In this document: positions 1 to 64,000 of the stretch, in pieces
Position numbering within the stretch: the stretch's first letter is position 1
Layout of the letters: each line of letters begins with the position of its first letter
From: Octopus bimaculoides
Taxonomy: Eukaryota
Assembly (NCBI RefSeq): GCF_001194135.2
Contig: NC_068986.1
Location: 37,937,143 to 38,001,142, forward strand
DNA length: 64,000 nucleotides
Direction of reading: 5' to 3'
Notes under the pieces: model-generated
Told to the model about the DNA's origin: nothing
Database searches by the model: none
The model's input: only the letters and a program-made list of their open reading frames with translations
Translations under genes and position numbers: made by a program

Positions 1-214
1 ATCGCCTGACTGGCCTTCGTGCAGGTGACACATAAAAGCACCTACTACACTCTCTGAGTGGTTGGCGTTAGGAAGGGCATCCAGCTGTAGAAACTCTGCC
101 AAATTTAGATTGGAGCCTGGTGTTGCCATCCGGTTTCACCAGTCCTCAGTCAAATCGTCCAACCCATGCTAGCATGGAAAGCGGACGTTAAACGATGATG
201 ATGATGATGATGAT
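1..214 (+). mobile_element. 5'-truncated RTE LINE 3' end with (GAT)n tail
   Basis: Same sequence as the 3' UTR and tail of the RT-bearing RTE copy at 52545-54693 (GGAAGGGCATCCAG...CCAACCCATGCTAGCATGGAAAGCGGACGTTAAACGATGATG). Confidence 0.85.
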
Positions 215-420
215 AATTTAATGTTTCTTTTTCCATGTTGGCATGGGTTGGACAGTTCAACAGGACTTGCCAAGCCAGAGGATTGCACCAAGCTATAATG
301 TCTGTTTTGGCATGGTTTCTATGACTAGATGCCCTTCCTAATGCCAACCACTTTACAGAGTGTACTCGGTGCTTTTTAGATGATAACAACACAAGTTCAC
401 CAAGTACTTGCACCCACTCA
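215..420 (-). mobile_element. older RTE 3' end, tail-to-tail with the 1-214 copy
   Basis: Reverse-complement RTE tail motifs (TTTCCATGTTGGCATGGGTTGGAC; GATGCCCTTCCTAATGCCAACCAC). Confidence 0.75.
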
Positions 421-594
421 ACTAAGTGGAGTATAGCATTGAAGGATGTGAAAGTATGGTAGATGAACAAGTGTCTTATTGAAGAGTTGAATACATATAT
501 TTTGCTGAGTTAACATGTATGTCTTCTATCATGAAAAAAAAAACCAAGAAAATGAATTCATCATTGAGTAACTAAGTTTGTTTTATATTTCCAG

Positions 595-728
595 AATTAT
601 CATTTAAAATTTGCATATAAAACTTCAACCTGGCATGGGCATGCTGCCACAATTGCTGAATCAAAGGACGATGTTGTTTGGGGAGTGGTTTATGAAATGA
701 ACACTTCAAATATAGACTCATTAGACAA
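595..728 (+). CDS. GGCT: gamma-glutamylcyclotransferase, internal exon (first coding exon lies upstream of the window)
   Basis: ttccag acceptor, gtaagt donor. Translates NYHLKFAYKTSTWHGHAATIAESKDDVVWGVVYEMNTSNIDSLD, matching GGCT TWHGGIATI...VWGVVW...NSLD. Phase 2 joins 2310. Confidence 0.9.
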
Positions 729-1269
729 GTAAGTAGCATAAATTTATTATAAACTGATTAATTGCTATTAATATATTTACCAACCGTTTTAAACTCCAGT
801 TTCTATATGATGTTAATAATGGATATTCTGTTTATTAAATTCTAATTTAAGAGGACCTGTGAAGGCCACAGTTGTAACTCCTTTCTCCAGATCAATTCAA
901 TTGGGAAAAGGTGGAAAAAAAGTTGAACTGGAGAGGCTGTCTGTGAAAGAACTAAAATGTCACCTCTTCCCTCGATCAACTCTTGTTCGGAGTTACGACT
1001 CTCCAGAACAAGTTGCCTGTAATGCACTTTGCAAACTCTGGATCTCCTTCATCTATTCATTCCTTTTTTTTAAAAAGTTTTCTTTAGGTCTTTCCTATCA
1101 CTTTACTGAAAACAAATATTCCCACATTTAGTTTACCTGTAAGGTTGACAGTAATCTTTTAGCACTATTTCTCTCAGTCTCAATTATTTCCAATACATCC
1201 ATAATTTGACTGCCATTAATAGAGTTTTAATATGATGGGGAGTTGAGTAATTGTCTTGGTCTTTATTCT

Positions 1270-1425
1270 TTGTTATCTGTTGGCATTAGGAAGGGCATCT
1301 GGCTATAGAAACCATGCCAAATCAGGCTGGAACCTGGTACAGATCTTTGACTTACCAGTTCCAGTCAAACAGTCTAAGCCGTGTCAGAATGGAAAGCAAA
1401 CATTAAATGATGATGATGATGATGA
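1270..1425 (+). mobile_element. RTE 3' end fragment
   Basis: TTGGCATTAGGAAGGGCATC...TTAAATGATGATGATG tail. Confidence 0.75.
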
Positions 1426-1599
1426 TCTTATAATTTGGCTTCCAAGAAATTTTGCAATTGTATTTATCTGTAGCTATTGTATGGGATGTAAAGCAAAATG
1501 TTAATTTGAAACTGTGAAATGCAAAACTACTAGCACTCATCTCACTTCTTGTCATAGTCCCACTCCTGTGTCCTAACCCATTAAACCTCCACTAACATT

Positions 1600-1710
1600 T
1601 CACTCAATTTCTCATGTAAGCTGCATCCTCTTTGTCCACATTTTCCCTGTAAATATCAACTTGCATCTGTTCAAACTGAACATCAACAGAATCAGTCTCA
1701 TTAGTCTAGT
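1600..1710 (+). mobile_element. decayed CR1/Jockey-like LINE ORF2 C-terminus
   Basis: Reads HIFPVNINLHLFKLNINRI, the same HxFP..FKxNIN ending seen at about 16440, 27150 and 28860. Confidence 0.45.
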
Positions 1711-2309
1711 AGGGCCAACAAATTTTGCTATAAATATCCTTTCAAAGCTATCTAAACCAGTGTTTCTCAGAGATGAGGGCTGCAGTTCCTCAGTGTAGAC
1801 ACTCATTCCTATCCGCTCCAGCCTGTATATTGAGGAAATATCTGTCTTATTTAAAATACTTTCAATCCAGGAGGGTCCTCCAGATACTGCCCCTTCTCCT
1901 TAGAGCAAGGGCAGCAACTATTCTTTTCTAATGGCTCACTGGGTTTTTTTTTTTTCCCCCTTAAATTTACCTATAGCCCACATGTATTGAATCATACTTC
2001 ACATGTAAAAACATCCTTGCATACCCTCCTCATTTCCATTACTGACTATGCTTCTGTAAAAAAATTGATAAATTGTGATACTAAAAAAAAACTATATTAG
2101 AGCTCAACTGCTCAATGGCCTGTAAACATTAAGATAGAAATTTTTTTTCGAAAGGCCCAAGACTCATGGAGGAGACTTCAATAGTTCACTTGAGGGTTGT
2201 GGCCCACCTGCCTTTGAGTATCTTATAAATGTTTAAATCTTGTTTTAACTGTTTATCTTGCATTGCCATTATATTCCAAGCTATCTCACTATATTTCAAT
2301 TTATTTCAG

Positions 2310-2583
2310 ACAAGAAGGAGTTGATAAAAATATATATCGTCCAATTAAAGTCACAGTTAAGAGTATGAATGATGTGTTATATGATTGCCGTACATACCAG
2401 TTGCTGAAAAGAGACTTTGGAGAACCATCCCCTCAGTATAAGGATATTATTGTGCGAGGAGCTTTAGCTAGTGGTATACCAAATGACTATATTAAATTTC
2501 TAAAATCAATTCCAGATAATGGAAACAAAAACAAAGTGCCTATTTATGATAAAATTCTTTCTTTATTAGAAGATTCAAAATAA
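2310..2583 (+). CDS. GGCT: gamma-glutamylcyclotransferase, last coding exon
   Basis: tttcag acceptor. (K)QEGVDKNIY...CRTY...PSPQYKDIIVRGA...GIP.DY...LKSIPDNG, stop TAA. Contains the catalytic QEG Glu and the PSPQY motif. Confidence 0.92.
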
Positions 2584-2959
2584 TTCAACTAATTTATATC
2601 TATATGTTTTAAACTTGGATTTTTACATGCTAGTTCAAATATTTAAAATTCATTGAACTTCATTCAAATTTTTATATTAGACTTCAATCTTATATACATA
2701 GTATGCTTTCTAGCATTGTGTTTTTAAGGAACTTTTCCCAGACAAAATACCACAGATTCTGGCAATTAAACAACACACATACATTAAATATGCCATATTG
2801 ATAATATTTACATTATAGAACTGCTTCTATTATTCGATTTGAATTTATTCTACTCATGTGGTGTGATCACAAATCAGCAGCTAATTTATATACTATTCAT
2901 ATATACTTCAGACTAGCTATTTCAGTTTTGTTTCAAAAGTGACACAAGTATACAAATAT

Positions 2960-3265
2960 GCATGATCAAATGATTGAGAAGTTTGTTTTGCAACCAAGAA
3001 GTCTCAGTTTCAATCTCACTGTATGACCTCTGGGTCAAATTTCATTCTCTATTGCCTTGAGTGAAATTGGATGGATGGAAACTGAAAAGAAGCTTATCAG
3101 ATGGATTGTACTTGCAATTCCAAAAGTCCAGCTGTGTCACATTGATTCTACTCAAGAATTACATTAATGGTTACACATATTTGTGGAATATTCAGCCAAT
3201 ATACATTAATTCAGAAGTAAATGAAAATTCAGCTGATCAAACAATTGAACCAGAGATCACCTAAC
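2960..3265 (+). mobile_element. degenerate tRNA-derived SINE
   Basis: Decayed head plus GGAAACTGAAAAGAAGC core shared with the SINEs at 15674 and 25500. Confidence 0.45.
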
Positions 3266-4183
3266 TTAAGGTGTGCCTGGCTATCTGGAGTCATTTCAAC
3301 TCTGGCCACTGATATGGGCAACTGTTTCTACAGGTCTTAGGTCTGTGACTTGGCTGTGAGAAAGTATGGTCAGTTGGCAACTTATAATAGAGTTCAAGGA
3401 ATTGCAGGAGCATTTCAAGCCAGTAGAGATCAGACTACCAAACCGCTACCTTTGTAGCCAGCTTGAACAATGACACCATGTGGGGGTGACAGAATATCCG
3501 TCAAATGTAAATAATGTAAATAAGAGAATGCTGACAGTTCAAATCCAGATGTTGAGGCCCCCTAAAGGCTCCAAAAATTGAAATAATTTGAATGTGTAGT
3601 AACACAAGCTGAAACAGACCAGTGAAACAATTGGAGAGAATGGGTCCAGACAGCCTGTGGTGGAAAAAAGGAACACATCTTTGTGTGATAGAAGAATCAC
3701 TCAATATTGGTCCAGATCAAGAATCATCCACAGATGGAGCAAGGGATATGAATCCAAAGACTGTGGCTGACAAACATCTTGCCATTTCTGTAATCATCAA
3801 CTCTTTCCAATGCATCGTAGATGATAATAGATATTAGTTCAAAGAAAATAGTTAAGTACATGATACAAACATAATAGAGAAAATATTGCTTAATAAAATC
3901 AAATTCTTCAATGTACTTAAAACAGAAAATGGCTTTAGAGTAAAATAAGAAAAGGGTTTTTACAAAACTTCAATTCTGGCTCATAGTACTATATTGTTTT
4001 GTTTCTTTTTATCAGTTATATTTGGAAACAAATCATCTATTATAGACCTGATTATATTTAAGAGAAAACCTTTTGAAAACAAACAATTTATTATACATCT
4101 AATTATGTTCAACACAAAACTACTGTTTAAATGTTTCTGAATGGTTTAAAAAAACACACTTCAATTTCAGAATATTTAATAAA

Positions 4184-4185
<2 letters not shown>

Positions 4186-4230
<45 letters not shown>
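4186..4230. repeat. (TA)n microsatellite; many similar TA, GA and CA tracts occur, e.g. 4376-4435, 14780-15090, 19931-20020, 25920-25965, 34425-34590, 36638-36722
   Basis: Direct reading of the sequence. Confidence 0.95.
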
Positions 4231-4232
<2 letters not shown>

Positions 4233-4486
4233 CATCTGGCCCTTCCTGAATGACTCATAGGTTAATGATCAGCTGCACACAAAGATGTACTTAGCATCCT
4301 CATATGACATGAATATGGTATTTATTTTAAGCTGGTCTGATTTTGGTATCTCGCTGAATCTTACATGAAAATCATGAGAGAGAGAGAGAGAGAGAGTGAG
4401 ACACACACACACACACATACATACATACACACACTACTCACAAAAGAGTTTCTCTAAACCCACCAACTATTTGCAAAAAACTTCCA

Positions 4487-4690
4487 TCATCATCATTTAA
4501 TGTCCACTTTTTCATGCTTGCATGGGTCAGACGGAATTTGCTGAAGCAACATTTCTATGATAGGCCCTTCCTGTTGCAAACCCTCACCTATTTCCAAGCA
4601 AGCTAATATTTCCCCATAACCAGACATATTTTTCACAGAGGACTGGAACCAAACATCATTTGTATGATGGTCATGCTCATTTATAACCAT
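4487..4690 (-). mobile_element. RTE-related 3' end (variant family)
   Basis: (ATC)n followed by TTTAATGTCCACTTTTTCATGCTTGCATGGGTC and GCCCTTCCTGTTGC. Confidence 0.6.
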
Positions 4691-4769
4691 CGAGTGATGT
4701 CATGACAAAGGCACAGGCACACACACACACACACACATATACATACATACAACCAACCTTTGACCAAGA

Positions 4770-5030
4770 CCTTTGGTGATGTATCATGTTTGAGAAGATC
4801 CATGAAGCCAAGTGAAATTGTAGTCATGGCAGATACTGTTGTCACATAACTGGCATGTAAAAAAGCACCCATTACACTCTCGGAATGGTTGGCATTAGGA
4901 AGGGCATCCAGCCATTGAAAACATGCCAAATCAGATTGGAACCTGGTGCAGCCTTCCAGCTTACCAGTTTCAGTCAAATCATCTAACCTATGTCAACATG
5001 GAAAGCAGATGCTAAATGATGATGATGACA
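4770..5030 (+). mobile_element. RTE 3' end fragment
   Basis: CAAGCCAAGTGAAAT ORF end, 3' UTR and (GAT)n tail. Confidence 0.75.
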
Positions 5031-5552
5031 ACAGGCTTCTTTCAGTTTCCATCTACCAAATTCACTTGCAAAGCTTTGGTTGTCTTGAGTCCATAATAGA
5101 AGACATTTGCTCAAGGTGCTGCACAGTGGAACTGAACTCAAGACTACATGGGTGGAAAGCAAGCTTTTCAACCACACAGCCACACCTATACCTGTTCAAA
5201 AACAATAGCACTTTCAAAGTTTATATACCAATTTACTTACAAACAGCAAATATGTGATCTACAGTTGTCAAGGCAATAAAGTGGAAATATGTTATGTTCA
5301 AAATTTCAATTCAAACTCATTTTGTATCAACATTTAGAAAAAAATGTACAGTTAATGATTTATATTAAATAGCAATTACTACTTTTGTACCTCGTGAATA
5401 GTTTGTGTTGTCCATAGAAAATATTTTATCCCCCACCCAAATACACTGTGTTTACTTGTCCTGTTTTTACGTATTTCATGTTGTTTGCATAGTTGTTGAT
5501 GTCCTGTACCCATATATGCATATATATATATATATATATCCTTATAAAAAGT

Positions 5553-5913
5553 TGTAGTAACGCTGTGCGCATGCGTAGTCTCACACATGCATGGAATTCA
5601 ACAACCAAGCGTTCCCGCTTCTATTCTGTCTCTTTCTTGCTGGCCAGCGATTGAGCATGGACGTGTTTAGCTGTCTCTCTCCATCTTTCGAACTTACGCT
5701 CGACAGCTCGCTTACATCTACATACCAACGTCCCAACAACAATGCTCACACACACAGAAGCTGTAACAACAAACAAGAGTTAAAGATGTATATATTTACC
5801 ACCTGAATAAATGTTGTTTAAGTTGATAGTCTGGAGTTCAGCGTTCCGTTATATTCTCAATTTTATATAGGAAAGTGGTGTACATCTAATGATGTATAAC
5901 CCACTTTCCTATA
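5553..5913 (+). repeat. 5' LTR
   Basis: TGTAGT start, internal AATAAA, terminal hairpin ending CCACTTTCCTATA. Confidence 0.85.
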
Positions 5914-5916
5914 AAG

Positions 5917-5949
5917 TGGTGACCCCCGACGTGATTCGAACACGCAGCC
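5917..5949 (+). other. primer-binding site complementary to the 3' end of tRNA-Trp(CCA)
   Basis: TGGTGACCCC(C)GACGTGATTCGAACACGCAGCC is the reverse complement of the eukaryotic tRNA-Trp 3' end including CCA, apart from one extra C. Confidence 0.85.
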
Positions 5950-5951
5950 CG

Positions 5952-7040
5952 NNNNNNNNNNNNNNNNNNNNNNNNNNNNNNNNNNNNNNNNNNNNNNNNN
6001 NNNNNNNNNNNNNNNNNNNNNNNNNNNNNNNNNNNNNNNNNNNNNNNNNNNNNNNNNNNNNNNNNNNNNNNNNNNNNNNNNNNNNNNNNNNNNNNNNNNN
6101 NNNNNNNNNNNNNNNNNNNNNNNNNNNNNNNNNNNNNNNNNNNNNNNNNNNNNNNNNNNNNNNNNNNNNNNNNNNNNNNNNNNNNNNNNNNNNNNNNNNN
6201 ATAAGCTCTGCCAAACATACGCCTCACTTCTTTCACATACAGACTCATACTATTGTGTACTCAAGAACTTGGTATAAAACTCTCACGTGTACTGACTTTC
6301 TATCTGCTGTGATATCTCACATACATATAGACAGCCTGTCTTTTATTATGTTCTTATATGTCGCAGTCACACTCTCACATACACATACATCTTTTATGCC
6401 ACACTAAATATCTCTTGTTATTCATTTCATACGGTTGTTTTTTTTCTATCGTCTTATTACTGGTATTTACGAAATCTATGTTATCGTAGTATAACATATT
6501 TGTATATCATCATTGAAAAATTAATTTTGTGTTCGACGTGTGACACGTTTAAATAAAAGGAGTCCTCTGTTTTTCCATTCGTCACCATTTCTCNNNNNNN
6601 NNNNNNNNNNNNNNNNNNNNNNNNNNNNNNNNNNNNNNNNNNNNNNNNNNNNNNNNNNNNNNNNNNNNNNNNNNNNNNNNNNNNNNNNNNNNNNNNNNNN
6701 NNNNNNNNNNNNNNNNNNNNNNNNNNNNNNNNNNNNNNNNNNNNNNNNNNNNNNNNNNNNNNNNNNNNNNNNNNNNNNNNNNNNNNNNNNNNNNNNNNNN
6801 NNNNNNNNNNNNNNNNNNNNNNNNNNNNNNNNNNNNNNNNNNNNNNNNNNNNNNNNNNNNNNNNNNNNNNNNNNNNNNNNNNNNNNNNNNNNNNNNNNNN
6901 NNNNNNNNNNNNNNNNNNNNNNNNNNNNNNNNNNNNNNNNNNNNNNNNNNNNNNNNNNNNNNNNNNNNNNNNNNNNNNNNNNNNNNNNNNNNNNNNNNNN
7001 NNNNNNNNNNNNNNNNNNNNNNNNNNNNNNNNNNNNNNNN
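5952..7040. other. assembly gaps 5952-6200 and 6594-7040 (others: 11052-11720, 14239-14628, 55791-55889, plus several 10-bp gaps)
   Basis: N runs. ORF-track entries spanning them are artefacts. Confidence 1.
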
Positions 7041-7414
7041 CTTTTATAGAATATTCCGTACCAGGTAACCGGTCACAACTAGCCTCCGACGCTCAACTAC
7101 AGCTCTGCTCATGGACCACAACTTCTTGCGTATGGACATTCTATCACCTTGTGGAATTTTTATACGAACTGGATTTTTCTCTACAGACACTTTTAATATG
7201 TTCTGTGTTTTTTCTCACACACACTTGTGCACTCACACATTTTCTTTCATTTGTACATTGCATGCATGTTCTCATGAGTGCACATTCATTTCTTTCATTT
7301 TTTCTTTGTGTGTGTTTGTGCTACATCTTGTGGGTGGTTTTCGGTGGCCATCCTGCCTCAGCCGTTCCAACAGATTTCATATTATTGTGCGTTTCTGCAC
7401 TGGCAAGGGAGCCC

Positions 7415-7775
7415 TGTAGTAACGTTGTGCGCATGCGTAGTCTCACGCATGCATGGAATTCAACAATCAAGCGTTCCAGCTTCTATTCTGTCTCTTTCTT
7501 GCTGGCCAGCGATTGAGCATGGACGTGTTTAGCTGTCTCTCTCCATCTTTCAAACTTACGCTCGACAGCTCGCTTACATCTACATACCAACGTCCCAACA
7601 ACAATGCTCACACACACAGAAGCTGTAACAACAAACAAGAGCTAAAGATGTATATATTTACCACCTGAATAAATGTTGTTTAAGTTGATAGTCTGGAGTT
7701 CAGCATTCCGTTAATTTCTTAATTTTATATAGGAAAGTGGTGTACATCTAATGATGTATAACCCACTTTCCTATA
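7415..7775 (+). repeat. 3' LTR
   Basis: About 97% identical to 5553-5913, preceded by a PPT-like tract and followed by AAGT. Confidence 0.85.
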
Positions 7776-8093
7776 AAGTAAAGTTTGTACATTGAGTGCT
7801 GAAAACACAAAATAAAATTGATAATATTTCAGATAACTATGCACTTATTTTCCAAAAACAGATTGGGGATGGGGAGAGAGTTGGTGGTGTATTGGCTCTT
7901 ATTTCTAGCAATCCATGTACTATTTTACTGTAATGTCTATACATCGTTATAAAAAGCAAACTTTGTATGTTAACCACTGAAAACACTAAATATAAAAAGC
8001 AAAGTTTGTTTCTTTCTATGTATCGAACTGTCCAAACACAGCATTGACCATCACTCCAAGTCCTTCCGCTAAGGAACGATGATATTCTGTGTC

Positions 8094-8325
8094 ATATGGC
8101 GTAGTGGTTAAGAGCGCGGGCTACTAACCCCAAGGTTCTGAGTTCTATTCACGGCAGCGACCTGATTAATAATAGTAATAATAATAATAATAATATAATA
8201 ATAATAACATCGTTAGGAATGAGAACCCAGGTTCGAAATTTCCCCAAGACACCTGACGAAGGCTGGAGGGTATATCAGCCGAAACGTTGTGTTAACAACA
8301 AACAAGATGAGGACAAATATCCGAC
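8094..8325 (+). mobile_element. tRNA-headed SINE with a hammerhead-like 3' domain
   Basis: A box TGGCGTAGTGGTTAAG, decayed B box, (AAT)n spacer, then the 3' domain. A fragment of the same family's tail (AATATCCGTCAAATGTAAATAATG) is at 3494-3522. Confidence 0.75.
8248..8293 (+). ncRNA. minimal type I hammerhead ribozyme-like motif
   Basis: ACAC-CTGACGA-A-GGCTG(gagggtatat)CAGCC-GAAA-CGTT-GTGT: intact CUGANGA and GAAA core, 5-bp stem II, 4-bp stem I, palindromic AACGTT stem III. Confidence 0.6.
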
Positions 8326-8381
8326 AAAAGAGAGAGAGAGACAGAGACAGAGACAGACAGACAGACAGCTCGCTCCGGCCA

Positions 8382-8483
8382 GTCATGGTATTAGCTGTCA
8401 GTAGCCAAAGAATCAACTCAAACCAGCAGTAACGTTCCTTGTCAGATTTTTCTACTTTCACTTCTGACAGCTAATACAATGAC
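8382..8483. repeat. inverted repeat (about 100-nt hairpin)
   Basis: GTCATGGTATTAGCTGTCAG (8382-8401) vs CTGACAGCTAATACAATGAC (8464-8483), 19/20 complementary. Confidence 0.85.
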
Positions 8484-8499
8484 AGTGCCATAATGTAAA

Positions 8500-8645
8500 T
8501 AAGGTACAACTCATTTTTGCCAGTTGAAAAGACTTAAATAACATGAATAAAGTGTCTTGCTCAAGACAAAACACGCCGTTGAAATCGAACCCGCGACCTT
8601 ACGATCGCGAGGCGAATACCTAACCACTAAATCACGCATCTTCAC
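8500..8645 (-). mobile_element. tRNA-derived SINE head
   Basis: The reverse strand reads GTGATTTAGTGGTTAGG...GGTTCGATTTC...TTGAGCAAGACAC (A and B boxes). Confidence 0.7.
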
Positions 8646-8750
8646 ACATATACACACAATCTATATTCAGTGGTAGTTTTTCAGGGGCGATAACTCTTAA
8701 ATTTGACTTTAAATTCTGTGAACTTCTTTCTAACCTGGAAGGAATTTAAC

Positions 8751-9333
8751 ATGTTGAAGAGCTCAGCTGTTGTATCAGTAAAATGGTTGGCATCAAGAAT
8801 GGCTTCAAAAGACCCATGCATTCGTATTCTGGATGGATCTTTTCATATGCCAGCAGCTAACCGTGATCCGAAGGCAGAGTATACAGCGAAACACATTCCT
8901 GGTGCTCTGTTTTTCGACATTAACGAGTGCGCCAATCAGAATTCCCCATACCCCCATATGTTACCATCACCTGAAGAATTTGAAGATTATGTACGTCGAA
9001 TGGGAATTAAAAATAACAGTCATGTTATTGTCTATGATACCAGTGAAAAGTTCGGGCTTTTTTCTGCAGCCCGTGTTTGGTGGACCTTTCGAGTATTTGG
9101 TCACGATTCCGTGTCAGTGTTAGATGGAGGATTACCTAAATGGCTTTCACTGAACCAATCGGTCACTGATAAAGTGGGGACTTTCACACCGTCTACATTT
9201 ATTGCCAAATACCGCCCCGAACTTGTTAAGAATTTTAACGATATCAATGATAATATCGAAAATAAATTCAGCCAGGTTGTTGATGCACGTCCCGAAGGCA
9301 GATTTCAAGGAACTGCTCCAGAACCCCGCGCAG
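8751..9333 (+). CDS. MPST: MPST exon 1
   Basis: First ATG after the in-frame TAA at 8691; donor G|gtaaat. Confidence 0.9.
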
Positions 9334-12300
9334 GTAAATTCTTTCGGTTTGTTTTTGAATATACATTTATGTAATTCGTGTTATTTTAGGGTTAATAAAT
9401 TAGTTAACATAAAATCAACGGAAATGTGACCTTTAAAGTTATGTATAAATGTACTTTTATTCTCTTATCTTTACAAACAGCTGATGTAGTCAAATTTTAA
9501 ACATTTCGGTTTACTGACATAGAGAAGAACGTTGTAGCTTGCTTGAGTCATTATGATGAAGTAAAATAACAGTATAAATTGTCCGTCATCAGACATAGAC
9601 ATATTTCTGATGATGGACTTTGGGTCTGAAATACATAAAAGTTATTAAACTTTTCTTTTTCGTATTGTAATTTTAATTTTTAACTGACCTACACGATCTT
9701 TGAGTGAAGTCCCACATCTTTCACTGCGCAGCTAATTTAACGGATCTAAATATACTGGACCCTATTATTATTATTATTACAAACAGTTGATGTAGTCAAA
9801 ATTGTAACATTTCGGTTTACTGACCTACAGAAGAACGTTGTAGCTTGCTTGAATCATTATGATGAAGTAAAATAACAATATAAATGGTCCGTCATCAGAC
9901 GTAAACATACTTCTGATGATGGGCTTTGGGTCTGAAATATATAATTGTTCAGTATAGGGAATTGTAAAAAGTAGAAAAAAAAAATTAGGGGGAGATAACT
10001 AGGTCCTCATTCTTTACTTACACCGAAATGTCCTTAACCGTGAATCAACCTTAGAGGAATTTTGGAATATCATTCAATTAGCCGAATCAAGAGACAAGAT
10101 TCTTCATTAGTTGGCACGGCATCGACTAATTATGAATATGTACACTTGCGAAAATTGTAATTCACCAAGTGGCTTCACTAATCGTGGTGACGCTATTGAT
10201 GGGAAAATATCGGTCTGTAAAAGGAGGAAATCAGTTCGTCACCGTTCAATTTTTTGATCGTTTATTGCTGGTCTCACTAATGTCGCAAGAAGAGGAAATA
10301 CTTCCGCCCGTCCCCGCAGCCCCATTTTCTCCCAAATTTGTTTATTTTTCTAATTTTTTTTTTTTTTTCCCAAAAAATCCCCGTTTTCGGATACGGAGGT
10401 TCCGGAAAATTGACAAAAATCAGCATTGTGAAATTCCCCCCCCCCCTTTCCCCCCAACTTCTTGAATTTTGACTTTTTTCCCCAACCCTAACACCCCAAT
10501 ACCTGTGGTGTATGCGTGCGAGTAGATGTAATCGCCTTACCTCGGTTTTCCTTTTGTCGACTGCAAGTCTGTCTTGCGGTATCCAATCCTTGAAGCTTGC
10601 CCCAACCCTAAGAACACCAGGAATAGCAGCTGATTCTCCCAAACCTAGACCGTCGCTTCGCACGTCTTGTCCTGACCACGACCCTGTTCAAAAAGGGCAC
10701 AAATCCCGATCGAGGCTCCCTCTGCCCTTTTTCTTCTTCCGGTCAGCCTCCCCAGACACTGACGTCATACCACACGCCACCCTGATCTTAAAGATCATGT
10801 TCACCCCTACTCCAATTCGAAGTTCGCCATCCAACTGGGCGGGCGCCTTACACATTGAGATCTTCTCAAGCCAGGTGGCTCGTTTCCATCGCGCTCTTCA
10901 TCCGACGAAGTGGCTATCCTGCGCAGGTCCAGCACGTGACGCGGCATTCTATCCACAGATACATTGTTTCTGGAATTGACTGCTGTCACTGTTCCCCTGC
11001 CCCATTGTGATGTGCAGCATGCCTTCGGAGGCTTGACCCAAACTTCCTCCCNNNNNNNNNNNNNNNNNNNNNNNNNNNNNNNNNNNNNNNNNNNNNNNNN
11101 NNNNNNNNNNNNNNNNNNNNNNNNNNNNNNNNNNNNNNNNNNNNNNNNNNNNNNNNNNNNNNNNNNNNNNNNNNNNNNNNNNNNNNNNNNNNNNNNNNNN
11201 NNNNNNNNNNNNNNNNNNNNNNNNNNNNNNNNNNNNNNNNNNNNNNNNNNNNNNNNNNNNNNNNNNNNNNNNNNNNNNNNNNNNNNNNNNNNNNNNNNNN
11301 NNNNNNNNNNNNNNNNNNNNNNNNNNNNNNNNNNNNNNNNNNNNNNNNNNNNNNNNNNNNNNNNNNNNNNNNNNNNNNNNNNNNNNNNNNNNNNNNNNNN
11401 NNNNNNNNNNNNNNNNNNNNNNNNNNNNNNNNNNNNNNNNNNNNNNNNNNNNNNNNNNNNNNNNNNNNNNNNNNNNNNNNNNNNNNNNNNNNNNNNNNNN
11501 NNNNNNNNNNNNNNNNNNNNNNNNNNNNNNNNNNNNNNNNNNNNNNNNNNNNNNNNNNNNNNNNNNNNNNNNNNNNNNNNNNNNNNNNNNNNNNNNNNNN
11601 NNNNNNNNNNNNNNNNNNNNNNNNNNNNNNNNNNNNNNNNNNNNNNNNNNNNNNNNNNNNNNNNNNNNNNNNNNNNNNNNNNNNNNNNNNNNNNNNNNNN
11701 NNNNNNNNNNNNNNNNNNNNATTACTGTTCCTACCCAGCCGACCACAGTGGCCGGATCTCGATCGAGCGCAGCCCCCATCTCAGGGCCAAGTTCACCCCT
11801 TTCAGCACCGCATCTAGTTCAGTGACATTGATGTGGTTGAAGTCGTCCGCTTTCCATAGCCAGGCCGCATCCTCCACCTCAGCACCTTCGATCTCCAACA
11901 CAACCCCTATCGCTATACTGCTAGCATCACACCAAACCGTGCCGCACTCCGTCTTGAGCACATAACAGTTTCCTCTGACCGGGTCTTCCACTCTTGTTCT
12001 CTCTAGGATTTCCCGCATCATCGCCTCTTCCACCTTGTCACTCCAACTCTCCCCCTCTGCTCGTCTCTGGTGTAACTGCATGCAGTGCCTAGCCAACCAG
12101 CGATTGGGTAGTGTCCAATCAACTTCCCACAAACCGAGAACAACTCTCTCCTGCTGACACTGGAACTCAGCTCTGGGATCTCGTTTCCTCTCCGGAACAA
12201 CAGCTCGCCCGATCTGTCTTTTTGTAGCTTCAGCCCCAGCGCAGCTACCCTCACCATCGACCCAAAGAACACCAGAAATAGCAGCTGCTTCTCCCAAACC

Positions 12301-14798
12301 TAGACTGTCACTTTGCACGTCTTGTCCTGACCACGACCCCGTTTGAAAAGAGCACGAATCCCGGTCGAGGCTCCCTCTGCCCTTTTTCCTCTTCCGGTCA
12401 GCCTCCCCAGACACTGACGCCATACCACAATACCGTAACCCTAATACCTGTAGCGTACTTCTCACTCTCTGTGTTATATATACATGAATACGGACGTAGT
12501 AGATAACAGCTAGCCTTCAGCTGCACCTTTGGACTCTGTTGTGTCCACCACTCTAATTGGTTGGTATTGGCACAGTTTGTCCTTTGCTCTATTTGGCGCC
12601 AAGATGCAACCCAACCAATCGCAGCCCTCAGATAAGGTCATGTGAGACAGTCTTTTCTAAACTTCCACTGAGCTGACACCACGAATATAAAATGCTAGCT
12701 TTACGCTGTCTAGAATGCCAGTCAGTCAAGTTCCAGTTGATAGTCTATGCCGAACAGCTGATGTCAGATACAGACGGAGTACGGCTCTCGACTGAGTCCA
12801 TGATAAAGATTGCACGACCTTACTCTTTCACCAAAGAAAAGAAGGCAGTATTTCTCTGCGTAATAACCATATTGAAAGACATGGTATGGAAGACGCGAAT
12901 GAAAGGGATTGCGACAGGACAGTTCATCTCCAGACGAGGGCTGGTGAATTACTTCACCGCCCATCTTGCCTTCAAGATTCGTCTGGAAAGGAGGAGCCTG
13001 CCGCAAAGAGTATTCGTGAAAAGATGGAAGGAAGTCGTAAGAAAGATGAATATGCAAGGAGCTGTGCTAACACAGCCGGTCTGGGCATAGAAGAACAGGA
13101 AAAGATTACCAAAAGGAAATCAACCGGTGGGTTAGTGCACTAACCCAAAACCTGAAAAGAATCATTTAAATTTTTAACGTATATTATATTGGAGAGTATT
13201 GTAGTTCGCTTGAAGCATTGTGTATTGTTTGTAAAGAATAAAAAGTTTAGAATGGTACAACAATGCACAATAAAACAAAAAATGGACTCTATACCTGTTG
13301 TAATTTGGTTATCAATAGTTCGATGATATTTCGGATTTACAATTTCTTCTTCAGATCTTCTTAGCTGGAGTATATTATATTATTTTATGTTATATTATAT
13401 TATATCATCCGCAGTTGTATAAACTCATTCATATTGAATCATTTGTAAAAGCATGACTGACCCCTATATGTCCTTGTTTGTCCCCTTTATGTATCCTTGT
13501 ATAAGGAAACAAAGAAATTCAGTCAGTCCGGCTCCAGCCCGTCTGAAAGTTTTGGTTAATGTTTACAACTTGATCCGGAAACGAAAATCAGAAAAAAGTA
13601 GTGGAATGGGTGTAAAAAAATGGGATCTTTACCCTTTGAACGGCAAATCGAGAAATTAATTTTTTGTAACTAAACACTTTCAAACTTCGGACACTGGTAG
13701 AATGTGTCATATAAAACATCTTTTACTCTTAGTGTTGTAGAGAAAAGTTTCTATTTTCAAAGTTATTTCATGTTAAAGTTGTCGTATTTTGGTAATTTCA
13801 ACCAATCAATGACATGTATTCAGCTGAATAAAATTACTGCTGTTGCTTGTCAACAACAACTTCTGGCAGTTTATATTTTGTTTGTCACTGTTATTTATGA
13901 CATATTTCATCTCAGTTATGTTTGTATGAATAAACGAGTGTATGTGAAGCACGTTTACTTCATGGCACCACCACAATCGTTTGTGCATTTCTACTGCTTT
14001 TAGTTTTTTTTTCCTGTTTTTCAGCTACTATTTTTGGAAAAACTCCCCCCCGTACCGCTCCAATTTCTTCATTTTTTCAGTAACTCTAACCCTAAAACCC
14101 TAACCCTAACCTTCTAACCCTAGCTTTAAAACCCTAACCTAAAACCAGTACAAATGCACGAGCGATGTCATAAATAACAGTAACAAATGAAATATACACT
14201 GCCGCTAGTTGTTGTTCACAAACAACGGCAGTAATTTTNNNNNNNNNNNNNNNNNNNNNNNNNNNNNNNNNNNNNNNNNNNNNNNNNNNNNNNNNNNNNN
14301 NNNNNNNNNNNNNNNNNNNNNNNNNNNNNNNNNNNNNNNNNNNNNNNNNNNNNNNNNNNNNNNNNNNNNNNNNNNNNNNNNNNNNNNNNNNNNNNNNNNN
14401 NNNNNNNNNNNNNNNNNNNNNNNNNNNNNNNNNNNNNNNNNNNNNNNNNNNNNNNNNNNNNNNNNNNNNNNNNNNNNNNNNNNNNNNNNNNNNNNNNNNN
14501 NNNNNNNNNNNNNNNNNNNNNNNNNNNNNNNNNNNNNNNNNNNNNNNNNNNNNNNNNNNNNNNNNNNNNNNNNNNNNNNNNNNNNNNNNNNNNNNNNNNN
14601 NNNNNNNNNNNNNNNNNNNNNNNNNNNNGGTTTTTGCAATGAAATTTTATCTAAATACCTTTCAAACTGCATACATTACGATTATAAAGAAATTTGTGGG
14701 TAAAGTCTTTTCCAAGGGGTGGGAAGAGGACTTTGGAAAATTCACAAGATCCGAATTTTTCCCTCATAACTGTATATATATGTGTGTGTATGTGCGTG

Positions 14799-14830
<32 letters not shown>

Positions 14831-17800
14831 TATATACTCTCGGAGTGGTTGGCGTTAGGAAGGGCATCCAGTTGTAGAAACTCTGCCAGATCAGATTGGA
14901 GCCTGGTGTAGCCATCTGGTTCACCAGTCCTCAGTCAAATCGTCCAACCCATGCTAGCATGGAAAGCGGACGTTAAACGATGATGATGATGATGATAATG
15001 TGTATATATATGTGTGTGTGTATATGTTTGTGTATATATATATGTGTGTATATATGTGTGCGTATATATGTGTGTGTATATGTAATATATGTATATAATA
15101 TATCTATCTATCACAGAACACATCAAATTTGTCAACATGTGCTTCCTTGCAGATAAAAGATTTTTCAAAGATTGCTTGGATTCACTTGTTACTATGGCAA
15201 CAGGCACGTTGAGAGACAAATGAGTTTTCATGTTCCGCTTCTTACTCTCAAAACAGGCATGAATGTGTCTGGTTTATGATTGGCTAAAATTACCAAAATT
15301 TTCAAACTTTAATTGCTAATAACTTTTTATTCATTGATTTATAACGAAAATGACTTTCATGTCATTAATTAGCCTATAAAAGTGTATCATTACACTGAAT
15401 ATGAAATCAATTCAAACAGAATTGATGCTGGCAAGCAAAACTCTAGCTGTAATTGTTAACGATTGTCAAACAGCAAAAGAGATAATTTTAAGAAATTAAG
15501 AATTAATTCCCCTTTACATGCTGAGAGGAATGCTTAATCTGTGTTTACAAACAAAAGTTGTTGTTGTTGGCACTCCGTCGCTTACGACGTCGAGGGTTCC
15601 AGTTGATCCGATCAATGGAACAGCCTTGAAGTTTTGCACCAAGTGCAATGTATTTATAAAAAAAAATCTACAAAGGTGCAGGCATGGATGTGTGGTAAGA
15701 AACTTGCTTCCCAACCACATGGTTTCAGGTTCACTCCCAAGCTGGTGTCTTATACTATAGACCTGGGTCAACTAAAGCCTTGTAAGTGGATTTCATAGAT
15801 GGGAACTAAAATAAGCCTATCGTGTGTGTGTATGAATGTGTTTGTATGTATATGTGTGTGTGTGTGCCCTTGTTTGCCCTCTGCTGCCACTTAGCCAGTG
15901 GTGTTGATTCGTTTACATCTTCGTAACTTAGGGAGTCAAGTAGAATAAGTACCAGACTTAAAAATGAGGACTGGAGTTGGTTTGTTCAACTAAACCCTGC
16001 AAGATAGTGCTCCAACATGGCCACAGTCTAATGACCGAAATAAGTAATGGATAAAAGATTAAAAAAATCAAGAGGACCATAATGGAACACTGCTCCCACA
16101 TTGGGGATGGTGTTGCTGCTACACATACAAATATCATAGACTACTCTGAGAATGACCACTTGACTGATTGGCATTAAACCACTAACAGACATGCCCCAGA
16201 CATTGGCTTTCAAGTGTAATGTCTTCTCTCTTTGTCTTTTCTGTCACTACTACAATGGCCTCTGTTCCATGGAGCTGGCTAGTTTTGTACCTTCTCCAGT
16301 CAAGCACCCTTGGCCCACTTGTTTCTCCATTTTTCATCACTCTTTTTACATTCACTCCACCCCCCACTTTGTACTAATCACAAACTCAGTCCCTTTCTTC
16401 CTAGAACATTGCACTTCTGGACTCTTTTAACTGCTCATGTTTTTCCTGCAGGTGTTGATCTACAATAATATTAATAGAACACTAACAGCATCAAGGTTAC
16501 AAATTGTAAAAGGTGCATAAAGGTCATGGGCACTGAACTGTCCCTTCCTCCAAGACAAAGCATCTAAAAAACACAAAAAGCATTGGGGTGTAGATTGATT
16601 CTCAACCAGGGCTGCTATAACTCCTGATAGATCTTATATATTGTTGTGGAGTCAAATATTTCGTAATGTAAGAGTCCATAATTTTAATTTTGTGTAGCAT
16701 TAATCAAATGAGAGAGAAATATTATTTGTCTTGACAAGATGCTAGTCTGCTACAAGAAAATTACTCAGAAGTTTAATGACTATTCTCAATGAATGGTTGT
16801 GATGAAACAAAGAGAACAAAATGTCATACTTTAAATCTGCAAGTACACTTTAGCGGGTGCAATTTTGCTTTGATTATACTCCTGTAAGATACAAAAGAGC
16901 TAGCAGTCATGGTTTAGTGTCAACAGCGGAAAATGATGTTTCTATTAATTAGTGAGCTATAAACACAAATTCATGTAACCACCTGCTTTTGTGTCTTCCA
17001 AGGGCAGAGTCAAATAAAATTGACCCCACTAATGTCTATTCACAGATTTAAGTCCCAGATTTTCTTTTATTTTCTGATTACTTGTTTTCCAACCTCTGTG
17101 ACATTACTGTTTTTGTTTTAGCCCCACCACCACCACCACTTACACAAGGCATAATGTATTCAGAACTACATTGTCCCATGTCTGTTTCCTTTTCTAAGAC
17201 AATAGAGTATATTCTGAGGGCAATTCACAGTTGCTGGTCTTTTGCAGATGCAGTGACTGCATGAAGGTTAACTCATTTGCTCATTACTTACTGTTGTTGC
17301 ACCACAGCTCAACTCCAGTTCAACAGATCTATAATTGACAGTGTTCCAACCATGATCAATGATTATCTTTTTTTTTTTTGAGCACAGTATACAAGGTGTA
17401 TTCCATAAACTTTTTCAGGAGAGACAGCTATTAATTTCAATTAAGTACAAAACTCTAATCTCCTTCAAAGTAGGATCCTCTGACTTTAGTGCATTTGTTG
17501 TAGTACTCATGAAGGTCCCATGCAAGTCCTCCTGAAGAGGAGGTGTCCAAGACCCTTGTTATTGCCTCCTTCATCTTCTCAGTATCTTCAAAATAACTGC
17601 TCCTGAGGCTCTCCTTCAGCTTGAGAAATGACAAAGTCACAGGAAGCAAGGTTTGGACATTATGAAGGGTGAGGGACAGCTTTGATGCCCAAGTAGTTAG
17701 TTACCAGGATGCTCATCACTGGGTATTTTGTTATCAAAATATAACAAGACAGTCTGATTCCTGCCTAATAATTCCTATTAATTATTGTAATTAAAAGTGG

Positions 17801-19926
17801 CTGCAGGAGAGTCTGAAGTTTGTAATGTTTTTTTTTGCTTTCTTGTAGATATCAAATCAGGTCATTTTCAAGGTGCTACCAATATTCCTTTTACTAGAAT
17901 TCTGAACTCTGAAACTAAAACCATACTAAAGAAGGAAGATCTCTTAAAAACATTTGAAAATGTCAACATAGATTTAAATAAACCAATTATTGCATCCTGT
18001 GGGTCAGGTAAGATTCTGTTGATATTAATTCTAAACAAGTAAAAACTTTTTTTTCTCAGATTTCAATATGAGCATGTGTGAGCTGTAATAAAGATTATAC
18101 TTGTTATATTTCAAAGATCATGTGAGAAAAATCTACTAGGAATTCTTATAGAAATTGCTCTTGAAGCTCCAAGCAAACCAAAGAAAGCACCTCAAAACAA
18201 AAAATAAAGACCATTTCTATTTTATAAATGATTAGCAATAAGATGCTCATTTGTGGTCTTTTAGCTAAGGTAGACACTGACTGAGCATTTCCTTGACTAA
18301 AGACATTTCAGCTATGGCAGTCTAACACTTTTTTGTACATCACTGTTCAACAGGACTTACTTCCTTCCTTTTGGGATGGTGGGGTGTGATTGAAAAGGTA
18401 ATTTGGCTACTGATTCTAACAGATCAAACAACCACATAGAGGCTTCTTAATTCAAATCCAATTGTAATAATGTTGTCTCAACTATTCCTGCCAATGACAG
18501 ACATTACTGAAGCCAGTTAACTCAATTTGTGCATTTGTGATGAATGCATTCTTGCACAGAAAATAATACAAAGAAATTTTTACTGAGTAGTAAGATATTA
18601 AGATTAGCCTCAACTTATGCATTTATATTAACATTTGGTTCTCTTACCTTCAATATGTTAACCTTTCTTCTATGTCACAATCACCATGATTAAAAGAGCA
18701 GTGCATGGCAGAATCAAAAGAGCACCAGATAAAATGTCATACTATAAGTGATAATGTTTCTTAATATTCTTTAGTCCAACTACCACCTAAATCAACTTGC
18801 TTTTCATCCTTCTGGGTTTGATAAAATAAGCACCAGTCAAGTATATGGTTAATTGTATCACATATACCCTTCCTAAGAAAAGTTTGGCCTGGTACTTGTT
18901 TATATTAGAAATAGTTATTACTATCAAAAAGAGATACAGGTGGCATAACAATGGAAAAATGCTTTGCAATATTCCATTATAGTAAGGCAGCAAGCTGGCA
19001 GAATCATTAGCACACTGGACAAAATGCTCAGCAGCATTTTGTCTCTACACTTTCTGAGTTCAAATTCCACTGAGGTTGACTTTGCTTTTCATCGTTTCGG
19101 GATCAATAAAATGAGTACCAATCAAGCACTGGGGTCAATATAACTTCAGGCTTTGTGCCTATAGTTGAAACGAATATTTGGTTATATTCTGAGTTGAAAT
19201 CCTGCTATGGATAATTTTTTTTTTTTTTTTTCATTTTGTCAAGGGACAGTAAAATAAAATATATGTCAACTACTGGAGTTGATATAATCAACTATGCTGC
19301 TTTGCATTATCTGAGGCATTGCACCCATATTAGAAACCAAAATTTAGTTACACCCCTATACATTCACTCCTGCCAATGTTGACTACTTTTCTGCTTTTTG
19401 AAGTTGTTAAAATAATTTCATCAATTACACCCTTCTAAAATGTTTGGCTGTGTTAAGTGTTGACAATCAGTAGCATAATTTATTTTTTAAAAGAAGAGGT
19501 GCAACAATAAATTCTTAGCAAAGTCAAATATAGATTCATATGACTAAGCCAAAACTAGTCTGCATTCTAGCATATAAAAATTGATAAAGAACACTACAAA
19601 TAAATCTTTACTGAATAATAAAAATTGATCAAAATATTAACCTCATTTTACATGCTTTTATTTGCACCTCTTTGGGCTCTCCTACCTTCAGTATACCAAC
19701 TATAAGTTTTCTTCAATTTCTTTCCATGGTGCTGACAGGGAATAGTAAAATATAGGATCTAGCATTTCTTGGATAAACTCCACGTAATATAACAAGTGTT
19801 CCAATGGTTCAATTCAATATCAGTGAGGTTCAGTCCCACTGCATGGCACCTTGGGCAAGTGTCTTCTACCATAATCCCAGACGAACTAAAGCCTAATGAG
19901 GGTGCTTGGCATATGAAAGAAACCTT

Positions 19927-19967
<41 letters not shown>

Positions 19968-20436
19968 ACACACAAACACACNNNNNNNNNNTGTGTGTAC
20001 ACACACAAACACACACACATACAAACACATGTATGTGCCTCCTTGTCTTGACATTACATGAAAGTTGTAAACCAATGTTACTGTAATATAAACAGAGGCA
20101 TTTGTTTTAAATCTGCTGAAAACATTAACTTGCTTGCAAACAATGTGAGAGTTGATGACAGGAAAAAATCTACAATGAATTTTCTTAAGACCAATGCAAG
20201 CATGGAAAAGTGTACATTGTGATTATATATATATGCATGTGTATGTAATAAAAGCATTTCTTCTTTGATAATTTACCATTTCTTGATTCTCTTTTCCAAC
20301 TTTTGCAGGAGTGTCAGCATGTTGCATTGCATTAGCAGCCTATTTATGTGATTATGAAAATGTCTCTGTTTATGATGGTTCTTGGACAGAGTGGGCACAG
20401 AGAATCAGTGCAGATAAGATCTTATCTAAGAACTGA
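8751..20436 (+). CDS. MPST: 3-mercaptopyruvate sulfurtransferase (tandem rhodanese domains), 289 aa; exons 8751-9333, 17849-18007, 20309-20436
   Basis: GT-AG introns, both phase 1; 870 nt in total. Motifs HIPGALFFDI, SAARVWWTF, DARPEGRFQGTAPEPR, active-site loop CGSGVS (MPST-type, not TST CRKGVT), VYDGSWTEW. Confidence 0.92.
9471..9946 (+). repeat. about 170-bp direct duplication at 306-bp spacing, each copy ending in a hammerhead-like motif
   Basis: 9471-9640 vs 9777-9946. CTGATGA-T-GG(A/G)C..GTCT-GAAAT(A)(C/T)ATA at 9607 and 9913. Confidence 0.8.
10028..10300 (+). mobile_element. Merlin/ISXO2-like DNA transposase N-terminal remnant
   Basis: From 10051 reads LEEFWNIIQLAESRDKILH*LARHRLIMNMYTCENC...AIDGKI..CKRRKSVRH.SIF, resembling the WL...C..C...DG..WxC..C..KSIR.GS.F zinc finger. 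Stops and a frameshift are present. Confidence 0.5.
10504..12429 (-). mobile_element. internally deleted Ty3/gypsy-like LTR retrotransposon (partial 5' LTR, RT thumb/RNase H, gap, integrase C-terminus, PPT, 3' LTR)
   Basis: 3' LTR 10504-10774 (TGTGGT...ACCACA); 5' LTR piece about 12265-12429 (about 92% identical); ATACC TSD at 10499-10503 and 12430-12434. RNase H WCDASS...HINVTELDAV...VVGWV; integrase tail EEVWVKPP...LRRSQCVRRPPSWMANF ending at 10807; PPT AGATCAGGGTGGCG. Confidence 0.8.
12692..13245 (+). mobile_element. L1/Tx1-like LINE, 5'-truncated ORF2 C-terminus and 3' UTR
   Basis: AVFLCVITILKDMVWKTR...LVNYFTAHLAFKIRLERRSL...FVKRW resembles Tx1 ORF2 ends; AATAAA at about 13238. Confidence 0.5.
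13830..14238. mobile_element. palindromic non-autonomous element with a telomere-like (TAACCC)n centre
   Basis: 74-bp inverted repeats at 13830-13903 and 14165-14238, degenerate CCCTAA repeats at about 14085-14146. The right side runs into a gap. Confidence 0.6.
14835..14996 (+). mobile_element. young RTE 3' end inserted in a TA microsatellite
   Basis: Nearly identical to the copies at 1-214 and 30112-30255. Confidence 0.85.
15674..16050 (+). mobile_element. tRNA-derived SINE with internal (TG)n
   Basis: GGTGCAGGCATGGATGTGTGGTAAGAAACTTGCTTCCCAACCACATGGTT head; same family as 19800-20090, 25500-26172, 37775-37935 (-) and 47960-48080. A fragment of another SINE lies at 15555-15625 (-). Confidence 0.75.
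16100..16490 (+). mobile_element. CR1/Jockey-like LINE 3' end
   Basis: PQTLA...SLCLFCHYYNGLCSMELASFVP...FLPRTLHFW...HVFP, typical of CR1-group ORF2 C-termini. Confidence 0.65.
17390..17715 (-). mobile_element. mariner transposase 3' fragment with terminal repeat
   Basis: Reads ...LKLKESLRSSYFEDTEKMKEAITRVLD...YNKC.KVRGSYFEGD*, preceded by a decayed HP.YSPDLAPCD; ends at TA. Confidence 0.7.
17849..18007 (+). CDS. MPST: MPST exon 2
   Basis: ttgtag acceptor; DIKSGHFQGATNIPF...KPIIASCGS; G|gtaaga donor. Confidence 0.92.
18770..19175 (+). mobile_element. two adjacent copies of a second tRNA-derived SINE family
   Basis: GGCAGCAAGCTGGCAGAATCATTAGCAC...TTCTGAGTTCAAATTCC...TTTTCATC motifs; further copies at 27177, about 32550, 40730, 41590, 44700, 45480 and 48885. 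Confidence 0.6.
19800..20090 (+). mobile_element. tRNA-derived SINE
   Basis: GGTTCAGTCCCACTGCATGGCACCTTGGGCAAGTGTCTTCTAC intact head (the reference for the NUMT junction). Confidence 0.7.
20309..20436 (+). CDS. MPST: MPST exon 3
   Basis: ttgcag acceptor; GVSACCIALAAY...VSVYDGSWTEWAQ; TGA stop. Confidence 0.92.
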
Positions 20437-20673
20437 ACTAAATTTATTTTTAATTAACTTTGTATAACCTGTGTAGAATTTGATTTTATTTCAAGTAGGT
20501 TAATTGCTGTAATTTCAGAAAATTAGATATTCATGAGTAGAGAATTAAACTTTTTAATCAGAACAACATAAAAAACAATCAGTTTCAAAGACACTTTTTC
20601 TAGACAAATTGTTAAATTTATAAATGAATCGTCTCTATACTTTATATACAAATTATGTTCTTCAAAATACATA

Positions 20674-20679
20674 AATAAA
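20674..20679 (+). terminator. candidate MPST polyadenylation signal
   Basis: First AATAAA, 238 nt after the stop codon. Confidence 0.45.
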
Positions 20680-20879
20680 GTGCCTTAAGAAATCTGTTTT
20701 AAAGTTTTATGGTTGATATTTTAGTATTATTTTTAAAGTCTTTGATGAATTGCCAAAATTAATCAAAGCTCTTTGAAATAAGTTTTAAGGTGTATCATGA
20801 GGAAGATGTTACCAGGTAATGTAATGTTGGTGTACTACGGTGGCGTTTAATCCAGTTTATTTGGAATTATTTTTACTAG

Positions 20880-21165
20880 AGCAAAGGGTTTTGGTTCATG
20901 TTCGTAAGGTCATGAGTTCAATTCTCAGTAGCACGTTGTTTCCTTGAGCAAGACAATTTATTTCACATTGCTCCAGTTCGCTCAGCTGGAAAAATGAGTA
21001 GTATCTGTATTTCAAAGGGCCAGCTTTGTCACATTCTGCATCATGCAAAATCTCCTGAAGAACTATGTAGTGTACTCAACCACTTGCACATTAATTTTAC
21101 AAGCAGACTGTTTAATTGATCGTATCAACTGGAACACTTGATGTCATAACTAAGAGAGTGCCAAA
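20880..21165 (+). mobile_element. tRNA-derived SINE (third family; also about 35780-36030 and 61258-61440)
   Basis: TTGAGCAAGACAATTTATTTCACATTGCTCCAG...CAACCACTTGCACATTAATTT shared core. Confidence 0.6.
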
Positions 21166-21327
21166 GAAAGAAAACATTGCACCACCTCTCTCATGATATT
21201 TGTTTGCTGTTTGTAGACTGAACACTTTAAAGTTAAAGTGTTTGCTGAGGAGACAAAACATTGATTCACCATCTAAGAGACAGGCATGCAAATGACTTGA
21301 TTATGTTAATTTTAATTTTATTTAGAA

Positions 21328-21476
21328 GAGTCATAGGCAGATGGCAACCTACGGGCAGGACTTTATGAATGCCATACCTAATGGAAAACTACTCTAAATT
21401 TTTTAGTAGTGTGGCCCACCTGATGATGAGCCATGTCTCATGCCACCTGCTCCTTGGAAGCAGTTGCCCATGTTTG
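21328..21476. mobile_element. hAT-type MITE
   Basis: 8-bp TSD ATTTAGAA on both sides, degenerate TIR ending TTGCCCATGTTTG; homologous to 62820-62958. Confidence 0.6.
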
Positions 21477-21485
21477 ATTTAGAAG

Positions 21486-21793
21486 AATAGATTCCTACAA
21501 AATTAAATTCAATATAAAGTCTTAAGGAGCTGATAAAATTTTATAGAACTTAGATAATAAAACAAGGTAGCAAAATAGAAAGTTTTTAGCCAAAAATGAG
21601 AATATGATCAAATGACTTATCATCATTTAACGTCCACTTTCCATGGATGATGATGATGATAAATCATTTAATCATATTTTCATTTTTGGCTAAAAACTTT
21701 CTATTTTGTTACCTTGTTTTATTATCTAAGTTCAATACAATTTTATCAGCACCTTAAGACTTTATATTGAATTTAATTTTGTAGGAATCTATT
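21486..21793. repeat. long foldback inverted repeat with an RTE tail fragment as spacer
   Basis: Arms 21486-21626 and about 21647-21793 differ at about 7 of 140 positions; spacer TTAACGTCCACTTTCCATGG. Confidence 0.92.
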
Positions 21794-22336
21794 TCTGAAT
21801 ATAAATAAAGATCAAATGAAGCAAATAAAGTTGAAAAAAGATTTTTTCCACTCAAAAAGCTGAAAAATTTTAGCACACGGTATATTCTAAAAGTAGAAGA
21901 CATCATCTTCAGAGTAAAAAAATAAATAAAAACTTAAACTGAAAGCAGGTGCTGTAATTTTTTTCCTTTCACCAAATCAAAAATGATATACTTTTTAAGA
22001 GTTATCATCCAAAATTTTATACAGAAAATAATATCTACTTGCACAAAAGATACTCTTTGAAAAGCTATCATCATCTCTGGGTTTTAAATTTCTATAAAGT
22101 CATAAACTACATAAGCTTTTCTTTCGCTCAACTTCCTGACTTTTAAGTTAGTGTCCCATTACTGTCTATTCGTTGTCACAAAAACTTACTGTAATTTAAA
22201 TTGATTTTGTAATTAAGTAATTAAACTTACTATAATTTAAACTTTGTCCCTGGTGAATGAAAATCTATCCTCACTCAAGACACAAATTGTCACTGCAATC
22301 CTTCAGTTCTAAGGTGACCCTGGATATATGAATATA

Positions 22337-23586
22337 TTGAGTCATCACATAAATAGTGCGGGTTTTTTTCAATTGCATTAACTAGAAGTTGGAGGGGTAT
22401 GGGATAAACTACTTGCATCAACTTGCTATAAAATCAGGTAGTAATTTCAACTTATTCTTAGTGCAAGTTTTGAAGAGTACAGTTTGATTTAACAGTTATT
22501 TTTTCAAATCTATAATGGAAGTGACAAAGGAGAATATTCAGTATATTTTGTTTTATGAGTTCAATAAAGGCAACAATGCAACAGAAAGTGCGAGGAATAT
22601 TAATGAGGTATATGGGATCAGACAATAAGTGTAAGCCAATGTCAACAGTGATTCCAGAAATTCCAAGCTAGAAACTACAGCCTAGAAAATGAGTCTCGTC
22701 CTGGAAGATCTGTAGAGCTTGACAAGGATGTCTTGCAAACCCTGGTGGAACAAAATCCCATTTTAACTGCTGAACTAGCAGAGAAGCTTGGATTTAGTCA
22801 TTCAACCATTCATCAACACCTGTGTGCCATCGGAAAAGTCAGCAAATTGGGTCAATAAGTTCCTCACAAATTTTCTGAATCTAATCGTGTGCAGAGAGTG
22901 AATGTGTGTTCTTCTTTGCTGTCACATCTCACGAATGAACCTTTTTTGGACCAAATAGTGACTGGTGACGAGAAACAGGCTCTATAAGAATGTCAAGAGC
23001 TGAAGATAGTGGACAGGGAAAGAAGAAACACCCCAGGCTAAAAAAGGTCTTCACCTATGTAAGGTGTTAGCTGTTTGGTAGGATATGAAAGGGCTAGTCC
23101 AATTGGAACATTTAAACCAAAACCAAACAATAATAAAGGAGATCTACTTCAAGCAGCTTAAGTCAGCACTAGAAGAAAAATGACCCTCTTTGGTTTCAAC
23201 ATGAAAAGTGTTCTTCCATCAAGATAATGCTCAGCAACATAGAGCGAGGATGACATTCCAAAGGCTAGAGCAGTTTGAATGGGAAATGATGCCCCACCCA
23301 CCATATTCACTGGACATTGCCCCATTTGATTATCATTTATTCCAGTCTTCAAAATCATTTGGATGAGAAAAATATGAATTTTGTAGACGAGGTCAGAACA
23401 ATACTGGAGGAGTATTTTCTGTCATGGACAAGTGAATTTTGGAAGAGGGGCCTTGCAAGTTTACCAGATAGATGGAAGAGCATTGTAGAAAATGAAGGAG
23501 AATACATTTTAGATTAAAAAAGAACTTTATCTTAACTGAAAAACAAAAGAAGTATAAAAAACCACATTATTTATGGCATGACCCAA
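22337..23586 (+). mobile_element. full-length degenerate mariner (DD34D) element, 1250 bp
   Basis: TA-flanked imperfect TIRs of about 30 bp (TTGAGTCATCACATAAATAGTGCGG / CCACATTATTTATGGCATGACCCAA). Transposase from ATG 22515 (MEVTKENIQYILFYEFNKG) to 23517 with VTGDEK, HQDNA and HPPYSLDIAP.DY motifs, broken by stops and frameshifts. Confidence 0.9.
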
Positions 23587-24028
23587 TACCTCTTATTTTC
23601 CACAAATGCAAGTATTACTAAGAGAGACAGAAACTCGTACACAATCAAGGACACATGCCAGTACTTGTCAGTCTTTGAAAATGTTCATTTATTTTATGCA
23701 GTAAGAGTTTTAAAAAAAAGTCATCAAAATTAAGAATTGATTGGATATTTATTTTATGTATAAAAACAGACACTGAAATCAGGAATCTATTTGAATATAT
23801 AATAGACAAAGATAAAGTATTGTTCAACAAAGATAAAAAGTTAACATAGACAAAAAACTTCATAAGCCTCAAGAAATGAGAGTAGTGAGACACAGGAGTT
23901 GCTGTTTTTTACTTTGTCTAGTATAGATCATTTATTTGAGCTCTTTCCAGAAGAAACCTTCATGTGATATGTCCACCAACAAGGCTGAATAATAAGTAAT
24001 TTTAAACATTTAGCTGCTCAAATAACTG

Positions 24029-24102
24029 TCAGAAAATCCACTTATCTTCAATACTTATATCCTCTGTTGCATCTATCAACTCATCCATTTCTGAGACATC
24101 TT
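24029..24102 (-). CDS. STRADA: STRAD coding exon 12 (last)
   Basis: ttttag acceptor; [26 protein letters not shown]. Confidence 0.85.
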
Positions 24103-25918
24103 CTAAAATAAGAAAGAAACAGGAGAGAGGGAAATATTAAATGACTTTTGAAATAATAATGTGTCATTCTTGAGTTTCTAAAAAGCAAAACAGGAAGAAG
24201 TTAAAAGAACTGTCACCCATATAAACATTGCAAATCAAACATTCATATAATAGTAATGATAGAAGTGGTGATGTATAGTATAATTTAATGAGTTTTTCAT
24301 CCAATATGTTCTTGTTAAATTTCCATCTGCTTCCCCACACTTCTTTGAGACCTCCTCATTCATAACTTTTTTTCTTCATCCTAGACTCATCTTTTTGCCC
24401 AAAGTAACAAAGGATGTCAATACTCATTCACCCATACCACCATTCCTATCACATTACCTCTCTCCTGTTGTTATGCTTGTATAACAAGGGATTTCATCGA
24501 ATCTGTTTGTAATCAATACACTCCTCATCATCACCCTTCTATACTACTATCACTCCCTCTCATCCAGATTGCTTGTTAATATACATCACTCTCTTTCTAT
24601 CACCACCTATTTCTAAGATTATCACATACTATCTCTGATCATCAAACATCACCTTCCTGTATTGCTAGCCACCACTCTCTCTTCTCTATATCACTCATTC
24701 TCTCTCTCTAACCAGTAAACAACACTGTTTACCATAACTTTCTGTCACCACTGTCTCTTTTCCATGATACCCTCCAGCATTATCTTCTCCATTACTCCCA
24801 CCTCCACATATGAAAATACATATATACATGACTAAAGGAAATGCATTAAAAGTCAAAAGATTCTCTTACGTTTTGGTAGTTTACTGATATCTGTGAGAGG
24901 AGTTACAGGATGTAGTAAACCAGGTAAGACATCTGCTGTATTCTTGCGGAGGTTCTTTAGAAATGCATGATTCAATAAACTGGAAAGAGGCAACCTAAGA
25001 GAAGAAGAAAGGAAAAAGGATTTTTAAAAAAAAGCATTTCAATGTCTTGCAAAAAATTAAATTTAAATATGATTCTTTTATTTTCAAAATGAAATAATGG
25101 AAATATCCAGATTTAAGAAACTATTCTCATTTATAAATTAAATCTTACTATCAACGAGAGTGAGTTTCTCAATTGTAGTAGATTTCTAAAACATACATGC
25201 ACACAAATTTGTGTGCATGTGTATACATCTATCCATCTATATATTATATACATGCATTAATGCTGTGCAAACATAAAAAATAAATAAACACTAAAAATAT
25301 GCTCAGTATATTAATGTAAAGATAATGATTCACTCTGCCACTAATAGGTTGATGGGTCAAACACCGAATAAGAACAGAGTGAATCAGTTTCAAATGAACA
25401 AATAAAATACAAGTTTTCTTTCTCTTGTTTATGGATTCAAACATGCATGTGTGCATTTGTGGGTGTGTGAGTGTATGTATCTAAAAATATATGTATATAG
25501 GCATAGGAGTGACTGTGTGGTAAATAGCTTGCTTATGAACCACATGGTTCCGGGTTCAGTCCCAGGTTTATATAATTTGATTTTTTATGTTAGTGTTGAT
25601 CATGGGCAAATAATAAAATTTATAAAAGTTTTGAATATTAATAAAAGGAATGAAAATTTATTATTACTTTTACATATTATTCCTTTGTTAATATTTATTT
25701 CAATTTTGATTATTTGATGTTTGTATAATTTTTGTAGTTATTGCGGGAATAACTAAGAGGGCTCAGATTCCATTTAGAAGTTGATTGCCTGCTGCAATGG
25801 CTGCACCTACTCCTGTTTCAGCTTTAGTTCACCTTGGGAAAGTGTCTTCTACTATAGCCTCGGGCCGACCAAAGCCTTGTGAGTGGATTTGGTAGACGAA
25901 AACTGAAAGAAGCCCGTC

Positions 25919-25976
<58 letters not shown>

Positions 25977-28036
25977 GTGTGTCTGCGTTTGCCCCCCCCC
26001 CTCAACATCGCCTGACAACCGCTGCTGGTGTGTTTACATCCACATAACTTAGTGGTTCGGCAAAAGAGACCGATAGAATAAGTACTAGGCTTACAAAGAA
26101 TAAGTCCTGGGGTCGGTTTGCTCGACTAAAGGCGGTGCTCCAGCATGGTCACAGTCAAATGACTAAAAGAGTAATCTCATGCAAAAATATAGTCTATGCG
26201 TTAAAAGTTATCCTAGCATTTGTCTAATCATTGTTTCATTCCTTTGTTTGAAATATGCAATGTGTTCATGCATTTTGGTCTTCCAGGAAAGGTCAAGGAC
26301 GAGTACCACTTTGGATAGGCTCATCTGGCGCACCCACCTTTTCCCTTCATATCATTCCCTATTGAGTTCCACATCATACCTAACTTATGTAAAAAAGAAC
26401 ACCCCGCCAAAAAACTACTTTCTCTTCTATTGAAATGCATCCTTCTGGAAATTTCTCCCAACAAATTTTATTGCTGTTGTTTAACCACTAGATCAACTTC
26501 AAGAAGATTTATCAATTAAAGGCATTCCAACAGTGACCATCCCATTTTTATAAAGTGTAGTACATCTAGGATAACATTATCTAATATGTCTTCCCATTTT
26601 TTAAATGGTAAAGTGATTTGAAGGAGATGTGGCTATTTCTAGCAGGTCTTAAAACTACACAGATGCTACATCATTGACTCACACACTAGCTTCAACAATT
26701 TTCCTACAGGTGTCAACTTGACAGTTCAAAATTAAAAGACTATTGATCTCACCAATCTTAGAGAATTGCCAAAGGGCTTTTTTGTTCTCTTCAATAAATC
26801 TCTGGTTCTGTACCAACCTTAATCACTCAGTAGTGTTTAGTTTGGTTACTTCTTCATAGATATGAAATTAGATGCTCGCAATACATATTTGTTTTCACTA
26901 CATGTCCCTTCTACTAGTATTACAATAATCTCTGCTGTTCTGAACTAGCTACCTACATACTCTCAATGACCACTTCTCTTGTCACCCTTCCTGAATATTT
27001 CTCATTTCCCAACTCCTGTAATAAACACATCCTATCCAGAAATTATACCCTCCAGAATTCCTTCCCCACACATTTTTCTCCAGCAGATACTGATCTACAG
27101 GTGTTCATTTAAATCATCGTTTAATGTCCGCCTTCCATGCTGGATGTTCAAACTGAATATCAATTGTATTAATATTCTTTTCTTTTCTACTCTAGGCACA
27201 AGGCCCGAAATTTTTGGGGGAGGGGCCAGTCAATTAGATCGACCCCAGTATGTAACTGGTACTTAATTTATCGACCCCAAAAGGATGAAAGGCAAAGTCA
27301 ACCTTGGAGGAATTTGAACTCAGAATGTAAAGACAGACGAAATACAGCTAAGCATTTCGTCCAGCGTGCTAACGTTTCTGCCAGCTCACTACCTTCCAAT
27401 TGTGTTAATATTACCAGTCTTCAGAGATGTGTAAGGTTCATATTTACCCTCCTCATCTGATTGTCTTATAAAACATTATATATAAAAATAACTACCCACA
27501 ACTCAAATATTGACTCAATACATAAACTCCATATTGACTCAATTAAGATCTAAGACAATCAATATAAATCAATAAGACATTAATCAGTGGCTTAATACTG
27601 CTCAATGGTTTCAACCTTCATACTCATTGACTGAAATTTTATTTCTTCAGATATTTTAAAATTATATTATCCAACATATTTCATACAAACTATTATTTAA
27701 TTGGTGGAAATTTTAAGATTAACAAAATCCCTTTACTGCATTTCCACCATGCTAACACTTTAATTTACTTCTATAAAAGAGTGTTATATGATGGCATTAC
27801 CCATTATTAATAAGCAAGTCAATTTCTTGGTATTTTCATTTCCCTTTTTGGAATATGTCCCAAACAATTTTTGTAAATTAAAATGATTGCAGAATATCAT
27901 TATCAATCTCAGAGTAGTTAATGAGACTCAGACAAGATTTAAACTGAAACTGTTAAAAGCTAACAGCTAAATGTTGTAAAGCATTTAGTTTGATACTATC
28001 ATTTTGGCCAACTTGCCAACATGATTTTTTGAAATG

Positions 28037-28068
<32 letters not shown>

Positions 28069-31000
28069 TCATGTGAGCTTCTTTCTCCAGGCACATATCA
28101 ACAAAGTTATGAAAAGCATAAGAAAATGTTCGGGTGTAAGCTGGTGAATCTTTGGCAATGTTTGTACTTAGCCGATTACCTAAAATTAGAATAAAATCTT
28201 TTAAAAATAAAACTACAAAAAAGAATAAGAATAATTTTTACTAAAATGACTAGATTCTTGAAAATTAGATTTCCAAACATTCATATCAAATATTAAAAAT
28301 CTAATATCACACTAACTATTGGGAGAATGGGATAAATTTTTCTTGTTTGAAATGTTTTCAGAAAAAGAAAAATATTAAGAAAAGAAAAAAAACATGAAGA
28401 AAATTAAAATCCTGATGTTCTAACTGATACAAATTTCAGCCAGAATACTGGTATACCAAAGATTTTCTTTCTTTTTTTTTTTGTTATTTTCATGATTCCG
28501 AAGAGAAGAGCTAGAACCTATTGCCAATTTTTCATGCTCTCTTAGACTGTAACAAAGAAACAACTGGGCCCCAACATACTGCTCACAAATTTGGGCTGGT
28601 GTAACAGCAGCAGATCCACACAAAACATTCAAGACCACCTCCACATAAAATCCAGTAGATTGGCAAAATTTACTTACCAACATACAAGTGAAGTAAGTGT
28701 ACAGATGTGCTGTTCTCTGTTTCTTCCATTGTTTCTCTGAACTAGTAAGTTGCATCCACCTCCACTCAAGCCCACTTGATGTATTCACCTCCCCCACCCT
28801 ACTGTTTCTCACATAGTAAACAATGCTTTCCAAAACTATAATGCCCTCTCTACCCATGTCTTCCCTGTTCAAGCTGAACATAAGCAGCATCAACTTTCCC
28901 AATCTGGGTGTGCTGGTAAATATCTTTTCCAGCTTATATAAGAACAGTAGTGTAGATAGTGTTCAGTTTGAATTGCCACAGGTTAGTGATTGGTAATGGG
29001 AAGAGTTAATATACAACAATGTTTCAAAATGCATGAAGTTTGGGGGATGATATTTAGTATGGTAGTATAATAATGTGTTGGTAAGTGAAGATCTAGATGC
29101 AGATATTTGCACTCAATGTACTATTCCAGAAAAATTTCAAAAATGTTCATAGATGAAACATCAAACAAAGATTAACCCATGCTAACATGAAAAACTGATT
29201 ATGACAATAATAACAATGTTAAAATTGAATTGTTTATCCAAATTTTTTAACATTTAAAAAAAAAATTTTTTTTAAATTATCAAAATATATCTGAAATGAA
29301 AATCTCTTAAAATAATAGTTAAACCAAATCCATAATTGAAAGGTTACAATAGTGAAGAAGTTGCTGAGATACCTAGCCAATTTTAACAGTAAACTACAAC
29401 AAAATAGTTGTTACTTCATAACTATTGCGAAGTAAAGAAGTATGTACAAAAGGAATTTTAAAGGTATTAATATGCAATGTCAAACTAAACAAAAATATTT
29501 TGTTTGTCATTTTATACAGAACTATCTGCAGCAGGCTGCAACTCAAACATTTCTAGTTTTAACATGTACAATCACTCCCAAACAAACCAGCACCTTTACA
29601 ACTCTGCTACAACAATAGCCTAAGATATATATTTCTTTCTCACAAACATAACAAATACATGCAAAAATAGTAGTAACACTGTCCTGCAATGCACAATCCT
29701 TAATAATAAGTGTAGAGTAACTTATTACAGATGTGTTCAAATAGAGTTCACAGACTTCAACATTGTATAAAATGTAATTAATTGCTGCATATCAGAATAT
29801 GCAGTGTGGTTCTCAACTAGATGGAGGTAGGTCATATTCACATATATGGATCAAAACAAGTTCTTCAATTGACGACCTACATACCAAAGGTGTGCTCAAT
29901 CAGGTTTGACCTGAGACTATGCAAGAGATTTCTGAGTAGAGGAACAATATAAGATTATTTAGCACAGTAATGAAAGTGGAAAATCTAATGAAAAGATACA
30001 TATGTGCAGTATGTACAGTGGGACTTAAAAATTAAAGTGAACAAGATATGATATAACAGGTTTAAGAAGATAATTATAACAATACAAAAGGAAAAACAGT
30101 ATTAAATCAACTGGCGTTAGGAAGGGCATCCAGCTGTAGAAACTCTGCCAAATTAGATTGGAGCCTGGTGTAGCCATCCGGTTGCACCAGTCCTCAGTCA
30201 AATCGTCCAACCCATGCTAGCATGGAAAGCGGACGTTAAACGATGATGATGATGTAACTGGATCACAACTTTAGAGATAGAACAAGATACAATAATTGGT
30301 ATTACAAACGATAAACTTTATTAAATAAATTTGTGTAACCTTTCAAGAAAGGAAATAGTTTCATAAAAATTTTAAAACATATGCTTTAAAAATAAACTAA
30401 ATATTTCAATAATTCTGAAAAAAGATGTATAATTAGAGCAATTAAAATAAGAAAATGATATTTTACTCAAAGTACTGTGGACGCCACCAAATTCATTGAT
30501 AGTGCGAGAATCAAGTAAAACTGGTTTGGTGCCATTTAATTTTGCTAAAAGCATCTGAAATAAAATTAACATATTTTAGATTTATAATCGTATTAAGTGG
30601 CATCGTTAACTACAATATGAATTTTGAATAAGTAGGAAACAGCTTTTTGGTCTGATTGAAAAGATGCCTTAATTTTTCTATGATCTATAATGTTCATAAT
30701 TGTACTGGATTAGAAGAGTGTTCTATTGGTAATAACATCGGTAACTTTGGCAGAGAATATCAAAGAGAAAATAGCTTTTTGCTTTGAATGCAGTCTCATA
30801 TGTAATCTGACCAAAAAAGAAGAGTATATTCTTGAAAGAAGAAATCTGATTGAATAACACAAGATTTCAAATAAAACTTGTGTTTAAATAGTTACAAAGA
30901 TGTGTGAGAACAGGCCAAATCTTTATTAAAACTTTCAATATTAAGTCTTAAATATACATTTTGAGCTGGAGCCACTTAATATGAGTTTGAAATTATAAAA

Positions 31001-34000
31001 AAAAGTGAGAGTTAATCTGCACTAGAGGGCATACATTCTGTATGGAGAATACACTTTTAAAAGGAATCTCTTACTGACAAAGCAAAAGAACTGCTCTACT
31101 GAATATTAACTAGTTTAGAATGGAGACATCCTAAAAATGAGCATACCTAAAATTAAAGCAGAGCAGATGAGAAAATGAATTTATAACAGAGAAATTAGTT
31201 TCTTACAAAATCATAATTGTTTTATTCTTTAGAAAAGAGAATAGGTCAGAAGCAGCAAGAAAAGGAGTATTGTACTAATAGTTAGTGAACAAATGAGTGA
31301 TGAAGGCTATATTGACATCCAAATTTTAGCTGAGACACATTCAACAAGCCATAAAACAATATGATTGCTATCAAAGATATTTTCATATATATTTTGACTG
31401 AGGACATTTTGAAGATAGAATATCTAGCAGGTTGTTAATTTTCACTATATACAACAGTATCATAAAAAAAAAACCAACAGCTTACCTGTGTTACTGGCAT
31501 ATCAGCAAAAGGAGCATAACCATTTGCTAATTCACATGCCAGAATGCCAATACTATAGATGTCAGAGCGAGTATCATAACCAGCCATATTCTGGAAAGTT
31601 AAAAGAGTATGTCAAATGATTCTAATAGGATCAAGTTTTTAAATTCTCTTATGAAATAATAATTATATACATATAATGTTATTCAATTTTAATTGTCATA
31701 TATACGACTGGAGGAGATGCTGATACAATTCATATTCAATTTTATGACACAGGTTAGTGGTTGGGAGAAAAAAAATAAACTTAATCAAAAAGAGAATTTG
31801 AAAAGATTGCTATTTCAATGAAGAATTGGGAAGACGTGTTTAAAGTGGCTTGAGGTATGAAGTGGAGAAGAGATGTTTGTATGTGGCAGATGCTCAGGTA
31901 TAGTATAAAGCAATGTAACTAACCTGTTCAAGTATTTCTGGACTGAGCCAAAGTAAAATGTTAATGGCAGAAGCAGGATAATCATGAAGTCGCCGGAGTC
32001 GCTTGCCACTTTGGATCATAGAGAGAGCATTGTGTAATCCAGAAAGCTGGACATTACCACTGGCTGAGATCAACACATGACTGGCTTTCACTGCACTACA
32101 AATAGAAATAAAATGCTCACACTTACTCTTCAGCAGATGCAGAGTTAAAGGTTTTCACTTTCCAGCCTGTGTATTCTCTAATGTATCAAATTAAAAAAAT
32201 AAGTTATCCTTTTCTTTGACAAGGGAACTTTTTTTCTTTTCTTTCCTCCAAATATTAAAAAAAATATATAAATTAAAATTCTTTTAATATTATCCAATGA
32301 TACTTTTTAAGATATGTAAATAAAGGAAGAGAAATATTTCTATAGACGATGGTGATGAAATATAAAAGTGTAATTCAAAGTTATAAGCTTTCAAATGAAG
32401 ATAATATTAAATTATAGTGTGTTGATTGTGGGAGTCAGCAGCTGAAGTTAAAAATAATGTTAAACCTTGTTTAACTTCAGTTTATGAAACATTAAATGAT
32501 AGAGACATTTCTCAATAAATTGGATGCATTTATAATTTCTGAAGGAGGTGAACTGGCAGGATCATTAACCTTGAGGAGAATTGCTTGCAGTATTTTCCCC
32601 AGCTCTCTGCACTTTAAATTGAAATCCTGCTCAGATCAACTTTGTCCTTCATTCTTTTGAAGTTGGTAAATATACCATCAATCAAGTACTGGAGTGCATT
32701 CTTCTCTCTTTTTTTCTCAATCAGCTACACTGTACTTTAAGAATTGTTTTAGATCACTTACAGTATCCCTTTCTCCAGAAAAAAAAAAGGGCTGAATGAG
32801 GAGTTAGCAACTTCTCATAGAAAAGTTGATATATCCTGGAGCATCCAAGCACAGTCCAATGTGCAATACAAAAGAGGTTGAAAATAAAGAAAAAGAAATA
32901 TTCAAGGTAGCTTACTACCCAATCTCCAGCTAGATAAATTAACACAGAATTAAATGTCTTGCAAAGAAACAGAAGGAAATACCTGCCATGAGAGCTGACA
33001 GATCAATGTTTATCCACTTAAACATTTTACCTTTACAGCAATCAAAGAAGGAAAATATAACAAATAGAGAAAAGGAAGAAAAAAGAGATTTTAAAAACAG
33101 TAATTAGTAGAAAAACTATAGGGACTCTGATGATGGAATACATAAAAACTTTTAAAACATAGAAAGTACTAGAATATATTTATGATAGAACTGAAAGAAA
33201 ATGTTCAATTACAGTTTTCATTTCAATAACTACAATCCCTTTTAAAATAACTGACAAAGATACAGGCTTGAAACCTATACAATGACTAAAATACTGTTAA
33301 TCACGATATTTATCTTTTTTAATGATTAACATGTCAGTCATGTCAATTTCTATACAAGTACTTCCATTATGGAATTACTACATCATAAAAAATACAAAAT
33401 TCAAATCAGACAAGTTATGAAAGTACAAGGTAGTTTTCCTTTTGGTATGCAGAAGGAATAACCAACATCAACTTGTCAATTTTTAATTTTGCACTCAAAT
33501 GGCAAATTGAATGAAGGAAGAGTCATCTATTTATTTCTAGTTAAAATATCTGAAACTAAATTCAAACCTAATCGACTTAATATTAGTAAATCATTGAATT
33601 TATCTGACCCTATGATTTAAGTACCATCATCATATTTCAGAAGTAATGCCCCTGTGTAATGAAAAAGCTTGCCTTTGCTACATTTTAATATAGACTTTAT
33701 TGATAGAATTTTACAGTCAGAAGTTCACATTGACTGAAAGGTAGCTTCCCATGAGTGATACAGAAGACTAAACTGGTAAAGCAAGGATTAGATACTTACA
33801 GCACCCAGTTAGTACACAGGTGAACTTCTCAAAAGATCTTCAGGTTTGACATTGCTTAACTTCAGCAATATGACAGGAACAGGGGTTTTCAGGGTCAATT
33901 GGCTGTTAATGGATTTTAACATTATAAGCTTCAGATTATCTCAGAATTTCACAATGATCCCTTCTATTGGCTCTGGAATGTTGTTGAGATAAACTGAGAA

Positions 34001-34425
34001 TTAACTGACAGGAAACACGCACAGCATGTGGCAAACCTTAAAGTGATGATGGAAGCAGTATTCATACTTACCGATGAATTATTCCCCGGGAATGGAGATA
34101 TTCTAGTGATTTGATGGTATCTCGTAATATGTAAGCTATAGCTTGCTCGGGCAAGCCAGATGTGAAATAAGCATGGAAAATATCTTTGCAGGATCCTGGA
34201 ATAAATTTATAATAAACAGAAGTGGAAAAAAATATTTTTATTTTTGTTTGTTACTATTAACATACACTGGTAAACAGAAACAGACAGTCAATAATGTCAT
34301 TGGTTGTTTGGCAGTAAATGTAGTAAGACTTGCAGACATGTAGAAAAGCTAATGCGACAGAAACTGGTTAAAATGTTGAATATAGAAGTCATGTGATAAA
34401 AGACAAAATGGAAAATTCAAAAGTC

Positions 34426-34496
<71 letters not shown>

Positions 34497-36011
34497 NNNN
34501 NNNNNNATGAGAGAGAGAGAGAGAAAGAGGGAGAGAGAGAGAGAGAGAGAATGAGAGAGAGAGAGAAAGAGTGAGAGAGAGAGAGAGAGAGGAATCTTCA
34601 AAGTTGTTAGATGACTCAAAGTACATTTTTAAAAATATTTTAACAGCATTTTTACTTTACTGCTACATTAAATATAATTTTCCTATTCATTTTCAAAATT
34701 ACTCAAATGTTAAACTTATGAGAAAATATTAATCTGATATAAAAATTAAAATATATAAAACTTTAAGAAGCTTAATAGATATTCATAAGTATGAAAATAT
34801 ATTTTTTTTTTGTTAATGTTATTGTGATTAGTAATGAAGATTGATCATCTGACAGTAGGTATCTAACTGAAAGGTCCTGAAGATTTAAACTAAAACAAAG
34901 CAAATAACAGAAAATACGTTTCACTGACAATTTATTATGGGTAACTAGTAATGCTATTTAATAATCTTTTACTGGAAAGTTATAGAAATTTATCTCAAAA
35001 TATCACATAAACAAATTAGTTCAGTTTGAAAATTGGTACAAATAAATATCAGTAAGCAGATACAGTGATACCAAAACTAAAATAGTTATATGCAAGGACA
35101 TCAAAGTCATAGATATACTACGTAAAAGCCTATTGTCACACACCTACACATACATATATGAACATGACATAATAATAGAATACACAACATAAACACAATA
35201 AACTATCAAATTAATACATACCATATGCCATAAATGGCATTACAATCCAAAGTTCATGGTCATAAACAAATGTAGTGTGAAATTTCAAAATTTTGTCATG
35301 TTGTAGTTGCTGAACCAAGGCAATTTCTTTCTGGAAAGAACAAAATATCATTTAGAAAGGAATCTTACTAACAAAAGCAGAAATACAGATATTTTCATAA
35401 AATAAGATATAGTTTAGATATTCCACGATTTAAGCAGGATATGTTATAAAATAGCTAGTCAAGAATTGTAAGCAAGATATGGAATGACAAAGACAAAAAA
35501 GTAAGAGTTTTGTTTGCAATTTTAATGTATTACATCAAAGATAAATACAATTTACCTGTAAATCTGCAATATCTGTAAAAACATTTTCTAAGTCTATTTT
35601 CTTGATTGCAACATTTGTTCCTGATGGCCTATGTTTTGCCAGATAAACAGTGACTGCATCACAGAACCCATGACCTGAAGAATGTAATAAGCAGCAACAA
35701 CTTAAGTATTTAAATGAAAGTAAATTCTATTTTTATAAAGAAAACATTTGAAGCTACATGTAAGTGTGTGTAGGACCCATGGCCTACTGGTTAGGGTGTT
35801 ACTCTCATGATCACAAGATTGTGGTTTTGATTTTCAGACTAAGCTATGCATCATGTTCCTGAGCAAAACATTTCATTTCACATTGTTCTGCAATCATTTG
35901 GCACACCATGTACCTGTACCAGATAGATGTTTGACCACAAGCAAATTATCTGTGCAGGTTGCTCGATAAAAAATTGCAGAAGCCTCATTTGTTGTCTACA
36001 ACAGGACAGTC

Positions 36012-36060
<49 letters not shown>

Positions 36061-36634
36061 TGTACATTAGCACCAATTTTTACATGCTTGTCGATGCAAA
36101 TTTTCTTTGGTTGAATACCCTTCCTGTTGCTAATCCTCAACCATTTCCAAGCAACATATTTCCCATGCCCAGACAGGAAACACACTCATTTACAACTACC
36201 ATGTGATGTCAAGATAAGAGTACACACACACACAAACTGCCAGATGATAGATCCTCTACAAGTATGTCTGATTTTAATAACTCAAGAATTTATGCTGTAT
36301 GGTATTTGATATAGCTGTATTTGTTTACAGGTCACTCCTAATTATTTCCCTTCATTCATTTTCTGTCTAAATTATGCAAATTACTTTGGCCATAAATATG
36401 TTCTACTCATTTTTCATATAAGTCCCTTGGTTACAGGAGATAGGGTGGGAAAATTGTATAGATGATGACTAGTGACCATGACTGTTCACTTATCTCCAAA
36501 CAAAAAACTTATCCTTTTTGTTAATAGCATGTGAACTTTGGAAAATTTTTGACTTTCAGAGTTATCACACCTTTTCCATGTTTTATGGCCATCTGGTAAT
36601 CATGAGACATCCTAAAGAATTTACGTTGATATAC

Positions 36635-36677
<43 letters not shown>

Positions 36678-36687
36678 NNNNNNNNNN

Positions 36688-36725
<38 letters not shown>

Positions 36726-39700
36726 TACAGAAAATAGACTCCATCAACTGCTGGGGTGGGGGGGCTAGACGTAGTAGATAGCTTCTGTTATCTAGGTTGC
36801 CAAGTTAGAAGCGGAGGTGGATGATCTGAGAATAGCTGTGAGAATAAGAATGGGCTGGGCAAAGTTCAGAGCTCCTATCTCTGCTGGCAACAAAGGGCTT
36901 CTCTCTCAGAGTGAAAAGCAAACAGCTATGCTACAGAGCAGTGAAACATGAGCTGTGACAGCCGAGGACATGAAAGAAATGAAGCCAGTATACTTCGCTG
37001 GATATGCAATGTCAGTGTGCATGTTCAGAGTGTAAGCATCTTGAAAGAAAAGTTGCATTGATGATGACTCAGATATGGTGTGCAAGACGACTGCACTGGT
37101 ATGGTCATGTGATGCGTATGGAAGAGGACAGCTGCATAAAGAAGTGCTGATCTCTAACTGTGGAGGGAACCTGTGGTAGAAGTAGACCCAGGAAGATATG
37201 GGACAAGGTGGTGAAGCATGATCTTCAAACTTTGAGCCTCAGAAGCAATGACTGGTGACCGAGACCTTTGGCAATATGCTGTGCTCGAAAAGACCTGTCA
37301 AGCCAAGTGAAATAGTCATGGCTGATGCTGGTGTCTCGTAACTAGCACCTGTGTTGGTGGCACAAAAAAAGCACCTTTCAAGCATTGGGATTCATGGAAG
37401 CAAAGTAGCTAATACCAGTGGCACGTGAAAAGCACCTTTTGAGCATTGGGCTTGGAAGCAATGATGAATGACCGAGACCTTTGGCATTATGTTGTGCTTG
37501 AAAAGAAAACCCATCAAGCCAAGTAAAATACAATTGTGGCTGATACTGGTGTCATGCAAATGGTACTCTTGCCAGTGGCATGTAAAAGCACCCATTACAC
37601 TCTCGGAGTGGTTGGCATTAGGAAGGGCATCCAGATGTAGAAACCATACCAAATCAGACTGGAGTCTGGTGCAGCCTTCCAGCTCGCCAGCCCTGTTCAA
37701 ATCATCCAACCCATGCCAGCATGTACAACAGACAATAAATGATGATAATATATACACATGCATGCACACACAGAGTAAGCTTCTTTCAGCTTCCATCTAC
37801 CAAATTGACATACAAGGCTTTGCTTGAACTGGGGTTAGAGTAGAAGACATTTGCCCAAGATGCCATGCAGTGGGACTGAACCCAAGACCATATAGTTGGG
37901 AAGCAAACATCTTAACCACACACCCACTCCTGCCCCCTATATANNNNNNNNNNTATATACAGGCATGGCATGTTTTCACGGGTACCATTTGTATGACACT
38001 GGTATAATGGGCTGACATATTTATTTGGTACTTTAGAAAAATCAAAATAAAAAAACAAAATGCTATCCAGTTATGTTTCTTACCTATTAAGGAGTATAAT
38101 GTGTAATGTGACCAATTTGGTTCATACTTCACCATTTCTGCATTGTTTTCTGGAGAGGCCTCCAGTTGGTTCTCATTTGACTGAAATAAATAATTGACTC
38201 GCCAAGTTTTACAATAACATTTTATGGCTTAAAAAAAAAAATACAAAAAGCAGCCTTTAGACATTGGAGGTTTCAACAAGACAGCATAATGGAAGTAGAA
38301 AAATACACTTGGTCTAAAGACAGAATATATTACATTGTGAAGCATGTCAGAATACAGCCTCTTAATAGGAGGATAATTGTTAGAGTAGGACTTCAGAGTC
38401 TTTAACACAAACATTAAACTATTGCTGAAAAAAAATGAAGAAAGATAACTTACTGGATATTGTAGATCACGATCAAAAGGTGCTGAAACAGGTGAATCTC
38501 CTACTCGTGCCTTTGTGCATGCACAGTGCTGAAATGTAGATAAAAAATAATCTTCTATTCTTACAAGCAAAGAATAAACAAGATGAGGGCTGTCAAATTT
38601 TTTAAAAAAAGAAATACAAACCTTGTGAAATGAGTAAACAAACCCTTTATATATTTTAACAAAACTGCAATGTCTTTCATTTGTAGATATTTTTTTGTAT
38701 CTATCAGTATGATTTGTTCTTAATAGTCATTATTGCCATGGAATTAGTCACAGTAAACAGATCTCATTTATTTCCATCATCCCAACTCTTGATTTGTAGA
38801 CAAATATATGTGGGCTATATATGTAGAACAATATCAAGGATGAAATCATGGCTAATGACCTCAAACATAAATATTCTATTTTACCTTTGAGTAAAATATA
38901 CAATTTAAAGCAATCAAATTGCATATTACCATGAATGGCATACACTTAAGAAACACCTTCAAATATTTAATATGTAGCCTTTTTGCAACTCACAGAAAAA
39001 AGTAAAAAGTAAAATGAACATATACAAATAGATCTTTACTGATATTTTCCTTAAACGGGTTTTAAATTAAATTTGTTTTTTCACATTTTTAATCAGATGT
39101 CTTTTTCTTAAAAGGTCATACAATTAGCAACCAAGGCGTAACTGAATTCATATGTATTACTCATAAAATCCCTGGCACTCTTTTAAAACTTGAAGAACAA
39201 TTTTTTTTTACTAAGTGAGTATCTATTTATTTATGACTTGATATATATTATATAAAATGCTTAAAGAAAAATAGAAAAACACTATTTTAAGCTTCTTTAA
39301 GAATCTCTCAATCAAAACTATTAATACTTGGAAGCTACAATAATAACTTATAAGAAACTAAATATATGCTTCAATAGATATTTGATTTAATACCTTTCAG
39401 AAGTAATATTGAAATGTTTAGTTTTAAAATATAAAATAATAAAAATGACTTTCAAGGATATTGGCAAGAAAAATGTAATTTTAGTAGTATTTTGTACATT
39501 GTAAACCAGCCCCTGAGATATATTTCAACTTATTGGCATTTGTAAGAATAGTGGACAACAGCTGTTGAACAGTGAAAAATTTTAAGAATTTTAAACAAAA
39601 CCAGGTTTTGTTTTCTTTAAGAATAGAATATCAAGTATACTCATTCATACTACAAACAAAATTTTTTCATGATAAATGGACTACCACAACATCACAAAAT

Positions 39701-41987
39701 ATATTAACCAACTGAACTAAACATTTTGAGAAGTCAGATTGGAGAGGGGAAAACAGGAAAAAAATCTATTCAGAACATTAACAATTTCATGAGAGAAGCA
39801 GAAATATAGATTAACTGTGCAAACCATTACATATGTAAAGGTTATCACATTTGCCTGTATTTGTTCTTTTTCACACTGAAATTGTTGTTACAAATGAATA
39901 TCATTTAACAGAGATTCATTTGATAGAAGCTAAAGCTTCATTGTTCCTACTCTGAGTTCCTTACCAAATATTTATATTACATACAAACACAGTAACCTGA
40001 TAAAATCACATATACTGGTATAAAGCTTTTATCTTTTTTTTTTTTTACACAATCTTAAAATATGTTTCATATACATACCTTCATTTTTAAGTTGTTTAAA
40101 AAAAATGTTTTTATGCAATGTCTATATTTTGTCATTTCACTTGTCATGCATGACATCCACTGTACAGATTATGCAGATAAGTGTGCACCCATATTGAAGA
40201 TAGAATCACAACGTAATTTAAAAAGTTAAAAATACATAGTAATATATAAATTAGTGATTAATAAAAAAAATCATGATATATAAAACAATACCTAACAATA
40301 AATATACCAAAAGCAAGTGTCATTATATTTCCAACCTGTTTCTGCACATCCACAAACTATTCAAAATTCCATGGAGTTAATCTGTAAATTCTCTACCATT
40401 AGAATTGGAACTTGTATTTAATATCCTGAAAGTTTAGCAACATGCAGAGCAAATACTCCCAATTTTTGACTACTTCTCGCTTTTCTTTAAGCACAACACT
40501 TCCATTGATCATTTGCATGTACTTGCCTTACCTAAATTGGAATGTATTACATTTCATTTACACATTCAAACTAGCTATGTTTCCCTGCCACATGACCTAT
40601 CTAAATATTTCATTATATGTTGTTACACAATTATCCAATATTTTCTGAACACTTAATGCACAACCATCTTTAAGTATCATGATTAACACGGAAACATCAT
40701 ATACGGTTTCAAAATTTGACACAATGCCAGCAAGTTTGGTAAATTAATTACATCAACCTCAGTGCTCAACTGGCACTTATTTTATTGACCCTGAAAGGGT
40801 GAAAGGCAAAGTTGACCTCAGAACATAAAGATGGATGAAATGCTGCTAAGCCTTTTGCCAGGTATGCTAATGATTCTGCCAGCTCACCACTCTAGAACCA
40901 TCAAGCACCTGTGCCAGTGCCATGTAAAAATCACCTATGCTGGTGTCACATAAAATGTATTTAGTACATTTTGTAAAGTGGCTGGTGATAGGAAGGGCAT
41001 CCAGCAGTAGAAACCATGCAAAAACTGACAACTGGAGCCTGGCACAGCTCTTCAGCTCTGGTCAAACCATCAAGCCCATGTCAGCATGGAAAACAGATGT
41101 TAAATTATGATGACACAACCTGTTTAGCCCTTTGCCTCTTCTGTGTATCACATGTAATACACAGGATATATTCACCTGGTGTCCATGCATCATATATTAT
41201 ACATATTCCTTATTTTCTTCAACCACCAGAGTAACATGGGACTTATGAAAGGAAAGCTTTATATTATTGAGAACATAAAAGTCTGAAAACAAGCATGGAT
41301 GTTTTGAACAAACTTATGAAAATGCTTTAGACAGGCAAAATATTAAGTATCATACAAAAATAGATAGATATAGACAATCCATTAGATAACTACCAAAAAC
41401 CTTCATTCATACAGACTTTCAGTTCTCTAATATCCAATTACAATGAATAATAGAAATGGTTCAATTTCCTTATTCAGTAATTTTATGTCATTTGTCTCAC
41501 TATTTAGCATATTCTTAAGACAAAAGGTACTAAGTATCTTTTAATATTTATGATAGGATGAGTTTTTAATATAAATTTAGTAATATACTAGCTATACTTC
41601 AGGTACAAGGCCAGATATTTGTGGGGTGAGTATAGTTAATTATATCAATCCCAGTACTTGACTAGAACTTCATTTTATCAACCCTGCAATAATAAAAAGC
41701 AAACTGACCTCAACAAGATTTGAACTTGGATTGTAATGAGACATATCATAAAGCATTTTGTCCAATGCTTTAACAATTTTGTCAATTCAATGTCCTCAAA
41801 GTTACATTAATACTCTTATTTACTTTTATACATAAAATTTATCCTGGAATTAAAATTTTTTTCTTGATTATTAAGATAAGAATTAAAATGTTAGAATATT
41901 TAACACTGGTATTAGTAGTAAAATGTTGCTACCAATGCATTTTTTTAAACAGTTACATGTTGGCATGATACTCACCAAAAAAGACAT
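24029..41987 (-). CDS. STRADA: STE20-related kinase adapter (LKB1-activating pseudokinase), 403 aa, 12 coding exons
   Basis: Twelve GT-AG exons with consistent phases total 1212 nt. Pseudokinase signatures: HRAVKASH (no HRD Asp), SGL in place of [29 protein letters not shown]-terminal WIF. The gene is probably the pre-duplication STRAD, co-orthologous to STRADA and STRADB. Confidence 0.9.
24870..24994 (-). CDS. STRADA: STRAD coding exon 11
   Basis: [35 protein letters not shown]; gtaaga donor. Confidence 0.88.
25500..26172 (+). mobile_element. tRNA-derived SINE interrupted by a NUMT
   Basis: Head 25500-25564, body resumes at about 25829 (CACCTTGGG...). Confidence 0.85.
25564..25830 (+). pseudogene. 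nuclear mitochondrial insertion (NUMT): nad4 3' end joined to an internal nad5 segment
   Basis: With the invertebrate mitochondrial code, 25565-25831 is open: [15 protein letters not shown]...[13 protein letters not shown]...W (nad4 C-terminus-like) then [31 protein letters not shown] (nad5 signature; AGA/AGG=Ser, TGA=Trp, ATA=Met). Confidence 0.9.
26950..27176 (+). mobile_element. CR1-like 3' remnant containing a short RTE tail fragment; similar remnants at about 26190-26520 and 28430-28910
   Basis: [16 protein letters not shown]...FKLNIN; ATCATCGTTTAATGTCCGCCTTCCATGC at about 27118-27140. Confidence 0.45.
27177..27396 (-). mobile_element. tRNA-derived SINE with a 16-bp TSD
   Basis: TSD CAATTGT(A/G)TTAATATT at 27161-27176 and 27397-27412; near-intact head on the minus strand. 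Confidence 0.85.
28068..28179 (-). CDS. STRADA: STRAD coding exon 10
   Basis: [37 protein letters not shown]; phase 1 in, phase 2 out. Confidence 0.88.
30112..30255 (+). mobile_element. young RTE 3' end
   Basis: Nearly identical to 65-214. Confidence 0.85.
30467..30554 (-). CDS. STRADA: STRAD coding exon 9
   Basis: [19 protein letters not shown]...; the donor is either gtaaaa (30466) or gtactt 9 nt earlier, both phase 1. Confidence 0.8.
31486..31590 (-). CDS. STRADA: STRAD coding exon 8
   Basis: [35 protein letters not shown]. Confidence 0.92.
31924..32095 (-). CDS. STRADA: STRAD coding exon 7
   Basis: [22 protein letters not shown]...WLSPEILEQ. Confidence 0.92.
34072..34195 (-). CDS. STRADA: STRAD coding exon 6
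   Basis: [41 protein letters not shown]. Confidence 0.92.
35222..35330 (-). CDS. STRADA: STRAD coding exon 5
   Basis: [37 protein letters not shown]. Confidence 0.92.
35556..35674 (-). CDS. STRADA: STRAD coding exon 4
   Basis: [29 protein letters not shown]...LQ. Confidence 0.92.
36790..37745 (+). mobile_element. RTE LINE, 5'-truncated, about 950 bp
   Basis: Homologous to 53540-54693 (WAKFRELL..., LRWYGHV.RM, GRPRKTWD) plus the 3' UTR repeats. Confidence 0.85.
38084..38180 (-). CDS. STRADA: STRAD coding exon 3
   Basis: [33 protein letters not shown]; tttcag acceptor, gtaaga donor. Confidence 0.85.
38454..38528 (-). CDS. STRADA: STRAD coding exon 2
   Basis: [25 protein letters not shown]; tttcag acceptor, gtaagt donor; resembles STRADB DCFCTSRTQV. 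Confidence 0.8.
40730..41115. mobile_element. SINE (minus, 40730-40890) followed by an RTE 3' end (plus, 40900-41115)
   Basis: Family motifs as above. Confidence 0.65.
41976..41987 (-). CDS. STRADA: STRAD coding exon 1 (MSFL); the whole exon is 41976-42031
   Basis: ATG TCT TTT TTG|gtgagt, identical to the vertebrate STRADA MSFL start exon. TAA immediately precedes the ATG. An upstream ttttcag acceptor implies a further 5' UTR exon. Confidence 0.8.
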
Positions 41988-44900
41988 TTATGGTCAGCCA
42001 GCAAGCACTACCAAACAAAATCCTGGAAATTCTGAAAATGAAGACTTCTTACTTTAATAATATCTGACACTAAATCTAAAGGCACTATTAAATGGCAAAA
42101 TACTTCACCAGCTTGTCAGCAGAGAAAAACGTGTTCTTGATACTTATTTTCCTATTAATGCTCAAGTTTCAGTAATTTTATTAACTGATCATTTATTCAA
42201 CAACAGCAGTTGAATAAATCTTCTAGACTAACAACAATCTCATCCAATCACTCAAAACTCAGGTCCAGTTGGTTAATTCAATTATAAAATGTCAAACGTT
42301 GAAAGAATATTCTACATTATAAAAAAATTATCAATACAAAACTTGAAATTTTAAGCACTAAACATTCTTGTTAGTTGCAACTATAGAAGCTTCAAATGGA
42401 TATTCTTGATATTTTTGAATACCTTTGGACCATTAACATGTTTATATCTATTTATGAATTTCAACCAGTTTTTTTCTCCCAATACATGTCTAGTAATATT
42501 ACCAGGTATTGAACTAACACATCTTATTCTATATCTTAAATAAACAATTCTATATTTGCAACTTTTGAAATAACTTAGTTTAATTTAAATAGAGACTAAA
42601 GTTTACAATAGCTTTCCATTAGTAAATATTCTAAAAATGACCAACCCAAATATGAATTAATGACCTAGGGAATTTTCAGTTTAAATACAAAATTGACACC
42701 AACCAAACTATTTGAAATGTAGTATATGGATAGTGCCAATTCAAATACTTGTCATCATATTTCATGATTTTTGTTTTTTTTGTTTTTACAAAGAATCAAA
42801 ATTATAGGAAGACAGTTTATAGGCATTATTAAATTAGCAGCAGAATTTACTAGTGCCAATAACAATTGAAGTTTATGCCAATGTCTATGTTTCAATAATA
42901 TTAAAAAGAAAAAAAAATTACCATAGGAAGGGAAAAATGGAAATGATATAATTTGATTGAATTTTGCTTTCTACTAAAAAACGCAAAAACTACTGATTTT
43001 AGTCTATATTACTAATACCTGATAAACCTTAAAGTGAATAAATAAGAAGAAATTTAGAAAACACCAGCAGAAGTTTTACTTCATACTGAATAATTCAATC
43101 TAAATATATCTTTCACAGTCTGGCAACTTCAACTACACTAATTAAAATCAAATAACTTTTCTGCTGTCAGAACAGTAGTCAGGATTGAGTTAGAGAGTGT
43201 AGGAGAAAAAAGCAATGCATTCAATGAGAGAGTAGGAGAAAAATGCAATACATTTTATTTTCAGATGACTATTAAAAATATTGGCAAACATAAAAAATAG
43301 TAGTTAGTAATATAAGTCTTAAGCGGAGTACAAATGGCTCTAACAACTACATCAAGATGTTTATTGTCACAATGCAAAAAATCCATAATTATCACAGATA
43401 AATTTAAAACAGTTATTTCACTTGCTTTAGCCATTATAGCAAAGGCCATGCTGGTGCTGCAGTGTCATCCCCTTCATTAATGTTTGTAAGATTTGAACAA
43501 TTTAGAATTCTAAATATGGAGAAAACTGAAAATAGAGCCCAATTTTTACACAAAACCATACCTATATGAATATTTGTGTAAATACATACATATAATTTCT
43601 TGAATAAAAATAGAATTTCTTATTTGTTAGGTGTTTTATTAAGATGCTGATATCCCAAGCTCTTTTCATTTACTCAACAAACTAAGAAAGACTTCTCCTT
43701 GTTCTAAAGTGTTAATGAAATAAATTCATTATACTCCATATTTTGGAAAGTAAATATTTTCCAAGTGATAAAATTACAAAGTGAAAAATATAATTCCTAA
43801 ACAAATTATAAATAAAAAAAAAATGAATGTTGATAAACATTTATTATGGTATATCTCTAAATATGTATATGGTTAATATCTATATATTTGTTATGGTATG
43901 TGTCTATATATTTAAAGCATCTATCTACAAACATGTACAAGAATTCATGAAAAAAAAAAGAAGAAAAAAAAACATTCTCTCTGCCCATAAATCAAAGAAG
44001 GAATAATGCATAAATTAATCTTCAACAATTATAAATAAATGTACTCAAAATTCATGACAAAATGCCAGATCTTATAAAGATAATTTCTTTGTAAGAGCTT
44101 TATTAATATAAGGCCTTATTAGAATCAATATCAAAACAATTCCTTTCATAAAACATTTTGACTGCATGAACAAATATAAGAAAATTTCATAAAGTCTTCT
44201 ATTTATTGTAATTAAATTATTATCAATGTTACATTTTTATAATGAGATTATACTTAAAGCAATTGGCTAAATGCTCAGTGATCATGCAATGAAGTTCAAA
44301 ATAAACTGTTTGTGTATTTTTATTTACTCTGAGATTGTTTTAGAAAAAATGTGCTTCATGTAGGCTTTAAAAATGCAATGTGTTTTCTCTAAGACTTAGT
44401 CTTTCTTTCAAGATGATATTAATGGGATGGGATTTTTTTCTCTCCCAAATATCTAAAATGCACCATTTAAGTCAAATTATATAAGATATTCAACTATAAA
44501 GCTAAATTAAAATATAAAATATATTTTGTGATTAATAATAAGGGTTTCTAATGTGGACACAAAGCAAATTTTGGGAAATAACAAGAGAACTTAACTGATA
44601 CTAATTTTTTTTAATTCAGGAAAGACGAAAGGAAAATTCATCCCTGACAGCATTCAGATCACAATAATAATAATAATAATAATCATTATTTCAAGCTTTG
44701 AAATAAGGCTAGCAATTTTAGGAGAAGGGAATAAGAATTTGAACTCGGAATTTTAAAAACTAGGAGAAATGCCACTATGCAGTTTGTTAGACATGTTAAC
44801 AATCCTACCAGCTCACTGCCTTAAACAATAATGACAATTTCTTGTGTACATGGCGATTTCAATTGCACAGAATGTTTATTCTAGCAGTGGATACAAGGCA

Positions 44901-47641
44901 TTTTATCACAATAAAATTATTATAACAAAACATAGGATTTTAGGTGGTTGAGAAATGGGAATTTGAGAGCTTCATAGGCATTAACAACATACGTAAACTT
45001 TATACAAGCAGGGGTCAAACTGATTTATCAAGGATTGATCCTAGCAACTTGGGGCTCCCTATATTAATGATTTCTTTAGGTTAAAAAAAAAAAAGGTCAA
45101 TATATTTTGTGACTCTATAGCTATGTTACCAGAGTCTATAAGATCTCAATTCATCAGCTTAGGCATCTCCCCTAGCTTACACAATACTATAGCTATTGAA
45201 TTATATTATTATTATTATTATTTTTTTTTTTGTAATTAGGCACAAGACCAGTTCTTAAAGAGAGAGAGAATTTGGTCAATCAGGAATACTTTTGATATCA
45301 ACTTGCCTAAGACTACCTTTGGTTCTATAATGAAAACTTCTTATTTTAAATTAAAAGTTTCCATTAAAGTTTTATGTAAAGTTAAATTCCAAACACCAAA
45401 TTAATAAAGACAAAGTTATTTTACTAAATTCTTCATTATTTTCAACAAAGCAGTGCATCTCAACAGAAATATGGTTACTGATATATCTTTTTATCAACCC
45501 TGGTGGAATGAAAAGCTTAATCAATTAACCTTGTGAGAATCTAAACTCAGAACATAGAGGAATGAAATTCAATCCTACAGAGCTTGTGTTCAACATAAAT
45601 ATTCCTAATAATAATTGCTTACATTAATATTATGCCCCATATTTATATAGGCAAAACAATATTGAGAGTGATAGTCATTTTTTTTCAAGGACATTTACGA
45701 AATAGGTAAAACTTCTAACTGGGAATTAAAGCAGGACTATAAAACTAGTTTGTGAAGTACCTACTGTTGCACCAGAGTATTGTTCATAACAAGTAAAATA
45801 ATACCAACACATGGTAAAAACAGTGCCCAAATATTTCAGAAGCAAAGTTTAGCTGGAGTGAAATGTGTGCAAACTACGTATGTCTAAAGTGACTGCCATA
45901 TTTAAGTTAGTACACTACGTTGTCTGAAGGAACAAACTGCTTAAAATCTTCAGGTTAGTAATGGTGATCAGATTTATTTTAATCACATCTAGCATTATTA
46001 ATTCTCAAACAAAAAGCATTTCCAAATTGTACTCACTGTTGAGAAAAATTCCAACATCTCCAAATTGCATAAAGCAATATCTAAAATATATGATAATAAT
46101 CACATAATCAGAGTAGTTACAAAAAGCCCTGTGAAAAATGTTTGTGTCTTTGATGTCAGTTAATACAAAGAAAAAAAGAAAGAAAAGAAAATAAAACAAA
46201 GTTAAGGAAAAGAAATTTTGAAGTTTTACTGTTGTAATTTTACAATTCTGTATAAATAATTAAGAAAGTCAATTGGATACACAATGCCATCTACATTAAG
46301 AGTATTGTGACTGTATTTCAATAAAAATTATCCTCTGACATATTCAAATGATGACCTTACATTTGGAATGCTTAAGTCAAATCAGAAATTGATCCAGATC
46401 ATTCGAAATATTCTATAAACAATTCCAAGAGAGACAAGACAAACTATCATAGTATGTAATGCATCTAAAAATATTTAGAAATTATCACTTAAACTATTTA
46501 AAAATAAAATGAAGGATCGATAAATTTATTGAATTAAAAGGCTTACTAAAAGCCTAACTGAAATGCTTATTTTATTCTATGAAGGATTGATGAAGTGTTA
46601 GACTTAGAGAGATAAATGTTTCTCATGGGGGCAGTATGGACTGAAGGTGGGAGGACAAATTGCTGTGTTTCATAAAATTAAGATGATTTAAATTGCCTAA
46701 CACCATGATGAAGAAAGAATTATAAGGATGCAGATTCTATTTTGCCTTCTCATCACTAGGAGTTGGTGCAAAGATTTTCACTATTTTTTTTTTCTTTTTA
46801 GTGGAGGTAATAAATAATATTTGTCAGTTTGAGAACCAGTGTTATACACAACTAGAAATTATGATAACCTTTCAAAGTTGGTTGGCAGTATATCTGGGTG
46901 TCTATGTGTATGTATACGTGTGTTGATAAATAAATTTCTGAGAGTGTACAGTAATATTCTAAGAATGCACTATGCTATTCAGTTTAAATGTATAGACACA
47001 AAACATACAAACACATTGTTAGAGTAAACCTTTGAAGTCACTAATACTCTGTTCAGATGCATACTAAAGAAATCATGCAAGATAGAATCTAATATGAATA
47101 GCTGAAACTATAGCTAAAATTTAAGGCTACTTTCTTACAGTTAACAAACATGCTGGCATAAAGACATTTTTTGTCTTAACATTATTCAATATTATTTCAT
47201 TTTTTTTTTTCAATTTTAATTCATGGTACCATTTATTTTTTTCAAATATCTAATTTAGAATTATTTGGATACGGCAAAATAAATTTCCCTTTTATCTTAA
47301 TATTCATGAAAAGGAAGATATAAAAGAAATACATTGCTGAAGAAATGAAAACGTATATGTTTATTTCCATCTCTTAAGGATACAAGAAAGTACACATTAG
47401 ATGGAATAGTTATTGTTATAATATGTCTGAAGAAAAGAGGAGATGGTCTTAATTGGAACAACTACACCTTTGATCATAGATCTGCTCAATCAAAGCTGAC
47501 CTGAAGTTTTAAACAAGAAGAAAGTAGCAATAGATGAAACTAGCTGAACAAACAATTTTAAAATATGCAGTTTATTTATTTATGTGGAAAAAAAAAATGT
47601 CCTAGAATGTAACAATTGTTTTTAATCCAAAAACTTATTGC

Positions 47642-47867
47642 TTAATCTTTAGCATTTAAACCAGCCATAACTGGCCAAAATATTCCAGATGTTGTATGTT
47701 CAAACTGGCCAGATCTGGCCTCTCACACCAGCCTTACAATATCATTCTAAAAATTAACAGTTACCTCATCAAAATCTCAAAGCTAAAAGTAATGCATGTT
47801 TAATTCAAAACAGTGTGAATAGATAAGCCTTACTTTTGGCAGAATAATCTGAATGTTAAAAGGCTGA
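47642..47867. mobile_element. piggyBac-like (TTAA) MITE, degenerate
   Basis: TTAATCTTTAGCATT start and AATGTTAAAAGGCTGA end are decayed inverted termini of the TTAACCCTTTAGCATT type. Confidence 0.45.
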
Positions 47868-50800
47868 TGCTGCTTCTTCAGATTTGTGACATTCTGATCC
47901 TGAGAAAATATCTTCAATGTCAAAATTGTACAACTTCAGAAAATTTTTTACCACAAGCACAGACACTGCAGCATGGCTAAAAAATTTGCTTCACAACCAC
48001 ATTATTCCAGGTTCAATCCCAGTGCATGTCACACTGAGTTAGTGTCTTCTATTATACCTTTGGGTTGACTAGTACTATTTAAAAGGAATTTGGCAGATGT
48101 AAACAGTATATTTATCAAAGATTACATGTCTGTACACCGTTACACACACACACACACACATGTATGTGTGTGTGTCAGTAGTTATGTTTACACCAGTCTG
48201 AAAACAAGTGCTTATGATGCATGTAACTTAACAGTTCAACAAATAGATATCAGTAAAATAAGTACTGCAGTTAACATGATTGGATAAACTCCTGAAGAAG
48301 ATGTTGCAGTTCAATAACTGAAACCAACAAAAGAGTAAAACAATAACATACCAATTAAAAAGACACTATACAATATATATGTCTCCATACTACAGCGCTA
48401 ACAGAAACTAGCCTTCACTAATGGGATACACTTAAGTCAAGTAAAAGTCACAAGCAAAGTTTTCCAATGTAAAGTCCAGTATGCCATTGTTTATTTTAAT
48501 AATCAATAATCCAAGGTTTATCACAAGATGCATTTCATAATGGTATAGCAAACAAGAGTTCAGCCTCCCAACTGAAGAACAATTGGGTGTATTCCACTAT
48601 TGACAGTAAACTATGTAAAGAGAAAAGTAAGGAAGAATTTCAACATCAGTGCAAACCAAGCTTGAAAAAGGAAACAAAACTCAGTGGTGGAACACCAAAC
48701 TGGAATTTGAACACTGGTGATATACATTACTGAATATCCTTATAAGAATTAATAAACATCTTCAAGATGACCCTAAACTCAAGAAAGATACCATCTAATA
48801 TCAGAAAACTGTAGCAAAAAAAAAAAAATAGGTAGCTGAATTAAGATAAAATTTCAGATTTTACATTTTAAAAATAATCCTTTCTACTATAAGCACAAAG
48901 CCTGAAATTTGGGGCAAGGGGCAACTCCAGTGCTTGACTGGTACTTAATTTATCAACTCTGAAAGAATGAAAGGCAAAGTTGACCTCAGAGCATAACATC
49001 AGACAAAATGCTTAGCAGCATTTTGTCCTCCTATATTCTATTTTCAACCTGTTGATTACTGTTGTTACTAATATCTTTTAAAAATTGAAATGAATCACAA
49101 ATGAAGACTATTGTTGCTTAGTTCCATGTCAAAGTATCTGAAACCTATATTTAAGGGGGATAAAATAAACAGATGCAAAAAAATAAATAAATAAATATAA
49201 AATTTAAAAAAACATCTTAGCCTTTAGACCAAAGCATTAGTTTTCCCAACATGCATCATTCCCAAAAGTTCTAATACACTAAAAATTCACTTCTAGTATT
49301 AAAAAAAGCTCCTTGCCCCTAAAATAGAGGACCCCCTTCATTGTCTAAAAGGTTAATAGTATGATTTGCTTTTAACTGTTGCATAAACATTTACTTATAC
49401 AAACAAATCAACCAAAAATACTATCCCAGTTATGTTGATTTCTACTAAAACAAAGGAGAAAACATAAAAAAAGTGTGACTGTAACTATGATACAGCCTTT
49501 TCTAGTGAAAATATTCAAATATGCAAAAACTTTATTTCACTATTCTTCTATATTACTCTTCAAAACAATTAACAAATTTCACATTTAAAGTATATCTTCA
49601 CATATTCCTCCAAATATTTTCATAAAAATCATTTGCAATAAATCTACACCTGTAGAAATTAAGAACATAACATTTACAAGCTGTGCTCTTGATAGTTCAA
49701 TTTTACTTTCAGGAATAAATTATATTTGCAAGTGCCAAAAAATGGTGAAAAGCAATTATCTCATTCTAAAAGTAACTTAAAGGGATATATTTAATGGATG
49801 AAACTACTCCAATCAAGTCCTCACAGTATACATTCAATAGTTTTCTAATACTTGACAAAAATACATCAGACTGCTTCCACCAAGGAAGTTAGTTAACCAC
49901 TTGCCATAGTTTACACCAAATCAACAAAAGTCATGCTTAATTAAATAGCGAAAGCATTTCTATTTAAAATTTTTCCAGCTCACAATTTTTGAAAGTGTGA
50001 CTAAATTCAATATTTTTTTTTTTACTAAATTTCAGTTTACAAGCCTGAGTTTAAATGCACAACATTCACCAACTAAGCTATTCCTGTAATAAATAAAAAG
50101 AAGCAAATAAGATAGTATTGCCTAAAATTCTACAGAAATATGCCTTTGCTCTTCACAATTTCTTTTATATTTATTTTTTCAGAGTTATGATGGTTCTACA
50201 AATTTAGGATTGCTAGCATAAGTTTAATGCCTTTTTAACTCTTAACCTGTAGAAAATTTTCTTAGTCAAAAACTAGCCTGATAACAATTCTGTTACAAAA
50301 GTAAATGAGAGCAGAAGGGATTACAGTTTTCTCCCTTACATTTGAGGATTCCTCGCCAGCTTCAAAATGAATGTAAATAACATTAGTACAATTCTTTTGA
50401 TATTGTGCATTTCAGGACTGCCTTACAGGAAACTAAGAGTTAATGAGTAGAACAAATGTAGCATGACACATGTTCAAACATCCTTGCCAGCCAACCATAG
50501 CTGCTAAATAAGATTAAGGTAGGTAGGTGGGAGCCTTACTACTACATTTAAACACAAATTCCATTGAACATGAAATAATAAAAAAAATCTCATGTTGAAG
50601 ACTTTACACTTAACTCCAACAATGGAAAATATTTTATAGAAATGGGACACAAATTCAAAAATGCAAAAATATAAGGAGTTTCTACATTCCTTGAAAAAAA
50701 AATTGTAGGTAATTATGATTTTTGTATTTTAATATACTGTTACAAACATAGATTATAAATGTCTTAAATATTTTTTAAAATTAGGACATTCCCTGCCATA

Positions 50801-51949
50801 TTAAAACTTCATGAAATAGAAAGATTCTGAATGAAGGAAATTCTCTACAATAAGAGGATAAAAATTAAAAAAACAAAATTCCTGACTCTTAAAAATGATT
50901 TTATTTTTGCATTAACCTATAAAGCACTAGACTGCTGAGCACATTTTATGAAAATGAGACTACAATGCACACACAAAAAACAAAAAAAAATAGTTAAAAT
51001 ATCTTCTTCGTATAATAATGGTGGCAAGTTTTACATCATTTGAAAAGTCATTAGTTGAACTATTAGTCCTCTTGCATTCTGGGGGATATTGGAGTGTCTG
51101 AGTGACATTAGACCCCAACAAATGCCCATAAATTAAATGCATCTATCTGGGCCAGGATTGTGGCCTGTTGACCTGTGCCTGACAGCCACGATCATGATCC
51201 GTTGCACTTTATTTGTTAACTAAAATTAATTTATGTTATGGAAGGTACAACAACAAAAAAATTACATTGTCTTTTCTCTCCAAACAAATGAACAATAAGA
51301 AAAATATCCTGGTCTACAATTACTTCTATTGATGTATTAATACTGTCATTTTTTTCTTTTGTAACAAAACAGGTAACCATATTTTAGAAGATCTTCAATC
51401 TTACACACCCTTCAAATAACATGTATCTAAGGACTATGTAATTGAATCAACTCTACACATACATTATTACATGGATATACTTTGATAAAAAAAAATAACT
51501 CTACACAGATAAAACAGATGTATGTAAACACTATAAATATTATCTAACTCTTACTTATAGAACATAGAAATGTCTTGACTCACATGATGTGAAGTTGTCT
51601 GGAATTAAAATTATCTGAAGCATATAAATCAAAATCCAATTCCTACTATATTGTCAGTAATAGTCTTTTCAGAAGACCACATTAGCCAACCTACTATTAA
51701 GAGTGTAGGTTCCAATTTAGAGTCAAAACAAACCAAACAATTCACTGACTACAAAGCCCAAACTGACACAGTCAATGCTTTTCATTCCTGCAGACTGGAC
51801 AATGTTCAGAGAAAACTTCTTTATTTTATTAATGAATCCTTGTTCATTAAAGATGTTCTATTATAGTAAAGAGTCTTTTCTATCTTATACAAAATGCTTT
51901 TACTTTTATTGAATTGGCCTCACTGACATGATTAATGTTCCACTTAAAT

Positions 51950-54900
51950 AATTGTAAGTTTGCAAGAAAAAAATTGGCAGGAAAGATATTTCAACAGGCT
52001 GATGTTGTGAGAAAGAAAGAAAGACTAGGCTTGGTAGTTAGTATGAGATGGGAACACAATATGGATAAGTCTTTGTATTGGTGGAGACAAGATTGGCATG
52101 ATATCACTGTACAATGTTTCTAAGTTCTCCATTCAAATAGTGTAGGTTTGACACTTGAATGAGGAAGGTTAAAGAAGAATGAAGGGTAGTATGATATGCA
52201 GAGGAGTATGCACTGATGGATTGACAGCAAATAGACTATTCATGAGTTGGAGGTAGAACGTGGGAGGACAAAATAACCTTGGGGTATAACAGAGTTGGTA
52301 GAATGCGAGTCAGAGAGAACTTTGCTAGGACATGCTGTGATCTGACAGGAAGCAAGCCACCAATCCAAGAGATGAAAGTCAGATGTACTAATAAGCAGGC
52401 AGTTTTACTAGCAGATTCATATATCAGACACAGATGATTTTGATGATATCAAGTACAACTACTGTTTCATCTAATTTCTCAAAGGCAATGGCCCACTGCT
52501 AAGTGACAGAGTAGGTCTTGAGTAAATTTGGCTTTATAAAAGCCATGCTCAAAATATCTGGTGGTGTTGGCTATAGCCTAGTCACCCGTATAGTTAACCA
52601 GGTGATACATGAAGGAGTCATACCCAATGACTGGTGTAGCAGCACCATAGTCAACTGCTACAAAGGTAAAGGTGATGCTTTAGATACAAATAATTACAGA
52701 GATATCAAGTTATTGGATCAAGTAATGAAGGTCACGGAGAAGGTTGTAGCCCAACTAATTAGGGAGAAAGTCAGTATAGATGAGATGCAGTTTGGGTTCG
52801 TGCAGGGAAAAGCACCACTGATGCTATATTTCTGGTAAGACAGCTGCAGGAGAAATACCTAGCCAAAGTTAAACCTCTGTACCTGGCTTTCGTTGACATG
52901 GAGAAAGCCTTTGACAGGGTCCCCTGGTCCCTTATCTGGTGGTCAATGAGGAAACTAAGGATAGATGAATGGTTAGGGAGAGCTGTGCAAGCCATGTACA
53001 GGGATGCTGTCAGTAAGGTGAGGTTTGGCAACAAGTACATTGAAGAATTCCGAGTAGGGGTAGAGGTCCACCAAGGATCAGTCCTCAGCCCCCTCTTATT
53101 CATTATAGTCCTCCAGGCAATAACAGAGGAATTCAAGACAGGATGCCCCTGGAAGCTCCTCTATGCTGATGACCTTGCTCTAATTGCTGAGTCACTATCA
53201 GAACTAGAGAAGTTTCAGGTGTGGAAGCAAGGATTAGAATCAAAGGGCCTTAGAGTCAACCTAGCTAAAACCAAAGTCTTAATAAGTAGGAAGGCAGACA
53301 AATCCTGCTCGATTTGTAGAAAAGGCATAGGTAGAAACTCCATAAGATGTACCCAGTGTAAGCTATGGACACATAGGAGGTGCAGCAATATCAAAGGGAG
53401 GCTAAATGGGAAGATAGTTTTTGTATGTGGCAAATGCTCAGGTGCTATAAACACAGAAAATGTGCAGAGAACAGCTTCTGTCACATTCCAGGGAGAAAAA
53501 CTAGAAGTAGTTGATAGCTTCCATTACCTAGGGGACCAAGTCAGTAGCAGGAGTGGATGCTCTGAAAGTGTAGCTGCTAGAATAAAAATAGTCTGGGCAA
53601 AGTTCAGAGAGCTCCTACCGCTGCTGGTGAGAAAGGGAGTCTCGCTCAGAGTAAAAGGTAGAGTGTATGACGTATGTGTGCTAACAACCATGCTACATGG
53701 CAGTGAAACATAGGCCGTACCTGATGAGGACATGTGTAAGCTTGCAAGGAATGAAGCCAGTATGCTCTGCTGGATGTATGTTAGTGTGCATACATGACAG
53801 AGTGTAAGCGCCCTGAGAGAAAAGTTGGATTTAAGAAGCATCAGATGTGATGTGCAAGAGAGACGACTGTGCTGGTATGGTCATGTGTGTGAATGAAAGA
53901 GGACAGCTGTGTGAAAAAGTGTCACACCCTAGCAGTTGAGGGAACCTGTGGAAGAAGTAGACCCAGGAAAACCTGGGATGAGGTGGTGAAGCACAACCTT
54001 CGAACATTGGGGCTTACCGAGGCAATGACTAGTGACTGGGACCTTTGGAGATATGCTGTGCTTGAGAAGACCCAGCAAGCCAAGTGAGATCAAAGCTCAT
54101 GACCTATGCCAGTGGGCGTAACCAGCCCATTTATGAATACCCCTCATTCATTGGATAATAAACCTTGCTTGCAAAGACCTATTGAGGCAGGTGTAAACAA
54201 ATCAAAATCACTGACATGGCCGATGACAGTACCGCCTGATTAGCACTCATGCCAGTGAAATGTTAAAAGAAGCATATCTGAGCGTGATCGTTGCCAGGGC
54301 CACAGATTGGCTCCCATGCCTGTGACATGTGAAAAGCACCATTCGAGTGTGATCGTTGCCAGCGTCACCTTAGCAGCATGTGCCAGTGGCACGTGAAAAA
54401 CAACATTTGAGCATGGTCATTGCCAGTGCTGCTGGTTGGCTTCCATGCAGGTAGCACGTAAAAACACCTTTTGAGCATGGTCACTGCCAGAATCACTTGA
54501 CTGGCCCTCATGCCTGTGGCACATAAAAAGCACACACTACACTCTCAGAGTGGCTGGCATTAGGAAGAGCATCCAGCTGTAGAAATTTTGCTAGATCAAA
54601 TTGAGCCTGGTGCAGCCTCTGCCTCACCAGTCCTCAGTCAAACCGTCCAACCCATGCCAGCATCGAAAGCAGACGTTAAATGATGATGATGATACTAGTG
54701 GTAATTAGGGAAGGAAAGAGAGATTTCATGTGTTGAAGAAGATTGTTGTTAATGGCTGCCCCCTTAACATTCGAGATGTTGAAAGTGACTGTAATAGGGA
54801 ATGAGACACACTGTAGTGTGTTTCCAAAGAATAGGATATGTCCCTAGTGGGAAAGAGAGACAGATTAAAGAGTTGAGTAACAACAGAAGCTAATTGAGGA

Positions 54901-54960
54901 ATATAATTTGGGAGTAATTTCTCATAATCTAAACTATGCATTCCATCTTCAGCTTTGCAT
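51950..54960 (-). mobile_element. old CR1/Jockey-like LINE RT, split by the RTE insertion
   Basis: IPQLASVVTQLFNLSL (about 54900), then after the RTE: HGFYKAKFTQDLL, ETVVVLDI.K, NSVIPQG, S.AYHTTLHSS (decayed YADD). Confidence 0.65.
52545..54693 (+). mobile_element. RTE-clade LINE, 5'-truncated, with RT, Cys-rich finger, 3' UTR tandem repeats and (GAT)n tail
   Basis: CYKGKGDA..NYR.IKLL, QFGF, AFVDMEKAFDRVP, HQGSVLSPLLF, LYADDL, CSIC...CTQCKLWTHRRC, GRPRKTWD. A frameshift near 52800 and a stop at 53711 make it inactive. Confidence 0.93.
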
Positions 54961-57099
54961 TAAATAAACAATATGCCCAAATTTTCCACTCAAAATCTAT
55001 TCCAGAATACTTTTCTCCAATATTTTGAACTCATCAATTATCAGTATAGAATTATTCCAAAAGACAAAATAAACATAAAGAAAAGTTGTATGGAAATCAA
55101 GCATAAAACTAATTTCCATCTTACACTAGATGAGTATGCTAAACCACTGTATTTATTAAAAAGTAAATCTAAGAGAAACGTAACACTTTCTACCTCTTCC
55201 TCATCTCTCTCATTAATTCCAATAAAGTTTTCCTTCAACAACAATTAGCATTTCTCTTCTCTCTGTACCCAAAACAGACTTTTAATTCATGAGATAAAAT
55301 TTAAACCACTATATATTCTTTCAAATGTAGCAGGGGATTTGTATGAGACAATGAATTACTCACAAGTCACTTTTTAGCTCTTGAATAAGTGTTAATTCAT
55401 TAGGTTCAAATAGGAATCTACAAAGCAATTATTAGAAATGATTTCAATCCTGGTCAAAGCACAGGAAATAAATTGAGCTTAGACTTTCAGAAATCCTCTA
55501 TTATTTGGATCCCTTGCTGAACCAATGTCATTGCAATGACAACAGTTCAGCTTGCTTGAACTGATTATTCCAAAGCCTAGGTGAAAACTTTTACTTTTAT
55601 TGTAGTACTTAATCAAGCTAAACTCTACAGATTCTTTATTCCTTTCGAATATTGTCAATACTCTTTCTTTAATCTGACCTCAAATTTAAAATTTTTCTGA
55701 GTTCGGATGGTTACAAAAAATACTCACTTTAAATAAACTGTCAGCTTCTTGTTGCAAAGTGATATTATATATATATATATATATATATATNNNNNNNNNN
55801 NNNNNNNNNNNNNNNNNNNNNNNNNNNNNNNNNNNNNNNNNNNNNNNNNNNNNNNNNNNNNNNNNNNNNNNNNNNNNNNNNNNNNNNNNAGAGAGAGAGC
55901 AGATATTTGACAATTTAAAAAATATGACAAATGATTGAAATAGTGAAATCATATTAAAATATACATATTTTCTATTTCAAAAGTAAATATCCTCTCCAGA
56001 AATTTATATACTATCGAATTAAGCATAGCCATAGTTGGATATGTTAACTTCTGACGCAACAAACGAACGAAAATGACCCTTCGAATACAAAATTATAAAT
56101 TAGCTTTAATATGTGTACATACAGAACTAGGATTGACATCAACATTGGTCCCTGAGGTTGTAACAGTTCAATAAGAACTATTTACTAAGTGTTTTTTTCC
56201 CTTTAATCTTTTGCTTCACCTTCAAACAAGTGTTTTGCATGTAAATATCCTCTTAGTTCATTAATATTAATGATTAGTGCTGCATTCGGATGGTTATTTT
56301 CATTCGTTACTTCTTACAGGCAAAACTAGAGCTTTGCAGTTTAATTATTGTTACTATTATTAATCGTCATAATTATTAGAAACGTTTTGATGTCACGATT
56401 AAAACGTTTTCTTCATTTAAATATTTTTATCCCGAAGAAAGCGTAATTTCTAATTTGAAGCGATGAAGTCTATATACGAAACATAACAAGGCAAAAATGG
56501 ATATAAATTTAAGTATCAAAATGAATGTTTATAAAAATGATGAAATATTCATCATTATGTAAATTTGTTAATTTAGGAAGTTTTCTTAAATTGATGCAAA
56601 CTAGCTGATAGGTTTGAAATATTCTAAACTGCGTAAAAATCAGTTTTATACACTTTTAATCAGTAAATCGTCAGATAAATAAAGGTTGTGTTTGACAACA
56701 TAGTAGCGTCGGTAAAACAAACGATATTGACCAGTCTCAAAATACATTTTGTTACAGAAATAGTTTTATAAAAAAAAAAACAGTACTTATATATTAACTA
56801 ACTACTAATGTCATTATATCTAGTGATGAATACATATGTTTGTTTGTCTTTATTATTATTATTAAAGGCGTTGTTGTCTGGTAGGGAATTATAAGCAACA
56901 AACGCATGGACAGAACTGGCTTTTACTATCAACAAAACAGAGCACGTTATGAGGCAGAATAGCAACAACTTGCACAAGACCCCACAGTTTCACATGCATA
57001 GGATGTATCCAATGCTAAGGCTGTTAAACTAATGTTGCATACATCCATATACGAATTGCAAGGAAAACAACAAAACAAATTATGAAGAGCAGAAGAAAT

Positions 57100-57300
57100 A
57101 AAAGACTTCACCTTCTCCAGAAACTCCGACGTTCACTTCCTCTTAGCATTTATTGAGCAGGCGCAATGCAATCGGCTAAGTGACTTCCGCTCAGGAGCTG
57201 ATATCGTTTGAACTTGCTTGACGGCAAACAACCTGTCTGATTGACATGTTTATAGTCACTTGGGCGAATCTTTGAACTATACTTTTTATTGTTATAGTTT
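57100..57300. promoter_or_regulatory. putative bidirectional promoter for STRAD and TEDC1
   Basis: CpG-retaining segment in a CpG-depleted context; ETS-like ACTTCCT (57135) and ACTTCCG (57183); CAATCGG and CTGATTG CCAAT-like boxes; candidate minus-strand donor AAG|GTGAAG at 57112. Confidence 0.5.
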
Positions 57301-57372
57301 ACTTATTGATTTTTATGTGATGCAATGCAAGGATACATTTGTCTTAATCGATTGTGATTGTTTTCTGTTAAT

Positions 57373-58683
57373 ATGGAAAAGAAAGTAATTCGTTTGTTGA
57401 CGAAAATTCTAGCTTGCCATGGTACGTCAAAAATTCATGCAGAAAACTTTCGTCTTTCAAAATTCAACGAACCTGAAGCAGTAGTACCAATGTTATGTTT
57501 GCTGTGTGATGTGATACACATTTATAAATTTGGAATGCCCCACCAGCCTTGTTGCAATTGTGAATTAGCTTTCGATTCAACCAAATCTTTGGAACGTATA
57601 CCAGACTGTACATATCTAGATTTCGTTCAGCGGGAATTATTTAAGCTTGGCTATAAATCATGCGATCTCTTCAGTATCCCTGAAGACCTGTCTTCGGGAA
57701 GTAGAGAACTGTTGTTATCTCTTTCTTGGTTTATCAGTAAAATAGATTTCATGTCTATACTTTTGGAAAAACACTTCGTCGAGACTACTGACCAAATTAA
57801 TATTGATGTTAAACCTGATATTAATGATAAACCTGTGTCTAACGACAGTGTAACTGATCAGTTAAAATATCTTGTCATGATAAATAACAAGATCAGAATG
57901 ACCTCCAGACTTGTTCATGCATTACAACAAGAGTGTAATTCGTCTGTTCACCACCTCCATAAAGAAACACAGATGCAATGTGTGCAATCTAATATGAACC
58001 ATTTGACCATGCAAGAAGCCAAAATGTTGCGATCTGAACCTGAAAAATTACTTAAAAAGTTAGAAAGCGATAATGCCACGCTTCAGGACCTTCTACAATG
58101 GAGGGAACAAGAGGATATTTTTTGGAATTGGATGAAGACTGTCTTGGCTTTAAAAATGGAATCGGACCCCGAGGAAAAGGCAGACCCGAAGTCTTTAATG
58201 AGCCTCACTTCTAAAGATTGCCAATTTCTTGTTGAAGCAAAGACGAACCTTGAAAAAGCCCTCCTTCCTTACAATGATATAATCTGTGATTTAGATAGAC
58301 TGTGGATAGAAAAGAAATTACAACTGTGTGAAAAAGATCTTAATGAATTAGCCAAAGAGCTTGACTTAGAAATTGATCAGTTTCATAAAAAACACAATAT
58401 TCTCTACAAATCGCGCACACTACAACCTAAACAGCATTGCTATTTTTATGTATCACCTCATTCCATAGATGCTGGAAGTCAGGCTAGTAGTTCAAAACAA
58501 TTCACAAAAAAACATTTAGATGAAGGTGTTAGTCTCATAAATGATCAAATAAAACTCTTAGAGAACTTGATTTATGAGCTTGATGAGAAAATTGTACTCA
58601 AACAAGAAAGTTATCAGAAACAAATTAATCAAGTTGCATCTCAGTTCAAAGAATTTGCATGCATTCCAGTATCTCCTTCATAG
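57373..58683 (+). CDS. TEDC1: tubulin epsilon and delta complex protein 1 (C14orf80 homolog), intronless, 436 aa
   Basis: AENFRLSKFNEPEA, GSRELLLSLSWF, HLTMQEAKMLR, LESDNATLQDLLQWREQEDIFWNWMKTVL and the C-terminal CIP match recalled TEDC1 motifs. The first ATG is 57373; the ORF track begins at an upstream TTG. Confidence 0.85.
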   Translation: MEKKVIRLLTKILACHGTSKIHAENFRLSKFNEPEAVVPMLCLLCDVIHIYKFGMPHQPCCNCELAFDSTKSLERIPDCTYLDFVQRELFKLGYKSCDLFSIPEDLSSGSRELLLSLSWFISKIDFMSILLEKHFVETTDQINIDVKPDINDKPVSNDSVTDQLKYLVMINNKIRMTSRLVHALQQECNSSVHHLHKETQMQCVQSNMNHLTMQEAKMLRSEPEKLLKKLESDNATLQDLLQWREQEDIFWNWMKTVLALKMESDPEEKADPKSLMSLTSKDCQFLVEAKTNLEKALLPYNDIICDLDRLWIEKKLQLCEKDLNELAKELDLEIDQFHKKHNILYKSRTLQPKQHCYFYVSPHSIDAGSQASSSKQFTKKHLDEGVSLINDQIKLLENLIYELDEKIVLKQESYQKQINQVASQFKEFACIPVSPS

Positions 58684-58779
58684 TATTCAGTACCAATGAT
58701 CTAATATTAGTAGTCATATTGATTAAGTTTTGATTTTATTTGTTGATATACATGTGTGTGTATTATATATATATATGGG

Positions 58780-58905
58780 GGAGAATTCATGAAAAAACAA
58801 CAGACGAAGACAGGTGGTGTAAACAACAAATGGATGTATTAGTGTAACACTCGGGAATAGAGAAAGTCTTTAACGTTTCGAGCCTACGCTCTTCAACAGA
58901 ATGAA
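58780..58905 (-). mobile_element. Penelope-type repeat end with a degenerate hammerhead-like motif
   Basis: The minus strand reads CTGTTGA-A-GAGC(gtag)GCTC-GAAA-CGTT at 58866-58902. Confidence 0.45.
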
Positions 58906-60878
58906 ACAAGGAGAGAAAAAAAATATTACCTGTACCTATCTATCTATATATATATATTGCAAATTTGAAAAATAATGTCACTCTTGTTTTAGCTTCTGGC
59001 TGGTCTTTTCTGAAGGAGTTTGAATTTTTAATTCTGAGAAGCTCTGAGATTCCAGAAAGCTGTTTGTTGTGAATCCTCATCAATATTTATCATCTTAGAT
59101 TGGAAAGAGTTTTGTAGCATGCGACACACATAGAGGCTGTTCTGTTACTGTTTGTGCTTGTTGTTTAATCTTAGGTTAAACAACAGTCCCGAGCAGCATT
59201 TCAATCAGTCATGACTATCATGTCTTTTCCTAAGTATAATGCACCTAGGACTACATTAGGTAATGTCCCCATACTTTTTTTTTTTATAACAGTATGATGT
59301 GATGTAAGGAAGAATTGGTTGCTCTTTCCAGTTGGTTGAACCACTGGAACACTAGTAGGTTTGAGAGATTGGCATTAGTTTGACTATAACTTTTGCTTCA
59401 AATACATCACATTCCATCATCAGTGTCCATAGTTCATTAGCAGTCATAGTACTGTTGTCCTCAGTAGGGCTTTGACCATGGATTTGTAAGGACACCCAAG
59501 GCTTGTCTTCCCCAAGGTTGATTCTCAGAGGATGTCTGGACTAGCAAGCAACTCTTGATGTATCAGATTTCAACCATGCACTCATTATGCTGAATAACTT
59601 TTATAGGTCCTTGTGTCATAAATATTAGAGGTGTGGTGAATAAAATCTGACCCAACTGAGATTTTTACAGAAGTTCAGTTTAACTTTGATTCTGACTGGG
59701 TGTTATTTATCCAATCCTCATTTGTTCTCTAAAGTATTTCCAGTTGAGCTACTTACTGTTAATATTACAACAGGCTAGAACTTCAAAAATCTAAGGTAAT
59801 TTACAGTCATCAGTCTAGAGGTTCACACTGCAAACCTTTGTTGGGGAATAGCTGTGTGTGTCTCTTCCATGGACTAAACAATAAAAGATTTATCTCATCA
59901 AGTTCCTACTCTCCAGAGGCATACATTGTTGTTCATGTCATTACTTTATTTTAAAATGAAAGAGAATACTTTGGAGAGAATAGGAAGTTTTTTTTCCTTC
60001 TATTTTTATAAGAATGATTTTCAAATCGTGTTTATTTGTCCTATTAATTGCCCAGATCTTTCACCTGAGATAACTTTGCTAACCTTTGCAAAATTAAATT
60101 TGTAAGGTCAGGTATTCCAACTTCAAATAGTCTTTCAGTTCTTTTGGTAATCTATAAAGTAGAGATTTCAACAACAATATGTTTCATTTCATTTCTACAT
60201 AATGATTTTTTTTGCTTAATCACAAGAGTCAGTAGAATGAAGTGGTATTTTATAGGCTTTAGAAGGGTGTGGATGCAGAATTAAGAATCAAAAGAATAAA
60301 AATGCTCCGGAATATCTAACCTGGTTCTTTATCATCTCTGCTAACCCATATGATCTATCACAAATATAACGGTTTTTTTTTTTTTTTTGTCATTTACTTT
60401 TTGCTTAGCTCCAGTTAAACATTCCAGCAGATTTATTTTCAAAGCCTCTCTATCTTTTTGTCAGACAATCCAGTGTGTCCTTTTCAAAGATGGTAGAATA
60501 GAATGTGATTTCACAAAGTCTTGGCTGCTATTTCTAGCAGTAGGTGTGAATACATAAAGTACCATCTTTGGCTCATTTACTAGGGTGTTATGTTGTATCA
60601 TTAAATAAGGCATTTATAATTTCAGTAATTTTTCAAACATTTTTTAAAAAGCTGGTTTCTTACTTGTCTGCCCATTAAATTAGATTAACACTCAAAATCT
60701 TTTGTATATATTCTGTTATAAACATGTAACATTAACTTGCTATTCTGGTTTCAATTTTATGGTCTGAAAATAGGACCTAATTTATGTTCTAACAGCTTGC
60801 TTATAAACTGCAGGTGTTTCAGTTGACTGAGACAATACAATAACATAATAGTTTAAAGAGTCATCCTCCTCTGATCCT

Positions 60879-60910
<32 letters not shown>

Positions 60911-62819
60911 CGTACATATGTAAAGTTCGACCATGTCTTAGACTTATTGTATTTCAGCAAACAAGGGACATTACATACTTGAAATAGCAGCTGAATCTTT
61001 CACAAACAACACTAGTCCAAAAAGAAAAAAAGTACATTTTGAAGAATATAGACTTAGAAATATTAATCATGAAAAAGAGATAAGATGGGGTGGTCTTACC
61101 TGGAATATCTTTAATCACAGTTTAGCTTGGGCAGGGATGACTTGAGACTAAATAACAACTTATTGCACTTTCATATTAGTGATAGAATTTTCTTCAACCT
61201 AGGCAGTTTTCTTTTTTAGTGGATCTAATTTGATTAACTACATTGAGTTTTTGGTGGAAGCATGTGGCTCAATGGTTAGGATAAGATTATGGTTTTGATT
61301 CCTGGACCAGGAGATGCGTTGTGTTCTCGAACAAATCATTTCATGTTGCTCCAGTCCACTCAGCTGGCAAAATAAGTATTTCTACGACAGACCAGTGCAG
61401 AATACATATGCTACAGAAACTGGGAAAATGACCCTATTTGTCCCAATGATTTAGGAAGGAGCTTTATCCTGTTATCAAGCCAAGATATTCTGGCTACTTC
61501 TCTACTCAACTATATAGCAATTACAGTTTCATTCATATATTTCTTTGTTGGTTATATTTGTACTGTTAAAGACACTACCAAAAAATTAATAATAATAATA
61601 ATATATATATATATGATGTAATACACAGACTCTACAATGAAAAGATATGTGCTAGTGATATACTGTTGTTAATTCATATAACTATCCTCTTATGCAAAAA
61701 ATTGATATGTCAAAAAAAATTTGTATGCTTTGGAAAAATTTTATATAAATCACTGTTGCATGGTTATTACAATGTCCATTTTTCCATGCTGGCATGGTTT
61801 GGACAGGTTTGTCACATAATATATTATCATTCATCACAATCCTTTTTCATTTCATCAGTGAGGTCCAGTATCTTGAGATTTTGGTTTCAGCTCTTCTCAT
61901 TTATTTCATTACTACAAATACCTGTTATTTTATTAAACTTCATTACTTAATAAATTTTGTATCAAGTTGGCTAAAAGAAATCTAACTTCTTTTATGAAAC
62001 ATAATGGTTTGTGATAAATGTAATAAATCCTATTAATAAATAAAATACTTTCACTGAATTACCTTATCTATTGTATTTTTGTTTAGGAAATAAGTCACTG
62101 GAAATGATACTACCTTCACTATCACACATTCAATACATCTTAACAATGTAAGCAAAAAATATTTTTATGTTTGTTGTATCTCCAAGCATTACAATATATT
62201 ACTTTATATGACTTATTTTAATGTAATTTGTTATTTTGGGGACTACATGTAAAAATAAACTGAATTGAAATTGAAACTGTGAACATACAATACTTTTTCA
62301 TCACTCATTTGCAACACGTCATTACCAAGGAAGTTGTCTCAACAGCATATATCACTTAAAACTCAACAACTTCATTTCATACAAGTTAATATATCACATT
62401 CAACAGATCATACTTCATTTCTCTAGCATCATAATGTTTTCTTTTCTGTAGTCAGTGCAAAGTTTGACTTTGTTTTCAGACTTTATTATCTACCTTGTAC
62501 ACAGAAATCCTTAGATTCAACTCTGATTGAGCAGACCTATGATGAAAAGCATTCTTGCTTTTGAACACTGTCTTTATGTATATCTTATGATTTAAGATGG
62601 TAAGGTATCTTTATGTATATCTTTGAGTTAAGATGGTAAGGTGTGAATGGAGGGAAGGTTCAGTGCCTGCATAGAAGCTCCCCCAGCTGTACACATAGGT
62701 GAACATTGTACACTCTAGTTATACTTCCCCTGGGGTTCACTGAAAATATTTTGATTTAGGATAGGATACTGAGTTCAGATTATTATTTTTCAGTTTGTTC
62801 CGTTTTTATTAGCCTAAAT

Positions 62820-62958
62820 CAGGTATGGGTAACCTTTTTTCTGAAAGTGGGTTGCACAAGACATTCCTCATCATCAGAGAGGGTACACTACTAAAAACCT
62901 GAAGATAATATTTCATTAGGCATACCATTTAGAAAGTCCTGCAGTTTGCCAATGACTG
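62820..62958. mobile_element. hAT-type MITE
   Basis: CAGGTATGGGTAAC...TTTGCCAATGACTG termini; TSD (G/A)CCTAAAT, 7/8 match. Confidence 0.65.
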
Positions 62959-63021
62959 ACCTAAATTCTCTAAATCATAATTCCTGTAACTATTATCTGG
63001 TTAATGATTTTGTTGTTTATT

Positions 63022-63282
63022 TCATCATCATCATCATCATTGATTAACATCCGTTTTCCATGCTGGCATGGGTTGGACGGTTTGACTGAGGTCTGGAGAG
63101 CCAGTGGCTGCACCAGGCCCCAGTCTGGTCTGGCAGAATTTCTACAGCTGGATGCCCTTCCTAACGCCAACCACTCTTGAGAGTGTAGTGGGTGGTTTTA
63201 CGTGCCACCGGCACGAGAGCCTGTAAGGCAGGCCTGGCAGCGACCACGTTCGGATGGTGCTTTTTACGTGCCACCAGCACAA
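63022..63282 (-). mobile_element. RTE 3' end
   Basis: (ATC)n followed by the reverse complement of the RTE tail and 3' UTR repeat. Confidence 0.85.
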
Positions 63283-64000
63283 TGCTAAAAAATCTGAGAT
63301 TCTTTTTCTTTCCAGAAAGAGGACAAACGAGATCGTTTTTATTACTATTAAGGAGAAATTTAGATTTTAATGGCCACTATTGCAGTCAGCATTTGGATAT
63401 GTTCTGATTTTTTCAACATTATTTTCCTATAATTTTTAAACTGTATCATAGTATATTTGATTATGAATCTTACCAGGAGAAATCCATCTATAATGTGATT
63501 TTGATATTGATTAAAACATGTATTAGAAAACCGCCAGAAGATATTTTAATTCCGAAAGTTGATATTAAAATCAGTAGCTATAAATAATTTCATCTTAAAC
63601 AGAAGGGACGAGCAAACGAAAGACCATTTAGTAGAATTCTCTAAATAAAATGAATATATATTTGTAGATGGCCTCTACGTCAGTGATTCTCAAACACTCT
63701 TCTGTCATTTACAAACTCGGCTTGATGCATTTCTCATTTACCCACTTACACTTTATAACTGTTATACATAACATAGCCTGTGTCATCAAAATACTAGCTT
63801 TATGATAGCGTGTTAAATATAGTGTATAATTAAAACAAATGACTGTATCATAAAAATTACATATTACTGGCAAACGTGTTTTCATTTAACTAATATTAAC
63901 TGAATTAAAGACATCACATTTTCTTACATTAACTCCTGACATTTTCTCATATTTATTCACATACTTACTATAAGTATAGTCCACAATTTTTTTTAAATGC

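Follow-up and report, generated by a model that had tools for sequence, protein, structure and literature searches.

Introduction

The closest described counterparts of the locus reported here are primate NUMTs, copies of mitochondrial DNA (mtDNA) in nuclear DNA, that were inserted by non-homologous end joining (NHEJ). In these, mtDNA acts as filler in non-coding DNA, leaving no target-site duplication (TSD), a small flanking deletion and overlaps of 0-3 nt. The largest class, 'microhomology x blunt', which pairs one 'blunt' junction (<=1 nt) with one microhomology junction (2 nt), accounts for 33 of 90 primate NUMTs, and flanking deletions are found in 41 of the 90 (Hazkani-Covo & Covo 2008, PMC2567098). 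Non-contiguous NUMTs, with a mtDNA-mtDNA breakpoint inside the nuclear insert, are also known (Hazkani-Covo et al. 2010, PMC2820518; Wei et al. 2022, PMC9630118). In the literature we found no dedicated NUMT survey for molluscs or octopods. Heteroplasmic large-scale deletions of mtDNA itself usually have short direct repeats on either side.

Here we analyse a mtDNA insert in a window of 64,000 nucleotides, the window being the whole stretch of DNA that was examined. The insert resembles the primate NHEJ NUMTs in its place in non-coding DNA, its lack of a TSD, its small flanking deletion and its short overlaps, and it shows the commonest primate combination of one blunt and one microhomology junction. 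It differs from the simple primate NUMTs in its host, a mollusc and probably an octopod, and in holding two non-contiguous mtDNA segments. A mtDNA-mtDNA breakpoint within a nuclear insert is shared with complex or concatenated NUMTs; here, however, the pieces are collinear, co-oriented and close, like an internal deletion, and form neither a shuffled or inverted mosaic nor a multi-copy mega-NUMT. Deleted mtDNA molecules offer a second likeness, a collinear loss of several hundred bp across gene boundaries (nad4 end, trnH, nad5 start), but here no direct repeats are visible at the breakpoints in the reference sequence used, and the deletion is known from the nuclear copy alone. We regard the insert as an ordinary complex NUMT of a well-known kind, with nothing new in its mechanism, which fits the picture of mtDNA as a filler in end joining. 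We put at roughly 0.9 the probability that it is a real NUMT, inserted by end joining and derived from one mtDNA molecule.

Mitochondrial identity of the insert

As mtDNA reference we used L001, an octopus-type contig of 8646 bp from ENA metagenome ERZ25068665 (1.97x coverage). This is a relative, not the host mitogenome, and breakpoints, overlaps and age were all judged against it at a divergence of 11-12% from the insert. The contig carries cob, trnS2, trnT (minus strand), nad4L, nad4, trnH (2551-2616), nad5 (from 2616) and trnF, after which follow atp6, atp8, trnD, cox2 and cox1 on the other strand, and trnS1. The first-pass annotation had given nad4, trnH and nad5 as co-oriented neighbours in cephalopods, and they are so arranged both in L001 and in published data (PMC1544340). 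In L001 trnD lies between cox2 and atp8 and no tRNA separates cox1 from cox2, which is the order of two Octopus species and unlike that of the chiton Katharina; the A+T content of 74% also agrees with Octopus mtDNA (Boore 2006, PMC1544340). The nad4 gene of L001 is frameshifted near 2331-2369 and its nad5 is interrupted by an in-frame stop, both probably errors due to low coverage, and such errors could slightly inflate the measured divergence from the insert.

The insert comprises 268 bp on the plus strand (window 25564-25830/31). Its GC content is 26.1%, against 25.9% in L001, 34% in the whole window and 32-36% in the 2-kb flanks. A BLASTN search had been proposed in the first-pass annotation; run here against the relative L001 and not the host mitogenome, it returned two gap-free matches, both in the same orientation, which are separated by 624 bp in L001 and abut exactly in the window. 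The first, window 25564-25703, corresponds to L001 2374-2513 at the 3' end of nad4 (124/140 identical, 89%, E 6e-49), and the second, window 25704-25831, to L001 3138-3265 in the interior of nad5 (112/128, 88%, E 2e-42). This is far beyond chance, and 25564-25831 is mtDNA inside nuclear DNA. The parts of the insert are as follows.

25564..25703, plus strand: nad4 3'-end fragment; codons from 25565, 46 codons and 1 nt, ending 32 nt short of the nad4 stop codon
25704..25831, plus strand: nad5 internal fragment; codons 175-217 of L001 nad5, including a 27-residue nad5 signature
25703..25704, plus strand: internal mtDNA-mtDNA junction; L001 2513 joined to 3138, with 624 bp skipped

The protein comparisons agree with the assignment, made earlier from the letters alone, of the 3' part to nad5 and the 5' part to the nad4 C-terminus. 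Translated in code 5, the nad4 piece is identical to L001 at 40 of 46 residues and the nad5 piece at 40 of 43. The 3' peptide matches ND5 (PDB 8b9z_L, Drosophila ND5, residues 188-221, E 5e-14). When proteins were searched with the nad4-like peptide, the one match was P0001, the C-terminal ND4 piece of L001 (80% amino acid identity). The full ND4 of L001 in turn aligns with PDB complex I ND4 chains (E 3e-86) as far as residue 438 of 446, through the segment homologous to the insert. As a separate candidate, we considered whether the 5' part might be frameshifted nad5; this was rejected, as that part aligns to the 3' end of L001 nad4 and not to nad5 upstream sequence.

Searches for a closer source gave little. 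A protein search with the nad5 peptide returned distant ND5 fragments only, degenerate DNA scans of metagenome contigs for a closer mitogenome gave no match, and exact look-ups of five ORFs in or beside the insert found none on record. Outside the insert, the window holds no other match to the 8.6 kb of mtDNA covered by L001.

Host repeat and nuclear junctions

The insert splits one copy of a SINE-like repeat, as the first-pass annotation had proposed, and the two repeat halves, located by blastn of the joined flanks, lie directly on either side of 25564-25830/31.

25499..25564, plus strand: 5' part of the split SINE-like copy, ending in the B-box-like GGGTTCAGTCCCA
25830..25905, plus strand: 3' part of the split SINE-like copy, beginning CACCTTGGGAAAGTGTCTTCTAC; a (TA)n microsatellite follows at about 25920-25965

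The mtDNA is thus placed between ...GGGTTCAGTCCCA and CACCTTGGGAAAG of a single copy, which reads ...GGGTTCAGTCCCA[insert]CACCTTGGGAAAGTGTCTTC... in the window. The same search with the joined flanks located other copies of the repeat at 15689-15853 (plus), 5193-5028 (minus), 37931-37779 (minus) and 19820-19918 (plus). Across the insertion point, copies 19820-19918, 37931-37779 (reverse complement) and 5193-5028 (reverse complement) read ...GTCCCAC-TGCATGG-CACCTTGGG, and the family alignment reads ...GGGTTCAGTCCCAC-TGCATGG-CACCTTGGGCAAGTGTCTTC..., so that an intact, empty-site SINE would read ...CCCACTGCATGGCACC... at this point.

Compared with this family consensus, about 8 bp (CTGCATGG) are absent at the insertion point. 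Copy 15689-15853 has a gap of its own, of about 14 columns, at the very position that the mtDNA occupies in the split copy (25499-25905). The insertion point is an indel-prone spot of the repeat that varies among copies, and part of the 8-bp loss may pre-date the insertion because copy 15689 is also gapped there. The earlier statement that about 8 bp were lost with no TSD holds in full for the TSD, none being present at the insert flanks, while the figure of 8 bp depends on the family consensus.

At the left junction 1 nt (A, 25564) is common to the repeat and to mtDNA as represented by L001. At the right junction 2 nt (CA, 25830-31) are common to the SINE and mtDNA, or 3 nt should the His codon of the host mtDNA read CAC here. 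These values replace the 2-3 bp of microhomology previously claimed for both junctions. Overlaps of 1-2 nt are also frequent by chance, and are compatible with end joining without being proof of it.

A B-box-like motif, GGTTCAGTCCC, is present in the host repeat, of which the window holds at least five dispersed copies. It is on the motif and the dispersed copies that the description of the repeat as possibly tRNA-derived is based; no tRNA was recognised in it by Rfam (the window at the gathering threshold, one copy at an E-value threshold) or by ARAGORN. The SINE-like copies are commonly followed by dinucleotide microsatellites, and (TA)n or (GT)n tracts in such positions lie at 25920-25965, 19930-20020, 4179-4231, 14795-14837, 36015-36050 and 36688-36722.

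An RNA-mediated (retroposed) origin of the insert was considered and rejected: the nad4 piece ends 32 nt before the 3' end of nad4, and the insert has neither an A-tail nor a TSD.

STRAD intron and coding capacity

As the first-pass annotation had proposed, the insert occupies a STRAD intron. This intron spans about 3.1 kb of a STRAD orthologue encoded on the minus strand, and the mtDNA is antisense to the gene. A first lead came from tblastn with a human STRADA probe of approximate sequence, which picked out seven exon-like stretches of the minus strand. A concatenated translation taken from the window itself was then compared with PDB STRADalpha (2wtk/3gni), giving E 4e-82 and 278 bits, whereas the next kinase, OSR1, reached 114 bits. 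A search with the STRAD peptide returned no cephalopod protein; the best match was from the bivalve Pinctada, at 62%, as would suit a mollusc host. The exons that bound the host intron are as follows.

28067..28183, minus strand: STRAD exon upstream of the host intron in gene sense; donor GT just below 28067
24889..24979, minus strand: STRAD exon downstream of the host intron; acceptor AG at about 24980-24981

The intron is therefore bounded by canonical GT..AG, with its acceptor, in gene sense, about 585 nt downstream of the insert.

The insert had been described as stop-free only in the invertebrate mitochondrial code. This does not hold for the insert as a whole, since no frame is open across it in any code: the nad4 piece (read from 25565) and the nad5 piece (read from 25704) are out of phase. 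Taken separately, the nad4 part has no stops in the standard code either. The nad5 part has two in-frame TGAs in the standard code, which codes 4 and 9 (TGA=Trp) clear as well as code 5. What favours code 5 is AGR=Ser, which restores TKSAQIPFSSW. With only 46 + 43 codons the insert is truncated and unreadable under the nuclear code, and is not a functional gene. Its intronic and antisense position, its broken frames and its nuclear-code TGA stops all suggest that it is without function.

On the STRAD sense strand the insert accounts for two (25662 and 25699, minus strand) of the five AATAAA motifs in the ~3.1-kb intron. An influence of these on STRAD transcript processing is conceivable but improbable.

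Origin of the two-segment structure

Between the two pieces 624 bp of mtDNA are missing: nad4 lacks its final 32 nt, trnH is gone altogether, and nad5 is without its first 174 codons. The first-pass annotation had put the gap at trnH and roughly 200 nad5 codons; it was right about trnH, the codon count is lower, and the end of nad4 is gone as well. The overlap at the internal junction is 0-1 nt, and no direct repeats beyond the AT-rich background were found at the internal breakpoints in L001.

Homology to mtDNA is combined here with nuclear sequence on both sides (the repeat halves and the STRAD intron) and with a truncated content that the nuclear code cannot read, which marks the locus as a NUMT; two non-contiguous mtDNA segments within one insert mark it as a complex one. 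The lack of a TSD, overlaps of 1 and 2 nt and the absence of about 8 bp of consensus point to insertion of the NHEJ type. The most likely source of both pieces is one mtDNA molecule, because they have the same orientation, keep the mitochondrial order and lie only 624 bp apart. By our calculation, a random second fragment of a ~15.8-kb mtDNA (genome size from a table in PMC1544340) would be co-oriented and within 624 bp downstream with a chance of (624/15800) x 0.5 = ~0.02.

These data allow us to propose a course of events. A chromosomal double-strand break would have occurred inside the SINE-like copy within the STRAD intron, and escaped mtDNA would have served as the filler when end joining closed it. 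No TSD would have arisen in this repair, about 8 bp of the repeat would have been lost, and the 1-nt and 2-nt overlaps would have been used at the nuclear-mtDNA junctions. The filler would represent one collinear nad4-trnH-nad5 stretch with 624 bp gone from its middle. That middle may have been lost before or during capture, either because the mtDNA was already deleted or because a broken fragment was re-joined in the repair, or it may have been lost later within the NUMT. We would give roughly even odds to a loss before or during capture.

A later loss is the strongest alternative to that timing. Here a contiguous NUMT of 892 bp, containing the 3' end of nad4, trnH and the 5' third of nad5, would have been inserted first and then have lost 624 bp by a deletion in the nucleus. 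Such a sequence of events is a variant within the best explanation and not exclusive of it. It accounts well for pieces that are perfectly collinear, co-oriented and equally diverged from L001 (89% and 88%), and for a junction of 0-1 nt that is blunt like those of end-joining deletions; deletions of this kind are recognised in NUMT evolution (PMC2820518), and with the age of the insert unconstrained, time may have sufficed. In one genome, however, a donor that was already deleted gives the same picture, and if the insert is young, a loss of 624 bp falling exactly inside 892 bp presents a small target. We regard it as a serious possibility, though on balance the less probable timing. The first-pass annotation, which offered either a deleted mtDNA molecule or the ligation of two fragments, was in this respect incomplete, as post-insertion deletion explains the observations as well as both.

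The second of those options, in which two independent fragments, stemming from separate molecules or from breaks unrelated to each other, were joined together and into the break in one repair event, has precedent in documented multi-fragment or concatenated NUMTs (PMC2820518, PMC9630118), and the blunt internal junction would suit it. Against this, two pieces on the same strand, in mitochondrial order and 624 bp apart are expected in about 2% of random pairs. We therefore consider independent capture quite unlikely, and rank it as the least likely origin when set beside a deleted mtDNA molecule and post-insertion deletion.

An assembly or library artefact, with mitochondrial reads misplaced in a nuclear scaffold, might be suspected in a gapped draft with nine N runs and from the abundance of mtDNA in read sets, but is very improbable, as the halves of one repeat copy lie on both sides, the 1-2 nt shared at the junctions are too short for an overlap or k-mer misjoin, and the insert carries an internal deletion impossible in a functional mitogenome.

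Age of the insertion

Mismatches between the insert and L001 are concentrated at third codon positions (25 of 33, binomial p = 7.5e-7), and 80 of 89 residues are conserved. Because of this third-position bias, most of the 11-12% divergence must have arisen in working mtDNA and not in the nuclear copy. First and second positions hold 8 differences; if all of these arose after insertion, nuclear decay amounts to at most ~12 substitutions in 268 bp (~4.5%).

The first-pass annotation took the insert to be probably recent, which these data do not establish. A NUMT freezes while mtDNA keeps evolving, and an old insertion therefore fits the third-position bias too. Two situations predict the bias equally well: L001 comes from a different species, or it comes from the host's own species and the insertion took place long ago.

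At its boldest, a recent origin would make the insert a very young and still polymorphic NUMT that keeps the breakpoint of a heteroplasmic nad4-trnH-nad5 deletion once present in the germline of this mollusc lineage. We consider this doubtful; if true, the nucleus would preserve a 'fossil' of mtDNA that had undergone the deletion. If the insert is polymorphic or lineage-specific, it would provide an essentially homoplasy-free presence/absence marker and possibly a dating marker, although its practical value is small. The nad4 and nad5 pieces could also be co-amplified or mis-mapped in mitochondrial studies.

Other features of the window

STRAD has a neighbour on the opposite strand, a gene for a 3-mercaptopyruvate/thiosulfate sulfurtransferase (rhodanese), of which a long open exon at 8694-9371 (plus strand) covers ~190 residues from the N-terminus (PDB 3olh, E 5e-53). 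Remnants of mobile elements are present as well. At 52515-53710 (plus strand) two overlapping ORF remnants resemble a LINE-type reverse transcriptase, with matches to L1 ORF2p and R2 at E ~3e-9 to 1e-6, and a fragment at 22652-22855 (plus strand) is similar to the DNA-binding region of a SETMAR/mariner transposase (7s03, E 2e-9).

Nine runs of N occur in the window, at 5952-6200, 6594-7040, 11052-11720, 14239-14628, 19982-19991, 34497-34506, 36678-36687, 37944-37953 and 55791-55889, and they show that the assembly behind the window is a scaffolded draft with gaps. Several of the gaps adjoin microsatellites or SINE-like copies.
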